A stretch of 64,000 nt of DNA from the IMG/VR virus record IMGVR_UViG_3300037991_004722, positions 1 through 64,000 of that record, one strand, 5' to 3'. The stretch's first letter is position 1. Each line of letters opens with the position of its first letter. Of the stretch, positions 1 to 64,000 are shown piece by piece. Source of the stretch: an uncultured virus (IMG/VR IMGVR_UViG_3300037991_004722). Lineage: Duplodnaviria; Heunggongvirae; Uroviricota; Caudoviricetes. The translations under genes were made by a program, and so were the position numbers. The notes under the pieces are model-generated. The model was not told the origin of the DNA, searched no databases, and was given only the letters and a program-made list of their open reading frames with translations.

Positions 1-32
1 AAGCGTGGCGGCGGCTACCGGAAGGGGTAGTC

Positions 33-340
33 ATGTCTCTTGAGCGTTGGTTTAAAGAAAAGTGGGTTGATGTAAAAACCGGTAAGCCATGCGGTCGCAA
101 AAAGGGAGAAAAGCGCAAAGGCTATCCTGCTTGTAGGCCCAGTAAACGTGTCTCGAAAGATACGCCGAAAACTGTTGGTGAGATGAGCGAAAAAGAAAAG
201 CAAAGTTTCGCCCAGCGCAAAACAAGCTCTAAAAGAACGGAAACCGAAATAGGTAGCCCGGCACAGGACAAGTTTCTGGCCAAACACATGCGTAGGGAAT
301 ACGCTAAGAATCCCGACATGTCGGATAAGGAACGTGATCG
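33..340 (+). CDS. small basic protein, DUF5872-like (3' end lost in N gap)
   Basis: SLERWFKEKWVDVKTGKPCGR...GYPACRP motif typical of small Lys/Arg-rich marine phage proteins; follows the ...KRGGGYRKG* end of an upstream gene at 1-30. Confidence 0.65.
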
Positions 341-605
341 NNNNNNNNNNCAGAAAGTCCGCCAAGAAGTCAAAGCGCGGCTACCCAAAGTGCGTCCCAC
401 GCTCCAAAGCAAACTCTATGACCAAAGAGGAGAGGAAGAGCGCGTGCAGCAGAAAGCGCGCAAAGAAACAAGGAGTCGGAGGTAAGCCCACTTACGTCAA
501 AACAGACAAAGAGAAGGGCAATCCAGCAGAGGACAAGTTTCTGGCCAAACACATGCGTAGGGAATACGCTAAGAATCCCGACATGTCGGATAAGGAACGT
601 GATCG
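265..605 (+). repeat. 76-bp exact direct repeat (265-340 and 530-605) flanking an N gap
   Basis: aggacaagtttctggccaaacac...gataaggaacgtgatcg occurs twice. Confidence 0.95.
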
Positions 606-645
606 TGAACTTGCGATTGCATACAGTAAATACGAACGAGGATAG
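351..645 (+). CDS. second small basic paralog (5' end lost in N gap)
   Basis: KRGYPKCVPRSKA motif; C-terminal DKFLAKHMRREYAKNPDMSDKERD identical to the preceding gene. Confidence 0.6.
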
Positions 646-650
646 AAGTA

Positions 651-1046
651 ATGAGTGTAAATAAAGCAATTCTAGTCGGACGACTTGGTTCAGACCCCGA
701 TCTTAGAACAACGGGTGGTGGAACTTCTGTAGTCAATATTCGACTTGCAACCAACGATCGTCGCAAAGAGGGTGATCAATGGGTTGATCATACAGAGTGG
801 CACAATGTGACTGTGTGGGGTCGTTCTGCTGAGAACGTCGCAAAGTTCTGTTCGAAGGGTAAGGAACTGTTTGTTGAGGGTCGCATTCAGACTCGCAAGT
901 ACCAAGACAAGTCTGGCGCTGACCGCTACTCAACTGAGATTGTTGCCGACAACATTCGCTTTTTGGGAGGTCGTGCCGACAGTGGTTCTATTGTTCAGGC
1001 CCAGAACACGGCTCACAACCAGGGCGATGAGCACATCCCGTTCTAG
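651..1046 (+). CDS. ssb: single-stranded DNA-binding protein
   Basis: MSVNKAILVGRLGSDP, TEWHNVTVWG, VEGRIQTRKY and C-terminal DEHIPF. Confidence 0.97.
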   Translation: MSVNKAILVGRLGSDPDLRTTGGGTSVVNIRLATNDRRKEGDQWVDHTEWHNVTVWGRSAENVAKFCSKGKELFVEGRIQTRKYQDKSGADRYSTEIVADNIRFLGGRADSGSIVQAQNTAHNQGDEHIPF

Positions 1047-1256
1047 TCTGGCGAATATATTCTCTCTTTGAATAGTTCAGTTAGTCTATTGATATACTCT
1101 CTCCGTTCATCAGGTTTGGACGGAGGGGGGGCATCGCTAATTTTCCCTTCTTCCTTTAGTTGTTGAAGCACTTTATTAAACTGTTCAAATGATTTGTTTT
1201 GCTTCTTAGACATATTGGATAGCCTTCTGTATGTGATAATGCATTGAAAGGAGATA

Positions 1257-1823
1257 ATGATGTCTGATAAAAAAAATGACGACGACGTAGTTTTTTTGGG
1301 TCGACTTTGCAGGGTTGACGTGAATGAAGAAACTAATCACGTTGATCACCCGGACATTGAGGAATGGCTGAAGCCAGGTGACGACGACTTTAAGCCGTCT
1401 GTTCAGCAGCAGAAGTTCCGAGATCTAGCATATCGTATGGCAAAGCGTAATCGATTCTTTCGTGGTGAGTGGTACGAGGCGACTCGACAAAAGGCATACA
1501 AGGGCGTTCGGATCAACGAGCGCATATGGAATCGCTGGTGTGATGACGACAAAAGATTTCGTCAGTGGTTTTATTCGGAGTTCCCTGAGACACGGGAGTT
1601 GTCGGAAGAAGAATTTAAGATGATGGACGCTCAGTATTGGACGGGTGTTCGCGATGCAATGACGGAAGGCGAAGAATGGGCCTACAGGCAGTACGCAAAG
1701 ACTCGATTTGATTCTGCTGCAGCCAAGAAGGACCAAGCCGATAGTGAAGCAATGTCTGAGCTTCGAAACTACTTCAGCAGTGGTGGTGGGGATGCTTGGG
1801 CGATGAAGCCTGGTGAGGCGTAG
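1257..1823 (+). CDS. putative terminase small subunit
   Basis: 188 aa, SD AGGAG, abuts TerL; assignment is positional only. Confidence 0.5.
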   Translation: MMSDKKNDDDVVFLGRLCRVDVNEETNHVDHPDIEEWLKPGDDDFKPSVQQQKFRDLAYRMAKRNRFFRGEWYEATRQKAYKGVRINERIWNRWCDDDKRFRQWFYSEFPETRELSEEEFKMMDAQYWTGVRDAMTEGEEWAYRQYAKTRFDSAAAKKDQADSEAMSELRNYFSSGGGDAWAMKPGEA

Positions 1824-3391
1824 TGAATGCACATGATAAGAAGCTTATTGCCCAGCTTGCCCAGAACCCTGGCGAGTTTATTGGGCGATTGAAGATCGTT
1901 GACGAGAAGGGTCAGGAAAGGCTCTTCAACACGCCATTTGCTGAGCAGGTAATGGCTCTTCAGGACTTCGAGTCGGAAGCTGAGACGGTCATTCATTATA
2001 AACCTCGTCAGATTGGGGATACGACTGTCGCGACGGCGTACAACTTCAACTACCTGTATTGGGTTCAGGACCCGGCACGGTGTCTGGTTGTTGCGGACTC
2101 CTACGATTCTACTGACGCTATCTTTGGTCGTGTGCGGCACTACTACCGCTCTCTGCCTCAGATGCTCAAGAAGCCCATTGAGAGATCAAACAAACGAGAG
2201 TTGATCTTTCGGGACAGCATGGCCGGTTTCCGTTGCATGACGGCGGGTGGTAAGAGTGACGCTCGTGGTTGGACGTATCAGCGTCTGCATGCCGATGAGT
2301 TGGCGTTCTGGCCAAATGCTGAGGACGTATGGGCGTCTGTTACATCGACGCTTCACGAGGGGCCACACAAGAAGATCATCATTATTTCTACGGCTGACGG
2401 ACCCGGCAATCTGTTCCACTCCAAGGTGTTGAGCGCCATTGAGGCTAAGCAGCGTGGAGACACATCTGTGCGGTTTCGTTTCTTCAAATGGTCTGATCAC
2501 TTGGCGTATCAGGCTGAAGTTCCAGATGGTTGGGAGCCCGATCAGGAAGAGTGGCTTCTTGGCCAGCAGCATGATCTTACGATGCGTCAGTTGTACTGGC
2601 GTCACGACAAGATTCATGGGGTCAATGGAATTGGTATTCGTCGGTTCCGTAGAGAGTACCCGCTTACGATCGAGGACGGCTTTGCCATTCACGACGGCAG
2701 TTGGTTTGACACAGACTATTTGAACTCTGTTTTGTCGTCTTTAAAGCCTGTAGAGGGCGAGTTGAGGATCTATGAAAGGCCTTACCCTGGGATGAACTAC
2801 GCAATCGGCGTAGACCCCTCCTGGTGCAACGGCGGCGACTATGCTGTGGCTCAGGTGTTGAGCGCAGATGGCAGGCAAGTGGCTACATTGTCAATGAACT
2901 ATGGCGGTGAGATTTTGTTTGCTCAAAAAGCCGTTGAGCTTGCAATGCACTACAACAAGGCCCGCTCACTGGTTGAGGCCAATACAGGTGGTGCTGGCCC
3001 AGTTGTTATTCGTGAGTTTCAGAAGGCCGGTTTGCCGCTGTGGCACAAGCCGCCTGCTCCTGGTCAGGCTGCCAGCAAGACGCCAAAATTCTGGACAACT
3101 ACTCGTGGAAACAAAGAAGAGGCCTATGCTCATCTAAGACAAATGATCAATAGCGACTCTATAACGCTTAATGATTTGTCTACAGTTCAAGAATTGATGC
3201 ATATACGCGAGCACAACGGTAAAATCGAGGGACAAGACGGATATCACGACGACCATTGTGATGCGTTAATGTTGGCTGAGTGGAATCGCCGTAAAATGCC
3301 TCAGGCTAAGGAGATTCCCAAAAGGGGCTCAAAGAGATATCATGCTCGCAGAAATCCTTTTAATGTAATGAGCGGAGCGAAGGTCTCGTGA
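1823..3391 (+). CDS. terL: terminase large subunit
   Basis: Walker A variant KPRQIGDTT, Walker B LHADE, IISTA coupling motif, nuclease motifs IGVDPS and HDDHCDA. Confidence 0.93.
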   Translation: MNAHDKKLIAQLAQNPGEFIGRLKIVDEKGQERLFNTPFAEQVMALQDFESEAETVIHYKPRQIGDTTVATAYNFNYLYWVQDPARCLVVADSYDSTDAIFGRVRHYYRSLPQMLKKPIERSNKRELIFRDSMAGFRCMTAGGKSDARGWTYQRLHADELAFWPNAEDVWASVTSTLHEGPHKKIIIISTADGPGNLFHSKVLSAIEAKQRGDTSVRFRFFKWSDHLAYQAEVPDGWEPDQEEWLLGQQHDLTMRQLYWRHDKIHGVNGIGIRRFRREYPLTIEDGFAIHDGSWFDTDYLNSVLSSLKPVEGELRIYERPYPGMNYAIGVDPSWCNGGDYAVAQVLSADGRQVATLSMNYGGEILFAQKAVELAMHYNKARSLVEANTGGAGPVVIREFQKAGLPLWHKPPAPGQAASKTPKFWTTTRGNKEEAYAHLRQMINSDSITLNDLSTVQELMHIREHNGKIEGQDGYHDDHCDALMLAEWNRRKMPQAKEIPKRGSKRYHARRNPFNVMSGAKVS

Positions 3392-5808
3392 AGAATAAAG
3401 ATCAAATCAACCCGAAGCTGATTCACGAGTTTGTTCGCGCCCACGATCGTCACGCACGACAGAACCGCAAAGACTGGTCTCTGTACAAGCACACGTACAT
3501 GACTCGTTACTGGGAGTACATGACGGGTGACGATATGCCTAAACGCAATCGTCGTCTTCGAGAGGTAGAGGTAGAGGTCAACCGTCTGTGGGGAGTGATC
3601 ACTTCATATCTGTCGGCCCTGTATCCAAGAGCCAGTCGAGTAATTCTTGGTTCTGACCCTGCAGGTAAGGGTGACCCACAGAAGGCAGAGCTTGCAATCA
3701 ACAGGATGCTTGCAAGTCGCAAGATTCATGAGCGGGTCATGACGGCCCTTCGTCAGTCCCTCTTGTATCCTGGTTCTGGCGTGAAGGTTGGATACCACCA
3801 TGGCCGTGGGAGCGCACTGGACCGTGTCTGGATGCGAGTGATTCCTGTATGGGAGATGCTTCTTGATACTGAGGTTTCGGACGTAGATGATGAGCGGTTT
3901 CGTGGACACCTGTACTACCGCCCAAAAATTGAGGTTGAGCAGGAGTATGGGTTGTCAGACTTGTCTGGAACTCGTCGCGTAGACTTTTTGTCTTCATCCG
4001 ATAATGTCAGCGATGACTATAAAAACCGCAAACGCTATGAGGTTGCAGAGGAAGACAACAACTTTGTTCGTGTTTTGGAGTTTTGCAATCTTGTCGATCA
4101 CTACCAAGACCCGGAAAATCCTGACATTAAGTACGAAGGTCGTCTGGAAATTTATGTCCTTGGTCAGGGCAAGGACTCCAAAGAACCCGTATATGTTGGC
4201 CCTCTTCCTTTTGTTCGTCATGATGGCGAGCCTATGGCCCACATTGTCCCATTGATTTTCAACTACGAGCCTGAGTTCCCGCTGCGTGGCATTGCCCATG
4301 TAAAGCGATTGATGCCTCAGTTTAAAGAGTTGAACGCTTATCGGTCATACATGGCGATGGCTACGCGAAAGGACACTCGTCAGTACGTTACTCGAAAAGG
4401 CACGCTGAATGCTGAAGAGATGACTCTGCTTACTGAGGGTCACGACGGCCTGATTCTTGAAGTTGATTCTGGATATGAACGGCCTCTAAACGATGCGATC
4501 ATTCCAATTCAGAACGCTCCTATTTCAAGCAATATTCAGTCGTACGTGCGCGACGTTGAGACGGATATTGAGCGTGTAATTGGTACAAGCCCGGCTTCTC
4601 GCGGCATCGTAACAAAGGCAACTGCATTTGAGGTTGAGACTGTTCAGCAGTACACAGAGTCCGAGTTTGGCCTTCATGCTGCCATTAAGGATCAGTGGCT
4701 TTCAAACCTGACTGAATTGATGCTTAGGGCTCTGATTGCCAGCATGCAGGATGATGGCGACAGCCAGGGAGCGTATGAAGATCAGAAAGTCGACGTATCT
4801 GAGGTTGGCGCTACACCACAAGAGGATCAGTCTGAACCTGAAGAGCCTAAAGAGCCAGAGGTCTTTGACAAGGAAAGAATCAAGAGCCTTGCTGAAATAG
4901 CTGGTATTGACGTTGATTCTGAAGACTTCAAAGATCTGGCGTCTCAGATTACCGACAAGCGTGAACTTGATGACATGTCTGATGATGAGTTGAATCTTCT
5001 TGGTTCTACTCTTGCTGGTCGGACATCAGAAATCACAAAGGCCAATGATGAGCGTGAAGAAGAGCAGGTTGACATGGCCCTTGTTCGAAACACAGCATCT
5101 ATGCAGGAGCCGTTTGTTGATGAAGATGTTGTCTCGGATCTCGGAATCGACGAAAAAGATGGTGATTATTCGCTTCGTCAAGAAACCATCATCTTGCGGG
5201 AACGAAACGAGCAGATGGTCGTCACGGTCGAAGATCTTGATGCCAATTTTGAGATTAGCTTTGTTGAGGGCGGGAGGACGCCACTCAGTGACGCTGCCAT
5301 GCAGCAAAACCTTGTCGCTCTCATGCAACCTTACATGGCGCTTTGGGACTCAGCATCGAAAGGCGGACCCCAAGGCGTAATCGCGAAGAACTACATGCAG
5401 GTTCTTGCAGACCGTTTTGATCTTCCGAAAGACCTTCACCCTGATGAGTTGAAGGCTGAACTTGAAGAGCAAGAAGCAGAAGACAAAAAATCCAAGAAAT
5501 CTAAAAAATCTAAAGAAAAGCCTCAGGAACCGCCAGGACAGGCTGCCGCTGCAGGGCCTCCTCCTGAGCAACAGGCACCGGGAGAAAGCCCAGAAGCCCC
5601 GCCTCCCCCTGAAGGTCAGGCGCAAGCTGAGGATGTATTAGCTCAGATCGCACAGATGCCCCCCGATCAGGCCATCGAGGCTTTGAGGCAATTGTTTGCT
5701 GATCAACCTGAATTGATTCAAGTTCTTGATCAGATCTCTGCTATGCCACCAGATCAACAATCTGCAGCGATTCAACAAGTATTGGAGGCAGCAAGTGCCA
5801 ACATATAG
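3388..5808 (+). CDS. portal protein with acidic insertion and Pro/Gln-rich tail
   Basis: follows TerL; 806 aa; P22-like features including RGIVTKATAFEV. Confidence 0.8.
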   Translation: MKNKDQINPKLIHEFVRAHDRHARQNRKDWSLYKHTYMTRYWEYMTGDDMPKRNRRLREVEVEVNRLWGVITSYLSALYPRASRVILGSDPAGKGDPQKAELAINRMLASRKIHERVMTALRQSLLYPGSGVKVGYHHGRGSALDRVWMRVIPVWEMLLDTEVSDVDDERFRGHLYYRPKIEVEQEYGLSDLSGTRRVDFLSSSDNVSDDYKNRKRYEVAEEDNNFVRVLEFCNLVDHYQDPENPDIKYEGRLEIYVLGQGKDSKEPVYVGPLPFVRHDGEPMAHIVPLIFNYEPEFPLRGIAHVKRLMPQFKELNAYRSYMAMATRKDTRQYVTRKGTLNAEEMTLLTEGHDGLILEVDSGYERPLNDAIIPIQNAPISSNIQSYVRDVETDIERVIGTSPASRGIVTKATAFEVETVQQYTESEFGLHAAIKDQWLSNLTELMLRALIASMQDDGDSQGAYEDQKVDVSEVGATPQEDQSEPEEPKEPEVFDKERIKSLAEIAGIDVDSEDFKDLASQITDKRELDDMSDDELNLLGSTLAGRTSEITKANDEREEEQVDMALVRNTASMQEPFVDEDVVSDLGIDEKDGDYSLRQETIILRERNEQMVVTVEDLDANFEISFVEGGRTPLSDAAMQQNLVALMQPYMALWDSASKGGPQGVIAKNYMQVLADRFDLPKDLHPDELKAELEEQEAEDKKSKKSKKSKEKPQEPPGQAAAAGPPPEQQAPGESPEAPPPPEGQAQAEDVLAQIAQMPPDQAIEALRQLFADQPELIQVLDQISAMPPDQQSAAIQQVLEAASANI

Positions 5809-6394
5809 TTATAAATGCGATAAATGTAATTATGAGCAGGACTACACATGCAGGTTTGCAAACAGGCCTGATTCCATAGATTGCTCTGAATGTGGTGGTT
5901 CATCGAAGCGAGTGTTCAGAGTATCAAATGCTCAATCAAACGACCCGTACACCAAAGCGGAGAGAAAGTCTACGCGTACGAACGGATTGGTTATGCATTT
6001 ATATATGTGCAAAGATTGTAATCACAAATTTGATGAGATAATTGATTTCAGTAAGGGTCAGCACTTTGAGGATCCACAGAAATGTACAAAATGCTCGTCG
6101 ATGAACTCTAAGTGGGTTCCGATGGCAAGAATTGATAGATTTAGTGAACAGTTTCCATACTATGATCGCGGACTTGGTGTAATGTTGATGAGCAAGCAGC
6201 ATCGTAAAGATGTATGCAAAGCAAGAGGTCTTACGCCGGTAGATGGTGACTGGGATGTTGAAAAGGAATACAGTAAGTGGGATTTAAGGCAGGAAAAAGA
6301 AATAAAAGAATATAATGACTACTGCGATCGGTTAGATAATCACCCAGCATTTAGACAGCATCGTGAGGCTCTCGATAAAGAGAACAGGAGATAG
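5795..6394 (+). CDS. double FmdB-type zinc-ribbon protein
   Basis: GGAGG SD then GTG; MPTYSYKCDKC..CSECGG and YMCKDC..CTKCSS. Confidence 0.75.
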   Translation: MPTYSYKCDKCNYEQDYTCRFANRPDSIDCSECGGSSKRVFRVSNAQSNDPYTKAERKSTRTNGLVMHLYMCKDCNHKFDEIIDFSKGQHFEDPQKCTKCSSMNSKWVPMARIDRFSEQFPYYDRGLGVMLMSKQHRKDVCKARGLTPVDGDWDVEKEYSKWDLRQEKEIKEYNDYCDRLDNHPAFRQHREALDKENRR

Positions 6395-6395
6395 C

Positions 6396-6980
6396 ATGTA
6401 CGGAAAAGAATACGGACAACCCGCTGAAGGTGAGGCACCCGCTGCTCCACCACCTGCTGAAGCAGAGGCAGCACCTGCTGACCCTGGTCAGGATGTAGAG
6501 GCGCAGCTTGATGAGCTTGCTCGATCAGCGCCCCCTCCGACTAAGCCATTCTCCGTGAAGGCTCTGGATTCTTTGGTCAAGATCTTTAATGATACTCTGT
6601 CCAAGATTTCCGATGCCGACATGCCTGAGATCGAACTTGACACCAGTGCAGCAGACGGTGGAAAGCTTAATGCGCCACTTCCCCCTGATGTCTTTTTGGC
6701 TCTTCTGGCTATTTCTCAGCTTGTTGGGATGGTTGCTGGCGGCGAGTTTGCTGACAAGTACGGGTTTGATCCCTTTTCTATTGTGACGGATACAGAAGTT
6801 CGCAAGGTAAGCGCGCAACTGAAGATGATGGGCAAGGATAAGAAGTTTGTCGAAGCCGTTGCAGCACTCCAAGAGGGCGCTGAGGCTCCTGGCGATGAAG
6901 GCCCAGAAGAAGCAGAGATGTCTCCACCTCCCACTGATATGGGCGATGAAGACGCTATGCTTGCTGCAGAGATGCAGTAA
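6396..6980 (+). CDS. hypothetical acidic head-module protein
   Basis: AGGAG SD, ATG at 6396, between portal and scaffold. Confidence 0.65.
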   Translation: MYGKEYGQPAEGEAPAAPPPAEAEAAPADPGQDVEAQLDELARSAPPPTKPFSVKALDSLVKIFNDTLSKISDADMPEIELDTSAADGGKLNAPLPPDVFLALLAISQLVGMVAGGEFADKYGFDPFSIVTDTEVRKVSAQLKMMGKDKKFVEAVAALQEGAEAPGDEGPEEAEMSPPPTDMGDEDAMLAAEMQ

Positions 6981-7045
6981 ATATTTGTATTTTATTGATG
7001 AAGTAACTTAGACAGTGGTAGATTTAAAAATCAAAGGAGATATTT

Positions 7046-8011
7046 GTGCAAGACGAAATTACAAATGATGTAGAGCCTGATGTTGCAGCAGGAACTACAG
7101 GACTATTGGACGATCAAGAAAGTAGCCTTGAATCGGGCCAGTCCACACCTGATGTTTTGGATGCCAGTGGTGGTCCAACAGAATTTTCAAGTTCTGATGA
7201 GCCTGCCCCTACCCCAAGCATCGATGAAAAATCTTTTGATCCTCTCTTCTCGTCGATTGATGATGATGAACTGAAGACTGATGATTTTTATTCGAACATC
7301 AGCGAACAAGATATCAAAGAGCTTCCTACTGTTGCTCGCCGCATGCTTCACAACTTTCGCGTTGCGTACAAGCAAAAGCAAAATGAGTTGGATGCGGCTC
7401 ATGCAAAGAAGGTAGAGAAGTACTCACAGAGAGAGAATCAGATTCAGAGCCTTGAGCGTGACTTTGCTCGTCGCCAAGCTGAGTTTGCATCGATTATTGA
7501 TGATCCTCGGATCAGAAAGTCGCTTGAGACAGAAGAATCTGAGCTTCCAGACATCATGTCGGAGGAGGGGATTCAGGCGAGAATCAACCGTGGCGTTGCC
7601 GAAGCGGTTCAAGGCGTATTCCGTCCGATGCAAGAAGTCTCATCTCAGCGCCGACAAGAGAGCGCGTATCTTGACTTCTTGGAGTCACATCCTGAGATGA
7701 AAGAACCTTCTTTCAAAAAGGAAGTTGCAAAGATGGTTGGTGATCGCAGGCAATCTGATTCGCCAATTTCCACTCAAGATGCATACGAAATCGTTCGCGC
7801 TCGTCGCGTAATGAGCGAGCAACGCAAGCGTGCAGAGAAAGAGCGTCGTGCCCGTGCAGACGCAGCGCGTCGTGTTCAGCGTAGTTCTGTGAGTGGGTCG
7901 CCAGACTCCACTGAAATTCCCCCTGATGTCAAGAAGCAAGGTGCAGCTTCAATTGCTGCTTGGCTCCAGTCAAACCCCGAAGCTGCAAAAGCCTTTTCAA
8001 ATAACCGCTAA
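7046..8011 (+). CDS. capsid scaffolding protein
   Basis: acidic N-terminus, coiled coil, immediately upstream of the major capsid gene. Confidence 0.65.
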   Translation: MQDEITNDVEPDVAAGTTGLLDDQESSLESGQSTPDVLDASGGPTEFSSSDEPAPTPSIDEKSFDPLFSSIDDDELKTDDFYSNISEQDIKELPTVARRMLHNFRVAYKQKQNELDAAHAKKVEKYSQRENQIQSLERDFARRQAEFASIIDDPRIRKSLETEESELPDIMSEEGIQARINRGVAEAVQGVFRPMQEVSSQRRQESAYLDFLESHPEMKEPSFKKEVAKMVGDRRQSDSPISTQDAYEIVRARRVMSEQRKRAEKERRARADAARRVQRSSVSGSPDSTEIPPDVKKQGAASIAAWLQSNPEAAKAFSNNR

Positions 8012-8023
8012 TAGGAGCCTAAA

Positions 8024-9082
8024 ATGGCAACTACACAACTGTCCATTGGAAACGAACTGCTTTCCACAACTATGCACATCCTGATGAAGGACTTTCGTGA
8101 CAACGTTCACGAATCAGTTGCTTTTCTCGACGCACAAGAGCGAATCCACGGTGCTGGCAAGCCAGTTCAAGCCGGTGGTACTCGGATTGTAGTCCCTCTG
8201 GGCTTCGGTGAGCACTCTTCGACCACTCGTATGCAGACTGGTTTTGAGCGCATCGACCTCAGCGTTGAAGACGTGTTCCAGCCTGCACAGTACGACTTCG
8301 GTCACGTTGTTCGCCCCGTCGCTATCTCCTCGGAAGAAGAGATGGTCAACCAGGGTGACGCTGCTGTGCTTTCCATCCTTGAAAGCCGCGTGATGATGAC
8401 CGCAAACGCACTCAAGCGCGAGTTCGTTAAGCAAATCGTCAAGGGCAGCCAAACTGGCTGGGAAGATTGGAACACTCTTAACGGTATCGACGTTACCACT
8501 GGTGATCACCAAGGTTTCCTTGAAGATCTTGCAGTCGGTTCTCAGGTCAACGCTGTTGGTGGCGTTGACAAGGGAAGCTACCAAGACAAGACTGGTTGGC
8601 AGAACCAACGCTTCGATGGCGCTGGATCTTTCAACGCTAACGGCCTTGCTGGTCTGTACGACCTGCTTGTTGAAATCAACGCTGTGTCGCCTTCTGGCGC
8701 TCCAAACGTGATTCTTGCTTCCCGCGCTGGATTCAAGAACCTGAAGCGCGCCCTTTCGGCTCACGAGCGTTACGTCGACCAGTCTCAGATTGATGGTGGT
8801 CGCATGGTTGAAACCTTCCAAGGCATTCCAATCAACGTTGAGTACAACATGCCCAACGCTGGTGGTGCTTCCGGTACGACTGCTGATCCAATCAGCTTCT
8901 ACTTCCTGAACATGAACGACATCTACACAGTTTGGGATCCTAAGGGTTACTTCGACCTGTCGGACTTCGAGACTGTGTCTGGTGAGTACGATGTTCGCGC
9001 TGCTAAGCTCCGGTGCCGTGGTCAGTTGATCGCCAAGCACCTCGGTTCAAGCGGTCTCGCATTCGACCTGGAAACCTTCTAG
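8024..9082 (+). CDS. major capsid protein
   Basis: 352 aa; HK97-like pattern (GGTRIVVPL, VAISSEEEMVNQG, FQGIPI); codon usage suggests high expression; position. Confidence 0.87.
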   Translation: MATTQLSIGNELLSTTMHILMKDFRDNVHESVAFLDAQERIHGAGKPVQAGGTRIVVPLGFGEHSSTTRMQTGFERIDLSVEDVFQPAQYDFGHVVRPVAISSEEEMVNQGDAAVLSILESRVMMTANALKREFVKQIVKGSQTGWEDWNTLNGIDVTTGDHQGFLEDLAVGSQVNAVGGVDKGSYQDKTGWQNQRFDGAGSFNANGLAGLYDLLVEINAVSPSGAPNVILASRAGFKNLKRALSAHERYVDQSQIDGGRMVETFQGIPINVEYNMPNAGGASGTTADPISFYFLNMNDIYTVWDPKGYFDLSDFETVSGEYDVRAAKLRCRGQLIAKHLGSSGLAFDLETF

Positions 9083-9094
9083 GTCATCCTGATT

Positions 9095-9121
9095 GGGTGG
9101 GGGTCGCGGTGATCCCCACCC
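9095..9121 (+). terminator. GC-rich hairpin after the capsid gene (terminator or mRNA stabiliser)
   Basis: GGGTGGGGGTC...GATCCCCACCC; weak U tract. Confidence 0.55.
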
Positions 9122-9158
9122 TACTTCATAGCCATTTAGTCAAAAGAGGGAGGACAAC

Positions 9159-9596
9159 ATGGCAATTTTCAAGCGTGATGGCGTCGATGGCGACAATCAT
9201 TTTCCTAAAAAGTTCGTAGAATTGTTTGCTGACGGAGCGATCACTGCGGGCGATTGGGTTGCAGTAAGCAACAGCACAACAAAGGGTGTTCTTGGAACAG
9301 CCTGTAAGAAGGCTGCTGCCGTAGGCACGAATGGTAACAGTGGTGTTTTTGGAATCGCTACTGAAACCGTTGCTGATGGAGCCCTTGTGCGAGTTCAAAC
9401 TGCTGGCAAGTTTGACACAGCAAACGTTCATGCCGACTGTGATGTTGGACTTGGTCTTGCGGGACCGATCAGCGTTGCTGGTCGTGCAGACCTTGCTGTG
9501 GCCGCAACCTTCCAGATGTGTGGAATCGCTTTGTCTGATGACTCAGCAACCACAAATGTTGCCGCCGTCATGATCATTGATCAGGGTCTTTACTAA
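9159..9596 (+). CDS. capsid decoration/cement protein
   Basis: 145 aa Ala/Gly-rich (AITAGDWVAV, VFGIATE) directly after MCP. Confidence 0.65.
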   Translation: MAIFKRDGVDGDNHFPKKFVELFADGAITAGDWVAVSNSTTKGVLGTACKKAAAVGTNGNSGVFGIATETVADGALVRVQTAGKFDTANVHADCDVGLGLAGPISVAGRADLAVAATFQMCGIALSDDSATTNVAAVMIIDQGLY

Positions 9597-9628
9597 GACT
9601 TATTCGCTACCGGACCTCGGTCCATTTT

Positions 9629-9671
9629 CGGCTGCTGGGGTATACTTCTCCAGCAGCCGTTTTCTTTTTTT
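9629..9671 (+). terminator. intrinsic terminator
   Basis: CGGCTGCTGG...CCAGCAGCCG followed by TTTTCTTTTTTT. Confidence 0.85.
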
Positions 9672-9681
9672 GGAGCCCAAC

Positions 9682-11127
9682 GTGAATCTCAAAGAAATCC
9701 GCGAAGAAATCAACTCTGCGTTGGACTACAACCCAGACCTCAAGCAGTACGATGATAACCTCACGAGGGTCATTAACCGGCACTACCTGCAGGTTTCCAG
9801 CCAGTATCAGTGGCTGTTCATGCAGAAACGCTATGAGTTTATGATCAGGGCTGACATTGATGGTAGCAGCACTGATACCCTTACAGGAGACGGAACCCGA
9901 AAGGTAGTGCTACCCACGACTACTGGTGCCGGTATTAAAAACCTTCCAAGTGATATCGAAGGTAAAACTCTAGTAATCAACAACGTTAAATATACGATTA
10001 CTCGATATGTTGACGCTAGAACCTTCATTATCGACCAGCCATTAGATTCCGGCACATATACTTCATGGAAGATTCAATATGTAATTTACCCAATGCCCAA
10101 AGATTCCATTGAAGTGTTGGGCATTATGGATCGAGGAATCGTTACAAACGAAACGGTTACGTATAGCTCTGACACTACAAGTTCGACATTGACTGCCCCA
10201 AATCGTGGCAGATTCATGTTTCTTGATGCTCGAAAAGAAGAGAACCTGTATCTTGACCGTGCGGATACTGGTGATCCGTTTGTAAGCATAGAGGAAATGC
10301 CGCCTGCTATCGTTCGGCCACCAGATTATGCTCCTGTTTTATTTGATTTTGAACACGGTGATGGTCTGCTTATTGCCGGGCAAACATATGAGTACTGCTA
10401 TACATTTTTGTACGCTGGCCAAGAAAGTTCTCCATCTCCCGTTTCTTCAGTTACGTTGCCGACCAGCGGAAAAAAATATAGGGTTGTTCTTGATAAACTT
10501 ATAGACACATCCGCACACAGAAGCAGTGGATCCACCGACACTGGTAGGCTTAAAAAGATTTACAGACGCTTGGTAAATCCTTTAGTTGATCCCAAATTAA
10601 TTGTTGCTACAAGATTAGACTCTGGTGTTGGAAATTGGCGTCATATTGCCACAGTTAAAGAAGACACCGGTAAATATGTAGACGAAGGAAAAGAACTTAC
10701 AACGGCGACAGTTGTGGGTTCTGATGGAACGCTTAGCGACACCGTTGATCCAACTGGCGATTTGTTCGATTTAGCTTTGCTCGATGAGTCAGGACCAAGG
10801 CAGTACCTTCGGTTATGGTACACGCCCAAAAGTGACTACATGGTTGAGGCTCGGTATCACAAGAGGCCGTTTCGCCTGGTCAATGACTCGGATTCGCCAG
10901 ATTGGCCTGTGCAGTACCACCACTACTTGGTGTACTCGGCTTTGAAAGACATCGCCATGCAGCACGGGATGGCAACCTATAGTCAACTGTACGAAGCAAG
11001 AGCTAAAGACCTTCTTGAGCGCATGAAGAGCAAGTATTTGTCTCGCAGCGACAGGATGTATGTGCGCCGTGGCTTTGATCGAGCCATGGCTGATCGTGAA
11101 CGTTTTGGCATTCCGAGTAAATCATGA
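9682..11127 (+). CDS. head-tail adaptor-like virion protein
   Basis: GGAG SD plus GTG (MNLKEIREEI); C-terminal DSDSPDWPVQYHHYLVYSA typical of adaptor proteins. Confidence 0.6.
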   Translation: MNLKEIREEINSALDYNPDLKQYDDNLTRVINRHYLQVSSQYQWLFMQKRYEFMIRADIDGSSTDTLTGDGTRKVVLPTTTGAGIKNLPSDIEGKTLVINNVKYTITRYVDARTFIIDQPLDSGTYTSWKIQYVIYPMPKDSIEVLGIMDRGIVTNETVTYSSDTTSSTLTAPNRGRFMFLDARKEENLYLDRADTGDPFVSIEEMPPAIVRPPDYAPVLFDFEHGDGLLIAGQTYEYCYTFLYAGQESSPSPVSSVTLPTSGKKYRVVLDKLIDTSAHRSSGSTDTGRLKKIYRRLVNPLVDPKLIVATRLDSGVGNWRHIATVKEDTGKYVDEGKELTTATVVGSDGTLSDTVDPTGDLFDLALLDESGPRQYLRLWYTPKSDYMVEARYHKRPFRLVNDSDSPDWPVQYHHYLVYSALKDIAMQHGMATYSQLYEARAKDLLERMKSKYLSRSDRMYVRRGFDRAMADRERFGIPSKS

Positions 11128-13406
11128 AGACACAAAGATTTGAAGTTGCTCGATTGCGCGGAATGGATCAGCGTTGGCGTGTTTCAGCCGATTCTGCTGC
11201 CAAAATTAAAGAAATGTCGTGGGACAGTTATGATGGCTGGAAGAATGCTGGCGCATACGACCTGATTACGTACGATGACTATGACTGGGGCTTTTTTCAC
11301 TCTGAGATTACCTCGATTCATTTTTTGTCTCGCCACAATGGTGCGCAGCGGTCTGTAATTTTTGAGGACGCAAAAGGCGGTCTCCGAAAAATAGCGCCGA
11401 CTAATTTTGATGTTTTGACATCGGAAAAACCATACGTCGACTTGGAGGACCTTGAAGGAAAGGTCTACAACGGTGGCTCTGGAGTTGCTCAAAGAAAGCG
11501 ATTCGTTCCAACAACGTCTTCCATTGGGTCTCAAAGTGTAGCGTTCGGTGGTCGTCTGTATTTGGTTAATGGTGTCGATGAGCCGTCTGTTTACGATGGT
11601 CGATATGTCAGCCGTGCTGGTTTCTCTTCACAACCGTCTGCGCCATCTGCAACCGTTGTGTTTCGTGAGTACTACAATGAGGCTCGCGATACGAGTCGCG
11701 TAGATGAAACCAAATACATGCTCGGCACCAGGACCAAGGGTCAAGGCCTTGGCAGCTTGAAACCAAAGGGAGCAAAAACAAGCCTTAAGGGTGCGGGTAT
11801 TCGCCAAAATTGGCTGGACTCAAAAATTTGCGGGTACCAATACCGGGTAAGTTTCGTAAACAATCGGGGCCAAGAAAGTCCTTTGTCAGACCCAAGCAAC
11901 ATTTGTCAGTTTGAGTGCTGCGATGGTCGGCGTAGATTTACCTCGATGACGTTGCCTATTGGTGGTCCTGAGGTTGTTGCTCGAAGGATTTACAGAACGA
12001 GAGATATCTTTGACGATTACGGAAATGCAATCAGTTCTGAGATTGGTCGAAACTTTCACTTTTTAAAAGAAGTTCAAGACAATGAAACGACCATGATTGA
12101 AGATGGCATTTCTGATGAAAATCTTGGCGGCATTCGGGACCCGGAAGACTTTGGCCCGTTTCCTGCGCAGGCAAAGTACATCGCAACGTTTAAGAACACT
12201 ATCTTTGTTGCTGGAATGCCAAACAATCTGATTCAATTCAGCGCGCCTGGAATGCCGGAAGTGTTTCCTCGTGACAACATCTTTGACATTGGTGATGCTG
12301 AGGCAGGTGAAATAACTGGCCTGTATGCCACCACAAACGCTTTAGTTGTCTTCAAAGAGCATGGCATCTACTTTATTAAGGGAAGCCCTCGTACAGGGTT
12401 TGTAGCGCAAACGTTGACCAGAGATATTGGTTGCATTGCCCCGAACTCGATCAAAGACGTTCCTCAGACCGGCCTCGTATTTCTTTCCAGCAATGGCGTC
12501 TATGTAGTTCGCGGCATGCTTGAAGACACAAACGCTCCGACACAAGTGGTTGAGTTGAGCACTCCCATTAAAGACTTGGTTGAGCGAATTGGTTTTTCAG
12601 CCGCTGGATCTGCTGTTGGGTGCTTGAATCGAAACAACAAAGAGTACTGGCTATGCGTTCCGACTATTGGAAAGAAAAACAATCTTCTATTGGTCTGGCA
12701 CTATGAGATTGGTGCTTGGAGTTTTAGGGAAAACTACCCGATTCAATGCGCAACTGAAGTCCGTGGCCGAAAGTCCTACGTATTTTTTGGTTCGCATGAC
12801 ACTGAAAACTCTCCTGGCATTCATGTTTATTCTGATTTCTATCGAAAGAAGAATGAGCTTGGCTCTGAATCGTCTTTAGGTTTGGGCCAAGATGATGGTG
12901 CCCCAATCATTTCGTACACGGCAACGTTGGACTACCCGCTGTATGAAACGTCTCCTATTTCATTCAGCAGTGTTTTCTCAGCAGTTCAAGTTGGGTACAT
13001 AAACTGCTATGCAGTGGCGTATGGAAATGAAGACTTAAAAACCAACTTTAAAATCAATCGCTCATCAACCGTAAGTCTGTCTGAAAACAAAGGCAGAAAA
13101 CAACAGCATGTTGATCAATCCGAACAGATGCCAGTTTACGCAGGAACAGGGCTACCCGCCTCCGCTGATGTTGCAAAGTTTGACAGTGGAGACGTTTGGG
13201 GTTTTCATAGGCCAATTGTGATCAGGTACGACGTTAGTCATATGCACAAAACCTTGGCGACTGAGTTCGCTATTCAATTTTTGCAGGACGATAAAAATAC
13301 GTTCCCAAACCGGATGATGGTCGTTGGATGGAGCGCAGACGTTAAGGTTGGAGAACAGCGCAACATTCGAATGATGACGGATGTTTTGACTTCTGAGAAG
13401 AGATAA
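11124..13406 (+). CDS. tail nozzle/stabilisation protein (beta-propeller-like)
   Basis: 760 aa; GEITGLY..LVVFKEHGIY, DIGCIAPNSI, LVFLSSNGVY. Confidence 0.7.
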   Translation: MKTQRFEVARLRGMDQRWRVSADSAAKIKEMSWDSYDGWKNAGAYDLITYDDYDWGFFHSEITSIHFLSRHNGAQRSVIFEDAKGGLRKIAPTNFDVLTSEKPYVDLEDLEGKVYNGGSGVAQRKRFVPTTSSIGSQSVAFGGRLYLVNGVDEPSVYDGRYVSRAGFSSQPSAPSATVVFREYYNEARDTSRVDETKYMLGTRTKGQGLGSLKPKGAKTSLKGAGIRQNWLDSKICGYQYRVSFVNNRGQESPLSDPSNICQFECCDGRRRFTSMTLPIGGPEVVARRIYRTRDIFDDYGNAISSEIGRNFHFLKEVQDNETTMIEDGISDENLGGIRDPEDFGPFPAQAKYIATFKNTIFVAGMPNNLIQFSAPGMPEVFPRDNIFDIGDAEAGEITGLYATTNALVVFKEHGIYFIKGSPRTGFVAQTLTRDIGCIAPNSIKDVPQTGLVFLSSNGVYVVRGMLEDTNAPTQVVELSTPIKDLVERIGFSAAGSAVGCLNRNNKEYWLCVPTIGKKNNLLLVWHYEIGAWSFRENYPIQCATEVRGRKSYVFFGSHDTENSPGIHVYSDFYRKKNELGSESSLGLGQDDGAPIISYTATLDYPLYETSPISFSSVFSAVQVGYINCYAVAYGNEDLKTNFKINRSSTVSLSENKGRKQQHVDQSEQMPVYAGTGLPASADVAKFDSGDVWGFHRPIVIRYDVSHMHKTLATEFAIQFLQDDKNTFPNRMMVVGWSADVKVGEQRNIRMMTDVLTSEKR

Positions 13407-13408
13407 TA

Positions 13409-14449
13409 ATGGCCATTAAGTTTCCAATACGACGACCAGAAGCGGGTGAAGTTGTTCATCCCGACGACTTGAACCTGAACTTCAAAGAGTTCGTAGATGA
13501 ACTGAATGGAAACATTGATTCGGACAACCTCAAGAATGACTTTGGGACGGCAGGCAAAATTACAAACAGTTGCTTTGCTGATGAGTCATTTACAGAGTGC
13601 TTTCAAGACACCTTTAACTCTGTAAGAAGGCCGTCTGGAATGTTTGAGTGCAGCCATGAAACCACTGGTTTTATATCTACAGACGATAACGGAGTAGAGC
13701 TTCCATCAGTAGAGTTTAATGCTGAAGCTGATGGTTGGATTATAGTGGACTTTGCAGCATCCCATATATGGGAAGGCAACGGTTTTGTTAGTGAGGAAGA
13801 GGCTGAAACATATATGGATGTTGGCGAAGAGCACTTTCATCCATTCGCTGGAGAAACCAGCGATAATCTCGGCAACCCTTTAAACGATCCTCCAGGCGGA
13901 TGGCTTGGCGTTAGTGGTGGAAAGAGAACAGGACTTGAAACCTCAATTGGAACTATGCTTCCTGGCGATGGACTTACGGTAACTCCTCCGGTGAAAGTGT
14001 TTAAACACAAGAATTACCCGCAAGGCCGCTGGGTTGGAAGACCAATAGATCGTTATGCCGTGCAGTATAAAGTTGAAGTTAATGGAAACGACATATCAGA
14101 AAGCGGGTGGTTGTTTAACGGCAACCAGCGTTACGGAATTTACCTGTGCGGATCTGTTCCGGTAGTTGCTGGTAAAAACAAAGTAGTCGTATCTGTTCGG
14201 GCTGTTGCGCATTTCGAACTCAAAGCAAGCGAAAGAGGCGTTGGTGCAGTCATCGACGGAGCGGCTGGAAAATATAGCCCGCTCCAAACTTTGATTACTA
14301 TGGATGGAACATCGACGCTTCCAAAGAGAACAAAAATTGATGGTACGGACTTTAATATTCCATCAGATCAAGCCGTCTCAGAATTTGAAATTGGAATCGA
14401 TTGTTTTGTTCAGTCTGCAAATTTAGTTGTTCAATACAGGAAAGCGTAA
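13409..14449 (+). CDS. tail appendage protein 1
   Basis: tail module; N-terminal anchor-like segment shared with the next two genes. Confidence 0.55.
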   Translation: MAIKFPIRRPEAGEVVHPDDLNLNFKEFVDELNGNIDSDNLKNDFGTAGKITNSCFADESFTECFQDTFNSVRRPSGMFECSHETTGFISTDDNGVELPSVEFNAEADGWIIVDFAASHIWEGNGFVSEEEAETYMDVGEEHFHPFAGETSDNLGNPLNDPPGGWLGVSGGKRTGLETSIGTMLPGDGLTVTPPVKVFKHKNYPQGRWVGRPIDRYAVQYKVEVNGNDISESGWLFNGNQRYGIYLCGSVPVVAGKNKVVVSVRAVAHFELKASERGVGAVIDGAAGKYSPLQTLITMDGTSTLPKRTKIDGTDFNIPSDQAVSEFEIGIDCFVQSANLVVQYRKA

Positions 14450-15408
14450 TGGCTAGGATTAAGCTGCCCGAGTTTAAAGAAAATGAGGAGATTACATCTT
14501 CGCAATTTAATGAAGTCAATGAAGCGTTTAAGTCATTTACAGTGAATGGTGAGAATCTTGCGAATGAGGCAATCAACGAAGACTTTGTTAACAACGATGC
14601 TGTTTTCGGGAGCGTGAACTCAACAAGCGATGCCGGAAAAGTGATTAGCTGTGTTTCAGCTAAGTCTAGAGGCGACTGGCTTGCGGCTAACGGAAACTGG
14701 CTTCTTGATAAAGATTCTGTCACAGTCACAAATCTCGCTACGTCAGACAAGGCGCTGGTTCGTGCGAGTTGCAGGGTCTACATTGCAGACGTAGGCGCAA
14801 AAACTTTTTTCTCTGGAAGAACGCCTGTAGTAAAACTGATGCTCGCTTATCGCACCAATGTTGAAAGCAGCACTGGCGATGATTCTGGTTGGACCTTTCT
14901 GCCCGAAACATGCCAAGAATTTCGTCTTGCGTTCAGCACTAAAATACCCAGCGACTCAAGTTTGTCTTGGCAAACAGGAAACGACAGCGGTCAATTGTAT
15001 ACAGTTGGTGGAAGCACTAAACGCTTGGAAGATTTGATGGTTCCGATCAAGAGGGGGCTACCTGAAAACAGGTCAGACTTCCCATACGAAGTTCTTCACA
15101 GAGATACAACTGACCCATCAGAAAAAGGCTCAANNNNNNNNNNAAGCCGTTACAGCCTTTCATATAGGTACCATAATAGTCTTGATTCAGATTTTTCATA
15201 CACTACTGCGTACTTGTTTAATAACGGTACAGGTTTAACATATGACAATGTCCAGTTTGCTCTTTGGGGTTCATTCTGGGGTTTCGATGCTGGCGGTGGA
15301 GATCTTGGGGCAGGCAGTCCAGGCAATGTAAAAGGGTGCCTTAAGCCACAATTTGATTCGTTCACTTTGTATGATTTTAATCTATATGCACATCAAATAA
15401 AAAGGTAG
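14449..15408 (+). CDS. tail appendage protein 2 (contains N gap; frame across the gap uncertain)
   Basis: TAATG overlap with the previous gene; similar N-terminus. Confidence 0.5.
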   Translation: MARIKLPEFKENEEITSSQFNEVNEAFKSFTVNGENLANEAINEDFVNNDAVFGSVNSTSDAGKVISCVSAKSRGDWLAANGNWLLDKDSVTVTNLATSDKALVRASCRVYIADVGAKTFFSGRTPVVKLMLAYRTNVESSTGDDSGWTFLPETCQEFRLAFSTKIPSDSSLSWQTGNDSGQLYTVGGSTKRLEDLMVPIKRGLPENRSDFPYEVLHRDTTDPSEKGSXXXXSRYSLSYRYHNSLDSDFSYTTAYLFNNGTGLTYDNVQFALWGSFWGFDAGGGDLGAGSPGNVKGCLKPQFDSFTLYDFNLYAHQIKR

Positions 15409-15414
15409 AGTGGT

Positions 15415-16209
15415 ATGCCAATAGATGAAACTATATTTGCTGACGTAGCCTCGAATGATACAATCGATGCAAGCGACATACGTAATCGATTTAGAGAACT
15501 TCAACGTTTTGTAAATGGTGGAATCAGTCCCCGCACGGTTACGTTGGGCGGTGATTTTGAAGACACTGATTTTATTAAGACTCAGCATATTGAAAAGCCT
15601 GAGTTTTACGGATCACCGCATCCAAGAGTAGAAGCGATATCTTCGGACACAATATTCAGAAGACGAAGCAACAACCGCTTGGATCGATACTATCGGCATG
15701 AGCAAATTGGATCAGTGTTGCAGGATGACTTTTCTGGAGCAGACAACAAGCTGAGCGCATGGCAGCCCATTGATGGAATGGCTGCTACGGTTTTTTGCAG
15801 AGAGGCCTGCACAGCAATGGTCATGGGAAGCTTCTACGTACATGACTCTGGGGGTAGTGATGGATACGCAAACTTAGACAATTTGAGGTCGGCAACAACC
15901 AGGCAAGAAGCGGCCTATACGAGGGCAATGCTGGCTGGTCGAGTAATCGGTGAGACATCTTTATTTTTAGATACCGGGTCTGGACCATCACTGGTAGACA
16001 ACACAAAACGCAGAATCTTTTCTCGCGGAGAGCAGGCCTATAATTGCAGGCGAATAAACCACTCATTTACGATTCCAGTTAGTTTGTCGAAAGGTGAAAA
16101 TAAAATCTCATACAGGTTTTACTATCGACTCAAACGGCGAGATGATGAAGGCGTAAGACACATTTACTTTGATGCTAGAAACTTTGTCGTTGACTGCTTG
16201 TACAAGTGA
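15415..16209 (+). CDS. tail appendage protein 3
   Basis: 264 aa, similar N-terminus, position. Confidence 0.5.
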   Translation: MPIDETIFADVASNDTIDASDIRNRFRELQRFVNGGISPRTVTLGGDFEDTDFIKTQHIEKPEFYGSPHPRVEAISSDTIFRRRSNNRLDRYYRHEQIGSVLQDDFSGADNKLSAWQPIDGMAATVFCREACTAMVMGSFYVHDSGGSDGYANLDNLRSATTRQEAAYTRAMLAGRVIGETSLFLDTGSGPSLVDNTKRRIFSRGEQAYNCRRINHSFTIPVSLSKGENKISYRFYYRLKRRDDEGVRHIYFDARNFVVDCLYK

Positions 16210-16230
16210 TATGATTTAGGAGAGGTACCG

Positions 16231-16641
16231 ATGGCTAACGAAGGCACATACATTGCAGGCGCGGCAAGCGGTGCCCTTTCAGGCGCAGCCTCGGGAATGG
16301 CGCTCGGTCCCGCTGGCGCTGTTGTAGGCGGCCTTGTTGGTCTTGGTGTAGGGTTGTTTGGTGCCAGTGAGGCCGAAAAAGCTGAAAAAGAACGCAAAGC
16401 ACTTGAAAGAAAACAACGCCGAGAACGCAAAGATGCGCAGGCACGTCTTCGTCGTTCTGAACGAACAGAAGCTGCCGTTAGAAGAGAGCGTTCTGCGCGA
16501 GCAGCAAAAGAACAAACCGATCTTCCGGGGGTTCGCCTTTCGGAAGAAGACCTGGGCCTGTCAGGCAACATGGCGATGGGTGGCGGCACTCCATATGACA
16601 ACTACTTGGCCGTTACCTACGGTCGAAAGACCTTTGTGTAG
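16231..16641 (+). CDS. small internal virion (ejection) protein
   Basis: glycine-zipper N-terminus (GAASGALSGAASG...GGLVGLGVG) plus charged coil. Confidence 0.6.
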   Translation: MANEGTYIAGAASGALSGAASGMALGPAGAVVGGLVGLGVGLFGASEAEKAEKERKALERKQRRERKDAQARLRRSERTEAAVRRERSARAAKEQTDLPGVRLSEEDLGLSGNMAMGGGTPYDNYLAVTYGRKTFV

Positions 16642-16649
16642 GGGTAAAC

Positions 16650-17687
16650 ATGTCTATATCTGATATATCCGATAATTTATTGTTGATGGATGCATTGAGG
16701 TCTGAGCGAGAAAGAGAAGAAGACATTTATCGCGGTCGTTCTTATTTGGGCGCTGGTGCTGAGTTGTTCGCAAATATGACTGCGAACTTTCAAGGTATTA
16801 CGGATGCAGGTGCTCGAATTGCGTTGGCTCAAAAGCAAATCGACGAAATAAAAACGATGCAGGATCAGCCTGTTGAAGTAGATATAGACGACGCCCAAGA
16901 CAGGGCCCAGCTTGATCAACTGGGACAAAACATTGCTTCTGCTGCTGCGATGAACCCAACACAGGCATCAAGAATTTTAGGCGAGTACGAACGAACCAAA
17001 GAAAAGACTTTGGATAAATCTAGAATTGACAGAGAGGTCGCCAGACAAACAGGTGAGGCTAAAAAAACAGCCGCACTTCTTCCCGCAAAACAGGAAGCTG
17101 AACGAGCCAAGCTAACAGCAGAGCAAGAAAAACCCGGCGTTTACGATTTTCTTAGCGGGGCTGTTGAGCCTATTTTTACTCTTCTTGCTGCATCTAGGCC
17201 GAAGACTGAGCAGCGTCGTCAAGAAGACATTGCCACTCGGGCAAACAAAAGAATTGGCATCTTGCAAAAAAGAATTGATACGGGCACCGCAAATGACCCT
17301 GACGCACTTGCGAAAAGAATTAAAGAATTAAAAGCAGAAGGCCAAGAGGCTGCCAAAAAAACCAACATCCTTCGCGAGCAAAGATTCAGGCGAGCACAGG
17401 CGGCCATCGGCCTTAGAGAGCCTGAAACTTTTGGGACGAATTTGGCCAACTTGACGGGCGGAACGACTGAAACTGCACCGGCTCTGCCTGAGCCTGAACC
17501 GTCTTTTACTGGCTTTGACCCGCTTTCTCTTGAGTACAAACCAGGCACCGGCAATATTTTTAATTTTTCTGAAACTCCAGACGATGGAGTGGTTGTCTCG
17601 GATGACAACCCATTAGAAAAAGGCGTTGGAAACCCTAAAAGAGGTTCGTCGCGCTACAGGCTTCCAAAAGATAGAAGGACGAAGTAA
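16650..17687 (+). CDS. putative internal virion protein
   Basis: 345 aa helical, position. Confidence 0.5.
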   Translation: MSISDISDNLLLMDALRSEREREEDIYRGRSYLGAGAELFANMTANFQGITDAGARIALAQKQIDEIKTMQDQPVEVDIDDAQDRAQLDQLGQNIASAAAMNPTQASRILGEYERTKEKTLDKSRIDREVARQTGEAKKTAALLPAKQEAERAKLTAEQEKPGVYDFLSGAVEPIFTLLAASRPKTEQRRQEDIATRANKRIGILQKRIDTGTANDPDALAKRIKELKAEGQEAAKKTNILREQRFRRAQAAIGLREPETFGTNLANLTGGTTETAPALPEPEPSFTGFDPLSLEYKPGTGNIFNFSETPDDGVVVSDDNPLEKGVGNPKRGSSRYRLPKDRRTK

Positions 17688-18218
17688 GTGCCATGGAAAA
17701 ACGGTCGGTACGTTCCTCGGTTGCAGCCTGATCCAAATCAGTTCGTTGCAGGCACAAGCATGGAACCAATTGCTGAAGACTTGACGGAATCTAAAGTTCC
17801 CGATGATTTGTTTACTGAAGCCGTGTCGTTGAGAGTCTTTGCTCTTGGATCGTTCACGGCCTCGTTTTTGAAGAGGGTTCTGCCTTCGTCTGTTTTTTCA
17901 GTAAAAAACGGCATGAGAAGTTTGTTTGGTTCTGGATTTGTAGGCTCCGACATGATTGAGAACGGGTCTATTACTGGGTCTAAAATTACCAACCCCATTA
18001 AGGTTGCGCTTATTGATGGGGGCGCTGCCGGAAATCATACAGTTGCGGGCATAAAGATTACCGACGAATTGATTTCTGTTTTAGAGCAACATGGAACATC
18101 TGGAATACTTACAGATTTAACAACCGAGTTTTCTATTAAGAAAGCAGATACAATCGACAACACTGGTGGCACTGCTACAAGTAGCGATAAACTGCTTGTC
18201 TTGTATTTAAGCAAATAG
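17688..18218 (+). CDS. virion structural protein
   Basis: IENGSITGSKI fibre-like repeat and beta-rich C-terminus. Confidence 0.5.
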   Translation: MPWKNGRYVPRLQPDPNQFVAGTSMEPIAEDLTESKVPDDLFTEAVSLRVFALGSFTASFLKRVLPSSVFSVKNGMRSLFGSGFVGSDMIENGSITGSKITNPIKVALIDGGAAGNHTVAGIKITDELISVLEQHGTSGILTDLTTEFSIKKADTIDNTGGTATSSDKLLVLYLSK

Positions 18219-18228
18219 AGAGAGCATC

Positions 18229-21200
18229 ATGTCTGGAAAAGAAATCGTAGCTAAACTGAACCAACAGATTGGACCATCGGCTCAGGCCTACTACAAAAAA
18301 GTCCAGGGTGATTTCGATTCCGCACTGAGGCGCGCTGATCAACTTGATCGTCAGATTGCGCGACTGACACAGTATCAGCTTTCGTATTCAGGGAAAGGTT
18401 CAAGAAGCCAGAGAGATGCTGACAAACGACTTCTTGGATCCTACACGAGGCTGCAACAAAAAGATGGGAAAGACGTAAAGAAGTGGAATGATCGGAGTAA
18501 AGCTGCGCTGCTAAAGCTTCAAAAAACAACTAACGATCACGTCTCAGAGGCCCAAGCCGCCGTTGGTGGTGATGAAGCAAAAGGTACTTTTGATAAGGCA
18601 ATAACAATGCCTGAAAAGTTCATAGGTGAGCTGAACGAGCACCTTGCGACTTCTGGATTGCTTCCAAAAACGGGTAAACCAAAAAAGGTTGATTTTGCTT
18701 TAATTCATGCGTATGCCATCGCCAGACAAAGGATTGATCAATCGAAGGATGTGACCGAGGAAAACAAGAAAAAGATTAAGGATCAGATTGATGCTGAGGT
18801 TGCTAAACACTTCAAAAACATGAGGTCTGACGTAGGGCTTACTCAAGAAGCAATTAATCCGAATGTATTGATCAACGACTACGCTCCAATTTTGACCGAC
18901 AGTAAAATTGCTGAAGTAATGGCGGATGAAGAGTATCTTCGGCGACTTATTCCTTCAATACCGGAAAAACCGGCAGGAGAAGACTACACGATTGAAATCA
19001 ACTGGCTGAAGAGAAGCCTTGGAATGCCGGTTAAAGGGGAATCAAGGCAAGCCCCAGCGGCAGCAATGCAAGCCCCAGCAGCTACGGCTCCGGTTGAAGA
19101 AAAACAGAAGTACATCGGCCCTGGGCTAAAGATAGATGGCGACAACGTAACCGTGGATGATTCACAGCCTGCCGAGGTTCAGGCGGCAGTAATGGACTCT
19201 TTGAAGGCCAAAAGCATTCAGGTTCCTATTTCTTACAGCAAATACGTTCAATCGCCAGCAGTTGTTGCGGCAACGCTTGATCCATCAAAAAGCAGCACTG
19301 ATTACCAAGTTGAGATTGATAAGCTGAAGGCGCGTCGTGATCAGATTCTAGAATCGGCAGCCCGTGGTGGACGCGTCTCTAAAGAACAACTGGCATCGCT
19401 GACCCACCCTGTACTTGCGGTTGCTGGCTTTCGAGATGCGCTCGATGTCGACATTCCTATCGAGCAGCAATTTCCACAATTGTTTGGTACTGCTCAAGAA
19501 GAAAGCGCAGGCCTTACTGACGAAGAAATCATGGGCCCAGACGAGCCCGATGATGGCCTTATGCCTGATCGAATGGATATTTCACCGTCAGGCCTGAAGG
19601 CGGGTGAACAATTTGATCCGTCTTCTGTTGAGTATAAAGAATCGACCAGTGTTAATCATGCTGGTGAGAACGTAATTGGCGCTGTTGTAAATCGATTTAA
19701 GAATGCAGCAAACCCCAATAGCGACACCGACCCCACAGACATTCTTAACGATTTTGGGCTTCTCCCTGAAGACGTGAAGAGAATGTTTCCAGTTGATCTT
19801 CAAGAGAAAATGTTGGATATCGCTCAAGGGGTAAACATGAAGGGCGGTGGCCCAGATGAAAAAAGAGCGGCGTTGAAAAATTTGCTGGTCGAGTATCAAG
19901 GCCAGTTGGATACGATTATTTCCGAAGATCAGCGATCAGTCTCACACTACGTGACGACAATTGATCAATCAAATCTTTTGAACCCAGATACTATTGAAGT
20001 AATTGAATTGATTAACTTTCTGAATCACCCTGGATCACTTCCAGAAGGCCATGAGGTTCGTCCAGAAAACGTTCAGAGGCAAGTCTTAGGTGATGCTGGC
20101 TCAAAGTTTATTGATGCTGGTTTTGGGTCTTTTGATCCTGATGCCGATCCTGTCGAATCGCCTGTGTCGCTTTCCAGCATTATTGAGCAGGCCCAAGAGT
20201 CCATCACTGGCGAAGAAATCAAAGTTTCAGATGAGCCCGATGATGACTTTATGCCTGATCGAATGGATACTTCACCGTCTGGTTTAACGGTGGCAACGTC
20301 AAGCAAACGATTTGATCCAACGTCATTTACTGCGAGCAGCCCTGGTGAGTTGGATTTGATTCGATTTGTTACAGGGGGCGCAATATCAGGCAAGCCAGCC
20401 TTCATTCCAAGTGAAACTCCACTGGTTACCGGTGATACTATTGCTACAGGGCCCATGCAGCCATCGGTCACTGAGCAACTGGCAGCAAGAGGGGAAATGC
20501 CTAGTGGGGGTCGGGCCTATACCCTCAAAGAGTTGGACGATCTTAAAAAAGCGAAGGAGGCCGTTGCCGACGCTCTTTACCGTGGAGATCCAGACGTTTC
20601 CTCATTGATGAATGAATACACAATCAATGCTGAAATGTTGGGCTTGAAGGATGAAAAAATATCATTGGATGACTCACCATTGAAACGGCAAGCAGACCAA
20701 AAGAAAGCCGATGAGGCTGCTGTGGCTGCAGCCCAAGAGCCTGCTGCGCCTGCTGTAGCTGCAGCACCCAAGGCAGCACCCAAGGCAGCACCCAAGGCAG
20801 CACCCAAACCACCAACCGCACCCAAGGCAGCCCCTAAGGCTGCTCCTGCGAAACCAAGCTATCGTGGCCTCATAGACCTTACGCCATCAGAAATGGATCT
20901 CTGGAAGAGAACAACAGCCGCATTGAAAGACTACGCTGTTCGTACAAATTTGCGCGGCCAGAATATGTCGAAGGTTATACTTCAAACTAGAGAACTGGCT
21001 TCAAAGCTTAATCTAAATCCAAAAACTGGAGATAAAGCATTTGAAGACATCTATTATTCAACTGATTTGGGTAGAAGTGACCCTGAGTACGCTTCATATC
21101 TAGAAGAAACGGGCGTCAAAACAGAAGAGCCGAAAACCCAAGTTGCTGGCGGCCTCGTCGTTCCAGAAGAGGGCGGCAACCCGGCTGCCCCTGCTCCTGA

Positions 21201-21747
21201 AATGATTTCTGATGAGCAGGATAGGCGAAACAGGGCTATTTTAGCTGAGCCCATGGCTGAAAAAGCACCTGAAAAATTGTATGCAGTTCGGCCGACTGAT
21301 CCCGACAGTGAAGGCAGATTAGTCATTACGTCACTGTACGGTACTAGAGGCGACGGCGAGCACGAAGGCATAGACCTCAGGGCGAGAAAAATTGATGGTA
21401 ACACCAATGTGTATTCTGTAATGGATGGCACAATATCTGCTGTACAATCAGAGCCAGTCGGCGGGGCTGGCCGATATGTATACGTTTCTCATGAGGATGG
21501 TACTCAAACAAGATACTTCCATGGGGAAAACATTCCTGAAAATATTAAAGTCGGCAATCGTGTATTGGCTGGTGATTTAATTATGATTGCGGGTGAAAGT
21601 GGAAACTCGAAAGGTCCCCATCTTCACTTTGAAATTGGTCGTGTAGTTGATGGAAAATTTGAATCTGCAGACCCAATGGTTGAACTTCCAGAAGTTTTTA
21701 ATCAGTATGAGCTTGATGAAGACCTTATTTTGAAATCTACCTTTTAG
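18229..21747 (+). CDS. large internal virion protein with C-terminal M23 peptidase
   Basis: ITSLYGTR, HEGIDL (HxxxD), TRYFH, GNSKGPHLHFE (HxH). Confidence 0.85.
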   Translation: MSGKEIVAKLNQQIGPSAQAYYKKVQGDFDSALRRADQLDRQIARLTQYQLSYSGKGSRSQRDADKRLLGSYTRLQQKDGKDVKKWNDRSKAALLKLQKTTNDHVSEAQAAVGGDEAKGTFDKAITMPEKFIGELNEHLATSGLLPKTGKPKKVDFALIHAYAIARQRIDQSKDVTEENKKKIKDQIDAEVAKHFKNMRSDVGLTQEAINPNVLINDYAPILTDSKIAEVMADEEYLRRLIPSIPEKPAGEDYTIEINWLKRSLGMPVKGESRQAPAAAMQAPAATAPVEEKQKYIGPGLKIDGDNVTVDDSQPAEVQAAVMDSLKAKSIQVPISYSKYVQSPAVVAATLDPSKSSTDYQVEIDKLKARRDQILESAARGGRVSKEQLASLTHPVLAVAGFRDALDVDIPIEQQFPQLFGTAQEESAGLTDEEIMGPDEPDDGLMPDRMDISPSGLKAGEQFDPSSVEYKESTSVNHAGENVIGAVVNRFKNAANPNSDTDPTDILNDFGLLPEDVKRMFPVDLQEKMLDIAQGVNMKGGGPDEKRAALKNLLVEYQGQLDTIISEDQRSVSHYVTTIDQSNLLNPDTIEVIELINFLNHPGSLPEGHEVRPENVQRQVLGDAGSKFIDAGFGSFDPDADPVESPVSLSSIIEQAQESITGEEIKVSDEPDDDFMPDRMDTSPSGLTVATSSKRFDPTSFTASSPGELDLIRFVTGGAISGKPAFIPSETPLVTGDTIATGPMQPSVTEQLAARGEMPSGGRAYTLKELDDLKKAKEAVADALYRGDPDVSSLMNEYTINAEMLGLKDEKISLDDSPLKRQADQKKADEAAVAAAQEPAAPAVAAAPKAAPKAAPKAAPKPPTAPKAAPKAAPAKPSYRGLIDLTPSEMDLWKRTTAALKDYAVRTNLRGQNMSKVILQTRELASKLNLNPKTGDKAFEDIYYSTDLGRSDPEYASYLEETGVKTEEPKTQVAGGLVVPEEGGNPAAPAPEMISDEQDRRNRAILAEPMAEKAPEKLYAVRPTDPDSEGRLVITSLYGTRGDGEHEGIDLRARKIDGNTNVYSVMDGTISAVQSEPVGGAGRYVYVSHEDGTQTRYFHGENIPENIKVGNRVLAGDLIMIAGESGNSKGPHLHFEIGRVVDGKFESADPMVELPEVFNQYELDEDLILKSTF

Positions 21748-21761
21748 GAAGCAGCGGTTAA

Positions 21762-24700
21762 ATGGCAGAACAGGACGATAATACAGTAGAGCCTCCACTT
21801 GAGTTTGACTACGGCGGCTTGCCTGCTGGTGCTTATCAAGAGGGCGTTCCTCCCGGCTATGCACGCGAAGATGTATTCAGCCTTGATAAGCCTGTTGAGT
21901 ATGCTCAAGAAGACCGAGATATTGCTGCTAATGCTGCTTATAATTCAGTTTATGGGGTTGTTTCTGAAGAACATCCAGAAGCGGATCATTCTGAGCTTAG
22001 GCAAAGAACGCTCGCTGCGCTAGGTGGCCGAAAGTATGTTCCTGGTCAAACCTATGGAGAAGAACAATACGTTTTTGGTGATCCGCTTGACTCAAACTTA
22101 GTTTTTGCTCCATCAGTTGGTCAGATGGTTCCTAGAACGGGAGCACTTGGAACCATTCCGATTTACAAAATGCAAGAAGAGGCGTCAGCTAATGCCATGA
22201 AGGGCATGAGGTTTGATCAGCAGGTAAGGCACATGTTGTTTGCTGATCCAAGCCCAGAAACCATGATGACTTTGAAGCAGGCTGTAGACCAGCGTTTAGT
22301 TGATTCTGAGGGAAACATTGTTCGACCCCCTTCTGTTGAAGAGCGGGAGTACATGCCCGACAATGAAACATTGAGGCAAGCTGCTACTTATGTTGCGGGC
22401 GCAGGCGTTGGCTTGGGCGCGGTTGGTGGGTTGGCCGTCTTGGGTCCCGCAGGGGCCGTAGCTGGAGGCCTTCTTGGTGGCATGGTTGGCTCCGGCATTG
22501 GAACCATTGGCGTTATTGGTGCTGCTGGATTTTCATCGATGCCAGAAGATTACACGGGGTTTGATGGCCTTCAAGACCTTGTAAAGCGAACCTACACTTT
22601 GATTGGGTTTGGTGACGATTTAGCTGGATTTATGGCAACATCAGCACCCGAAGCAAGAGACCTAATGGTTACGAATGTAGTTGCTCTTGCGGAAGGCCTT
22701 GGTATTGCAAAATCTAATGAATGGCTTGAAGAAAACAAAATTACCAAGCTCGACGACATTTCAAAAAAAGGATCAGAATCCATAAAAGCCATCGAAAAAG
22801 AGATTGCAAAAGACTTTATTCCAGTTGGCCCTTCAATTAATCCAACGTTTCCATTAATGCCAGAGCTTGGTGAGGGAACTATAAGAAAAACTGTAGAAGA
22901 AATTGGTGACAATTTTATTTTAGGGTTGCACGAAATTATAGACGAAATTGGTCGCAGCGATGAATACAAATCTATGCGGTCCCAAGTTCGTAAAGAATTT
23001 ATGATGGAGAAAGAGATTGAGTACGATTTACTTTCTCGAAAAACAAAGCCGACCGATGAAGATTGGCTCGGGTTGAATCTCTTCAATCAAGTATCAGAAG
23101 GTATTGCAACGGAAGAAGACATTAAGCCACAAGTTTCTGGTTGGATCGACAACATGTCGTTCAATAGGCTGCATCCATCATTGCAGGGCGAAATGCCCAA
23201 TGTTCAAGTGTTTAAAACGCTTGCCATAACGATTCCTCCAAATCATTCGATGTTCAGCAAAGACATGCCGCCAAATGTTGCCGCTGCAATTCTGGCCGTG
23301 CATGATGGCCGATCTGACGATGAAATACAGAATCTTGTAAATACGTTGCCGCTTGGTTTTCTACGAAACTCGCCTGGGTTCGATGTTGTAATTGAGAAAA
23401 GCTTGCCAGACTTCGAAAAGGTAAAAGAGTGGGCTACTGACACCAACACCTTCTTGGATGAAAAAACCGGCGCTAGAATTACTCGCATTTTTGAGCGTGA
23501 GGCCTTTGATCTTACACAGGTTCCCGTCTACATGGAGGGCCATGGAACGCTGTACAAGCGGTCAAAAAACGCTGAAATTATGAACTGGGCGGCAAGTATT
23601 GTAACCGCGCTCAATGAAATTGAGATTGATCTTATTCCTGAGTTTCTTGAGCCTTTGGCGCGAAATCTCGGATATCCGAATGACCTGTACGTTCCCAACT
23701 CGGCTGGATTAGATCGGCAAATGCAGCTTGGCATCAGGGACTACAATTTGCCGTACTTGGTAAAACTTGATGCTCGAATAAAGAGTGGATTGGGTGGCCC
23801 TCATCTTGGAATGCAGGAAGTTGCACGAGCCCTTGGACACAACCCAGATTCGTTTGCGTACAACTTCTTGTCTGCGTACGGCTTCGCTCTTGAAAACTTT
23901 AATTGGGAAAGAAGCATTCTGGGTGGCGCTGCTCGCGCTGGTCGAACTCTTTGGAATGTTCCGTACGCATACACAGGGTTTAAGGCAGCAGCGCCGGGCT
24001 ACAAGCTCAGAGCAGCAAAACAAAATCTTCTTACCAATGTGTCGAAAGATTCATCTATTGATCCAGTCGCTGCCCAACATAGACTGTTCGAAGAAATTCT
24101 TCTTGCTCAGATGAACAAGGGTGCCAATCCACTTCAGGACTATGACAAGAAAACAGGCGTGGGTATCTCTACGGCTCAAAAGCAATTGCTGACCGACATG
24201 ATGGAGATTGCTGGAATTGAGCCTGAAGTGGTGTTTGCTGCTTTTCGAGAGGCTTCTGGCGATACAATCAAGTTGACGGCTGCTACAGAAGAGCTTGTTC
24301 GCAAGCTTGGCGACAACCAGGTGATGGTTTTTCGGTCGTCAGAGCAATACGGCAGGCTTCACTCTCAGCTTAATGAGATGGTCAATGAGGGCCTGATTTC
24401 ACCCAATGATGCTTCTGTGTTTTTGGCCCAGATCGAAACTCAAGCGTTCAAGGCGGCCAACTCTCCGAACACACGGTTTTATAGTGCGACGGAGGTTATC
24501 GACGGCCTTGAGCTTCGTATCGATCGGGGTATTGACGAGCAAGAAACCAGATTGTTTTTAAATGCGCCAGAGGGTGACAATCGGTTTACTGCCAGAGATG
24601 GCATCTTGCGGTCTTCGTTCGAATATGACGAGAACACCGGAAAGCGCGTCATCAGTTTGTTTACTCGTGGAGACATGGGTGACCTGTGGTCGGCCAATGC

Positions 24701-27700
24701 TGACTTTATGAATTCATTGATGGGTCAAAAGTTCAGCCAAAAGTTGATTGGTATGTTTGATCACGAAGTTGATGACAACGGTGTTCGTCGATTGACTGCT
24801 ACAGGTGCTGAACAAATTGGAGATAGTTGGCAGTATTACCGAAGGGTCAAAGATCTTCCAAACGGCTATGTTGCCCGACTGTTCGATGAGTTGTGGATTA
24901 CTCTTCACAACTTTTGGAGCAGGCTGCGCAAGCAGCGAGGCGTTCTACCGAAGCAAGTTCGTCAGTTTTGGGACGCCGAGTTTGGCGAACTTCCAAAGGA
25001 TCGTAGATTTGTCGAAGGCCTTGTTGATGCTGCTCGGCGCAAGAAAGGTAAAACCATTGTCGTCCCCGGTGATGAACTTGCAGAAGCTCAGCAGGCTAGG
25101 CCCAGAAAAGTAGGAATGGAGCGCGTTGCTCGTCAAGTAGCCATGGATCCCGATACATTGAGGTCTTTCCTTGGTCAGAAGACGCTCACAAGAGTAGAAG
25201 TTCGAACTGATCCTGAAACTGGTGTGCAGACCCGCATTCCTCGTCGAGTGTATGCTGATTTTAATTATGATCCGCTGGATGTTGGCCGAAAGCTGTTGGC
25301 TTTAATTAAAGTTCAGCCATACAGAAAAATGATTGCCGAAAGAAGCACTGCGACAATTGGTACTGGCAAGTACGCTGTTCCTGTTCACCGTGTAGGCGCT
25401 GTTCTGGAGGCGGCCAAGCGACGACTGACCGATGCTTTGGGGAGCCTTCCTGACAACCTTAAAAGCAGGATGTATCAACGCAATTATCAAAAATCGGACA
25501 AAGGCTTCACTGAACTTAATAACTTGCAGGACGTAACTGAAGCTGACATCAATGCTTTTTCTGAGCGCATTCGGATGGAGGCCGGTCTTCCGCTTCATTC
25601 GAAATTTCAAGATGTGCTTGAAGAAATTATAAACACTACTGAGTTTATTGTTCTCAATGCTCGTGAGCGTGCTGGCTTTAAAACGCTTGTCCAAGAGTTG
25701 GCTGCAAATCCAGCCGGTGACCCCATTCCATCGTCCCTGCTTGATCCAAACGCAAATTTAAAAATAATCAGCATTGCTGAGTACAACAGGGTTTTACAGG
25801 TCGCACAAGACATAGAGGCCAACCCATTAAATCGGATCGATCGAAACTCTGTTCATCCTGGCTATTATCAAACAGTTATAAGATCGCTCAAAAAGCGCAG
25901 CGTTACAGCTTTGTTTGGGCTTTTAGTTGAAAAAGTCGCGCCATTGTTTGAGGCACAAGCGGCAAGAATCAATAAGAAAAACGCTGACCCGGCCCTTGTA
26001 GCTGTCTGGGAGCAGGGAATGCGCAGGCTTGCAGCATCACCCGATGAAATTGCCAAGGCTGCTGAAAGCGGAAAAGACAAAGACTTCTTTGATTTCTACC
26101 AAAGAATGGTTCACAGCTTTACCCCGAGAGTGGCCCTTAACAACCTCAAGTCTCTATTTGATATTGTAGATGAGCTTGAGGGCAACAAGAAACGTCTCGA
26201 TGCGGATGCACTCGCTGCGATTCGTGAAGCGGAAAAAGAAGGCACTCCGCCTCCGCTTCAATTTGGATCACTTGATGAGTTTGATATTGGCGTACTATAC
26301 AAAAAATTAAACTTCATTCAAGAAGTGTTGGATGGATTTTACGGAATGACTCGCCAAGAGCGAGTTGCAATTACCAATCTTCGTGAATTGTCTGAGCGTC
26401 GGTCTGGTCTGACGGAGGCTATGTCTAATGCAGATGCTGCGATTGCCGCCGATGCGCTGCAGATTTTGCATACAGGTCTGGCCGAAAAGAAACATTACGT
26501 AACACGAACTGCTCGTGAAATAATGCGTCGAGCAACAGGATATACAGACCCAGAACTTCCTGCAGGATTCGACAACAGCACAGTAATAGATATTTATGTT
26601 GCTCTGTATACAGGAAATATAGTAAGATTAAAAGCAATAGCGACCCGAATGGGATTCGAGGGCACTTGGCAGGCTAATCTTGTAAATTTGTTTGGTACAA
26701 GAGGAGAAAAGCTTCTGCGCGAGTTTGGCGACACTGAGGCCATGCTTACGAATGTATTGATCTACATGAAAGTCGATGAGGTCATGTTCGGCATCGCAAA
26801 AGATTTAGCTGATCTTGGATACAACACATCCGTGAGAGAACTGATTGGTCGGCAAGTAGAAAGTGGTGTTCCTAGTCTTGATCGGCAAAAGTTCCTTGAT
26901 CGAGTGGCCGAGTACATTAACGATGAGATGCAATTCCAAGTAGGAAACGTTGTCGGGGCCGGTAGGCTCAAAAAAGGTGAAAAGATTTCGCCTGCCGAAA
27001 AATTTGGCCCACTGGACAACCCTCATCGCACTGATTTGGATTCCGGTATTATTTCGAAAATGGACCGCGATGCCAAGGCCGAAGCTGCAAGAATCGTTGA
27101 TCGCCTGGGACTTCGCAGAGAGATGGGCCAGTTTGCTCGTGTTCTTGTTGGTGATGATACGTTTTTGTTGCCAGAGGCCATGATTGAGGGCCTGAATGAT
27201 GCAATCAATGCAACGTATAATATGCCTTCCGGGTTTCAGACTTTATTTAGAGACTTTGGCCGAACCGGCACCGTCGAGTATCGTCTTAACTCAGAAAATA
27301 TTTTGCCGGTAAAGGTTCAAAAATTAAGAGAAATTCTGACAATGTCCAAGAAAGCTGTTGAGCTTATTGCTCATCCAAGAGTTTTTTATAGGCGTTTGTT
27401 GATTGGTGTCGGCGGAATCCCAATGGTTCCCTATATGGCTAGTCTGTTTGTAGGAGGATTAAGCGAAATCCATCTTCCACAAGGCGCAAAAGCCGTAGTT
27501 GACAATGTTGTTGGAGCAGTTCAAACGCCTGCAATGCTGGCAGCAAATAAGCTAAGCGGTCAGCGTGTTGATTTTGTAGCCGGTGTTCTTGCTCGATTGT
27601 ATGGTAACGGATCATACAGGCCACTCACTCGTCCACACGTAACTCCTGATGGTCGAATTTTTACAGCAGACATGGTTGCTAACAATGTTGATGCGTACGG

Positions 27701-29201
27701 ATTTAAAACCGCATTTGCAGAAATGACTGCAGACCCAAACGTCCACAGGCGTATTTTGGATGAGTTTACGAAAGCAAATCCAAAAGAAACTGCAGCGCAA
27801 ATCGGTGGAACCATTGGTGGTCTTCTTGGTGCAGTTTTAGGTCCAACAATGGCAGCCAAGGGTGCGGCAGCAGGCGCTGCAGGGGGAATAACTCTTGGGT
27901 GGTTGCTGACTGAAAACAACGCATTTGACAAAGCGCACAGGTTTTATCGCGAAGTTGCAATCACCATTGATACATACCAGCGACTCAAAGTGTTCATGAA
28001 GGAGTTGGATTCCGGCCTTGATATTCCAGCAGCCTCGAAACGAACGCTTGAAACCAAACTTGACTATGGAAATATGACTAAAACTGAGATGAGCTATTTT
28101 CGAATGGCCTTCGCGTTTTGGACATATTTCGCTCAAGCAAATGGTTTGTTTGCGCGAAGCATTATTGAAAATCCAGATCGAGTAATCGCACAACTTAAGC
28201 TTGCTCGCTCAAGCCAAATAGCTGTGACCAAGGGCCAAGATCCAGACCGTGCGCTTGCGCCGTGGGATCGTTCCAGAATTTTCATTCCGTTTGAAATTGG
28301 TGGACATGCTGTTCGTCTTCCGTACACAAGTGTGGCGGACACCGTTCAACTGTTTATCGACTTCTTTGGTTTTTTTGGAATTGGATTTGGCCCAGAAGAA
28401 ACGACAACTGCACGAATGGCGGTCGTCAACCGGTTAAATCCACACCTTATCGAGGCGTTTAAGCAGACGTACAAAATGGATCCAGGCAGAGGATACGACC
28501 TCGAACGCGCCACCATGCAGGTTCCAGCATCATTAATTCAGTTGGATTACGACATTACTGGTGGGGTTTTGTGGGAAATGCTGGACATTAAATATGTCGA
28601 ATACGACGATTTGAAAAAGGGTTGGGGTTTTGATGAAAACACGGGTGTTCGATTCAACCCGAACAACTTGGAAATGCCTGGCCGTGGTATTTATGTAGCT
28701 CAAAACGCAGCGGCGTACAGCCTACTCATGGGCCTTGCTCAAACGCCGGTTACGGGTCGAATGGGCCGACTCTTTGAGGCTTTTGATCGATCGAATCTTG
28801 GACCTGTAGAGGCAGGAATGAAAGCTGCTGATGTGTACTACCAGGCAGATAAAGAGAAGCCTTTGTTGGCCCGCGTACCGTTCATGACTGAACTCGGCCT
28901 TGTAAAAGGAAGGCGCACCTCTGGGCTTAAGCGACCATCCGATTATGGTATTGGTGGATTAGACACTTCTACTGGTCGCAGATCTATGAGAGAGTATGCT
29001 CGACATATTGAGCCAGACGGAACTTCTTATATTTTGCCATACGATGATTTTTACCCACTGCCTTTATTGAAGATTTTTGGGGCCTCTGCTGTTTTTATTC
29101 AGCCAGAAGAGCGCAGTACAAACAGAAGCCTTAGAAAACAAACTACTGAGATTGAGAAAAATATAGAGCCTGCTATCCGTAAAGCTAAACTTCAAGAGTA
29201 A
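21762..29201 (+). CDS. giant (2479 aa) putative ejection protein
   Basis: uninterrupted ORF, two glycine-zipper hydrophobic segments, last gene of the ejection cluster. Confidence 0.6.
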   Translation: MAEQDDNTVEPPLEFDYGGLPAGAYQEGVPPGYAREDVFSLDKPVEYAQEDRDIAANAAYNSVYGVVSEEHPEADHSELRQRTLAALGGRKYVPGQTYGEEQYVFGDPLDSNLVFAPSVGQMVPRTGALGTIPIYKMQEEASANAMKGMRFDQQVRHMLFADPSPETMMTLKQAVDQRLVDSEGNIVRPPSVEEREYMPDNETLRQAATYVAGAGVGLGAVGGLAVLGPAGAVAGGLLGGMVGSGIGTIGVIGAAGFSSMPEDYTGFDGLQDLVKRTYTLIGFGDDLAGFMATSAPEARDLMVTNVVALAEGLGIAKSNEWLEENKITKLDDISKKGSESIKAIEKEIAKDFIPVGPSINPTFPLMPELGEGTIRKTVEEIGDNFILGLHEIIDEIGRSDEYKSMRSQVRKEFMMEKEIEYDLLSRKTKPTDEDWLGLNLFNQVSEGIATEEDIKPQVSGWIDNMSFNRLHPSLQGEMPNVQVFKTLAITIPPNHSMFSKDMPPNVAAAILAVHDGRSDDEIQNLVNTLPLGFLRNSPGFDVVIEKSLPDFEKVKEWATDTNTFLDEKTGARITRIFEREAFDLTQVPVYMEGHGTLYKRSKNAEIMNWAASIVTALNEIEIDLIPEFLEPLARNLGYPNDLYVPNSAGLDRQMQLGIRDYNLPYLVKLDARIKSGLGGPHLGMQEVARALGHNPDSFAYNFLSAYGFALENFNWERSILGGAARAGRTLWNVPYAYTGFKAAAPGYKLRAAKQNLLTNVSKDSSIDPVAAQHRLFEEILLAQMNKGANPLQDYDKKTGVGISTAQKQLLTDMMEIAGIEPEVVFAAFREASGDTIKLTAATEELVRKLGDNQVMVFRSSEQYGRLHSQLNEMVNEGLISPNDASVFLAQIETQAFKAANSPNTRFYSATEVIDGLELRIDRGIDEQETRLFLNAPEGDNRFTARDGILRSSFEYDENTGKRVISLFTRGDMGDLWSANADFMNSLMGQKFSQKLIGMFDHEVDDNGVRRLTATGAEQIGDSWQYYRRVKDLPNGYVARLFDELWITLHNFWSRLRKQRGVLPKQVRQFWDAEFGELPKDRRFVEGLVDAARRKKGKTIVVPGDELAEAQQARPRKVGMERVARQVAMDPDTLRSFLGQKTLTRVEVRTDPETGVQTRIPRRVYADFNYDPLDVGRKLLALIKVQPYRKMIAERSTATIGTGKYAVPVHRVGAVLEAAKRRLTDALGSLPDNLKSRMYQRNYQKSDKGFTELNNLQDVTEADINAFSERIRMEAGLPLHSKFQDVLEEIINTTEFIVLNARERAGFKTLVQELAANPAGDPIPSSLLDPNANLKIISIAEYNRVLQVAQDIEANPLNRIDRNSVHPGYYQTVIRSLKKRSVTALFGLLVEKVAPLFEAQAARINKKNADPALVAVWEQGMRRLAASPDEIAKAAESGKDKDFFDFYQRMVHSFTPRVALNNLKSLFDIVDELEGNKKRLDADALAAIREAEKEGTPPPLQFGSLDEFDIGVLYKKLNFIQEVLDGFYGMTRQERVAITNLRELSERRSGLTEAMSNADAAIAADALQILHTGLAEKKHYVTRTAREIMRRATGYTDPELPAGFDNSTVIDIYVALYTGNIVRLKAIATRMGFEGTWQANLVNLFGTRGEKLLREFGDTEAMLTNVLIYMKVDEVMFGIAKDLADLGYNTSVRELIGRQVESGVPSLDRQKFLDRVAEYINDEMQFQVGNVVGAGRLKKGEKISPAEKFGPLDNPHRTDLDSGIISKMDRDAKAEAARIVDRLGLRREMGQFARVLVGDDTFLLPEAMIEGLNDAINATYNMPSGFQTLFRDFGRTGTVEYRLNSENILPVKVQKLREILTMSKKAVELIAHPRVFYRRLLIGVGGIPMVPYMASLFVGGLSEIHLPQGAKAVVDNVVGAVQTPAMLAANKLSGQRVDFVAGVLARLYGNGSYRPLTRPHVTPDGRIFTADMVANNVDAYGFKTAFAEMTADPNVHRRILDEFTKANPKETAAQIGGTIGGLLGAVLGPTMAAKGAAAGAAGGITLGWLLTENNAFDKAHRFYREVAITIDTYQRLKVFMKELDSGLDIPAASKRTLETKLDYGNMTKTEMSYFRMAFAFWTYFAQANGLFARSIIENPDRVIAQLKLARSSQIAVTKGQDPDRALAPWDRSRIFIPFEIGGHAVRLPYTSVADTVQLFIDFFGFFGIGFGPEETTTARMAVVNRLNPHLIEAFKQTYKMDPGRGYDLERATMQVPASLIQLDYDITGGVLWEMLDIKYVEYDDLKKGWGFDENTGVRFNPNNLEMPGRGIYVAQNAAAYSLLMGLAQTPVTGRMGRLFEAFDRSNLGPVEAGMKAADVYYQADKEKPLLARVPFMTELGLVKGRRTSGLKRPSDYGIGGLDTSTGRRSMREYARHIEPDGTSYILPYDDFYPLPLLKIFGASAVFIQPEERSTNRSLRKQTTEIEKNIEPAIRKAKLQE

Positions 29202-29268
29202 ATGACATAAGGAAATCATGTTATTCTTTATTTCGAATCCCACTTCCCCTTCCCCAATGGAGTATTAA

Positions 29269-30054
29269 ATGTCCCAAATTCCCGAACTTACTGGTGGTCG
29301 TCGTCTTGTCCACGATGCAATTTCCGAAAAGCAGTGGGTTTCTCGCGGTGCCGAGACCTACGTTGAGCTTTTCAGTGACTTTATCCAAGATGTTGGAGAA
29401 ACCCCTGTTCTTCCTTGGGTAGTTACAGAGGCTGGGTCTACGTCTGCAACCGGAGACTTTATCGATGCTGCTGATGGCGTGCTTCGTCTTCTTCACAGCA
29501 CCGACAATGCGGCGGAGGCGATGCTTTTGAGCCTCGGTGGAACAAACGCTATCTCTCCAACTAAAGAAGTTATTCTTGAGGCGCGCGTCAAGTGGACACT
29601 GAGCACCGACGCAGCGTTCAGTGAGGATAGCGACTACGAGTGCATCGTTGGTCTTGCCAGCGCGGGCTCAGCGGTTAGCGCAAGTGCCGCAGCGTTTGAC
29701 GGATTTGACGACACCGTTGCTTTTCGGGTTGGCAGCGTCGGCGGTGCTACCGGGCTGAACATCTACATTGAAAGTGATGATGGCACCAATGACAACGCAC
29801 CTCACGATACCGGAATCGACTGGGTAAGCGGAACATACGTCACCTTGAAAATTGACATGACTGATACGAGCAACGTCAAGTTTTTTGTTGATGGAGTAAA
29901 GGCCAACAACGGGAAGCAGATTAATATCTCGAATATGGCTGCAACAGACCTCTTGGAGCCATACCTGCTCTTCGCTCGAACGAGCAACGGCGGCACTGAG
30001 CGCGCCCACAGCATGGACATTGACTACGTCAAGTGTACATGGAAGCGAAGCTAA
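29269..30054 (+). CDS. virion protein, lectin-like beta sandwich
   Basis: GGAG SD; FFVDG and MDIDYVK motifs. Confidence 0.5.
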   Translation: MSQIPELTGGRRLVHDAISEKQWVSRGAETYVELFSDFIQDVGETPVLPWVVTEAGSTSATGDFIDAADGVLRLLHSTDNAAEAMLLSLGGTNAISPTKEVILEARVKWTLSTDAAFSEDSDYECIVGLASAGSAVSASAAAFDGFDDTVAFRVGSVGGATGLNIYIESDDGTNDNAPHDTGIDWVSGTYVTLKIDMTDTSNVKFFVDGVKANNGKQINISNMAATDLLEPYLLFARTSNGGTERAHSMDIDYVKCTWKRS

Positions 30055-30114
30055 TCCTGAACCCCTGACTCGGGGGGCAAGAGTCCCCCGGATCACTTCC
30101 CTTTGGAGGCTTCG

Positions 30115-30543
30115 ATGGCTTCAGGTTTTATTACAAATACAGCGCAAACGTCTCTTAGTTCTACAAGTGCTTTTACTTCAACGCTACTTGCCGAACAGAC
30201 AACAGGCACCCCCAGTGACGCCCGTTCTCGAGCGTTGCCGGGTTCAGCATCGTTGTCTCAACTCGATTTGGTCTTTACCTCTTGGGCTGATGCTGCACTG
30301 ACCTTCGATGTGTATTTGACGTGGGACTCTGCAGGTGATGATCCGCTGACTTCAAAGGCAGAATCTATTTCGGTTACTGCTGGTGGAACGTCAAATACGG
30401 TTCATACCGTAATCTCACTGGACAAGTTGTTCATTACTGCTCCATCTGGTCAAACAACTTCAGGTAAATGTTATCTATGGATTAAGCCTGGTGAAGCTTG
30501 TGTGTTGGACAAGGCTCGACTTCACTGGCACGACAAGACATAA
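30115..30543 (+). CDS. small structural protein
   Basis: GGAGG SD before ATG at 30115; Ser/Thr-rich. Confidence 0.55.
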   Translation: MASGFITNTAQTSLSSTSAFTSTLLAEQTTGTPSDARSRALPGSASLSQLDLVFTSWADAALTFDVYLTWDSAGDDPLTSKAESISVTAGGTSNTVHTVISLDKLFITAPSGQTTSGKCYLWIKPGEACVLDKARLHWHDKT

Positions 30544-30552
30544 GGGGGCCTC

Positions 30553-32178
30553 ATGCCAAGCTTCAATTCAAAGTTTTCAGGTGGTGGCGGAGCTTTAAGA
30601 GCCACAACGATTACCGCCGATGACCTTGAGGTCGATAGCGGAACGCTGTCTATTGACGAAACCAACAACCGCGTCGGCGTCGGCCTTACTACCCCTAAGA
30701 CTGCACTCACGGTAGAAGGCCCAGTTACGCTCAAGGAACAAGCCAACGCTGATGGTGACACTGCAGCATATGGCCAGTTGTGGGTGAAGAACGCAACACC
30801 TAACCAACTTTACTTCACCACAGATGCTGGTGACGACGTTCAGATTACGTCTGGAACCGGTCTTGTTGGCAGTGGCTCTGCTGCCGATGACATTACCGCT
30901 GGTGATGCTGCGGTAAACCTGACGACGACCTCAGGGAACATCACGATTGATGCTCAAGAGGGTGACGCTGACATCATTTTCAAAGGTACAGACAGCGCCA
31001 GTGACATTACCGCACTGACTCTTGACATGTCAGAAGCTGGTGCAGCATTGTTCAACGCTGCCGTTACTGTGGGTACAGACCTTACTGTTACAGGTGGCGA
31101 CGTATCTTACGGAAACGGACAAAACGCAACCCTCTCTGTAGCTGATACAAGCTCTGGTACAGATGGTCGTGACCTCACAATCTCTGCTGGCTCTGCTCCT
31201 ACAGGCAGTGCCAACCAAAATGGCGGAGACTTAATCCTTAAATCAGGTGGTGGCGACGGAACCGGAACGTCTATGATTGCGTTCCACACGAAGGTTAATG
31301 GTACAGATGCTGCTGCTGAGCGTATGCGTATTCATACAGACGGCAATGTGGGTATTGGAACCAGCGCCCCAAGCGAGATTCTTCAAGTAGCGTCGGCTGC
31401 TCCAATTGTCGTAGTCCAAAACACAACGGATGAGCACACCGACGGCGGTGCTGAGTCTAAAGTTCTTTTTGGTGACCACGCCGGAAACGCTTTGAGCATA
31501 ATTGAGGGCGCTCACATTGGCTCCTCGGATGACGCAAAGGGTCAGTTCAAGGTCTCGACCAATAATGGGTCTGGCGCTCAACTGGCAATGAGTATTGACG
31601 ACAGTCAAAACACAGTGCTTTCTGGCGATCTGTCAATCAGTGGCGGAGACACTACCCTGGGCACCGCTGGGAACACAACAGCTACAACGATTTCTACAAT
31701 CACCAACACTGGAACGACTGTAGGAAAATCCCTGACTATTGCAGCAGGCTCTACCACTACGGGAGCGAACAACCTGAATGGTGGTGACCTAATTCTGAAA
31801 TCTGGTGACGGGGATGGTAACGGTACTTCAGGAATCCAATTCCATACCAAGATTAGTGGTGTAGATGCTGCTGCAGAACGCATGCGGATCAACACAAACG
31901 GTAATGTCGTAATCAATGGATCAACGGCTCACGCTGCATCGCTCGCTCTCGATGGAGCAACTGCTGCTGTGGCGCTGAAGGAAATGGCTAACGCGCCAGC
32001 CGACACGGCAGCGTTTGGACAGCTTTGGGTAAAGACTGCAACACCCAACCAATTGTATTTTACGACGGATGCAGGTGACGACATTCAGCTTACATCAGGA
32101 ACATCCACTGCAGGCGGCGGTGGGTCTGTTACAGCAAATGATGCCAGTTTGATTCTGGCTACACGAGTATTTTCATAG
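30553..32178 (+). CDS. tail fibre protein with internal repeats
   Basis: ERMRIHTDGNVGIGT fibre motif; duplicated modules. Confidence 0.8.
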   Translation: MPSFNSKFSGGGGALRATTITADDLEVDSGTLSIDETNNRVGVGLTTPKTALTVEGPVTLKEQANADGDTAAYGQLWVKNATPNQLYFTTDAGDDVQITSGTGLVGSGSAADDITAGDAAVNLTTTSGNITIDAQEGDADIIFKGTDSASDITALTLDMSEAGAALFNAAVTVGTDLTVTGGDVSYGNGQNATLSVADTSSGTDGRDLTISAGSAPTGSANQNGGDLILKSGGGDGTGTSMIAFHTKVNGTDAAAERMRIHTDGNVGIGTSAPSEILQVASAAPIVVVQNTTDEHTDGGAESKVLFGDHAGNALSIIEGAHIGSSDDAKGQFKVSTNNGSGAQLAMSIDDSQNTVLSGDLSISGGDTTLGTAGNTTATTISTITNTGTTVGKSLTIAAGSTTTGANNLNGGDLILKSGDGDGNGTSGIQFHTKISGVDAAAERMRINTNGNVVINGSTAHAASLALDGATAAVALKEMANAPADTAAFGQLWVKTATPNQLYFTTDAGDDIQLTSGTSTAGGGGSVTANDASLILATRVFS

Positions 32179-32187
32179 GGATATAGA

Positions 32188-32574
32188 ATGGCTACTTTTT
32201 CTCGCGCTTGCTTGTCTCCAGGCGGAACTGAAGGTGATGGTATTGGTATTGTTGTCAACGGTACAACAGAAACCGACATCCACGAATGCAACACCACAAC
32301 GACTACGATCTACCACGAGGTTCATTTGTGGGCGACAAACATTGGGACGAGTGCCCATACGTTGAAGCTTCTCGTGGGTGGTGCTGACGGTGCTGCTGCT
32401 GCAGTTGCTCAACAGAAAAACTATATCATTCAGCCAGACGAGACTCTCTACGTATCTCCCGGCTTTACGCTTCGTGGTGCTTCAACCAATGTTGAGATTC
32501 AGGCTGTGTTGGCATCAAACGACAATAACGAAGTTATTATTCACGGCTACGTAAACGTCATTGACCAGAGTTAA
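32188..32574 (+). CDS. small fibre-associated protein
   Basis: EVHLWATN...VIIHGYVNVI; position. Confidence 0.55.
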   Translation: MATFSRACLSPGGTEGDGIGIVVNGTTETDIHECNTTTTTIYHEVHLWATNIGTSAHTLKLLVGGADGAAAAVAQQKNYIIQPDETLYVSPGFTLRGASTNVEIQAVLASNDNNEVIIHGYVNVIDQS

Positions 32575-32576
32575 AA

Positions 32577-33452
32577 ATGGGTAGTCGGAGTTTAGTACCA
32601 GGAAACTTTAGTCACACCAGTGTCGGCAGATCAAAACATGCCCGCACTGGATGGCAGCGTTTCCGAATGCTTGACTCTGATTGCACTATTGAAGACCCCC
32701 AGTCAGTAGCGGGCACGGTAACCGAGAACGCAACTACAACATCATTTACGTTTGCATCGCACACTGCGACGGCAGATAAGTCTCCGATTATGGGGTACGT
32801 ATCTGTAAAACCTTTAAGGGATTCAGAAGGTCGTATTCTGACATTCAGTGATTGTTTTTCTCTCAGGCTTCGTATTGAGCTAATCAGCATCAGCGGAGAT
32901 CATACTTCGACTACATCCGGCACTACAAAAAGCAAACCTCAGGTGTTGTTTGGGGTTTGTGCAAATGCTTCGGACATTGATGCTGATGACAATAAACATT
33001 TGTCTTTTGGATGGCGATGCAAAGCCGACAGTAATCAAAGTGAAACCATCGACAAGACTCCAGTGCTTCTAAAATGCAGTCTCCAAACTGACGGAACAGG
33101 TCAGGTTGTTTCGAATGTTACTAGCGGGATTAGTGACGGGACAAAGATCCTTGAATCGGAGATTTCAATTGGGCCAGATCTGGACGCAGCAAGCAACAGC
33201 AGCATGGTTAACCAGGTATACGGAGATTCTAGCGAAGATTTTGACAAGGCCAGTGGTGGAGCCCTTGCTCTTCAAGATACGGCGCTAAATGTAAACCAAG
33301 GTAACTGGGGAACAGGGCCGGTTCATCTGTTTTTTGCCGTTGGAGATTGCAACGCAACAAGCGGCGCGTCTACAGTATGCACTTTTGTTTTTCGGGCTTC
33401 GTATATGGTTGAGGCATCAACATTTGAAAACGGTGGGTTTGGTACAAGTTAA
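32577..33452 (+). CDS. putative receptor-binding protein, paralog A
   Basis: shares PGNFSH..VGR and E.IS.SGD motifs with the next gene. Confidence 0.5.
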   Translation: MGSRSLVPGNFSHTSVGRSKHARTGWQRFRMLDSDCTIEDPQSVAGTVTENATTTSFTFASHTATADKSPIMGYVSVKPLRDSEGRILTFSDCFSLRLRIELISISGDHTSTTSGTTKSKPQVLFGVCANASDIDADDNKHLSFGWRCKADSNQSETIDKTPVLLKCSLQTDGTGQVVSNVTSGISDGTKILESEISIGPDLDAASNSSMVNQVYGDSSEDFDKASGGALALQDTALNVNQGNWGTGPVHLFFAVGDCNATSGASTVCTFVFRASYMVEASTFENGGFGTS

Positions 33453-34318
33453 TGAGTAGACGTCCAGGAAATTTTTCGCATCAGTTTGTGGGTCGGAGAA
33501 AAAAAGTTGTTTCTGGCTGGCGTGATTTTGATCCGTTTCACCCGCACGCGACAAACAATGGTTTTCCAAACAGTCAATTGGCTTCACTTACTGTCAATTC
33601 ATCTAGACAACTGGTGGCAACGTTTAACGATGCAATCGCAACGGCTGGTAGCACCTTGGCGGGCAGTGACGTATACGCCATACCACTAACGAACAAAGAC
33701 GGAACCCGAGTAACGTTTGCGGATTCGTTTACACTCAAAACCCAAGTTGAGATCATTAGTGCATCGGGTGACATTAAAAACGAAACTAACTATGCACAGC
33801 CGTTTGTGGCCCTGGGTATTGGTCAGCACGCCGACGCAGACAACAGCACAAACCACTATGCGTCCTATGGAATCTGGCTTTGGGATCGGGACGGCAGCAA
33901 CAACATAAAGATGGCAGGCTGTGGGTTCCGCACAAAAGACGTAGACGACCACAGCACAGTACAAGAGTTCGACACCGGAGGGATCATTGACTTCAAAGGC
34001 AACCCACCGACTGGTCAGGTCATTACCGATTACTATCTTGGTCCGGGTCTGGGGTCTGCATTTACCGATACAAACGTGGTGAACTTGGCTAACTGGATCG
34101 GCGAAAACCAAACCGATAGCTATACGAAACGGTCGGTGCCTGGTTTTGACCTATCAAACGCTAACGGCCAATTCGACGTTGATACACAGGTATACCTGTA
34201 CGCTGTCTTCGGTGTTAAGGCGGCGATCGATGGTTCAGAGGATCAAGCTTCAGTAACGTGTCGTTTGCGGTACATGGTAAACTCTAATGACGGCAAAGAT
34301 GGGACGGCAACAGCATGA
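33452..34318 (+). CDS. putative receptor-binding protein, paralog B
   Basis: paralog of 32577-33452; TAATG overlap. Confidence 0.5.
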   Translation: MSRRPGNFSHQFVGRRKKVVSGWRDFDPFHPHATNNGFPNSQLASLTVNSSRQLVATFNDAIATAGSTLAGSDVYAIPLTNKDGTRVTFADSFTLKTQVEIISASGDIKNETNYAQPFVALGIGQHADADNSTNHYASYGIWLWDRDGSNNIKMAGCGFRTKDVDDHSTVQEFDTGGIIDFKGNPPTGQVITDYYLGPGLGSAFTDTNVVNLANWIGENQTDSYTKRSVPGFDLSNANGQFDVDTQVYLYAVFGVKAAIDGSEDQASVTCRLRYMVNSNDGKDGTATA

Positions 34319-34518
34319 CACAAGATGATTGCAATAATTCTATGTCCAATGTTTCATTGAACTCGCAAACTACTCAAATCGTATCTGATTCAAGTAACCA
34401 AAGTTACGATCAAATATACCTAAAAGGTGAAATTGAGCAGACCATTTGGGATGCTGCCCTGGCATCTGCTGATGACGCCCTTGTGCTAGTACAATGGTTA
34501 GAATCTAAGAGAGGTTGA
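34315..34518 (+). CDS. hypothetical protein
   Basis: 67 aa, ATGA overlap. Confidence 0.5.
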   Translation: MTQDDCNNSMSNVSLNSQTTQIVSDSSNQSYDQIYLKGEIEQTIWDAALASADDALVLVQWLESKRG

Positions 34519-34519
34519 C

Positions 34520-34711
34520 ATGCAAGCTTTTATCGACAAACTTTTTTGTTCTCAAAAACGAGTATCTTGGCGGCGACTGGCCGTGCTCATTCTCGGAACC
34601 GGACTGTTGGCAACTGGTCTGCTTGAGTCTGAGCAGTGGCTGTATCTAGCCTTGGCTTACATCGCTGGCGACTCGGCTGAAAAGGCTATGGCAGCAATCT
34701 CAAAGAAGTAG
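34520..34711 (+). CDS. holin-like small membrane protein
   Basis: 63 aa; SWRRLAVL, two hydrophobic segments, basic C-terminus. Confidence 0.55.
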   Translation: MQAFIDKLFCSQKRVSWRRLAVLILGTGLLATGLLESEQWLYLALAYIAGDSAEKAMAAISKK

Positions 34712-34714
34712 TAA

Positions 34715-35089
34715 ATGGCATTTGTTACGACAAAATTTGACGGTGCGGTATCACATAAAATATCGTACCATTCAAATATGACCAACACCGTCACCAAAAA
34801 TATAACTGGTGGCGCTGGATTATTGCATTCTGTAAAGATTGCAAATACAAATGATGCTGCCGTTTATATAAAGATTGCGAACGCTCATACTGCTACATCT
34901 GGAAGCACTGCTCCTGATTGGATCTTTTCTTGCCCAGCTTCAAGTACGTACTTTTTTGAAATCCCTGGTGGCGTTGCATTCGATGCTCTTTCTTGTTGGG
35001 CTACGGAAAATGCAACACCTGCTGACAACACAGCACCCAGCGCGTCAGGTAACGAGGCCGTTGCTGTAACCATCGTGACGAGTTTTTAA
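34715..35089 (+). CDS. small beta-sandwich virion protein, paralog 1
   Basis: GAGLLHSVKIAN...AVYIKI...IPGGVAF. Confidence 0.55.
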   Translation: MAFVTTKFDGAVSHKISYHSNMTNTVTKNITGGAGLLHSVKIANTNDAAVYIKIANAHTATSGSTAPDWIFSCPASSTYFFEIPGGVAFDALSCWATENATPADNTAPSASGNEAVAVTIVTSF

Positions 35090-35482
35090 ATGGGCGTGAC
35101 ACTAACAACCGTTTTGGGTGATTTGGCTGGAAAGTGCATAGTTGACACTGATTCCGACACTACCGCTGAATCTCATGTGACTGCTGCTTCCGGCTCCGTC
35201 TACATGGTTGAAATCGACGCGACTGCCGGTGTAGCAACAACTTCTGAGCCAGCTTGCTATGTTAAGATGATTAACAATAGCGGAACTACAACCGGTGGTG
35301 GTGGTTCATCATCTGTTCCAGAGTTGGTTTTTTACGCTCCGATTGGGCAAAAAACTACCTACATTATTTCTGGTGGATGGGCGTTTGACGCTGGTCTTGG
35401 TGTTTGGGCTGTTACTACTGCTGCTTTATCTGGCGATACCTCTCCAACATCTGATGTTAAAGTAACTATTCTTTCTTCATAG
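35090..35482 (+). CDS. small beta-sandwich virion protein, paralog 2
   Basis: SGSVYMVEID...YVKM...ISGGWAF. Confidence 0.55.
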   Translation: MGVTLTTVLGDLAGKCIVDTDSDTTAESHVTAASGSVYMVEIDATAGVATTSEPACYVKMINNSGTTTGGGGSSSVPELVFYAPIGQKTTYIISGGWAFDAGLGVWAVTTAALSGDTSPTSDVKVTILSS

Positions 35483-35490
35483 GAAATAAA

Positions 35491-35751
35491 ATGTACGACG
35501 AATATATCGCTAAAGCACAATCAAAAATTAATTCGAAGTTTGGAAACAAACAAGAGGCTTGCGCACTTCTTTTGAAGGCAATTGCTTTGCTTAAGGAAGA
35601 GCTTGCAGAGCTTAAATCTGCTCCCAAGCCTGCCGCCAAGAAGCCTGCCGCCAAGAAGCCTGCTGCCAAGAAGCCTGCTGCCAAGAAGCCTGCTGCCAAA
35701 AAAGCTCCAGCTAAAAAGACTGCAGCAAAGAAGTCAGCACCAAAAAAATGA
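35491..35751 (+). CDS. histone H1-like basic protein
   Basis: five tandem PAAKK units encoded by 15-bp repeats. Confidence 0.75.
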   Translation: MYDEYIAKAQSKINSKFGNKQEACALLLKAIALLKEELAELKSAPKPAAKKPAAKKPAAKKPAAKKPAAKKAPAKKTAAKKSAPKK

Positions 35752-35851
35752 TTTACTATCATCATAGTCGGTCATCACTTGTTGGGCTGTGTTGATATTT
35801 CTTGGTAGTAATTAGTGTGGTGGCCGACTTTGCAAACTTTACGGTATTGGA

Positions 35852-36250
35852 ATGCTTAAAATGGAACCAGTTACATGGACTACAATAGCCGTTCTTGCGT
35901 CCTTGGGTGTTGGATTTGGGGCTGGCTGGGGTCTGAAGCCTGATGCGGGCGTAAAAGCGATTGAGGCCCAAACAGAAGCTATTGAGACGTTGAATAGCGG
36001 TAACCAAGCGCTCGTCGATAAAGTGCAAGAGGTTGCCGTGGAAGAAGCTAAGCGTGAAACATTTATTGCTGACAAGCTTACAGACATGCCGCCTCCCTGT
36101 ATTAAAGAAGTCGGCGGAGATCCTATGTCATTGCAATGTATGTGGGCTCTATGCATTAGAACGGGTGAAACAGACAAGCAACGATGTGAGCCATCCAAGT
36201 TGACCGATAAGCTGTTGGGTGCTTATAGTTGCCCGGAAACTTCAGAATAG
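35852..36250 (+). CDS. membrane-anchored coiled-coil protein (spanin-like?)
   Basis: N-terminal TM, coiled coil, Cys-rich C-terminus, lysis region. Confidence 0.4.
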   Translation: MLKMEPVTWTTIAVLASLGVGFGAGWGLKPDAGVKAIEAQTEAIETLNSGNQALVDKVQEVAVEEAKRETFIADKLTDMPPPCIKEVGGDPMSLQCMWALCIRTGETDKQRCEPSKLTDKLLGAYSCPETSE

Positions 36251-36263
36251 GTGGGGGTGTGTC

Positions 36264-36554
36264 ATGGAAGCTAAGGATCTTGTTGTTCCTGGTCTGACAA
36301 TCATTTTTGCTGCTGGGGCAGCCTTTGCTTCTTTTGAGTCTGCGGCACAAGATGTAGAGGATGTTGAAAAACGTGTGACTGTTCTCGAATCGAATGTCAG
36401 CAAACAAGAGGTTGTTGATGTCAAGATCGAGGGTATTGAACAACGTCTGGACAAGATGGAAGATATTGTTCAAAAGATGCTGGATATTCAGCAGAAGCAA
36501 GCGGTTAACGTCGCTCAAATCTGCCAAGCCACCAACGCCAACTGTAGTAACTAA
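36264..36554 (+). CDS. TM plus coiled-coil protein
   Basis: MEAKDLVVPGLTIIFAAG then heptad repeats. Confidence 0.55.
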   Translation: MEAKDLVVPGLTIIFAAGAAFASFESAAQDVEDVEKRVTVLESNVSKQEVVDVKIEGIEQRLDKMEDIVQKMLDIQQKQAVNVAQICQATNANCSN

Positions 36555-36555
36555 A

Positions 36556-37131
36556 ATGCGTCCGTTGATTCTCGATTACGTTGCGTCTCTTGGGTACACT
36601 GTGTTTGAGTCAGGTGAGTACAACCTGAACATCATTGGAATCCGAAGCAGGGACCACAAGGCTAACAGCTTCGACGATCGCATCTGTGTTGTCTTTAAGG
36701 ACGAGCAGGGCTGGGTCACACGTACTTGGGAATGCACGACAGAGCCGGGTAAATACTGGCTTGAACACCCCACGAACGTCAACGGCACTGCTATTCTGGT
36801 ACCTGGTCAGTATAGATCTGTTTGGAAGATCGACAAGCACCAAGGGAAGTACGATGCCCTCTGCCAGAGAAACGGCACAGTCAAGACTTACAGAGATAGC
36901 AATAAAGACGATGTTGTTGACCTTGATGTACAGTCTATTACTGAAGGCTATTACGGAATCAATATCCACAAGGCTGGATCCGCGTCAACGCAAGTAGACA
37001 GGTGGTCTGCTGGGTGCCAAGTGTTTAGCAAAAGTGCTGACTTCGAAGAGTTCATGAGCATCTGTTACGCGGCCCGAGAAAAATGGGGCAATAGTTTTAG
37101 TTATACGCTGATTGACGAACCGGAGTTTTAA
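36556..37131 (+). CDS. putative endolysin with L,D-transpeptidase-like His/Cys motif
   Basis: YGINIHKAG...RWSAGCQV; flanked by holin-like genes. Confidence 0.6.
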   Translation: MRPLILDYVASLGYTVFESGEYNLNIIGIRSRDHKANSFDDRICVVFKDEQGWVTRTWECTTEPGKYWLEHPTNVNGTAILVPGQYRSVWKIDKHQGKYDALCQRNGTVKTYRDSNKDDVVDLDVQSITEGYYGINIHKAGSASTQVDRWSAGCQVFSKSADFEEFMSICYAAREKWGNSFSYTLIDEPEF

Positions 37132-37440
37132 ATGGAGGCGTTGGTCGATTCGCTATTGGCCGACGGTCACCTTGGGGTTTTTGCGGCTTTTCTTGTCTTT
37201 CAGTTTATTGCAATGCAAAAGCGCCTGGACAAGCTTGTTGCTGGCTTTCAAGAACAGCTTGAGACAATGCGCAAAGAGTACACTGAGCGATCAGAAAAAA
37301 TGCGTGAGCGATACGACAGGGTAATTCAAGAGTATCGAAATCGTGAAGATGACCAATCGAAAGACTTCTTGATTACCCGCACAAAAGTACACAATGACAT
37401 CGTATCTAAACTCGATCGTATTTTAGATCGAGATAAGTAG
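37132..37440 (+). CDS. holin-like TM plus coiled-coil protein
   Basis: GHLGVFAAFLVFQF TM segment next to the lysin. Confidence 0.5.
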   Translation: MEALVDSLLADGHLGVFAAFLVFQFIAMQKRLDKLVAGFQEQLETMRKEYTERSEKMRERYDRVIQEYRNREDDQSKDFLITRTKVHNDIVSKLDRILDRDK

Positions 37441-37446
37441 GTTCGT

Positions 37447-38085
37447 ATGGAATGTGTTGTTAAAGAAGGATCTGATTGTAAGCTATCGTTGGGTTCATCT
37501 ATAAGAATATATGACGAAAAGCCTGCTGAAAAGGAGACCAAGACCGTGTCACAAGAAACCAAAGTAGAAGATGCAGCCCCTGCGCCGGAGCCAGCGCCCG
37601 CACCTGCACCAGCGCCTGAACCCGCGCCTGCACCTGTTGAGACTGTTGCTGCACCGGCTGTGCCAGATCTTGTAGAATCAGTTGGTGTATCTCAGGACAT
37701 CACAGCAGCAGCAGATGCAGCCAAGTCACTGGGTGGTGACTACGCGCCAATGGTTGCCATTGCGTTGGCAGGAATGGCTATTGCAGGCGGATCAAAAGCC
37801 TGGAGCTACTACCGTGATCGCGCTGAGCAAAAGCATGAACAAGAAATGCAGAAGCTCAAGATGGAAGCTCAATCACAAGGAATGGACGGGCAACAGCCTC
37901 CACCTTGTCAGGCCGCAAACACAAAGATGCAGGCCGAAGTAGATGCATTGAAGTCTAAGCTCAGTGCAGTTGAAAAGAAAACATCTATGATCTCTGCTGA
38001 CTTTGACGGCGAAGACGTAGAGCGCCAAATCAAGCGTATGAAGAAGCGCATCGATGAGTTGTTTGAGATTACTGATCAAAAATGA
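37447..38085 (+). CDS. membrane protein with Pro-Ala linker and coiled coil (alternative GTG start 37546)
   Basis: APAPEP repeats and one TM segment. Confidence 0.55.
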   Translation: MECVVKEGSDCKLSLGSSIRIYDEKPAEKETKTVSQETKVEDAAPAPEPAPAPAPAPEPAPAPVETVAAPAVPDLVESVGVSQDITAAADAAKSLGGDYAPMVAIALAGMAIAGGSKAWSYYRDRAEQKHEQEMQKLKMEAQSQGMDGQQPPPCQAANTKMQAEVDALKSKLSAVEKKTSMISADFDGEDVERQIKRMKKRIDELFEITDQK

Positions 38086-38456
38086 TTGAACTTGCTCTAA
38101 TTTTTTTCGGGACGTTTGTCGTTCTTCCTGCAGGATTGAGTTTTGCGGTAGACGGTGATGGTCGTGATCGAAAAAAGAAAGCAGCGCCTGTCGTGGAAGA
38201 GCCAGTAATTGAAGAGCCCCTGCCTGAGCCTGAACCGATCCTTGTGGCAAGACTAAAATCGACAAAAAAGACTGTTGTGACCGTCGTTCCAGAATGCTCT
38301 GATGAGGAATCCGAAACAAGGTTGCGCGCTGCCAGTCTTGACTACTTGGAAAAAGTTACCGGACTACCTGACGAGACTGTATTTGAAGTGCAGGATTGTG
38401 GCGACGAAGGTATGGTAGACATTCAAATCGTCGAAACGATAGAAAAAATAAACTGA
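38082..38456 (+). CDS. hypothetical protein with N-terminal TM/signal
   Basis: ATGA overlap; hydrophobic N-terminus. Confidence 0.5.
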   Translation: MIELALIFFGTFVVLPAGLSFAVDGDGRDRKKKAAPVVEEPVIEEPLPEPEPILVARLKSTKKTVVTVVPECSDEESETRLRAASLDYLEKVTGLPDETVFEVQDCGDEGMVDIQIVETIEKIN

Positions 38457-38528
38457 CCCCCCGCACCCGGTAGGAATCGCCCATGCTCACGCCCCGAGAT
38501 GGGACAGACGATGTGGGTGACGGGGGGC
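38457..38528. terminator. long imperfect hairpin between convergent genes
   Basis: CCCCCCGCACCC...GGGTGACGGGGGG with inner CCCAT/ATGGG pairing. Confidence 0.5.
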
Positions 38529-38538
38529 CAGGGGGAGT

Positions 38539-39138
38539 CTAAGCTTTCTTGGCTGCTACAGGTGTAGGCGCAATAGCGTCATTAAGCATGTCCAGAACCT
38601 TCATGAGGCCTTCTGGTGGTCCGTCATCACGCGCAACCACCTTCACATCGTACTTGGCGCTGTTGTCGCTGCTACGGCTATTCTCGCTGTGGTTAGCCAC
38701 AGAGCCGTGTACGGTGACCTCGCAAGAGAACAGGCCAGCGTTGTACTTGGCCTTGGCAGTAAGATCGGCCTTGCTATCTGACGTAGTCTTACTCGATGTG
38801 GAGGACTTGACCTCCATGGTGAAGCGCACTTCGGCTTCTTTGACCGAGAGTGCCGGTGTGTTGATGATGGCGAGTAGCGGAACCTGGAGGTCCACTTTTT
38901 CCATCGTCGTGTTCCCGGCAGCGTCTTGTACAGGTTTGTTGAATCCAAAGTCAACGGTACGGGCAGACAGGTTGCCTTTGCCATCGTCGTTCAGACCAAC
39001 GTCTTTGATGAAGTCGCTGGACGCCTTCGCAAGCAGTGTCTGAGCGTTACAAGCAGCCTTGAGTGGACCACCAATGAGTTGTTCCATTGGAAGGCCACCA
39101 AACTGTGATGACATTTGTACGAGGCCGGAATCTGCCAT
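38539..39138 (-). CDS. DUF2589-family protein 1
   Basis: FGGLPMEQLIGGPLKAACNAQ, VPLLAIINTPALSVKE..VRFTMEV, SDNSAKY, PPEGL. Confidence 0.85.
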   Translation of the reverse strand: MADSGLVQMSSQFGGLPMEQLIGGPLKAACNAQTLLAKASSDFIKDVGLNDDGKGNLSARTVDFGFNKPVQDAAGNTTMEKVDLQVPLLAIINTPALSVKEAEVRFTMEVKSSTSSKTTSDSKADLTAKAKYNAGLFSCEVTVHGSVANHSENSRSSDNSAKYDVKVVARDDGPPEGLMKVLDMLNDAIAPTPVAAKKA

Positions 39139-39147
39139 GATGCTCTC

Positions 39148-39642
39148 CTATGGAAGCAGTTTGATTAGCTGGTCGTCGATTCTTGCATAACCTTCTGGAG
39201 GCTCACTGCCTTTGAAGATCAGCTTGAGTTTAGCAGCATTGTTCTCTTTTTTGAACCACGATGGCGTATTGGCGCATGGCCGAACCATCAGCTTGCCTTT
39301 CTTCTTGTCCGACGTAAGCCCAGAAATCTCAACAGACATCTCCACTTCAAGCGTATCAACACGCAAGCTTTGCCCCGTTGTGAGCGACTGGATCGGGACC
39401 GGAACTCTTTTTTGTACCAGTACTCCATCTTCCCATGTTGGGAGTTCCATGACGACCATGCGAGGTACATAAATGGGCCTTCCGTCGTCATCTGTAATGG
39501 GGTCACCTTTTTCATCTGTCTTCAACTCCCAGAACTCTTCATTGGTGATGGAATCAAGTTCGTGACGTTCTGCAATATCAGTCGCAGCTATAACCGCTGA
39601 TTGTATGGAATGTACTATGTCATCTAATGAATGATCAGGCAT
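39148..39642 (-). CDS. DUF2589-family protein 2
   Basis: LDDIVHSIQSAVIAA, VPIQSL..LRVDTLEVEM, FKGSEPPEGYARI. Confidence 0.8.
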   Translation of the reverse strand: MPDHSLDDIVHSIQSAVIAATDIAERHELDSITNEEFWELKTDEKGDPITDDDGRPIYVPRMVVMELPTWEDGVLVQKRVPVPIQSLTTGQSLRVDTLEVEMSVEISGLTSDKKKGKLMVRPCANTPSWFKKENNAAKLKLIFKGSEPPEGYARIDDQLIKLLP

Positions 39643-39676
39643 GCTATCTCCAAGTTATTATTTATCAGGTGGTTCG

Positions 39677-40096
39677 ATGCGTCAGTTCCTAAAAGCGTAC
39701 AAGGACATCCTGGTTTACCATGACTACGGTCCACTTCTTTTGTTTTGGAACATAGCGGACTTGGCCAACAATCGCGTGCTTTGGATGAGCTACGGTGAGG
39801 CCATAGATAACGGGATGGAGTGGGCCTACTTTCAGTACTCTTTGTACTTTGTAGTTGCGCTGGGAATGTTGTTTAGTCTTCCAAATATTCGTTCATGCTC
39901 ACGCTTTGTTGGTGTCTATCTTCTTCTCTACATTTTTTCTACCACCCGTTTCTTGGTGAACGTGTTCAATGACCCCGAGTTTGCCGCTGGTGATGTTGGA
40001 CGCAGCCTTGTTGTGACGGGCGTCTACTTTACCTTGTGGGTTTGGATATACGTTAAAATGCGTATGGAAGTAATGCACAAGGATCTCCGTGGATAA
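39677..40096 (+). CDS. multi-pass membrane protein
   Basis: about four hydrophobic segments; probable start MRQFLK. Confidence 0.6.
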   Translation: MRQFLKAYKDILVYHDYGPLLLFWNIADLANNRVLWMSYGEAIDNGMEWAYFQYSLYFVVALGMLFSLPNIRSCSRFVGVYLLLYIFSTTRFLVNVFNDPEFAAGDVGRSLVVTGVYFTLWVWIYVKMRMEVMHKDLRG

Positions 40097-40394
40097 GCCG
40101 ACTACTGCTGCCGCTATTGTTGCTGCCGTTACCGGCCTGGTCAGTGCAGGTGCGTTTAAGTTTTATGAGTTCATGCTGAAGCAAAAGAGAGAGAAGCAAG
40201 TAGAAGAAAAGGCTGAGCAGGCGCTATACCGTGACGACCTCATCAAACGAGTTGAAAAACTCGAACAAGAGCGTGATGAGCACCTTCAGCAAATTATCGA
40301 CCTGATGACCGACATTGCGGGACTGAAAGTAGAAGTCGACTACGTCAAACGCGAGAACGAAATCTTGAAGCTCAAGATCGATGCTATGAGGTGA
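40089..40394 (+). CDS. TM plus coiled-coil protein
   Basis: AAAIVAAVTGLVSAG then heptad repeats. Confidence 0.6.
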   Translation: MDKPTTAAAIVAAVTGLVSAGAFKFYEFMLKQKREKQVEEKAEQALYRDDLIKRVEKLEQERDEHLQQIIDLMTDIAGLKVEVDYVKRENEILKLKIDAMR

Positions 40395-40480
40395 TTGGTT
40401 CGCCTGGGCCTTCACACTCTGGACAGTTCAGTTCTCCGAACCAAATGTGTCCACACTCAATACAGCAACGCCTAAAAAGT

Positions 40481-40675
40481 TCAATCACCTTTGCCATTTT
40501 TCAATCCGTAGTTGTCCCTGGCCCAGCCGCTACCTTTGAGGGTGAAGTTAGTGGCACAGATTTTTCTCGTCATATCAGAAGAGCACTGCAAGCATTCAGG
40601 GCTTGGATCCCCAAATGCTTGCAGCACTTCTTTCTTTTCGCCGCACACTTCACAGACAAACTGATACAACGGCAT
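40481..40675 (-). CDS. FmdB-family zinc-ribbon protein
   Basis: MPLYQFVCEVCG...CLQC...FTLKGSGWARDNY. Confidence 0.9.
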   Translation of the reverse strand: MPLYQFVCEVCGEKKEVLQAFGDPSPECLQCSSDMTRKICATNFTLKGSGWARDNYGLKNGKGD

Positions 40676-40680
40676 CGTAT

Positions 40681-41340
40681 TTAGTCGTTAAATACAACAG
40701 GCTCAGGCTCTACATCTACTTCTGGCGTTGTCTTCTCAGGAGTAACTGTAGTTTGCTTCGTTGCGTTTGATGCGAGTGCCCCGACAAGTTGCTTAATCAT
40801 GTCCTTAAGATCAGAATCGTCTGTGTTCTTTGAAGACAAGGCTTGAATGACTTCTTCTGGAATGGGACTGTTTGTCACATTCACAGTGGTGGTAACCGGA
40901 ACTCCGTTCTGGTAGGAGAGTTCAGTCGCGTTTTCAATGTCGACGAACTTGACTACAAAAAAGACTTGCTCAATGTTGTGGTCATCTTTTTCGATCTTCA
41001 CGTCGTGATCGACGATTTCCCACGTTCCGTTTGGTTGACTGTTTCTGATGGTCTTAAGCATTCCATTAATGGCGCTGTTGACAATGTTTGTCCAACCATC
41101 CTCGGTAACCTTTCCTTGCAGCAAGTGAAGTCCCCAGTGGCAGTCTCCGAGACGGGTCCGAAACTCAGAGCATTCTTTAGCTTTAGCTTTCGAGATCTTT
41201 CGTTCGTCGACGACCTCGTTCAGCATGCGCAGAAAAATCGATGTCTGGTTGATGTACGAAACAGTGTTGTTTTTGCTAGCGGTCTCTGTACGGGCACCGA
41301 ATGGATTGCGCGCTTTTTGTGCTTCATCGAAAAGATTCAT
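40681..41340 (-). CDS. hypothetical protein
   Basis: 219 aa, GGAG SD. Confidence 0.7.
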   Translation of the reverse strand: MNLFDEAQKARNPFGARTETASKNNTVSYINQTSIFLRMLNEVVDERKISKAKAKECSEFRTRLGDCHWGLHLLQGKVTEDGWTNIVNSAINGMLKTIRNSQPNGTWEIVDHDVKIEKDDHNIEQVFFVVKFVDIENATELSYQNGVPVTTTVNVTNSPIPEEVIQALSSKNTDDSDLKDMIKQLVGALASNATKQTTVTPEKTTPEVDVEPEPVVFND

Positions 41341-41355
41341 TTTTAAACTCCAGGT

Positions 41356-41577
41356 TCACTTTCGTGATCTATTTTTTGATGCGCTTTCTACCTTCAGATT
41401 TTTGCGCGAATTGTTTTTTGGGTTTCCGTCTTTGTGGTGAACGTCTTTACCGTCACCTTTTTTAACTCGGCCCACCATTGCCATGATTCGGCGGGCGGCA
41501 TTCCTGCCTGCCCGTCGCTTCTTCTGATCCGGTTTACTATGGTATTCCCGGTATTCCTTTTTATAATCGCGAGCCAC
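41356..41577 (-). CDS. small HNH endonuclease
   Basis: GDGKDVHHKDGNPKNNSRKNLKVESASKNR. Confidence 0.85.
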   Translation of the reverse strand: MARDYKKEYREYHSKPDQKKRRAGRNAARRIMAMVGRVKKGDGKDVHHKDGNPKNNSRKNLKVESASKNRSRK

Positions 41578-41584
41578 GCTTTCC

Positions 41585-42442
41585 CTAATCGTCTAACAAG
41601 GACTTCTGATTGTCGTCCTCTTTTGCAGATTGTACAACTTCTTTATCCTTACTATCATCCATCAAGCCATCTATTTGTTCCGACAAGATTCCCATAGTAT
41701 CTGATTCGTCGTGTTGACTGTTCACATCTATGAACTTCAACTCCTCTGTTGGGGTGTCTTGTTTGCCGTCGTGGTCATATGCGTTTTGCATATCATCGTT
41801 CATCGGTACGATGCCGCGAGCGAACGCATACCGGAGCCCGGTTTTAAGCGCCATCTCGATTGGCCACTGACCCCACGGCGACTGGTTCTTGTTTCGCTTG
41901 TAGGCGTCTGAGTTTGCTCGCCGCTTTTCTATGTCGGCCTTGCGAATGACAACGAAGTCTTTGGTGCCATCTTGGTAGAAGGCGACGACGTACACTGCCT
42001 TAAGTGTGGTCCATGACTGCTCGGCATTGAGGTCTGGTACGTGCCTCAGGTTTGGTTCAGTGCCTTCAATGACGTGAAACTCATCGGTATCAAACACGGC
42101 CTTGGTCCTGAGTCGAACTCCGTTCTTTGCTGCAAGCTTAGAGAACCCTCGATGAGAAACCTGCCACTGGAGGCTCTTTCCTCGTGGCAGCAGGTATACA
42201 TCTGGCAGCGGTCCTCCAGGCATAAGTCCAGTCATTGCAGAAAGTGCAACTGCTTGAGCAACTGATGCCGGGTCACACCCGTACAGTCGGTCATTTGTTT
42301 GTGCGGCCTGACGGAAGGCAAGGGCTACCCGCCCAGCGGCTTGTAGTCCGTTTTCTGTGCCAACCATTGCTTGAAGGAAGTCGGACGCTTTAGATTCGAC
42401 TACGTTCCTAAACTGATGTGCCGGGTGAAGTGCATTGCTCAT
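41585..42442 (-). CDS. recT: RecT-family single-strand annealing protein
   Basis: CDPASV..A...GL.P...YLLPRG..QWQVSHRG, PWGQWPIEMALKT. Confidence 0.88.
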   Translation of the reverse strand: MSNALHPAHQFRNVVESKASDFLQAMVGTENGLQAAGRVALAFRQAAQTNDRLYGCDPASVAQAVALSAMTGLMPGGPLPDVYLLPRGKSLQWQVSHRGFSKLAAKNGVRLRTKAVFDTDEFHVIEGTEPNLRHVPDLNAEQSWTTLKAVYVVAFYQDGTKDFVVIRKADIEKRRANSDAYKRNKNQSPWGQWPIEMALKTGLRYAFARGIVPMNDDMQNAYDHDGKQDTPTEELKFIDVNSQHDESDTMGILSEQIDGLMDDSKDKEVVQSAKEDDNQKSLLDD

Positions 42443-43353
42443 TTGCTATCTCCTGTGTATTGGAACCTGAAGGTTCTAGTTGCATCGCCTTCAATAAGAT
42501 ATTGCTTAGCGAGTTCTGGGTGTTGTTGCTCGAAAGTAGAACGATCAAACCGGGTTCTGGGCTTGGACTGAGACCATGTGGCCACCCCGGCGATTCCGTA
42601 TGATGAACCGATTGATTCCTTGAGTTGATTTTCAAGATGCTTCTTGCGTCGTTCAAGCTCTGCGTACTCTGCGCGAACGTTCTTGAGTTCAGATGCGAGC
42701 GCAAGATGAGACTCCTGGGGCTCGATAAACTCCTTGCTTTCCTGCTTGAACAGCTTGGCAAGAGACTTTGAGCATGCATTTGATCCATCAACTTCTGGTG
42801 GCGTTCCTTGCTCGATGTGCTTTTTGTACCAGTCGCGAGCAAAGGTCATAATCTTATCTTCGAGCCTGTCGTCACGATATATCTTGTACGATCGGTATTC
42901 ATCAGAAATCGTAGCAAATGCAGCAAGGTCGCACCGGTCGTTATTGGTGACCGCCATCTGCCAAATACACTGTGCTGCGTAATACGGCGGAACGTTGCTT
43001 GTGTCAGAGCGACCCCATTTGTGGTCGAACTTTCGAGTCGACTTAATCTCAAGCAACCACTCACCTTCGCCAGAGTTGACGAAAAAGTCAGGCCGGGCAT
43101 GCATCCAAGATTCTGGACCAATGATTGGGTCGGCCTCGTACTCTGGCCCCTTTTTGATTTGAACATTGTTCAAGTGCGCGTAGTGGGCACCAATCGCTGG
43201 TTCCAAAATGTGTCCGCGAGCCGTAGCCGCAGTAGAAGAAGATTGCGTCAGACCGTGCATTCGGGACCAAACGTCCCATGGGCTTGACCATGGCGAAAGG
43301 CCTAAAATGGCTGCGATGCTGCTGCTTCCGATTGTTGGTGATTGAATCTCCAT
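42439..43353 (-). CDS. YqaJ-like (lambda-exonuclease family) exonuclease
   Basis: IGSSSIAAILGLSPW, RGHILEP, ARPD, LLEIKS, YAAQCIWQMAV. Confidence 0.9.
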   Translation of the reverse strand: MEIQSPTIGSSSIAAILGLSPWSSPWDVWSRMHGLTQSSSTAATARGHILEPAIGAHYAHLNNVQIKKGPEYEADPIIGPESWMHARPDFFVNSGEGEWLLEIKSTRKFDHKWGRSDTSNVPPYYAAQCIWQMAVTNNDRCDLAAFATISDEYRSYKIYRDDRLEDKIMTFARDWYKKHIEQGTPPEVDGSNACSKSLAKLFKQESKEFIEPQESHLALASELKNVRAEYAELERRKKHLENQLKESIGSSYGIAGVATWSQSKPRTRFDRSTFEQQHPELAKQYLIEGDATRTFRFQYTGDSK

Positions 43354-43378
43354 TGTGCTCCTGATTGTCTGCTTGTGT

Positions 43379-43407
43379 ATGGTAAGTGTGCTATGAAGTG
43401 ATGTCAA
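43379..43407 (-). promoter_or_regulatory. sigma70 promoter for the exonuclease/RecT operon
   Basis: TTGACA-17 nt-TACCAT. Confidence 0.8.
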
Positions 43408-43469
43408 TACCATCACTTAATCTATCTTTCTAAAACAAGTCGGACATAAAATGTCCGGGGGGGTCTTCA

Positions 43470-43700
43470 ATGGACATTCGCAGCTACAGGGAGTCACGAC
43501 CTAAATACAACACTCGACACGCTTTTTGTATGTGGATCAATGGTGATCTGTCTGATCGTGGCTTGAGTCTTTCTGTGTCGTATCTGAGGGATCTTGAATC
43601 TGGTAGATCGTGCCCGTCCCTGATGCTTGCGATTGCCGTAGAAGATGTCACAAACCACCAAGTCACAGTTAGAGATTGGCTCGGACTGAGACGGCGGTGA
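43470..43700 (+). CDS. Cro/XRE-like HTH regulator
   Basis: LSVSYLRDLESGRSCPSLMLAIAVE; divergent from the recombination genes. Confidence 0.7.
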   Translation: MDIRSYRESRPKYNTRHAFCMWINGDLSDRGLSLSVSYLRDLESGRSCPSLMLAIAVEDVTNHQVTVRDWLGLRRR

Positions 43701-43704
43701 GTTG

Positions 43705-43914
43705 TTAGGCTTCGCCTGGGTTTACTTGTCGAATTGCGTACATGAACGCAGCAAACTGCTGAGCTATTGCAAACTCACTATTCACCACTTTCTGTAGATG
43801 TCGGGTGTTTTTTGCTGTGCATACCAGTTCGCCTTCATCATCAAAAATTTTCCAAGCCTCCCCGTCTTCTACGAGTGACCATCCAACAGGGAGTTTTTCA
43901 ATTACCGACAGCAT
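43705..43914 (-). CDS. hypothetical protein
   Basis: MLSVIEKLP, start just after the helicase stop. Confidence 0.55.
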   Translation of the reverse strand: MLSVIEKLPVGWSLVEDGEAWKIFDDEGELVCTAKNTRHLQKVVNSEFAIAQQFAAFMYAIRQVNPGEA

Positions 43915-43915
43915 T

Positions 43916-45292
43916 CTATTGACATCCGATTCTCGTGTAGAGGCGGTTTCTCTTTCGAGCCAGTCCGCGCATTGATCCAATATCATCGACGCAATCAATA
44001 ACGATTGGATTTTTCTTTTCAGGGTGGGGCCGCATGACTCGACCAATTCTTTGTTGAATCCGACCAAGAGCTTTCGTTGGAGTCGTGAGCACAACGGTAT
44101 CAAGTGACGGAAGGTCAAGGCCTTCGTCCGCGACAGTCGTTGCGCAAACCACCTGGATTTCTCTGTTGTCTGCACGTTCAAGAACCTCTGCTCTTTGTTT
44201 TTTAGTCATTCGTCCAACCAGTGGCTCCGCAGCAATTGAGTGCGATCTAAGAGATTCAGCAATCCAAATGCAGTGGTCAACGCGGTCAGACAAAACAAGA
44301 ATCTGCCTGCCCTCACGACATGCACTTAAAACACGGTTGATGATTGTGTCGTTGCGATCGTTATCTTTGGTCATCGTTGTGATGAGCTTAGACCAGTCGA
44401 GACTCTTATCGGGGCCAATAAAGTCGGTGAACAACCATTCAATCTTGGGTGGGATGACGTGGCCGGATCGAGCCAGTTGCGAGTTAGTGATTTCATAGAC
44501 GGCCTCGCCAAGGTGCCACCACAACATTTTAGTCAACCCATCCGGTCGGTTCGGTGTCGCCGTCAGTCCGAGTCTGTACTTGGCGGGCATGCAGAACATG
44601 ACGGAACAAAACGTATGCGCTGGAACGTGGTGTGCTTCATCAACGATACAAAGTCCGAACTGTTGCCCGAAAGCGTACCGTTCTGTAAATGACATTCGTT
44701 CAAGAGTCTGGAAAGTCGCGACCACAACCCGTCCCGAGTCATCCTTCTTACCCGCGCCATACTGAGTTGCCTCCGTATCCAACATGGTCTGACATCGATT
44801 CATCCATTGAACGGCAAGATCATTGGTGTGTACGAGGATGAGAGCCTTAGTGTTGCGCATGGTAACGGCAGTGAGACCCATTGCCGTCTTTCCTGAACCG
44901 CACGGCGCAATAATGACTCCTTCGCCGTTTGCGTTCTCGTGCCATTTTTTGAGTGCATCCTTCTGGTAGTCTCGCAACTCAAAGCCCTTGGCTGTTTGGA
45001 CTGGTTCTGCTTCCGGGGCAGTTGTGCGATCATGAGATTCTGCCATGTTTAAAAGCTTGAACGCGCCTTGCCTAGGGATTGCAATCCCGCCGCCCCAAGG
45101 GTGGTCAAACGGGATCTTGTGGCATGCGTTGATATATTGGCTGGGCACTGGTACGAACTTGCCCTTCTGTCGCATGCCCAATGCCATTTTGTATTCAGGG
45201 TTCTGCAACTCAAACTTCTTCAAAATATGTTCTTCACACCAATGTCCAGGAGGTAAAAATACACCTCCCCCTATTACAGTATTCTCAATCAT
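43916..45292 (-). CDS. superfamily 2 helicase (ResIII/XPB-like)
   Basis: LRDYQ, APCGSGKT, DEAHH, LTATP, EGLDLP, QRIGR. Confidence 0.95.
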   Translation of the reverse strand: MIENTVIGGGVFLPPGHWCEEHILKKFELQNPEYKMALGMRQKGKFVPVPSQYINACHKIPFDHPWGGGIAIPRQGAFKLLNMAESHDRTTAPEAEPVQTAKGFELRDYQKDALKKWHENANGEGVIIAPCGSGKTAMGLTAVTMRNTKALILVHTNDLAVQWMNRCQTMLDTEATQYGAGKKDDSGRVVVATFQTLERMSFTERYAFGQQFGLCIVDEAHHVPAHTFCSVMFCMPAKYRLGLTATPNRPDGLTKMLWWHLGEAVYEITNSQLARSGHVIPPKIEWLFTDFIGPDKSLDWSKLITTMTKDNDRNDTIINRVLSACREGRQILVLSDRVDHCIWIAESLRSHSIAAEPLVGRMTKKQRAEVLERADNREIQVVCATTVADEGLDLPSLDTVVLTTPTKALGRIQQRIGRVMRPHPEKKNPIVIDCVDDIGSMRGLARKRNRLYTRIGCQ

Positions 45293-46632
45293 TATGCTTC
45301 CTTTCCTTTAGCCTTCATTTCAAACATTTCTAACTTTGTCCATACATACTTACGTGAACCACCAAGCCTCATTCTGCGCTTCTCATATCCAAGTTCAGTT
45401 AGTATATCTGAGACTCTCATCTCATCTCGTCTACTCATGCGTGATCTTTCAATCTTGAGTCCGTCTTCCATAATCATTTGACTCGTTACATATCCGGCCT
45501 GCGTCTTCAGATACGCTGCTATCGGAGCAGTCCACGGGTCGTCTTGTCGGAAAATGTGACTGGCGTCATGTCGCGTTTGATCCATATCCCTGTCAAGCCA
45601 CCAAGTGTCACCAGCGTTAAAGGCAACGATTGCTTCAGCCCAAAGCTGGTCTCTGTTTTCCCGAACGTATTCGAGATCCACCTCGTTGCATCTTATTGGC
45701 CAATACCGCCGGGACCCAGTCATATCGTTAATGAACTGTGATTCATTTGTGGTACCAGCAAAGACAACGTGGCGCTTAACCGTGACTGCATGGCGACCAT
45801 AGGCGGGGCGGTAGGTGTCTTCCTGTGCGCTCAAGAACGCCTTCGTGGCACTGTTGGCTGACCGACGAACCGAGTCCAACTCTGCAACCTCATAGATCCA
45901 TGCGCGCTGGATCTGGCTGTATGAGTTCGGTGATCCAATATCAAGCGGAGTGTCCGCAAAAAACTTTTCGCTCGCCAACTCTCTAAACAAAGTGCTCTTC
46001 CCTGCGCCCTGAGCGCCTGCAAGGATAAGAACGCAGTCTGCCTTACTGCCTGGCTTGTAAGCGCGAGCAATGGCCTGTATGAGCCACTTCTCGCCCATCT
46101 TTCGATTAAGCTCGTTGTCCTCACAGTCTGTCGCTTCAGTAATCCAGCTTTGGATTCGTTGAACTCCATCCCAATGCATAGTGTCCAGCCACTCCAAAAG
46201 CGGGTTTCGCGACCGCTCTTCACCGATAAGCTGAACCACATGACTGACATAGTTCTCGGAGAACTCGATGCCGTATGCCCTGGACACCCAGAGAGATATG
46301 CGGGTGTCATCTGAATCCCTGTAGTCACGGTCGTCCATCTTGAGGGTGTTGGTGAACGTGTTCAACCAGATACGGTTTCGCCACCGACGATCCCGTCGAA
46401 GAATGATGTACAGGTTGTTCTTGTTCTTCTTGATGTTTCCGTTTGGCTGTCCGTTTCGATCTGTGTATTGATCGAGCATCGCGGTGATATTCGAGTCTCC
46501 CTCGTTTTCTGGTATCTCGGCATCTTCAGGTCTTTCTTCAGGCTGATGGATACAGTTTTCATTTTCAGCTTGTTGCAGCAATCGTGTCAGCGTAATCCTT
46601 CCAGCGGCAAGGACTTCATCAAGGTCAGCCAT
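45292..46632 (-). CDS. VapE/VirE-like P-loop helicase
   Basis: PGSKADCVLILAGAQGAGKST, WIYEVAELD, YRPAYGR, FAGTTN, TGSRRYWP. Confidence 0.92.
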   Translation of the reverse strand: MADLDEVLAAGRITLTRLLQQAENENCIHQPEERPEDAEIPENEGDSNITAMLDQYTDRNGQPNGNIKKNKNNLYIILRRDRRWRNRIWLNTFTNTLKMDDRDYRDSDDTRISLWVSRAYGIEFSENYVSHVVQLIGEERSRNPLLEWLDTMHWDGVQRIQSWITEATDCEDNELNRKMGEKWLIQAIARAYKPGSKADCVLILAGAQGAGKSTLFRELASEKFFADTPLDIGSPNSYSQIQRAWIYEVAELDSVRRSANSATKAFLSAQEDTYRPAYGRHAVTVKRHVVFAGTTNESQFINDMTGSRRYWPIRCNEVDLEYVRENRDQLWAEAIVAFNAGDTWWLDRDMDQTRHDASHIFRQDDPWTAPIAAYLKTQAGYVTSQMIMEDGLKIERSRMSRRDEMRVSDILTELGYEKRRMRLGGSRKYVWTKLEMFEMKAKGKEA

Positions 46633-46635
46633 TAT

Positions 46636-47691
46636 TTATGCCTCCAGTGGCATGCGGTACAGTGTGTGCTCCGGTAGTTGATCGCAGATTATGGCCGCGT
46701 ATTCATCACCTGAATCATCCGTATCTGTAGCAATAAAGATTTTAAGTGTTTTGGGGATACTCATCTTACTGAGGTTTTTGTAGCTGCCAGAGGTTCCGGC
46801 AACGATTGCAAGATTAAGGGACTCTCTGTGGGCCTGTTCACATGCTCTCATAAAGTCTGTGATTCCTTCACAGATCATAAAAGCATCGACTGTACCGGCC
46901 CTGCCCTTCATCATTTCAACTGCAGCATTGTTGGCCATAAGAAGACCAGCAGCCTCATACCCTACCGGCCATCGAGTTTTACTGCCAGCCGGTTTTCTAC
47001 CCTTAGCGTAGGTAACGCTTCGGCAATGGATGCTTGCAAATGAACCATCTGGTTCAAAACACTGGGCCGCAATTCTATAAGTTCCAGCCCATTGGTGTGG
47101 AAACCACTCTGGAAAGTTGTAGTCAACTGGCGGTGGCAAAACCCTGACGCACTTCGTGTCATCGAGAACCCGTGGCGCAAACCTTCGAGTTACCAGCCAT
47201 TCGCATATTGGTGCGCTCCATGTTGTGGCCTCTTCCATGGCCTGCTCGAATGTTCTGGTGTTTTCCCAGAGTGCATTCAGTTCTTCTTTAGGGGGGCGAA
47301 CAGGGCCTTCGAATGTTGGGGCATTCACCTTCGGTCGTTTCGATGGATCTGGAAGAACGTGTGACGGAACGCCGGATGCTGTGCAGTATCCTTTCTCTGC
47401 AAACCAATCTCTGACCACCGCTTGCTCTGGCTTGGACAAGTGCTTGAGTGGTCGTTGAAAGTAGTGAAACGATACGAAGTCAACAACGTCACCCTTCGCG
47501 CCACACTTGTGGCATTTCCATGAAATCTCGGTGCGTGAGAATCCGATTGGTCCGCGCTTCCTGTCTCGCGATCCGCGCTCAATCATTCCGCAGCTTGGGC
47601 ATGGCCGGAGTGACTGGCCGCTCCCTCTTTCGTATTCTAACTGGCTGGCAATCTGTGTGACCGGTCCAGTCTTTGCGTGTTGTATCCACAT
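46636..47691 (-). CDS. primase-like protein (Zn finger plus TOPRIM)
   Basis: CPSC..WKCHKCGAKGDVVDF, ICEGITD, ATDTDDSG; SD AGGAG before ATG 47691. Confidence 0.82.
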   Translation of the reverse strand: MWIQHAKTGPVTQIASQLEYERGSGQSLRPCPSCGMIERGSRDRKRGPIGFSRTEISWKCHKCGAKGDVVDFVSFHYFQRPLKHLSKPEQAVVRDWFAEKGYCTASGVPSHVLPDPSKRPKVNAPTFEGPVRPPKEELNALWENTRTFEQAMEEATTWSAPICEWLVTRRFAPRVLDDTKCVRVLPPPVDYNFPEWFPHQWAGTYRIAAQCFEPDGSFASIHCRSVTYAKGRKPAGSKTRWPVGYEAAGLLMANNAAVEMMKGRAGTVDAFMICEGITDFMRACEQAHRESLNLAIVAGTSGSYKNLSKMSIPKTLKIFIATDTDDSGDEYAAIICDQLPEHTLYRMPLEA

Positions 47692-47817
47692 AGTAAGCTC
47701 CTGGGTGTGGGCCTGAGAGAGCACCACCGGTTTCCCGATGGGCTCAATCAGGAGCCCACTTAGACAAGGGGGATCAATCCCTTGTGGGCGTTGTCCTGTA
47801 GCCGAGTTTGAATCGGT

Positions 47818-48168
47818 CTACAAGTCGGGTTGATTTTTTACGATGACACCATCCACTTTGTCGTCTTTGTCGCTGCGAATACTGTAGTAGATTCGCATGT
47901 CTGGGGTGATGGTCAATACCACTTTGACTCCGGTCTTTCTGTAAAGGCGGCCAACCCAGATGATTAAAGTATCGAGCGTAGGCGCAGGTACTGTTCGCTT
48001 GATGATTGAATCAAGACGAGATCGGCTGGTTCCGTAAAGCCGGGCCGTCCTGGCAAGGTTACCTTTCTTCAGACCACCAATAAGGTTGGTCATCTTGTAG
48101 ATAACTTCGTATGTATCAAGTCTTTCTTCGGGGCCATATGCGGCTCTGGTTTGTTCTTGTTCGCTCAT
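47818..48168 (-). CDS. HTH-like protein
   Basis: NLARTARLYGTSRSRL...PTLDTL. Confidence 0.55.
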   Translation of the reverse strand: MSEQEQTRAAYGPEERLDTYEVIYKMTNLIGGLKKGNLARTARLYGTSRSRLDSIIKRTVPAPTLDTLIIWVGRLYRKTGVKVVLTITPDMRIYYSIRSDKDDKVDGVIVKNQPDL

Positions 48169-48228
48169 TGGCAAAAACTTCCTGAAAAAGTGGGACCACC
48201 GCCCCGCTGTAACGGTGGCCCCGGCGAC

Positions 48229-48723
48229 TTACTTCGCTGCGTCTTCCCCTTCCCCAAGGGTAGGAGCATCTTGGTCAGTCACCAACATCGGCTCGCGAAC
48301 CGCCTCGATCATTGCCACATCGAAGGTGATGTTGCCGTCGCGCTGCTTCTTAGGAAGCTTGTCGAAGACCTCGCGGTCCAGCATGGCCAGAGCATCCCCT
48401 ACACCCATCTCTTCAAGAAGCTTAGCTTCCTTGTCCTTATCGGTGTTGAGGGCGAAGGTTACTGCATCAAGCAGTACCTTTGCGGTTTGCTCACGGGTAA
48501 ACCCGGAACGCTTGGCGAAGAGAGCCAGGGCAACCTTCCACGGGATGGTGGAGGTAGCCTTGACCGGCTTGGACTTGCTGCCGCGCTTCAGCTTGCCAGC
48601 AATCTTAACGACGAGGTTCACGTCGATTTCAGAGTTATTGTCGATGTCCCGCTTTGCAAGCGAAACTGCTTTCGTGTTGAACGCCTTTGTAAGGGCGATG
48701 ATTTCTTGTGATGTGAATCCCAC
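48229..48723 (-). CDS. hypothetical protein
   Basis: GGAG SD plus GTG start. Confidence 0.6.
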   Translation of the reverse strand: MGFTSQEIIALTKAFNTKAVSLAKRDIDNNSEIDVNLVVKIAGKLKRGSKSKPVKATSTIPWKVALALFAKRSGFTREQTAKVLLDAVTFALNTDKDKEAKLLEEMGVGDALAMLDREVFDKLPKKQRDGNITFDVAMIEAVREPMLVTDQDAPTLGEGEDAAK

Positions 48724-48758
48724 AGCACTCTCCTGTGTATTGTTTGTTGTCTGCTCTC

Positions 48759-49274
48759 TTACTCTTGATCGATTGGGAACCACCTCATTTTTCGCTCCCC
48801 GCCGTATGACACCCGTGCCTTTTGAAGCCCCTGCTCTCTAAGGACTCTGGCAACTCTCATTTCGGTCAATCTTCGCTGGTGCTCAAATCCATCGGGATCA
48901 ACCGCAGCAGAGACTGCCTCGGTGGTAATGTCGTAACAGTGGGGTGATGGTGGGTTCTCTTCAAGCCACTTGATCACCTTTTTCTTGAAGACCTTGCTTA
49001 CATCCACTCCATAGATCACCGTCGGATCAATCTGCTTGGAGCAAGCCATCAGGCCCATCTTCAGGTCTTCGTTGGTTACCGCAACCTTCCACTCTTTAGC
49101 CAGGTAGACTGCAATCTCTGAGAAGTCAGGATCGTTCATCACCTTGCCATTGAAGTACAGCGTTCCTTTTCTGGTGCAATGAAACTTGCCGTCCAGCTTT
49201 GGATCTCCCTTTATTGCAAGGTAAACCTTGTATGATCCGTTAGCCTCACTGATTTTAGATTTTAGTTCATTCAT
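48759..49274 (-). CDS. VapE paralog lacking the ATPase core
   Basis: C-terminus EMRVARVLREQGLQKARVSYGGERKMRW matches VapE EMRVSDILTELGYEKRRMRLGGSRKYVW. Confidence 0.7.
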   Translation of the reverse strand: MNELKSKISEANGSYKVYLAIKGDPKLDGKFHCTRKGTLYFNGKVMNDPDFSEIAVYLAKEWKVAVTNEDLKMGLMACSKQIDPTVIYGVDVSKVFKKKVIKWLEENPPSPHCYDITTEAVSAAVDPDGFEHQRRLTEMRVARVLREQGLQKARVSYGGERKMRWFPIDQE

Positions 49275-49480
49275 TTCCCCTCCACAGCATTCGCTGTTTC
49301 TTTATAGATACCGGTACCTGACATGAGAGTCAAGGTGTGACTGGTGCGCTTTGCAATGTCTGCGGGAAGCCTCGTTGCACTGAATACGTACCAAAGGATT
49401 GCTGCGTCTGGAATCAGTTGAACCCAGACCATCATGATTCGTTTCAACTCAAAGTTGAATATTGGGTCAGAGGTAAACAT
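49271..49480 (-). CDS. hypothetical protein
   Basis: in operon, ATGA overlap. Confidence 0.45.
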   Translation of the reverse strand: MFTSDPIFNFELKRIMMVWVQLIPDAAILWYVFSATRLPADIAKRTSHTLTLMSGTGIYKETANAVEGK

Positions 49481-49481
49481 G

Positions 49482-49757
49482 TCACCCCTTTCCGTGTTCC
49501 TCTGCCAGCTTCGACAGCCTGGCCCAGTCGTTGACGGACTGAGTTCGGACGAACTTCTTCAGCGCAACTCCGCGCTTTCTTGCGTAGCCAGCCTTGACTG
49601 ACACATACGTTCGCTCTGCTTGCGTATCAGGTCGGCCAAGCTTCTTTACAACTTCACTGCATGATGATGAAGTCTGCCATGCTTTCACAAACTCAGGCCA
49701 ATCAATCATTCGATTGACATTGCGAGATCGCTGCTTTCTTTTTTGTGGTTCGCTCAT
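49482..49757 (-). CDS. small basic DNA-binding-like protein
   Basis: FVKAWQTSSSCSEVVKKLG...RKRGVALKK; GGAG SD. Confidence 0.65.
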   Translation of the reverse strand: MSEPQKRKQRSRNVNRMIDWPEFVKAWQTSSSCSEVVKKLGRPDTQAERTYVSVKAGYARKRGVALKKFVRTQSVNDWARLSKLAEEHGKG

Positions 49758-49789
49758 ATTTACTCCAATGGGTTTTATTCCCAACACAA

Positions 49790-49818
49790 ACGATAATCAG
49801 TCGGTCGGGGTCTGTCAA
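49790..49818 (-). promoter_or_regulatory. sigma70 promoter for the replication operon
   Basis: CACAC-TTGACA-17 nt-TATCGT. Confidence 0.75.
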
Positions 49819-49951
49819 GTGTGGGGTTGCACTTAGGGTGCCAAATGGGACACGATGGGCTCAGGGTAGTACAGCATCCACTCCATAAATAGAAGTGCTG
49901 TAAACGCCATCGTGAAAACAAGAAGAACATCCCAAAAATATTCTGCGTGGT

Positions 49952-50612
49952 TCATTCTTTACTTCTCGCTTCTCGTCTTTGGTTATCGATTCGCGTTCGG
50001 GCTTTTGATGCCAGCGTATGAAGACCTTGCTTCTGCGCTTCTCTCATTACAGTCCGAGGGTCGTACCCTTCGTCCACAAGCTTGGACCAGGGCACTCTCC
50101 TCTTGTGCAGTCGTTCATCAGTAAGGTCCATCACTCACCTTCCTTTTTGTATCTTCCAACTCGTTGCCAGCGGCGAACATTTGTAAGTTGGCGTTCCGCT
50201 TTGTCTAGCTCTCGGTCAATGTCAGTCCATTTCCGGGTTCGCTTTTTCTGAAGTTGATGAACTAAGTCCATCAATCGTTGTTCTTCTGCTTCCAACTCTT
50301 TGCGTGTGTGGTTTTTGCCGTCCTTGATCATCACTCACCTCGCTCGGCAGCGTATGATGCTGCGATGGTTGTCTGCTCAATCGGCGTAAGCTTGGCCCAC
50401 CAGTGGCCAGCTTTGTCGTCGTTGTCCAGTTCAAGACGACCATCCGGTGTCTCGACTGTGCCATTGGAACCGTCACCACCAAGCGGTGTCGGGTTCTTGG
50501 CATCACTGAGGATGTCCCACAGCTTTCGGTACAGGTCAGGCCCAATGCCGCTCAAGCATTCAGCTACCTCGTCAGCGGTCCAGTACTTCAATCCTTCTGG
50601 CATGTTCATCAC
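49952..50612 (-). CDS. three small coupled hypothetical genes (49952-50131, 50131-50331, 50331-50609)
   Basis: each starts at a GGTGAGTGATG junction. Confidence 0.65.
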
Positions 50613-51109
50613 TCACCTCCTTCTGGCCACCAAGACGGGGCCTCTGTTGTTCTGTTCCACTGGGCGAACCCAGCCTTCTCACCGATGTAGAACCGTCGAT
50701 ACGATTCAAAGACATCGTCACTCTTGTACTTGTCAGGCATGCACAACGGGTGCGCTGTGACCTTTCGAGACTTGAAGTCAGGACCACCAAGCCAAGCCAC
50801 GTCTTTGATTACTTTGCGGCAGTGACGAATGACGGCCTCGGATTTGTGGACCTTGCTGTACCGCTCAGTGTACTCGTTGGCTAAAGCCATGCCGTGCTCC
50901 CACAGCCACAGGAAGTTGCCCATGGTCTTACGAGCCCACACAGAGCACGGGTGGTTGACGTGAGTAGAAGCATAGGGCGTCTGCCCACCCAACTCGTTGA
51001 TAACTGTGCAGAGCATTTGTGCGCTCTCCAGGGTCATCTTTACTACGTGCCGGTCACACTGCATGCGTGCTGCGATGCCGGGGTCAGGGTGAAGTACAAA
51101 GATGTTCAT
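50609..51109 (-). CDS. pyrimidine-dimer DNA glycosylase/endonuclease V-like protein
   Basis: MNIFVL...CDRHVVKMTLESAQML...THVNHPCSVWAR. Confidence 0.75.
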   Translation of the reverse strand: MNIFVLHPDPGIAARMQCDRHVVKMTLESAQMLCTVINELGGQTPYASTHVNHPCSVWARKTMGNFLWLWEHGMALANEYTERYSKVHKSEAVIRHCRKVIKDVAWLGGPDFKSRKVTAHPLCMPDKYKSDDVFESYRRFYIGEKAGFAQWNRTTEAPSWWPEGGE

Positions 51110-51520
51110 CACTCACCTCCAAACGGTCTGCCGTGAATCTGACCCACCAACTCATCCGCTGCGTGGTTCCAACTGTCGTCGCACTGGTCCCAATGTGCAG
51201 CCAGTTGCTCTCTGATGAACTTAACGATCTCTGTTTTGTGGCCTCCAAAGTCAGGGTGCAACTCACCCACAAGGATGTTTGCAACCTGTTCGCGGTTCTC
51301 TTTTGTGTTCTTAGCCATCATTCACCTCCCTTTCTGCATCAAGAACGGCTTCGCTTTGGCAGTAGACGCAGACGAAGTACTCAGGCTCGACCTTGTTGAG
51401 GTTCTCAGTCAGGTCACGGTCACCGTCCACGGTCACGTTGATGGTGAACATGGGGCTGTCGTCCTTGTGGGACTCGCACTCAGGGTTGCTACATACGAGG
51501 GTCACTTGGCACCTCCCCAT
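51109..51520 (-). CDS. two small hypothetical genes (51109-51318; Cys-rich ~51311-51520)
   Basis: ORFs with SD junctions; CSNPEC and CVYC motifs. Confidence 0.5.
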
Positions 51521-52092
51521 TGGTCAGCCATGGCATCGGCGATGCCTTGGAATGTTTTGCTGCGAATCTTCCAACGATCTTCGGATGGCGGCAGGTTGTA
51601 CCACTCGGGTAGCGACCGACCGGACTTGGTCACATGGCGTGCTCCCTTGCCCACGACGTTGGTCGGCGTGAGATTTGGTAAGCCCTTGAGCCACAGACAC
51701 GTTGTCTTGGTTGCCTCGTGACCGTACTGCCATGGCTGGATAATCTGGTCAGGCTTGCGCCACTCAGTGGACATGATGCCGACCGGATTCTCAATGGCGA
51801 TCTTCGGGATGTTGGCATTGGCCAGCGCCATGAAGAAGTCGATGCCTTGCTGCTGGCGACCATCGGCACGCTTCGCTGCGAACCAACGAGCACCGCTCAC
51901 CGCAAGGTGCGTGCATGGTGGGAAGGCAATCATCATGTCCCAACCGTCGTCAAGGATGTCGAGCACCGAACCCTGATGGTGTGGACCAGGAACATCGGTG
52001 GGCAACAGGTCACACGACACAGCGTCATGACCCAGATTGATAAGGGCATCGCGGACTGCACCGCTGTATTCACATGCGACAAGCACTCTCAT
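51502..52092 (-). CDS. phage-type DNA cytosine-5 methyltransferase
   Basis: MRVLVACEYSG, SCDL, FPPC, IENP, RSKTFQGIA. Confidence 0.85.
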   Translation of the reverse strand: MRVLVACEYSGAVRDALINLGHDAVSCDLLPTDVPGPHHQGSVLDILDDGWDMMIAFPPCTHLAVSGARWFAAKRADGRQQQGIDFFMALANANIPKIAIENPVGIMSTEWRKPDQIIQPWQYGHEATKTTCLWLKGLPNLTPTNVVGKGARHVTKSGRSLPEWYNLPPSEDRWKIRSKTFQGIADAMADQWGGAK

Positions 52093-52825
52093 GATTTACC
52101 TCCGCTTGAAAGAGAGTCCATGGTCAGACCGATGACGGCCTCTACTGCCTCCCTCGCAGTATCGAACGAACTCTTTGGTGCATAGTCTTCGTCGTATTCC
52201 TCAACCTCAACCTTTGTTGCGCCATCGCGCTCCGCGTGCTCGGCCTCAAGCTCTTTGCGTAGCGCCTCCGTGCGGGCGACATAGGACTCCCACTGCTCGT
52301 TGGCGTTGACCGACTCAAGGCCGGTGACGATTACACTAAGGGCCGCAAGTCCAGCGCGTTGTTTTTCTTCAAAGCTTTGCGCTTTTTCGATTTCCCCCAG
52401 TGCCCGCTTGGCAGTGTTCAGGGCCAGCTTGGTCTCCAAAAGAAAGTTTACCGGGCTGGTGATTGGACTGAGACATTGTTTGCAGTTGTCACTCATTTTT
52501 GTTCTCCTGTGTTTGGTAAGTATGCCATAACCTGATAAAGGTCACGGTCAGATTATGTCCGGCTTTGCTCTTGAAGAAGGTCAACCAAGGTGTCAACCTC
52601 CCAGTCTGTAAGCTCAACCTCGACACGAATGTCCTTGTCTTGCCGGTGAGCAGAGATGACCTCAACGAATGCCCCCAGGCCAGCAGATTCTTCTGCTGGA
52701 AGGAACCTGCCAAAGACATCGATGATGTGCTCCTCCATCAACTCTCCCGTCTCCTCGTCTTCAATCTCACGGACCAACTCAATGGACACGTTGCATGGCT
52801 CCGTGGGCAGTTCGTTTCTTCTCAT
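52089..52825 (-). CDS. two hypothetical genes (52089-52496, 52553-52825)
   Basis: ORFs with SD sites. Confidence 0.6.
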
Positions 52826-52860
52826 CATTCACCTCTACTGTGTATCTGTCTGTGTATGTT

Positions 52861-52966
52861 TGGAGTCGGGGGCATCGCACCCCCGGAGAGTCGCTCGTGT
52901 CTTCTCCCCAGTGACCTGTAGGGCTGGAGGCTTTTAAGCGGAGCCTCGAACCGCACCCTCTCCCGG
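52861..52966 (-). ncRNA. candidate structured leader/sRNA with H-type pseudoknot
   Basis: GCGG-TTC-GAGGCT-CCGC-TTAAA-AGCCTC; GGAGAG/CTCTCC closing helix; CGGGGG-TGCGATG-CCCCCG hairpin. Confidence 0.55.
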
Positions 52967-52975
52967 TTTTACTGC

Positions 52976-53004
52976 TCTCTACCCAGTAAGGAACAGAGTG
53001 TCAA
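52976..53004 (-). promoter_or_regulatory. sigma70-type promoter
   Basis: CACAC-TTGACA-17 nt-TAGAGA. Confidence 0.55.
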
Positions 53005-53012
53005 GTGTGCCA

Positions 53013-54225
53013 CTACTCTACTGAAGTGTCGCGGTCTTCTTCAAGCATAAGGCTGTCGTCGTCGCGATGACCGAACCCAAGGCCTCTCGATGCCTTAAGC
53101 TCTCGAAGCAGAGTGTTGTTGTCAATCTTCCAAACTATCATGGTCTGAACCACGCTCCATCGATTGTCTGTGATGTGGTGAACCAAGTCACGGGGGCCGT
53201 GTGCAAGGTCGTAGTTGTCGTCCTCAGTGCGGACGTAAGGCTCATAAAAGTATGGTTGAAGCATCATGCCTCCATGGTTGGTGCTCACTCTTACAAACGA
53301 ATGGTGAGCAGTTTTCGGATATGGGTACGCTAAGTGGGCGGGTAATCCAGGCCCCCCGCCCTTACCGGCGCTATGACTTAGACCATTCGGTCACCTCCTT
53401 TGAGTGTTGCGGAGCGTCCTCGGCGTCACTCGGTTGATTGTTGGGTAGTGTTCGTTGTTCGGTCTCCCGGTACATTACCGTGCCGCACTCTCCGCATCCG
53501 ACATCGGTCCATGCTCTGAAGTTTACTGTGTATGTTTCGCCGCACTCGCATGTGATGTCGCAGATGTATTTTCCCGTGAATGGGTCATCATTGATTTTGT
53601 GAAACATATCGTAGAGGCGTTTCTTTCTTTTGTTTACCGGCGTCACCCGCACTCGTTTGAGTTCTTTGCTCCGGTCGATCTTTGAGAAACGCAAGTAAGA
53701 TTGGATGATGTATTTCATGTTGTTGCTCGTCTTGTGTTGGTGAAGCGGTGGTGCTTCATTAGGGAGCACGAAGCCCAGCCGCGATGGCAACGTCGACGTG
53801 TGCAGGCATCAGGTCAGGGAACCTGCACACACCCTTCATGTAGGCCTGCTCAAGCACGGCGGTCTCCAACCGCCGACGCTCTACCAGCCTGACCACCTTG
53901 GCGAGGTTCTCGTCGCTGAGTGTTCTGCGACCATTGAACCAATCGACCAACATGTCGAGGGGTTTGTTGTCCACCTCAAACGCAGGGGGCATCACGCACC
54001 CGTCGCACTTTCCGCACTTCTCCATCACTCACCTCCTTCGTCTTTGGTGCGCTGCCAGGCAGCAAATACATCGCCAAGAGTCTTGCCTTCCGGGTATGAC
54101 TGCGCGAGATAGTCCTCAGCACGCAGCCCTTTCTGCGGCGTGTCCGAGTACGGGGCACTGGCATCATCATCATTCCAGTCACACTCATCGTGAATGGTGA
54201 GATCGTTTTCGTCTGGTGTGAGCAT
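53013..54225 (-). CDS. four small hypothetical genes (53013-53267, ~53371-53718, 53759-54025, 54025-54225)
   Basis: co-oriented ORFs, some with CxxC pairs. Confidence 0.5.
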
Positions 54226-54920
54226 TACTCACCTCTCAGTTTCTTGGTGTTGCCTTGCGAGTCGATGCCCGCGCTCAGGTTCATACTCTTTCCGGCATCG
54301 TAGCCAGCGGCACTGTGGCCGTACTCACTCGAAGCCTTTGCGCTGCCGAATGAGAAGTTGCTGTCCACCCACTCGCTCACCGCTTGACTGCGGCTGCGGA
54401 CCAAGGCAAAGCCCTGCACGTTGTCGCGCTCGGCATCCTTGCGGATGTGGTACAGCTTGTGCCTCAGGCCATCCACTGCGCTGCGCCGGAAGTTGTTGCC
54501 GAGTGTGCGCTTGCCCGGCATGCCAGCAGGAAACTGGCTCGTGTACTCACGGGCCTGGTTCTCAATCTGGCGCTCGCAGATAGAATACAGGTACTTCATC
54601 AGTTCAATGTCAGTGCGGTGCCCGTAGATGTGCAAGGTCTGGCCAATGTGGTGGCCTGACAAGTAGGCCATGCGGCAGTTGCAGTGTTGCGCGATGGCGT
54701 TGGCAAGGAGCCTGCGCCACACACTTGAACGGGTCTGAATGCTCTGCTGCTCCATTGGGTCATGTTCAGCAGCACGGTCCACGTCGATGCTCGCCATGTC
54801 GATGGCGTGGGCGGCCATCATTCGGCTGGCGAGCTTCGCGGCGGTCTCCCCCTCAGGGGTGCCGTCTTGGTTCCGGGCGAGGCGCATCAGCTTTTCAATC
54901 TTGGCAATGATTGGGTTCAT
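54225..54920 (-). CDS. DUF2786-family protein
   Basis: KIEKLMRLA...PEGETAAKLASRMMAAHAI. Confidence 0.8.
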   Translation of the reverse strand: MNPIIAKIEKLMRLARNQDGTPEGETAAKLASRMMAAHAIDMASIDVDRAAEHDPMEQQSIQTRSSVWRRLLANAIAQHCNCRMAYLSGHHIGQTLHIYGHRTDIELMKYLYSICERQIENQAREYTSQFPAGMPGKRTLGNNFRRSAVDGLRHKLYHIRKDAERDNVQGFALVRSRSQAVSEWVDSNFSFGSAKASSEYGHSAAGYDAGKSMNLSAGIDSQGNTKKLRGE

Positions 54921-55087
54921 CGCTTGCCTCCTTGGGTGTTGATGGATTGCAGGAGAGCGTCATACGTCTTCTGGTTTCCGATGATGTCTCGCTCTTTACG
55001 AGTCAGGTGTTGAAAGTTGTCGGACACGTCCTCCAATGAGTACCGGAGCAGCGCGTCCTTGATTGCGTTCAGTTCTTGTTGGGTCAT
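54917..55087 (-). CDS. hypothetical 56-aa protein
   Basis: MTQQELNAIKDALLRY..., GGAG SD, ATGA overlap. Confidence 0.6.
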   Translation of the reverse strand: MTQQELNAIKDALLRYSLEDVSDNFQHLTRKERDIIGNQKTYDALLQSINTQGGKR

Positions 55088-55140
55088 GATTCTCCCTTAA
55101 CCGGTTCGGTGAAGTATGGCAAGTGTGCAGTTGATGGTGA

Positions 55141-55162
55141 AGGAAAGCCCCCCGAAGGGGGC
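55141..55162 (-). terminator. UUCG hairpin terminator
   Basis: GCCCCC-TTCG-GGGGGC-TTTCCT. Confidence 0.65.
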
Positions 55163-55169
55163 GGTTGGT

Positions 55170-57223
55170 TTACTCCTCACCGGATTCGGCGAGCATGTCG
55201 GCGAAAGCACGAGCCCAGCAGAGAAGAATCTCGCGGTGGCTCAGAGGCTGCTCGACCCCGTCCTTCGGTTCCTTCCATGGCAGGACTACCCAAGGGTTCT
55301 GTTGGATGCGCTCCCAAGTGTCGGAAGTCAGGAATGCGAACGACCAGCCAGGGTTGTCGGGCGCGGTGACCATGACGCTGCTTTCAGGATGCTTGCCAAA
55401 GGTGAACAGTGCCGATGCGTCGGGATGCTCGAAGCTCACACCATGGCGAGACATTTGAAGGCGGGACTTGCGGAAGCCCAGCTTGCTGAGCCGAGCGGAC
55501 ATTTGACGATTTGTGATGGGTTTGATGGGACACCTCCTGTGTGTCTGGGGTTGGTTGGTTTGCCTCTCACCCTACAGAACGAGAGGGATTATTCTCATGG
55601 ACATAGGTCAGTAGTCGTACCCGTCGATGGGTCCGTCTTCGACGGAGTCGAGTTGAGGAAGCGTAAGCTCCTGCGGGCATCCGCTCTTGCACACTGGCTT
55701 CCCATCGTGGATCTCAATCCAGTCTCCGCACTTGCGGCACTTATCTTCGACCTCGACCATGGTCGGGTTGGGCATGTGGCACTTGCGGCACACATGCAGG
55801 TCACCCCAAAATGTATCGTAAGCGTTGCAGCATTCAGTCAACAGCATCACTCACCTCCTTTAGAGAAGCCGGCGTCCTTGGCGAGGTCCCATGCAGCGTT
55901 TCGCAGGTCCGCTTCAGCCTGTGTGTCATGTCTCGGTTCTTTACCGAAGACTTCAACCCACGCGTCAAACATCGCCATGTTGGAATCCCACTTTTCGTGA
56001 GTCGCGCAACAGCCGTGTCGGTAGTCAGTCGTTGGCAGTGCCGCGTATTTCTTGTTCTGCTCATCAATCCATCGCAACTGGCTATCGGTGCCCCACGTTT
56101 GGATGACACGAATGAATGCATTCGCGAGTTTCTGTACGTCTTCCATCACTCACCTCCCTTGCTAAGTCGTACGTCTGAATGTTTGCTAAATGCGATGATG
56201 AATGGGGCGGCCATGAACAACGGCAGCGCCATGCAGAAGAGGGTGTGAAGGTCGTTGGGGTCAATCATTTGTTGCTCCGGTTGGGGGCTTGCGCCCCAGG
56301 TTGAGGGTTCACCCTTGGGGGCACTTGGTTCCTTGCGTTGTCTCCCACTCGCGGCAGCCTTCGCAGATGTAGCCGCCGTCGATTCGGCTCGTGGCGTTGA
56401 AGGCGATGGGCTCAAGCAGTGGGTTGCTGCACCCTTCGGTGGTGCATCGGAACTGGTGGGTGTGGTTGAACTTGACGATACCGGCAGCGATGGCCGCGGC
56501 CAGTCGGGTATTGTCTCGTGGGTAAAGCATGTTTGCTCCTGTGGGGCACGGGGCCCCGGTTCGGGTTGAGGGTTTAGGCGGTTCGGTTTCTTGCTTCTTC
56601 AAGCAATGCCGCGAGTTCTTCCATGGTCCAGTCTGGCGTCGGTCCTCCGGGCATTAGTCCTCCTCGATGACCGTTACGGTCACGGTGTCGGGGTCGGCCT
56701 CGCAATACTCGCTGACGTTGTCTTCAAGGGCTGGCTCGCCACGACCGATAGCCGCGACGACGCGAGCCTTGAGGGTCTCGGGGTCAATGTTTGTGTCAAA
56801 GTCAATGGTGATTCGGATGGTGTCCATGGTATTTGCTCCGGTTGAGGGTTAGGCGGGTTCGACTGCGGTTGCCCAGCGAAACAGTGGCTCAGGGAGGAAG
56901 CCGCCTGCCCTGAGGTGTTCGGCCATCTCATACAATGATTGGTAGCGGTCACGATTCTGCCCTCGGTGATTCCTTTCATAGCAGGCGTCATACGAGAAAT
57001 ACTTGGCGAATGACGGCTGGCTCTCGTGAATCAAGACAAGCACGGCATTCTCCCCGAGAGTCTCTCCCCGGTTGCGCCACTCCTCACCGGAGAGAAACGT
57101 GACACCCTCCAAGTTCAGGTCCGGTTCGATGGAGGCGATGCGCTCAACGATGCGCGTGGCAGCTTTGAGTGAGTCGCCGGCCAAGTGCGACAGGTTGGCG
57201 GTTCGGATGGTCGATGGAATCAT
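55170..57223 (-). CDS. run of small early genes (55170-55502, 55608-55847, 55847-56146, 56146-56268, 56309-56530, 56574-56654, 56654-56827, 56849-57223)
   Basis: most have a GGAG/GGAGGTGA SD and are bounded by repeated junctions. Confidence 0.6.
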
Positions 57224-57268
57224 GGTTGCTCCGGTTAAATGGTGGGGCGCGGGGCCCCGGTTGAGGGT

Positions 57269-57715
57269 TTAGTAGCCAGCGGCTACAGCGTTGGCGTCGT
57301 AGTACTCGTGGCTGTCCTCGGTCCATTCGGGCCAGCCGGGTTGTTTTTCCCAAGTGGTCACACACGCGTGGGCAGTGGTGCCGTCGTAGTCGGTGAATGC
57401 TTCCCACCGTTCACCAGTCGGGCGGTTCACTGTCGCCGATCGAAGCCTGTCCACAGGGCAGAACTGGACGAACTGGTTGGACATGTAGCCATCGCAGTCG
57501 CTGCCTTCATTGAAGTAGGTGCGGGTGACTTGTTGGCCGTCGTAGGTCCACTCGATGATAGTCCGGTCGTAGCCCTCATCGGTGGGCGTGAATCGGTGGT
57601 GGCGCAAGGTCTGGTCGGGCTTCAGTTCGATGACGACATCGCCGCCGTTCACGTAGTCCTTGAATCGCACCTTGGTGGGAAGTTGCAACATGACTGTACA
57701 CATTCGCATTTTCAT
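57269..57715 (-). CDS. hypothetical early protein
   Basis: 148 aa; PTDEGY...DCDG motifs; GGAG SD. Confidence 0.7.
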   Translation of the reverse strand: MKMRMCTVMLQLPTKVRFKDYVNGGDVVIELKPDQTLRHHRFTPTDEGYDRTIIEWTYDGQQVTRTYFNEGSDCDGYMSNQFVQFCPVDRLRSATVNRPTGERWEAFTDYDGTTAHACVTTWEKQPGWPEWTEDSHEYYDANAVAAGY

Positions 57716-57757
57716 GGTCGCTCCAATGGGGCGCGGGCCCCGGTTGTGGGTTGGGGT

Positions 57758-57841
57758 TTAGTGGCGCGGTGTTCCACAGCAACGGCAGCGTGTGCGGGTT
57801 CCGCTGTTTACTGCTCCGCACTTGAAGCATTTCCAGTACAT
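57758..57841 (-). CDS. 27-aa RanBP2-type zinc-finger microprotein
   Basis: MYWKCFKCGAVNSGTRTRCRCCGTPRH fits W-x-C-x2-C-x3-N-x6-C-x2-C; GGAG SD; bounded by cassette repeats. Confidence 0.8.
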   Translation of the reverse strand: MYWKCFKCGAVNSGTRTRCRCCGTPRH

Positions 57842-57876
57842 GGGGTCTCCAATGGGGCACGAGGCCCCGGTTAGGG

Positions 57877-58581
57877 TTAGGAAGCGTTGCGTTTGGGCCA
57901 TCGACCCGTCTTACCGTCTACCAGTTGCCAAAACGTCTGACAGTCGAACTCCACCCAACCAAGGTCGACCGCACCCTGAAGAACTTCCTGGGGTGTTTTG
58001 CCTTCGGAGTATGTGGGAAACTCGCGGATATCGAACTTCCATGCGTTTGGGCGCGGGTCCATGGTGAAGAAATACGCGGACGGCAACGTGTAGTCGTCGT
58101 CGATGTACGTGTGGTAGATGTTGTATGGAATCACCTGTTGCAGCCCTTCGGGGTGGTCGTCGTATTGACGGACGATGCAAGCAAGGTCGGGGGCCATATA
58201 TTTTTTCAGCCAAGGCATGGGTCGCTCCGGTGATGATAGTGGGGCACGGGGCCCCGGTGAGGGGTAAAGGGTTTACGAGTGGGCCAGTGCGCTACCAAAG
58301 GCGCGATACCATGCGACACAAAGCGGATTCGAGAGTTCAGCTTCGGGCACAGTCCAGTCAACGGGCGCGGCATCCTGAGCATGCAATGCCGCTGCGCGTA
58401 TCTTCGCGAGGCTCGCTTGGACGTTGTACACGCTCGCAGGCATGGCCTTGCCGCTGTCTACGTGAGTGAGGCTGTAGATGCTGCGGCTGCCGGTGATAAC
58501 CAGACCAGCTACACCTGAGGGGCGAGCCCGCACGGTATCAACGCCGCGCGGTCCATCGGTCGCAATTTGAACTGTCTTCAT
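57877..58581 (-). CDS. two hypothetical early genes (57877-58218, 58273-58581)
   Basis: GGAG SD and repeat-bounded. Confidence 0.65.
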
Positions 58582-58608
58582 GGGGTCTCCAGAGTGAGGG
58601 GTGAGGGG

Positions 58609-59310
58609 TTAGGCCGCGCGCTTGGTAGCCTTGCCGGGGCTGTGGTCGATGAAGCCAACGACCGGGCCCGCTTTGGAGCCGTCGCACAACCGGCAGGTGT
58701 TGCAGGTTACAATCTCGGGCTGCAGTTGAGCCGGGCAAACGATGCCCCGGTTGCCATCGGGGGTGTCAAAGGTCCGGCCCTCGAAGTCTTCGGGCAGTAC
58801 AACCACGGCCCGCCACCCGTCCGCAATGGCGGCATCGGCCTGCTCCATCGTCTCGCATGAGGCCATGATATGACCCTTCCAACGCTTCGCAATGTCCATG
58901 GCCCACCCGTGGGTGTAGCCAACCAAGGCGAGCCCTTCGTCCCTGACGGCCTTGCGAATGTACGCCCCATCAATAGGGGAGAGGGCCGCCGGGTCGCCGA
59001 TGGAGCCGAGCCGAACCATGCGAGCGGCCCGCGATGCATTGGCCAGCGCACCCCGGAGGCTGTACCGCTTACCCTTTGCGTGAGCCTTGACCATCGCGGC
59101 ATGCGAGAACGACGGGGTCCCATGCTGCGAATAGCAAAGGGGCTTATCTCCACCGCCCTCACCGCCGTGCTTTTTGTGCAGCAACGGACAGCCGACGGCG
59201 CGGCATGAGTCCAGCGATTCCTCACGGGTTGCCCCGATGGCAATGGTCGGGACGTTGCCTGTCTTGATGTTCTTGGTGGTAGCGGTCGCGAGGTAAGAGG
59301 GGAAGGGCAT
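58609..59310 (-). CDS. Cys-rich phage protein (gp88-like, possible Fe-S/radical-SAM-related)
   Basis: NIKTG, SC..GCPL, CYS, RLGSIGD, GYTH, IVCPAQ, TCNTCRLC. Confidence 0.6.
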   Translation of the reverse strand: MPFPSYLATATTKNIKTGNVPTIAIGATREESLDSCRAVGCPLLHKKHGGEGGGDKPLCYSQHGTPSFSHAAMVKAHAKGKRYSLRGALANASRAARMVRLGSIGDPAALSPIDGAYIRKAVRDEGLALVGYTHGWAMDIAKRWKGHIMASCETMEQADAAIADGWRAVVVLPEDFEGRTFDTPDGNRGIVCPAQLQPEIVTCNTCRLCDGSKAGPVVGFIDHSPGKATKRAA

Positions 59311-59332
59311 GGGTGCTCCGGTGGTTTGTGGT

Positions 59333-59503
59333 TTAGTTACGGTCCCAAAGAACTTCGACAAGCGCGCCAAACAAGTGGACCGAGAGGTAGCCGACCTCTT
59401 CATGCGGGGCGTCGAAGTTGTGAAATACGCCGAAGGGTGTTCGGCCTTTGGTGGGTCCATATGAAAGAAACGTGAGACGCGAACCGAAAAGGTTGATGGA
59501 CAT
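59333..59503 (-). CDS. first early gene, 56 aa
   Basis: CCGGAGC SD then MSINLFGSRLTF. Confidence 0.6.
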   Translation of the reverse strand: MSINLFGSRLTFLSYGPTKGRTPFGVFHNFDAPHEEVGYLSVHLFGALVEVLWDRN

Positions 59504-59799
59504 GAGGGCTCCGGTGGCCCGTACTGTGGGCCAGTTGTCCCCCCTTTTTGGACAGCGAAAAGTAACGGGGGGAACGGGGTTTATTTGAAATGGCCTAACC
59601 GTCCTGTACCTTTTTCTAAAAAAAGTAAACGGGTATACGGTAAGGGTAGAAAGGGAATTTCGGGGGATTGAAAAGGTTCGGCAATAGGTACGGGACGGTT
59701 GGGACAAATCGAGATTGTGCAGGTTTACCCGTGGGTTTTCGTGGGTCCATGGTTCGGGACAGTTTGAACACTTGGCACACCCCTCCGGTTTACGTACAT

Positions 59800-59828
59800 C
59801 ACTTAACCACGTTCGCCGGGTATGGCAA
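59800..59828 (-). promoter_or_regulatory. leftward early promoter
   Basis: CCTGCCCCCC-TTGCCA-17 nt-TAAGTG; same 16-mer as at 61082-61097. Confidence 0.6.
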
Positions 59829-60077
59829 GGGGGGCAGGGTTCAGGACAGGGTACGGGACACGGGGGCCAAAGACCCGCCGAAACTCACCGGGAACCGGAC
59901 AGAATCTGTCACGGGGGAGGGTGCGTCTGGTCGCGCGGGTCGTTCGCGGTCGTTTTTAAAACCCCATCGGCTTAGCCATATCCAAGGTTACAAGCCGGAT
60001 ATCACGCGCCGGGGTTGACAGGTCAAACGAACCGCTGAGGTATCACGCGAGGGTTGAGATTGAGGCCCGACGGACGG

Positions 60078-60109
60078 AAAAAACCGCGTCAGTCTGAGCT
60101 AACCCGCGT
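60078..60109 (-). terminator. intrinsic terminator closing the large RNA
   Basis: CGCGGGTTAG-CTCAGA-CTGACGCGG-TTTTTT. Confidence 0.6.
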
Positions 60110-61005
60110 TGCCCCTGCATAGTTCGCGGGTGTTGTACGGGTTCCGGGTGAATGCCCCCCAACGGTCAAGCGTTCCGGGGGCGGTAGAGGTCCGCCACGC
60201 GCCGGGCTCAAACCCCCTCGAAACGCAGGGGGAGCCCAGGCGCGGGCTATGTAAACGTGCGCCCTGTGCTATCGGCGGTGCCAGCCCGGACGCCCGACTG
60301 ACTGCGTACCCTGAGCGTGTCCCCGTCAGGGAAGGGTAATGGTGAGGAGAGGGGGCCCCTAAGCCCCGTCTTCCAGTACTTGCGTTCGAACCATTAGGGT
60401 GATTCTACTAACGTACCGCTGTCATTTGATACGCTCCATAGCGTGCCCCCACGAGGGGCCGGGGATTCGAACCCCGCGTCTGTTGACTGCCTCAAAAAGT
60501 GGCGGTGATTTTCGCGCTCACCGGGGCGCACTGCTACCCGTGGCCACGGCACACGGGGCCCCCGGATATCGCACCGGGGCGGGCGGCTCGTTTTTTAGAC
60601 TGTGGAGAGCTATCCACCGGCCTTGTTTAGGTGGCCCCTTTAGCGGGGCCGGGTATCGGGTCCCCCTCGCGTCAGGCTATGCCGCCGGGGGTCATGGTGT
60701 CAGGTGTCTTCAATCACCTATGCACATGGGTGGACTCTTCACCGATTCGGCTCACCCGCTTGCTGGGGTCGTGGCCACTTGACGCTCCTACCTTCGCTCC
60801 TGCTGTCGCTCACTTGAGCCCCGACCGTGGCCGGGTTCCTCGCTCGTGTTGTTGCTTGGCTTCGCTTGTGACTTTCAGCGGGCGACAGAGTCCTCCCCTT
60901 AGTTGTCATCGGTGGCCGGGTTCGTGTGCCCGGCTTGCGCCTCGGAATGCTTTGGCCCTGCAGGCCGCCGCTGATTCGAGTTTGCACCCATTGTCTTATT
61001 CGAGA

Positions 61006-61017
61006 TTTGAAAGAGCG
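61006..61017 (-). promoter_or_regulatory. boxA antitermination element
   Basis: CGCTCTTTCAAA about 35 nt after the predicted start site. Confidence 0.65.
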
Positions 61018-61058
61018 TGTCTGGTTTGTTTCCGGGGTGTTTCCCTTTCCACACAAAC

Positions 61059-61087
61059 AGCTTATGGCCGTATGACAGGTGTGGCAA
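61059..61087 (-). promoter_or_regulatory. sigma70 promoter driving the large RNA
   Basis: TTGCCA-17 nt-TAAGCT. Confidence 0.75.
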
Positions 61088-61270
61088 GGGGGGCAGGCAA
61101 AGAAAGTTTGCTAAATCCAGTGAAAACCAAGGTTGAACCTCGATTATCGCTGGTGAAAAAAAATCTGATTTTGTGCCGTTTTTTTTCTATTCGCTGCACT
61201 CGCGTGCGCGTGGTTCCTTTTATGCCCCCCCCTTTTTCTGGTTTTCTTTGGTTTTTTCCCCTTGCCCCCC

Positions 61271-61299
61271 TTGACGGGTGTGGCGGGTGTGACTAAATA
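61271..61299 (+). promoter_or_regulatory. rightward promoter
   Basis: TGCCCCCC-TTGACG-17 nt-TAAATA. Confidence 0.55.
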
Positions 61300-61305
61300 C
61301 CGTGT

Positions 61306-61635
61306 ATGACTTTGACTCTCGCCTTTCGCGGCCTCGCCGCAGACTCCCCCCGACAGCGCGCCCGTTGCTCTGTTACGGGTCGTTTCGTGGCATGGGTCAA
61401 GGCCGCCGCGCTCCGCGTTGCAGGTGCCCCCCGTGTGGTGGTGGTGCCGTCTACCGTGGAACCCGATACCGCCGATGCTGCCCCCGTGGTGGCCCCCGTG
61501 GTATCCGTGGCCGCCGCTATCGCTGCCCCCGTGGTAGCCGTTGCGCGTGCCGTTGCTGCCCCTGTGGTGGCCGTGGCGTCAACTATCATCGCTCGCGTGG
61601 GGCGGTGGTTTCGCCGTGGGGGGTGTACCGTGTGA
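61306..61635 (+). CDS. possible leaderless Ala/Val-rich protein with APVV repeats
   Basis: ATG 6 nt after the -10 box, no SD. Confidence 0.45.
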   Translation: MTLTLAFRGLAADSPRQRARCSVTGRFVAWVKAAALRVAGAPRVVVVPSTVEPDTADAAPVVAPVVSVAAAIAAPVVAVARAVAAPVVAVASTIIARVGRWFRRGGCTV

Positions 61636-61832
61636 AGCGTATGCCATGGCCGCAACCGACCGCCCCCCGTGGTTTTTTGTGGCGCNNNNNNNNNNGGGGG
61701 GGGGGGGGGGGGTGGTGCGTCTCGCTTCCGCTGCTGCCGAAGGCGTCCCCCCCGTGGATTCGTTTTGTTTTTCGTCTCGGGCCGCGCTGGGTTCCCCCCT
61801 GGGGTTTTACGGAAAATAGAGATAATCGGCTA

Positions 61833-61861
61833 TTGACGGACACCTTTCGCAGACATAGAAT
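61833..61861 (+). promoter_or_regulatory. sigma70 promoter
   Basis: TTGACG-17 nt-TAGAAT. Confidence 0.8.
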
Positions 61862-61878
61862 CGGCATTCGAGGTATCA

Positions 61879-62844
61879 ATGAATAAATACGTGTGTTTGG
61901 CTCATCGCTTTCCTGCGGCGGGTATAGAAGGTGTTCTTGGGGTTCCAGTACAGAGCGAGGCCGAAATAGAAGAATACAGGTCTCATATGGATGACGTATC
62001 GCCGAATCAGACCATCAGGTTTGTTCGTCTGACATCAATACCGGACCATGCGAATAAGCATCTGAAAGCAGGTGACGTAGTGGTCAAATACGAGGGACTG
62101 AGCGAGAAGTTTCTTGATGTTCTTCGTCCAGTAGAGACTGCGTACCTGCTCAGTAAGTACAAGGCCGGGGATATTGATTGGGAGCATGCGGAGGACATTC
62201 GTCGTTATTCGTTGGAGAGCTTTCAGTGGCAGCTTGGCTCAGATGGATACCAGTTGGCGATATCGGACCCGCATGGTCGTCTTGTTGTTTTGAGGGCGCA
62301 TCACGGTACTCCGAGGCGTCTTTTTCCGACTGCGTACAGCATCTTGCAGGAAACAGAGAACGACAAGAAGCTTGTGGCGGATGATCCGTATATTGGTCGT
62401 CGTGTGTCGGTTTCTCACAAGCAGAAGTGTGCATGGGCGACAATGCGCTTCATTCACTACTACTTGTTGAAGTATGGCCCGATTGTGGACTCAAGCGTTC
62501 TGTATGAGTTTAAGAAGAAGATACGTCGGCACAATCGCGTATACAGCGACTTACCTAAGTTTGAATTTGCTAACTTTGTTCGTCTGCATACTCGCAGGAC
62601 GCACAAGCATTCTCAGGACTTTTGGCGTCGAGTGCGCGTAGAGTACCTGGAAGATCCTGACTCATTGCCGCGACCGTTGTCGTTTATTGCGTCGAAGCGT
62701 TCTGTGCGCTGGGTTCGTCTGACTATGGAGGAAGTTGATCAGGTATTGAACCATGTTGAGTGGGATGAGTGGAACGAGTTCAGGGATCCGCTTCACTTCT
62801 CGAATGTTCGAAATAATTCATCTGGATCTGCGGAGTGGAACTGA
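61879..62844 (+). CDS. hypothetical protein
   Basis: 321 aa, GAGG SD, upstream promoter. Confidence 0.7.
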   Translation: MNKYVCLAHRFPAAGIEGVLGVPVQSEAEIEEYRSHMDDVSPNQTIRFVRLTSIPDHANKHLKAGDVVVKYEGLSEKFLDVLRPVETAYLLSKYKAGDIDWEHAEDIRRYSLESFQWQLGSDGYQLAISDPHGRLVVLRAHHGTPRRLFPTAYSILQETENDKKLVADDPYIGRRVSVSHKQKCAWATMRFIHYYLLKYGPIVDSSVLYEFKKKIRRHNRVYSDLPKFEFANFVRLHTRRTHKHSQDFWRRVRVEYLEDPDSLPRPLSFIASKRSVRWVRLTMEEVDQVLNHVEWDEWNEFRDPLHFSNVRNNSSGSAEWN

Positions 62845-63158
62845 TGTTGGACGCCAAGTTTGTATCTCGCAACTTGAGGGCTGTTTTACGTGAGTGGTAT
62901 GCGTGGTTGTCTGACAAGGCTACTCATCCAGACGAATGGAGAGCAGTGCCTCATTGGTGCAAGCAAGTTCCATCGACACTGGACATACCGTGGGCCTTGT
63001 ATGAACTGGAGAAGCACACGGATAGGCGTCACATGTTGCGTGCATTGTTTACTGTGGTCGACGAGATCTACATGTCTTGCGAGACGATTGAGAACGCTCC
63101 ATCGATTGATAAGTTGAGAAACCATCTTTTGAGTTGGTATGAGGAAGAATATGGGTGA
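62844..63158 (+). CDS. hypothetical protein
   Basis: TGATG overlap. Confidence 0.6.
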   Translation: MLDAKFVSRNLRAVLREWYAWLSDKATHPDEWRAVPHWCKQVPSTLDIPWALYELEKHTDRRHMLRALFTVVDEIYMSCETIENAPSIDKLRNHLLSWYEEEYG

Positions 63159-63687
63159 TTGGCTGTACATGGTGGAGATTCCTGGTGCTCCGATAGGCAA
63201 GGGAAGGCCGAGAGGGGCGTCAATTGGTGGTCAAGTGCGCCTATATACGCCGAAAAAGACGGCAGATTGGGAGCGTTCTGCGGCGATGGTGATGACCAGT
63301 GTGTGGCGAAAAGCGCCACTTGATGAGCCTGTAGAGGTCGAAATAGCGGCATTTGCGCATCGACCGAAGCGTTTATTGCGCCGAAAAGACCCAGATCACG
63401 TCATTTACAAGACATCGAAGCCAGATGCAGACAACATTTGCAAATGTGCCTTGGATGCGCTGGTGATGGCGGGCGTACTGAGGGACGATTCATTGGTGGT
63501 GAAGGTAACGATCCTGGACTTCTATGCTGAGCGTGATCGTGGACCGAGGCTGTGTTTGCGTATGCGTCCTGCGCAGTCTGAGCCTGTGGAGGGCTGGTGG
63601 GACACGGCATCGCATAAGATGAGCAAGACATTGATGGAATCGCTTGAGGAGAACGACCACAGGTATGAGGATGATTTACCGTGGTGA
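63151..63687 (+). CDS. rusA: RusA-family Holliday junction resolvase
   Basis: IPGAPIGKGRPR, KPDADNICKCALDAL, DDSLVV. Confidence 0.9.
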   Translation: MGDWLYMVEIPGAPIGKGRPRGASIGGQVRLYTPKKTADWERSAAMVMTSVWRKAPLDEPVEVEIAAFAHRPKRLLRRKDPDHVIYKTSKPDADNICKCALDALVMAGVLRDDSLVVKVTILDFYAERDRGPRLCLRMRPAQSEPVEGWWDTASHKMSKTLMESLEENDHRYEDDLPW

Positions 63688-63759
63688 TTGACGGCTTGTT
63701 CTGCTTTGGTTACTCTGATTTTGGAGACAGCCTCTCCTGTGTAATTGATTGTTTGCTCT

Positions 63760-63795
63760 AAAGGCCCTACTTGCTCTGGTGGGGCCTTTTTCTTT
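63760..63795 (+). terminator. intrinsic terminator
   Basis: AAAGGCCCTAC...GTGGGGCCTTTTTCTTT. Confidence 0.8.
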
Positions 63796-63853
63796 GTTTG
63801 CTTTATTGTTGATATGCGGTAAAGTTGTTTTTGTTCATTGAGAGGTAATCGTC

Positions 63854-64000
63854 GTGGCAACAACTGTAATTGACAACACGTATCTTACTTCAAAGGTATT
63901 TTACGAGACTGATCTGGATACCAATCCATTTACAAACGTTTCGAATGGTGCTTGTACTGTTCATTCGATCAACGTATTGAATGGTGTAAGCAGTGCTACG
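63854..64000 (+). CDS. truncated paralog of the 34715/35090 small virion proteins
   Basis: GAGG SD, GTG; MATTVIDNTYLTSKVFYETD...NVSNGACTVHSINV. Confidence 0.55.
   Translation, partial: MATTVIDNTYLTSKVFYETDLDTNPFTNVSNGACTVHSINVLNGVSSAT

Follow-up and report, generated by a model that had tools for sequence, protein, structure and literature searches.

Ten gene junctions on the minus strand, between positions 59532 and 56266, share a common layout in which a stop codon is followed by a C/A-rich spacer, an optional hairpin, GGAG(C/A), 5-6 nt and an ATG. The explanation that we prefer, with a confidence a little better than even, is that these sequences link the cistrons of a polycistronic early operon as portable units, with hairpins that lie in the initiation region of the downstream gene, and that genes are exchanged at them. 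Positions are those of the window, the whole stretch of 64,000 nucleotides that was analysed; some searches covered the complete viral record of 73,969 bp.

The source phage is uncultured and marine, with a genome of 74 kb. The linkers separate its first dozen small genes, and the hairpins are restricted to the first-expressed region.

Linkers of the early gene array

GGGGC-N4-5-GCCCC hairpins are found at six of the ten junctions, a complementary variant stem precedes gene A, and three junctions have no hairpin (Table 1). Both arms of the variant are unlike those of the other stems, and complementarity is kept. Loops of the six hairpins are 4-5 nt long, mostly five, and a single one belongs to the UNCG/GNRA class. 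Linker length ranges from 22 to 54 nt. The initial annotation had described this spacer layout on the minus strand, and every coordinate holds, each number it cited being the lowest position of a GGAG(C/A) box. It had also reported a related string within a large RNA. The string exists (60548-60565, with two mismatches), but it is not the same hairpin because its arms are not complementary.

Table 1. Coordinates of the array features and of two recombination genes, all on the minus strand
Position	Feature	Description
59516-59532	Variant hairpin	GGCCC-ACAGTAC-GGGCC (GGCCC-N7-GGGCC), 3 nt 5' of gene A SD (59508-59512); paired in MFE structure
59333-59503	Gene A	56 aa, no family
59311-59332	A/B linker, no hairpin	C/A-rich spacer, GGAGC 59315-59319
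58609-59310	Gene B	233 aa, DUF7227/GP88-like (PF23872, 56.8 bits); 93% identity to G004
58582-58608	B/C linker, no hairpin	GGAGA 58586-58590
58273-58581	Gene C	102 aa; 47% identity to G004 counterpart
58219-58272	C/D linker, long form	perfect hairpin 58241-58255 (loop CCCGT), 12-nt spacer, GGAGC 58224-58228
57877-58218	Gene D	113 aa; missing from G004 B-to-J interval
57842-57876	D/E linker	perfect hairpin 57854-57868 (loop CTCGT), ATT, GGAGA 57846-57850; pair probability 0.9
57758-57841	Gene E	27-aa RanBP2-type zinc ribbon (PF00641, 27.5 bits, cut-off 27)
57716-57757	E/F linker	perfect hairpin 57728-57741 (loop CCGC), ATT, GGAGC 57720-57724
57269-57715	Gene F	148 aa; hairpin-less junctions at its homologues from G003 (60%) and L021
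57224-57268	F/G linker, long form	perfect hairpin 57244-57258 (loop CCCGC), 11-nt spacer, GGAGC 57228-57232; pair probability 0.99
56849-57223	Gene G	124 aa; L028 homologue has linkers on either side
56828-56848	G/H linker, no hairpin	CCCTCAACC, then GGAGC 56835-56839
56574-56827	Genes H and I	H 57 aa, 93% identity to G004; I 26 aa, TAATG overlap, other sequence at its position in G004
56531-56573	I/J linker	perfect hairpin 56543-56557 (loop CCCGT), ACA, GGAGC 56535-56539; pair probability 0.96
56309-56530	Gene J	73 aa; 90% identity to G004; present in L115 and L034
56269-56308	J/K linker	hairpin 56284-56297 (loop GCAA, GNRA), CAACC, GGAGC 56274-56278
56146-56268	Gene K	40 aa; last gene with the hairpin/SD linker type
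55147-55162	Terminator-like hairpin	T-rich tail; probably closes early transcription unit
42439-43416	Lambda-exonuclease-family (lambda/YqaJ-type) nuclease	TIGR03033, 79 bits, cut-off 68.05
41585-42442	RecT-family annealing protein	TIGR00616, 68.2 bits, cut-off 52.65

These hairpins are enriched over expectation. The pattern GGGGC-N3-6-GCCCC occurs seven times in the complete record, always within 56284-60367, whereas first-order Markov simulations give a genome-wide mean of 0.19 (maximum 3 in 300) and, for 55001-61500 alone, 0.15 (maximum 2 in 1000). When up to three mismatches are allowed, the hairpin 15-mer has 11 matches against 1.17 expected, a number reached by none of 100 shuffles. A repeat search returned a 35-nt family with five copies.

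The coding strand is the minus strand: DUF7227, the RanBP-type zinc ribbon and DUF7168/DUF2786 all match minus-strand ORFs, and the long plus-strand ORFs have no match. Ten of the 12 array genes have no family above threshold, and nothing marks the cassette genes as 'anti-host', the label given to them initially. Gene B is the sole array gene kept in all relatives. Genes E and J encode small zinc-binding proteins. Beyond gene K, the junctions are overlapping GAGGTGAGTGATG.

Several familiar signals were sought in the linkers. Four promoter-like sites occur in 53000-62500, where 3.3 are expected; none is in a linker, which argues against a sigma-70-type promoter there, and the early promoter of the array was not located. 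Of 18 T-tailed terminator-like sites listed in the same interval, none is a linker hairpin. Judged by sequence, the GC-rich linker hairpins are not intrinsic terminators: they are followed by no T/U-run, but by A(Y)T-GGAG instead. RNase III sites in T7-type early RNAs are long double-stranded stems of about 20 bp or more, and the linker stems of 5-6 bp are not sites of this kind.

Gene turnover at the linkers

In the 93%-identical relative G004, four genes (D, E, F and G) are missing from the interval that separates C from H. Its blocks of DNA homology stop at 58594 (in the B/C linker), 56577 and 56282 (in the J/K linker, where homology with L115 also stops). Linkers ± 6 nt account for 13% of the array and contain nine of the 13 ends of matches with an identity of at least 80%. 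Gene families have different neighbours in different genomes.

Population contigs carry similar rearrangements. One (X6) joins 56837 to 57257 and thereby skips gene G, with 13 shared letters at the joint; the G/H linker has 13 letters in common with the start of the F/G linker. Others (X4/X5, two runs) join 57877 to 58618 or 58632 and skip C and D. Further contigs diverge within linkers at 58244 (X4), 57243, 57262 and 57848. Some joints have short sides, of 21-30 letters at 85% likeness, and were flagged weak. The gain and loss of genes with breaks at the repeats, which the initial annotation had envisaged, is thus seen in relatives and in the population.

The initial annotation had also offered homology patches as one of two readings of the repeats. 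Exchange does occur at the linkers, but it is not confined to them, for a breakpoint inside the coding sequence of gene F (57667) recurs; the first 16 codons of this gene are found only in the present genome. Selection for intact genes alone is expected to place breakpoints at gene boundaries. With 13 shared letters at one joint, the exchange resembles ordinary recombination, either homologous or by microhomology.

Because all cassettes carry a near-identical linker of 25-50 nt, the linkers would be sites at which single genes are added, deleted or swapped, by homologous or microhomology recombination that is probably driven by the phage's own RecT and exonuclease. Both proteins, to which cassette swapping had been attributed at the outset, are encoded by the phage (41585-43416) and are candidate catalysts of linker recombination; their part in it, like its direction, we infer. 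The array was further thought to be integrase-free, and indeed no match to the tyrosine integrase family PF00589 was found in the complete record, while the control matched in 14 of 14 genomes.

A bolder explanation, which we regard as rather unlikely, takes one of two forms. The array may be a recombinase-free analogue of an integron, in which each linker is both expression signal and capture site and RecT and the exonuclease use the 13-50 nt of shared linker. Cassettes would be excised, possibly as mini-circles (as proposed for the T4-type cassettes discussed below), and others would be captured from co-infecting phages. If true, this would amount to a standardised plug-in slot for early genes across a marine phage lineage. 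Alternatively, the invariant stem may be a translation enhancer that acts at the level of the ribosome by stacking on the SD/anti-SD helix.

The hairpin unit in relatives and its possible role

The linker unit also occurs in nine related viral or metagenomic contigs. From 39 hairpins examined in ten family-A contigs, 33 units with an SD, a start codon and an ORF were obtained. The stem is identical and its arms are perfectly complementary in all 33, which carry 14 loop types. On the sense strand, 12 of the 14 four-base loops, across six contigs, are UNCG (nine) or GNRA (three), classes that comprise about 5% of all four-base words; on the antisense strand the count is zero of 14. The loops of another lineage are UACG twice and UUCG once. 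A sixth pair, g..c, is present in six tetraloop units and in none of the 27 others. This one-sided loop bias supports the RNA-level role suggested initially, and we infer from it and from the spacing described below an RNA function; together they point to an element linked to translation start of the downstream gene.

The distance between hairpin and GGAG is 3 nt in 23 of the 33 units and 4-5 nt in five. In three other lineages it is 2 nt in 32 of 32 units, with a purine-rich SD that starts 1 nt past the stem, and this gap persists even at junctions that have a full terminator and about 150 nt between the upstream stop codon and the hairpin. Since SD spacing stays constant even far from the upstream stop, the hairpin belongs to the downstream gene.

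In the preferred explanation, the stop codon is followed in each linker by a C/A-rich spacer free of G, in most cases by an all-GC hairpin of 5-6 bp, and then by GGAG and the next start codon. In the mRNA, the hairpin would belong to the region in which translation of the downstream gene is initiated, and its likeliest role would be that of a compact 5' protective element. Hairpin and bound ribosome together would halt decay spreading from the upstream cistron into the next, and each cassette would therefore be expressed independently of its neighbour. Orthologues of C, F and H occur with the hairpin, with another loop or without a hairpin, depending on the genome; any given gene can therefore do without it.

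The hairpins could instead serve the upstream gene, in the manner of the stem-loop half of the T4-type cassettes, by blocking 3'-to-5' exonucleases or by weak attenuation or pausing, with expression graded along the operon as a result. They do lie 8-16 nt past stop codons, and stem-loops of the T4-type cassettes, often poly-G followed by poly-C, are described as cutting reporter expression like a strong terminator (PMC2839356). However, no T-run accompanies the hairpins, whereas terminators of this genome and of family-B relatives have long ones; the spacing to the SD varies far less than that to the stop codon; and the family-B hairpin lies 3' of a separate terminator and promoter-like block. 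We consider such a role improbable.

There is a similarly small chance that a trans-acting protein binds or cleaves the hairpin and thereby processes early mRNAs or sets their timing; examples would be an endoribonuclease or translational repressor of the phage, or a factor of the host. The stem is invariant in more than 60 units from four lineages, beyond what structure alone requires, the SD directly adjoins it and the array includes the small zinc-binding proteins E and J. Five different loops on six hairpins in this genome nevertheless argue against proteins that read the loop, profile searches found no RNA-binding or RNase family among array genes, and the conserved early gene B is retained in two relatives, G005 and L013, neither of which has hairpins. 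Common descent of copied linkers could also be the source of stem constancy. There is little true covariation because the stem hardly varies; compensated stems are present at 59516-59532 and in L057/L107. Loops within a genome are not significantly more alike than those of different genomes (531 of 5000 permutations), which gives no indication that conversion within a genome is frequent.

The hairpin might also have no function of its own, if the likeness of linkers stems from co-copied flanks and breakpoints are placed by selection for intact genes. Orthologous junctions have gained or lost hairpins, and one hairpin-less junction corresponds to a linker deleted between two AACCGG repeats. Folding is unremarkable as well and lends the preferred explanation no support: linker MFEs are about -10 to -13 kcal/mol (z-scores of -0.17 to -1.34), and 18 to 84 of 200 shuffles fold as well. 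With 100 nt of context per side, the pair probability is 0.01 for two of the six hairpins, and junctions with a hairpin do not have better predicted SD accessibility than those without one. A hairpin without function would not account readily for complementary arms in every unit despite the variety of loops, for UNCG/GNRA enrichment on one strand or for SD spacing that is fixed across lineages with almost no genes in common, and we give this explanation little credence.

That the element acts in DNA, as an N4-like hairpin promoter for an injected virion RNA polymerase or as a folded single-strand attC-like recombination site, is highly improbable: a genome of this size with two giant ORFs (2479 and 2243 aa, both without assignment), hairpins only in the first-expressed region and cassette turnover at hairpins would suit it, but the loop bias is specific to the mRNA sense strand, a start site 3' of the hairpin (the reported N4 layout) would drop the conserved SD in 23 of 33 units, profile searches detected neither an RNA polymerase family nor an integrase, and 15-nt hairpins are far below the reported size of attC.

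Comparison with known systems

Like integron attC arrays, the early array consists of single promoter-less genes in one orientation, with short, imperfectly repeated palindromic boundaries and gene-by-gene turnover; unlike them, it has no tyrosine recombinase, and its palindromes of 13-16 nt lack attC architecture. N4-type early promoters, read by the virion RNA polymerase, reportedly have a 3-nt loop a few nucleotides 5' of the start site; the loops here are of 4-5 nt.

The 5' UTRs of ompA and papA are reported to carry mRNA stabilisers made of a stem-loop and a ribosome-binding site, the subject of papers by Emory (1992), Arnold (1998) and Bricker (1999) that PMC3997798 cites. They too place a hairpin near the 5' side of the ribosome-binding site and protect the downstream message, and the two-hairpin leaders of family-B relatives share this layout. 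Those elements are 5' UTRs of primary transcripts, whereas the present one lies inside a polycistronic RNA and would call for a processing step or a barrier effect.

C(UUCG)G, closed by a C:G pair, is described as an RNA tetraloop of exceptional stability whose discovery was in T4 mRNA (PMC4371310). In that account, T4 hairpins are likewise tiny, very stable tetraloop hairpins of phage mRNA, and exact counterparts occur in nine family-A units and more in other lineages. The loops of the present phage, in contrast, are mostly of 5 nt (CCCGT and similar), with one GNRA, and its hairpin is part of a repeated linker with fixed SD spacing.

Cluster K mycobacteriophages carry start-associated sequences (SAS), a conserved 13-bp motif at the translation start, and extended SAS (ESAS), inverted repeats whose 17-bp arms are imperfect and enclose a spacer of 4-13 bp (Pope et al. 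2011, PMC3203893). As described there, the motif stands just 5' of many start codons, about half with an inverted repeat directly 5', all copies have one orientation, and presence differs among orthologues; the function is given as unknown but thought to be translation-related. The linker arms differ in being perfect and in spanning 5-6 bp, neither the sequences nor the hosts are related, and cassette exchange at SAS is not what that paper claims.

The linkers appear much like the known promoter/stem-loop cassettes of T4-like phages. According to two reports, these T4-type promoter-early stem-loop (PeSL) cassettes (Arbiol et al. 2010, PMC2839356; Comeau et al. 2014, PMC4122927) are also repeated intergenic modules that run from a stop codon to an SD and start codon, have a G-run/C-run stem-loop and cluster, within an early region that is plastic, 5' of small ORFan genes, and indels and replacements between close relatives end at them. 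Each PeSL gene has its own strong sigma-70-like early promoter in a module of about 100 bp, whereas the genes studied here would be co-transcribed, and their linkers of 22-54 nt have no sigma-70-type promoter and a hairpin without a T-tail; by the genes seen, moreover, this phage is not T4-like. The linkers are a promoter-less variant of the PeSL type.

The early gene array and its setting

The 73,969-bp record of this uncultured virus (G000) is rated complete by CheckV, and the window covers its bases 1-64000. No cultured relative was found by DNA comparison, and in the search for one the major head protein reached 21-24% identity at most, in two records. Two giant plus-strand ORFs, at 21762-29201 and 64614-71345 of the record, encode 2479 and 2243 aa and gave no Pfam, PHROGs or PDB-sequence match except one sub-threshold DUF5591. 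One of them belongs to the virion-gene block and follows an internal-virion protein that has a peptidase domain.

Coordinates of genome blocks, linker hairpins and population joints in G000
Feature	Position	Strand	Detail
Terminase, major head, internal-virion and other structural genes	1 to ~38.4 kb	plus	
Small ORFan genes, then methyltransferase, primase/helicase, RecE/lambda-type exonuclease, RecT	59503 down to 38539	minus	
GC-rich stretch without credible ORFs, ~1.7 kb	59600-61300		between divergent early (minus) and plus-strand genes
Variant stem GGCCC-N7-GGGCC	59516-32	minus	different yet complementary; precedes first gene (A)
Perfect GGGGC-loop-GCCCC hairpin	58241-55	minus	loop CCCGT
Perfect GGGGC-loop-GCCCC hairpin	57854-68	minus	loop CTCGT
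Perfect GGGGC-loop-GCCCC hairpin	57728-41	minus	loop CCGC
Perfect GGGGC-loop-GCCCC hairpin	57244-58	minus	loop CCCGC
Perfect GGGGC-loop-GCCCC hairpin	56543-57	minus	loop CCCGT
Perfect GGGGC-loop-GCCCC hairpin	56284-97	minus	loop GCAA
Joint	56837 to 57257		gene G skipped; 13 letters common to both sides; marine run X6
Joints	57877 to 58618 and 57877 to 58632		C and D skipped; two runs
Joint	57667 to 58578		C, D, E and first 16 codons of F skipped
Joint	59289 to 59594		A skipped
Joint	60254 to 60281		non-coding stretch, outside array

Ten consecutive junctions of the minus-strand early array, read across 59560-56140, share one layout, in which a stop codon precedes a spacer that is rich in C/A, free of G and often carries (A)ACCCTCAACC; an optional hairpin, GGAG(C/A), 5-6 nt and an ATG come next. 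The hairpin is absent at junctions A/B, B/C and G/H, and genes H and I overlap. Rereading of the minus strand reproduced exactly the hairpin-bearing and hairpin-less junctions listed in the initial annotation; the 'related' string that it placed in the large RNA (60548-65) has arms unable to form the linker stem. The hairpin pattern occurs seven times in the genome, always within 56284-60367, versus 0.19 expected (maximum of 3 in 300 simulations). The linker array is real and non-random.

Perfect 5-bp hairpins made entirely of G/C pairs with 3-6 nt loops (13 registers in the 74-kb genome) all fall inside 55147-61328, a high-GC region of 6 kb with 57-60% GC versus ~47% in the structural genes. 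A second standard junction is found on the minus strand from 49488 to 56156, where 11 stop/start linkers of the type GAGGTGA..ATG overlap. Six of the 11 are an identical 13-mer, GAGGTGAGTGATG, and the plus strand has none. The same overlapping junction is also present in the related contigs G001-G003. Taken together, the two junction types divide this part of G000 into a zone of uncoupled genes with hairpin linkers and, after it, a zone in which translation is coupled.

In the array region, Pfam and PHROGs matches are confined to minus-strand ORFs. Just two array genes, B (DUF7227/GP88-like) and E (encoding a RanBP-type zinc ribbon of 27 aa), pass a curated Pfam threshold, and the sole match of gene L is a PHROG of unknown function. 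The other nine genes match no family at the thresholds used, so the description of the cassettes as 'anti-host' genes is unsupported.

The stretch at 59600-61300 could be a large non-coding RNA, a leader or an origin region. It shares 81.6% identity with the related contig G004 across 629 nt (61105-60485), and population contigs differ here by indels of one, two and three letters. A block of ~75 nt (60182-60254) is the sole portion conserved also in the more distant G003 (78.7%) as well as in G004; a string resembling it was seen by eye in G001. Searches with ARAGORN found no tRNA or tmRNA, and Rfam families were not matched anywhere in the window at gathering thresholds, nor in 55000-62000 when E values up to 1 were allowed. 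A T-arm-like string is nevertheless visible near 60460-60480.

Related units and the hairpin as a probable RNA element

Related contigs were gathered by pattern and protein searches of IMG/VR and by a metagenome pattern scan. Broad scans of metagenomes and GTDB genomes listed at least 126 and at least 121 stretches, respectively. Most matches were single and indistinguishable from chance and were discarded; contigs with at least two units (hairpin, Shine-Dalgarno (SD) sequence, start and ORF) were kept. Family A comprises ten contigs (G000-G004, L021, L024, L028, L031 and L115; L034 is identical to G000). Families B (L082/L083, L103/L104, L063), C (L057, L107, L183) and D (L064) come from the scan. 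Their mere existence is ascertained by design, because the search pattern required the stem and GGAG; their additional units were not required by it and are free of that ascertainment. Family C encodes a DUF7227 protein (32% identical). The family C contig L183/L184, which carries linker units and the DUF7227 homologue, was assigned to a Gammaproteobacteria MAG. This hints only weakly at host range, and the contig may be phage DNA that was binned wrongly.

Of the 39 hairpins in family A, 33 precede an SD, a start and an ORF with 20 codons or more. The stem is identical in all 33 units, with 14 types of loop. Among the 14 four-base loops, nine are UUCG and three GCAA, so that 12 belong to the UNCG or GNRA classes on the sense strand, and none does when read antisense. 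These 12 come from six contigs, and copies within a genome (four in G003) are not independent. An additional g..c pair extends six tetraloop units and none of the remaining 27. Compensated stems occur upstream of gene A and in L057/L107. According to PMC4371310, C(UUCG)G forms an RNA hairpin of exceptional stability, which first came to light in T4 mRNA. From the constant stem, the sense-strand tetraloops, the extra pairs and the compensated stems, we argue that the linker hairpin has probably been selected as sense-strand RNA. Homogenization within genomes is not significant for loops (531/5000 permutations) or flanks (168/2000).

Spacing bears on which gene the hairpin serves. In family A, GGAG follows the hairpin at a distance of 3 nt in 23 units out of 33, of 4-5 nt in five and of 11-16 nt in five 'long-form' units. 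By the same measure this distance is 2 nt in all 32 units of families B-D, where a purine-rich SD starts 1 nt past the stem. The intergenic module of family B, ~190 nt long, runs from a T-tailed long-stem terminator through a conserved promoter-like block and two hairpins, the second being the linker hairpin, to AAGGAGG. The conserved block presumably resembles promoters of single-subunit phage RNA polymerases, and the array is, judged by its modules, a predicted full terminator-promoter-leader cassette system. This order places the hairpin clearly in the 5' leader of the downstream gene rather than in a 3' structure belonging to the gene before it. L079-L083 (a single 54-kb metagenome contig), L103/L104 and L063 carry such modules in arrays of 14 or more. 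Their first hairpin is GGCGGC..GCCGCC, and the GGGGC-loop-GCCCC hairpin then abuts AAGGAGG. Three paralogous genes on contigs of one Spirochaetaceae MAG (L161, L193, L209), whose proteins start MKVIDY or MKAIDY, each have AAACC-GGGGC-N3-GCCCC-AAGGAG immediately before the start; SD-abutting hairpins are thus also found on bacterial or prophage DNA.

Among the matches listed by a scan of G000, 4 promoter-like and 18 terminator-like sites, none lies within a linker, and a terminator-like site at 55147-62 probably ends the transcription unit. Given these results and the spacing, we read the array as a probable single operon in which the hairpin is an SD-adjacent RNA element. The linkers are best explained as portable hairpin-plus-SD elements that would act in mRNA.

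The preferred role, suggested by geometry and analogy, is that of a decay barrier. The 5' hairpin and a bound ribosome would together block decay spreading from the upstream cistron; 5' stem-loop stabilizers are a known precedent for such a barrier ahead of a message. Folded in isolation, the linkers reach -10 to -13 kcal/mol, with z-scores of only -0.17 to -1.34, and with 100 nt of context on each side the pair probability is at least 0.88 for four hairpins and 0.01 for two. The hairpin might instead insulate the SD and keep it open, a possibility under co-transcriptional folding. However, partition-function folding of the natural junctions predicted no difference in SD accessibility between hairpin and hairpin-less junctions. 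The C/A-rich box was also considered as a promoter served by a single-subunit RNA polymerase. Such a polymerase was not found: PF00940 had no match in G000 or G003, in a search whose control genomes cannot respond, and the large ORFs matched nothing of the kind in Pfam, PHROGs or PDB.

Exchange of single genes at the linkers

Comparison of G004 with G000 reveals unequal conservation of neighbouring genes. B, H and J are 93%, 93% and 90% identical at the amino acid level and C only 47%, and G004 is without D, E, F and G between C and H. DNA homology is restricted to blocks at 59310-58594, 56820-56650 and 56577-56282, the last of which stops where the GCAA hairpin ends on its 3' side. Linkers, counted with ±6 nt, occupy 13% of the array and contain nine of the 13 match ends at 80% identity or more across all relatives; of the remaining four ends, two fall in genes and two no more than 7 nt from a gene boundary. 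Gene families have different neighbours and different junction types from genome to genome. Gene F illustrates this: in G000 the linker ahead of it has a hairpin, in L021 the linker has none, and in G003 F follows an overlap junction.

From four marine runs, contigs aligned to 55500-61500 at 85% likeness or more yielded six joints. Five of these fall in the array, and several of the six have sides of just 21-30 letters. Contig divergence points at 58244, 57243, 57262 and 57848 all fall in a linker. The hairpin-less G/H junction is what remains of a linker after deletion between two AACCGG repeats; an event of just this kind is seen in the X6 joint. Whole-cassette variants are present in all four samples, with two forms together in each of the runs X4 and X5, which indicates that turnover is ongoing and could be tracked by long reads.

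The proposal that gene gain and loss break at the repeats is borne out by relatives and by population contigs, but exchange also occurs away from the repeats: the breakpoint at 57667, within the coding sequence of F, recurs in three comparisons. Only G000 has the first 16 codons of F; homology with G003, L021 and an X6 contig begins at 57666 or 57667. Selection for intact genes alone would also put breakpoints at gene boundaries. The linkers are best explained as marking single-gene exchange, and they probably promote it as well. RecT (TIGR00616) and a lambda-type exonuclease (TIGR03033) score above their cut-offs and may carry out the exchange. The array was rightly called integrase-free, in that no PF00589 recombinase was found in G000.

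Comparison with known linker systems

Linker types are interchangeable within the lineage, since G005 and L013, with a DUF7227 protein at 76-80% identity, have repeated leaders in place of hairpin linkers. L012/L019 (G005) and L013 contain no GGGGC..GCCCC hairpins at all. A TTGAC -35-like box is found in two of three G005 leaders inspected and in both L013 leaders examined with their upstream sequence, and two G005 genes have an identical A-rich leader.

As a very compact natural design for expressing the genes of an operon independently of context, the linker is of practical interest for synthetic operons. In metagenomes, its motif may also serve to locate those early genes of such phages that evolve fast (for host takeover or counter-defence).

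Integron arrays, RNase III sites and intrinsic terminators each fail a tested feature in G000. As to N4-type promoters, no RNA polymerase family was matched in G000, whose two giant ORFs are without a family match. A full-text literature search with the hairpin strings recovered the UUCG-loop string and no description of this linker, and the literature on phage intergenic stem-loop repeats yielded nothing closer than two systems. The start-associated sequences (SAS/ESAS) of Cluster K mycobacteriophages, as excerpted from PMC3203893, are alike in layout and unlike the G000 linkers in dimensions. The closest kind is the promoter-early stem-loop (PeSL) cassette of T4-type phages. Excerpts of PMC2839356 and PMC4122927 describe repeated stop-to-start modules with a G-run/C-run stem-loop that precede ORFans and are sites of indels between close relatives. 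However, the promoter that defines PeSLs is missing from the G000 linkers, and their hairpin has no terminator tail. The G000 linker is a promoter-less variant, PeSL-like in recombination but no member of that class. It extends the PeSL idea, in which standard regulatory linkers double as gene-shuffling joints, beyond T4-like myoviruses to an unrelated uncultured marine lineage, in a stripped-down form with neither promoter nor terminator, just a tetraloop-class hairpin and a ribosome site.

Follow-up and report, generated by a model that had tools for sequence, protein, structure and literature searches.

Comparative evidence for a probable large structured non-coding RNA in the early control region of an uncultured marine phage

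We found that the minus strand between positions 61058 and 60494 of the window (the whole stretch of DNA analyzed here, 64,000 nucleotides in length) very probably specifies a large new non-coding RNA, whose mutations, as judged from seven related sequences, preserve an elaborate fold. We are highly confident that a genuine structured RNA element lies at this place. The initial annotation of the stretch had proposed a large new phage RNA at the head of the early region. That central inference appears to hold, but the bounds, the terminator and the boxA site described there differ from our results. The features considered in this study are listed in Table 1.

Table 1. Positions of the RNA element, its parts and the neighboring features in the window.
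Feature	Position	Strand	Remark
Conserved core of the predicted structured RNA	60494..61058	-	About 565 nt; 7 homologues, covariation
P1, sigma-70-like promoter TTGCCA-17-TAAGCT	61059..61087	-	-35 at 61087-61082, -10 at 61064-61059
5' hairpin GGG-AAACA-CCC	61034..61048	-	Near the presumed start; present in 7/7 sequences
BoxA-like GCTCTTTCAAA	61006..61016	-	Invariant in 7/7; about 45 nt from the presumed start
Long-range helix, 5' strand	60978..60994	-	Pairs with 60737-60724; 7/13 pairs compensated in L002
Long-range helix, 3' strand	60724..60737	-	Closes a domain of about 270 nt
Hairpin GGCCCC-GCTAAA-GGGGCC	60633..60650	-	Covariation
Hairpin GTGGA-TAGCTC-TCCAC	60602..60617	-	Pair 454/467 is CG:6, UA:1; loop holds the palindrome AGCU
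H-type pseudoknot GCGC..GCGC x CGGTGA..TCACCG	60503..60529	-	Both crossing helices covary
T5 run, possible 3' end	60494..60498	-	Four bases past the pseudoknot
Variable segment, type B in the window	60262..60493	-	About 235 nt, specific to this phage
Conserved 3' hairpin GCGCCTGGGCTC..GAGCCCGGCGC	60195..60246	-	Preceded by the conserved ACATAGCC
Hairpin plus T6 of the initial annotation	60078..60109	-	Not a convincing terminator
P2, promoter-like TTGCCA-17-TAAGTG	59800..59828	-	Heads the protein-coding early genes
Gene of a small arginine-rich protein, 109 aa	61306-61635	+	Divergent from the RNA

The phage and the homologues of the core

The IMG/VR virus record, rated complete, has 73,969 bp, and the window covers its first 64 kb. 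A DUF5872 gene is split across both ends of the contig, which indicates that the genome is circularly permuted. The search against Pfam and PHROG revealed the tailed-phage genes for terminase, major head protein, an SU10-type adaptor, M23 peptidase, RecT and YqaJ, and further matches were obtained for a helicase, a VapE-type primase, SSB and RusA. Because of the matches to terminase, major head protein, the SU10-type adaptor, RecT and RusA, we regard the record as that of a phage. No close cultured relative was found, the best cultured terminase match being 28% identical. Neither 59500-61900, compared by blastn with 50,697 phage records, nor 1-25000, compared by megablast with the phage collection, gave a match.

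The structural genes of this phage run rightward to about 38 kb, and the early genes run leftward from about 59.5 kb. The RNA sits in a 2.4-kb control region (59461-61878), and the sole gene there is one small gene. This control region also includes an AT-rich stretch at 61150-61190.

The homologues were reached in several ways. Starting from the downstream DUF7227 protein, we arrived at three related viral contigs (L002, L003 and L004). The L002 contig carries an 82%-identical copy of 61105-60485; those of L003 and L004 stop at 1.2-1.8 kb upstream of the gene they share, which is too short a distance for judging whether the RNA is present. A 19-mer scan of metagenomes gave 7 loci, and 6 of them (L011, L012, L013, L014, L015 and L016) were true homologues. 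The remaining locus, L017, was a 21-nt chance match inside coding DNA, and we discarded it. Viral contigs were scanned twice with 15-mers, giving 71 and 14 loci, from which an nhmmer profile picked one new contig (L080, L103, L107).

L011 is the same phage (99.7% identical), and L013 is close to L002. Counting the window, the family thus comprises seven distinct sequences, which fall into about five lineages and derive without exception from viral or marine metagenome contigs. Six other distinct homologues of the core were obtained, with identities to the window of 92-93% (L012, L014, L015 and L016), 84% (L107) and 82% (L002). The contigs of four further sequencing runs carried these lineages as well, their break points being located at 60496-60501. 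When two long motifs of the RNA were searched, matches were found only in the contig of L002, and two further motifs matched only two contigs that were already known. The 321-aa neighbor protein, used as a query, gave no match, and a 20-mer search of 185,579 species genomes gave 2 matches of 20-26 nt, both of them due to chance. So far, the RNA family appears to be restricted to uncultured marine phages that form a small clade.

Covariation, predicted fold and coding potential

The alignments were built with MAFFT from the sequence alone, without fitting to a structure, and the pairs were predicted by RNAalifold. The six-sequence alignment gave 149 pairs, 16 of which were compensatory, and 99.3% of the cells were paired. 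In the seven-sequence alignment, 141 pairs were predicted and 98.2% of the cells were paired; 20 pairs were compensatory (34 cells), where the cells count sequences and not independent events, the members being all at least 82% identical and belonging to about five lineages. Much of the compensatory count was contributed by L002 and L107.

As a control, every 3' partner in the seven sequences was moved by 1-3 columns. The slid alignments retained only 0-2 compensatory pairs, with 34-42% of the cells paired. Furthermore, none of 500 shuffles of the seven-sequence alignment reached the observed covariation score. The initial annotation had suggested testing homologues for covariation, and the result of this check is in its favor. 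When the paired cells were classified (n=1001), 942 were Watson-Crick, 41 were G·U, 9 were A·C and 9 were other combinations. The number of G·U cells, compared to that of A·C cells, favors an RNA that is read from the minus strand.

The folding energy of the single sequence was then compared with that of dinucleotide shuffles. The MFE of the 975-nt stretch gave a z-score of -0.93, with 2 of 20 shuffles being as good (the opposite strand gave -1.89), and the MFE of the 565-nt core gave a z-score of -1.01, with 19 of 100 shuffles being equally good. These values are no better than those of the shuffles. This comparison was also one that the initial annotation had set for itself, and here the outcome counts against it. 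The case for a structure is therefore wholly a comparative one. As for base composition, the RNA contains only 12% U, and 26% A.

The covariation shows a fold of several domains, in which a long-range helix closes one large domain, several hairpins are formed, and an H-type pseudoknot stands at the 3' end of the core (Table 1). Support for some of the helices came from individual positions. In the GGCCCC/GGGGCC hairpin, which had been noticed by eye in the initial annotation, pair 424/433 reads CG in two sequences, GC in two, UA in two and AU in one, so that all four Watson-Crick combinations occur at one position; pair 422/435 is CG in six sequences and UA in one. The GTGGA/TCCAC helix, picked out in the same way, is likewise supported by covariation. 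Its loop, and the pairing of GCTC in this loop with GAGC, are invariant across all sequences.

The pseudoknot at 60529-60503, suggested as a possibility in the initial annotation, was well confirmed by the comparison. The loop of its first helix forms the 5' strand of the second helix, as is characteristic of the H-type, and both helices have been kept in evolution. All 10 pairs were formed in all seven sequences (70 of 70 cells), as against 10-54% with slid partners. Each of the two helices has one compensatory pair, namely 545/560 (AU:3, GC:3, GU:1) and 554/568 (UA:5, CG:2).

Other well-supported hairpins are located at alignment columns 219-248, 229-244, 300-312 and 347-367. The stem of the 5' hairpin is longer in L002 (GGGGG/CCCCC) and in L107 (GGCGGGG/CCUCGCC), and it showed no strict compensatory change. 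The outer helix, in which the 5' end pairs with CCACCTAAAC, is perfect in six of the seven sequences; L107 forms only 5 of its 10 pairs, and the addition of L107 made RNAalifold give another outer pairing.

Some of the pairings proposed in the initial annotation were not retained. The GGCGG/CCGCC helix is not conserved: L012 and L015 have CCACC as its 3' strand, and L002 and L013 lack this strand. The knot between GGCCAC/GTGGCC and GGTCG/CGACC conflicts with a local hairpin, CCCGGC-CACG-GUCGGG, which covaries. TACCCT/AGGGTA sits in a segment that is found only in this phage. The search for extra pseudoknots in the core gave six 4-bp candidates, none of them convincing.

The variable columns were distributed over the three codon phases as 40/48/44, that is, with no codon periodicity, and all 17 listed indels were of 1 or 2 nt. 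The longest ORF changes its frame and length from homologue to homologue, no ORF kept across the homologues was found, and the three longest ORFs had no match in Pfam. The 1-2 nt indels and the lack of codon periodicity, together with the excess of G·U, indicate a non-coding RNA. The initial annotation had described about 975 nt with no credible ORF. Our results agree with it in that no ORF or reading frame is conserved at the codon level, but the element shared among the homologues extends from 61058 to 60494 and is about 565 nt long, not 975 nt.

Ends of the RNA and neighboring elements

The core begins just after a promoter-like site and ends with the H-type pseudoknot and then the T5 run. 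The promoter claimed in the initial annotation is indeed present in the window as P1, but its hexamers score 8/12, and it went unflagged in the promoter scan. In L012, the corresponding site, TGGACA-17-TATATT, scores 10/12; it was flagged, and it was the sole promoter-like match in 1.5 kb. At the aligned place in L002 and L107, weaker hexamers were read by eye and were unflagged. The similarity between the lineages begins at the -10 element, with almost nothing shared upstream and 82-93% identity downstream.

The claim of a boxA site was borne out to a lesser extent. The sequence GCTCTTTCAA is located at 61016-61007, and the boxA-like motif around it matches 10 of the 11 positions of GYTCTTTAANA, the consensus of gamma-proteobacteria (PMC5725501). 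The motif is present and invariant in all seven sequences, but the frequency of such matches is no better than chance: the window contains 11 matches with one mismatch, compared to 7.47 expected.

A T5-6 run follows the pseudoknot in four of the seven sequences (the window, L016, L002 and L107). The corresponding sequence in L012, L014 and L015 is TTTACAT, and since it holds no U run, the RNA must continue downstream in these three phages. The terminator scan flagged the end of the core in L002 and L107, where CGGCGAGCGCGTAATCGCCG is followed by CCCCTTTTT. The end of the core in the window was unflagged; its loop has 9 nt, and the stem is separated from the T5 run by 4 nt.

Beyond the core lies a variable segment of 0-235 nt. 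It is absent in L012, L014 and L015, in which the core passes directly into ACATAGCC and a 50-nt hairpin that the window has at 60246-60195, and a conserved module of about 125 nt is found instead in L002, L016 and L107. In the window, this segment contains GGGGTTCGAATCCCC at 60476-60460, which resembles the T-arm of tRNA and is a perfect T-arm motif; the segment holding it is missing from three of the seven homologues. A weak match to a tRNA-Sec-like Rfam family (E 0.71) also falls in this segment. We tried a tmRNA or tRNA reading of the segment and rejected it: ARAGORN at 80% gave two mutually overlapping tmRNA calls with 'Tag not identified', together with poor tRNA calls, and none of these appeared at 90%.

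The 3' hairpin formed by GCGCCTGGGCTC and GAGCCCGGCGC, another helix of the initial annotation, was supported by 18 predicted pairs, 4 of them compensatory, in six sequences. Its MFE was -35.8 kcal/mol with a z-score of -3.47, and none of 200 shuffles was as good. In L107, the lead-in ACATAGCC was not found on reading the sequence. The terminator claimed at 60109-60078 was not substantiated. A T6 run is present at 60083-60078, but the hairpin ends about 15 nt earlier, its z-score is -0.18, and it was unflagged by the scan. Moreover, the T6 run shrinks to T4 in L012 and to T3 in L015. The stretch of 975 nt may represent a read-through form of the RNA in this phage.

On the early-gene side, the sites aligned with P2 were flagged in L002 (TTGACA-16-TAAACT) and L107 (TTGACA-17-TACAGT), each scoring 10/12. 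P2 is flanked by TGTCCC repeats that resemble operator sites, and a second copy of CCCCTTGCCAYACC is found at 59832-59819. Conservation of about 70% continues from the RNA all the way to P2.

On the other side of the RNA, the gene of the 109-aa protein is a real gene; its indels are multiples of three and the basic N- and C-termini of the protein are conserved (PRQRARC..TGRFVAWVKAAALR and GRWFRRGGC, respectively). The GCCCCCGTGGTG repeats at 61472-61579 fall inside this gene and encode APVVA repeats.

Interpretation and comparison with known RNAs

We propose that 61058-60494 on the minus strand encodes a highly structured, stand-alone non-coding RNA about 565 nt long, which would represent a new family, be expressed early and act as a folded particle. 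Our confidence in this complete reading is evenly balanced by our doubt. According to it, transcription by the host RNA polymerase would begin at P1, which lies in the divergent control region, as soon as infection sets in. In most lineages, many of the transcripts would stop at the U run past the pseudoknot, and read-through would add the variable linker and the second conserved hairpin. The folded particle may bind a protein of the host or of the phage, or assemble with itself, and probably acts neither by base-pairing to a phage message nor by encoding a peptide.

The main alternative is that the RNA is a cis-acting leader, which would form the 5' portion of a long early transcript and act on its own polymerase. 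It would recruit Nus factors via the boxA-like site, or it would bring about put-like antitermination, so that transcription from P1 enters the 20-kb early operon past terminators and Rho sites. The RNA and the early genes point the same way, the boxA-like GCTCTTTCAAA close to the presumed start never varies, the sequence remains conserved as far as P2, and three of the lineages lack the U run after the core, all of which is consistent with a leader. On the other hand, the match to boxA is at the level of chance (11 vs about 7.5, although the host's own boxA consensus may differ), and in the window, L002 and L107 the early genes are immediately preceded by a separate P2 with operator-like repeats. 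L107 retains the RNA, but the first gene that follows it there is unrelated, showing no similarity. The core is also far longer than the known antitermination RNAs, which are about 70-120 nt. Taking these points together, we consider a leader unlikely, though to be taken seriously, and a stand-alone non-coding RNA more likely.

The possibility that the RNA forms one half of a ribonucleoprotein with the 109-aa arginine-rich protein, the two making up one conserved module, is a refinement of the stand-alone RNA and not an alternative to it. The gene of this protein lies opposite the RNA across the divergent promoters in every lineage with upstream sequence (the window, L012, L014, L015, L016, L002 and L107), and its conserved termini are basic, whereas conservation of the gene following the RNA does not extend to L107. 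However, adjacency among closely related phages is weak evidence, and the protein could be assigned to no Pfam or PHROG family and gave no usable match in the Atlas. From these sequence comparisons, we regard such a partnership as a rather improbable addition.

We consider it very unlikely that the element is a transcript related to replication, which would prime or activate a nearby origin by analogy with RNA II, the primer RNA of replication of the ColE1 plasmid. The length of the RNA resembles that of RNA II, and the 2.4-kb control region contains the AT-rich stretch as well as the GCCCCCGTGGTG and TGTCCC repeats. But the GCCCCCGTGGTG repeats lie within a coding gene, the sequence past the core is G+C-rich and differs among the phages, and no origin feature was identified. 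Finally, we find it hardly credible that the region is protein-coding or unstructured and that its apparent structure is an artifact of high G+C content and close relatedness, since the non-significant MFE z-scores and the overlapping ORFs of 105 aa (minus strand) and 221 aa (plus strand) that might suggest so are outweighed by the short indels, the lack of codon periodicity, of a shared ORF and of Pfam matches, and the compensatory pairs that vanish on sliding the same alignment.

The stand-alone RNA was also compared with known families. The search of Rfam 15 at gathering thresholds over the whole window, on both strands, gave no match; the families without a match include GOLLD, ROOL, OLE, HEARO, RNase P, tmRNA, 6S and the group I/II introns. 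This agrees with the remark of the initial annotation that the RNA could not be matched to a known family. In the E-value mode (E up to 10), 5 matches were obtained in 59300-61950 with E of 0.71-7.9, each 26 to 63 bits under the gathering score, and no large-RNA family was among them. ARAGORN with default settings gave 0 tRNA and 0 tmRNA genes in the window. Two further candidates were tried and rejected, namely a CsrA-type sponge (GGA occurs 10 times, compared to 13.6 expected) and an antisense regulator of phage genes (complementarity elsewhere in the 73,969-bp genome never exceeds 12 nt).

Among known RNAs, those closest to it are ROOL and GOLLD, two large ornate phage RNAs, and the transcript of about 800 nt of the phage ICP1. 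Like ROOL and GOLLD, which are several hundred nt long, phage-borne and of unknown function, the present RNA has no ORF and has many covarying helices together with a covarying pseudoknot, and its core is longer than about 500 nt. Both ROOL and GOLLD are described as having a poorly conserved linker (PMC12286853), and the linkers of GOLLD sometimes hold tRNAs; the variable segment between the conserved parts here, with its T-arm-like motif in the window, is comparable to such a linker. The same source lists AGCU among the tetranucleotides in the symmetric kissing loops of OLE and GOLLD, and the invariant hairpin loop here holds this palindrome. In contrast to ROOL and GOLLD, the RNA is located at the head of the early region and not near a tRNA island, and it is represented by only seven closely related sequences. 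Because the Rfam models of both fail to match it, even at E up to 10, the resemblance is one of kind and not of homology. We therefore rate the RNA as a putative new family that belongs to an already known kind, that of large ornate phage RNAs.

The lytic Vibrio phage ICP1 produces a non-coding transcript of about 800 nt, of unknown function, whose source is a space of about 1 kb devoid of ORFs (PMC7567579). The present RNA resembles it in being large and coming from an ORF-less space. The ICP1 RNA differs in that it was defined by RNA-seq and not by covariation and lies beside lysis genes, and the two show no sequence similarity by blastn.

BoxA-bound Nus factors prevent Rho-dependent termination in rRNA operons, at the lambda nut sites and in suhB (PMC5725501). 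Compared with these leaders, the present RNA is similar in that a GCTCTTT-type motif lies close to the beginning of a presumed long untranslated transcript; it differs in its one mismatch to the consensus, the chance level of the match, and the lack of an identified boxB-like partner.

Fremin et al. (2023) predicted candidate structured viral RNAs of 29-151 nt from IMG/VR by comparative analysis (PMC10690425). These candidates come from the same kind of viral contigs and the same kind of analysis, but the present core is far outside that range of lengths. Three motifs of the core (in DNA letters, two of them also in RNA letters) were absent from the six searchable supplementary files of that survey, and the three other files may list a fragment; no description of the RNA was found elsewhere in the literature.

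To our knowledge, large intricately folded non-coding RNAs are rare, consisting of a handful of classes such as OLE, GOLLD, ROOL and raiA, and almost none has a known function. A further class would provide an independent case for what such RNAs do for phages. We speculate, by analogy, that the RNA might be a third independent class of phage RNA forming a protein-free homo-oligomeric particle like those of ROOL and GOLLD. In such a particle, the core would serve as the shell, the invariant AGCU loop as a symmetric kissing contact, and the linker with the tRNA-like arm would be displayed or enclosed, the whole being the first product of infection. We regard this elaboration as improbable, slightly more so than the partnership with the 109-aa protein.

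The pace at which the family can be studied is limited by its narrow distribution and by its having no cultured host. Its assets are the promoter-proximal site at the start of the early region, the compact architecture supported by covariation and the built-in variable linker. At about 565 nt, the core is small enough for chemical probing and cryo-EM.

Variable segment behind the RNA core

The segment that lies between the conserved structured RNA core and the 3' hairpin differs by phage; that is, it is absent, of type A or of type B. In the homologous contig L016, the segment is bordered by a direct repeat, CCCCTTT...CCCCTTTAC, and a copy of 60342-60497 was found in another context on a contig of the sequencing run X7. 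These findings suggest that the variable segment is a module that is mobile or can be exchanged. In the window, the segment holds a perfect T-arm motif of tRNA type (see the table), which may be a tRNA remnant or mimic; no tRNA or tmRNA was recognisable in its surroundings.

Features of the RNA locus and of the giant ORFs
Feature	Sequence	Position	Strand	Remark
Variable segment	window	60262-60493	-	RNA core to 3' hairpin
Variable segment	L016	325-458
Variable segment	L002	4716-4945
Variable segment	L107	1560-1806
T-arm motif GGGGTTCGAATCCCC	window	60460-60476	-
Small conserved gene	window	61306-61635	+	109 aa; indels among relatives are multiples of three
TGTCCC(G)NACC repeats	window	59687-59860	-	both sides of P2
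Inverted repeat TGTCC..GGGGGGACA	window	59530-59560	-	downstream of P2
Giant ORF	window	21762-29201	+	2479 aa
Giant ORF	L018 (another contig)	1115-7846	+	2243 aa

Small gene and repeats near the RNA

The small conserved gene is present opposite the RNA in all lineages with upstream sequence, and its product has 165 aa in the homologous contig L107. The N-terminus of the product (PRQRARC..TGRFVAWVKAAALR) is basic, its C-terminal end (GRWFRRGGC) is conserved, and it also contains repeats rich in A, P and V. The product had no match in Pfam, PHROG or Atlas. Its mRNA may be leaderless, because a promoter-like site (TTGACG-17-TAAATA) ends 7 nt upstream of the ATG.

Both kinds of repeat around P2, the second promoter-like site, which heads the protein-coding early genes, are kept in three homologous contigs (L012, L015 and L002). 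A phage regulator probably uses them as operator sites.

Composition, giant ORFs and a gap

The early region (window 50000-62000) has a G+C content of 53-63%, up from about 47% in the structural half, and thus the RNA lies in a broadly G+C-rich block, not in an isolated island. The sole family match of the two giant ORFs was DUF5591, which was weak and below the cut-off.

At 61687-61712, 10 consecutive N are followed by G17; this N run is an assembly gap or a masked stretch adjoining a homopolymer. A terminator-like site (61658-61674, +) lies on one side of this stretch; on the other is a promoter-like site (61833-61861, +), which precedes the 321-aa gene.
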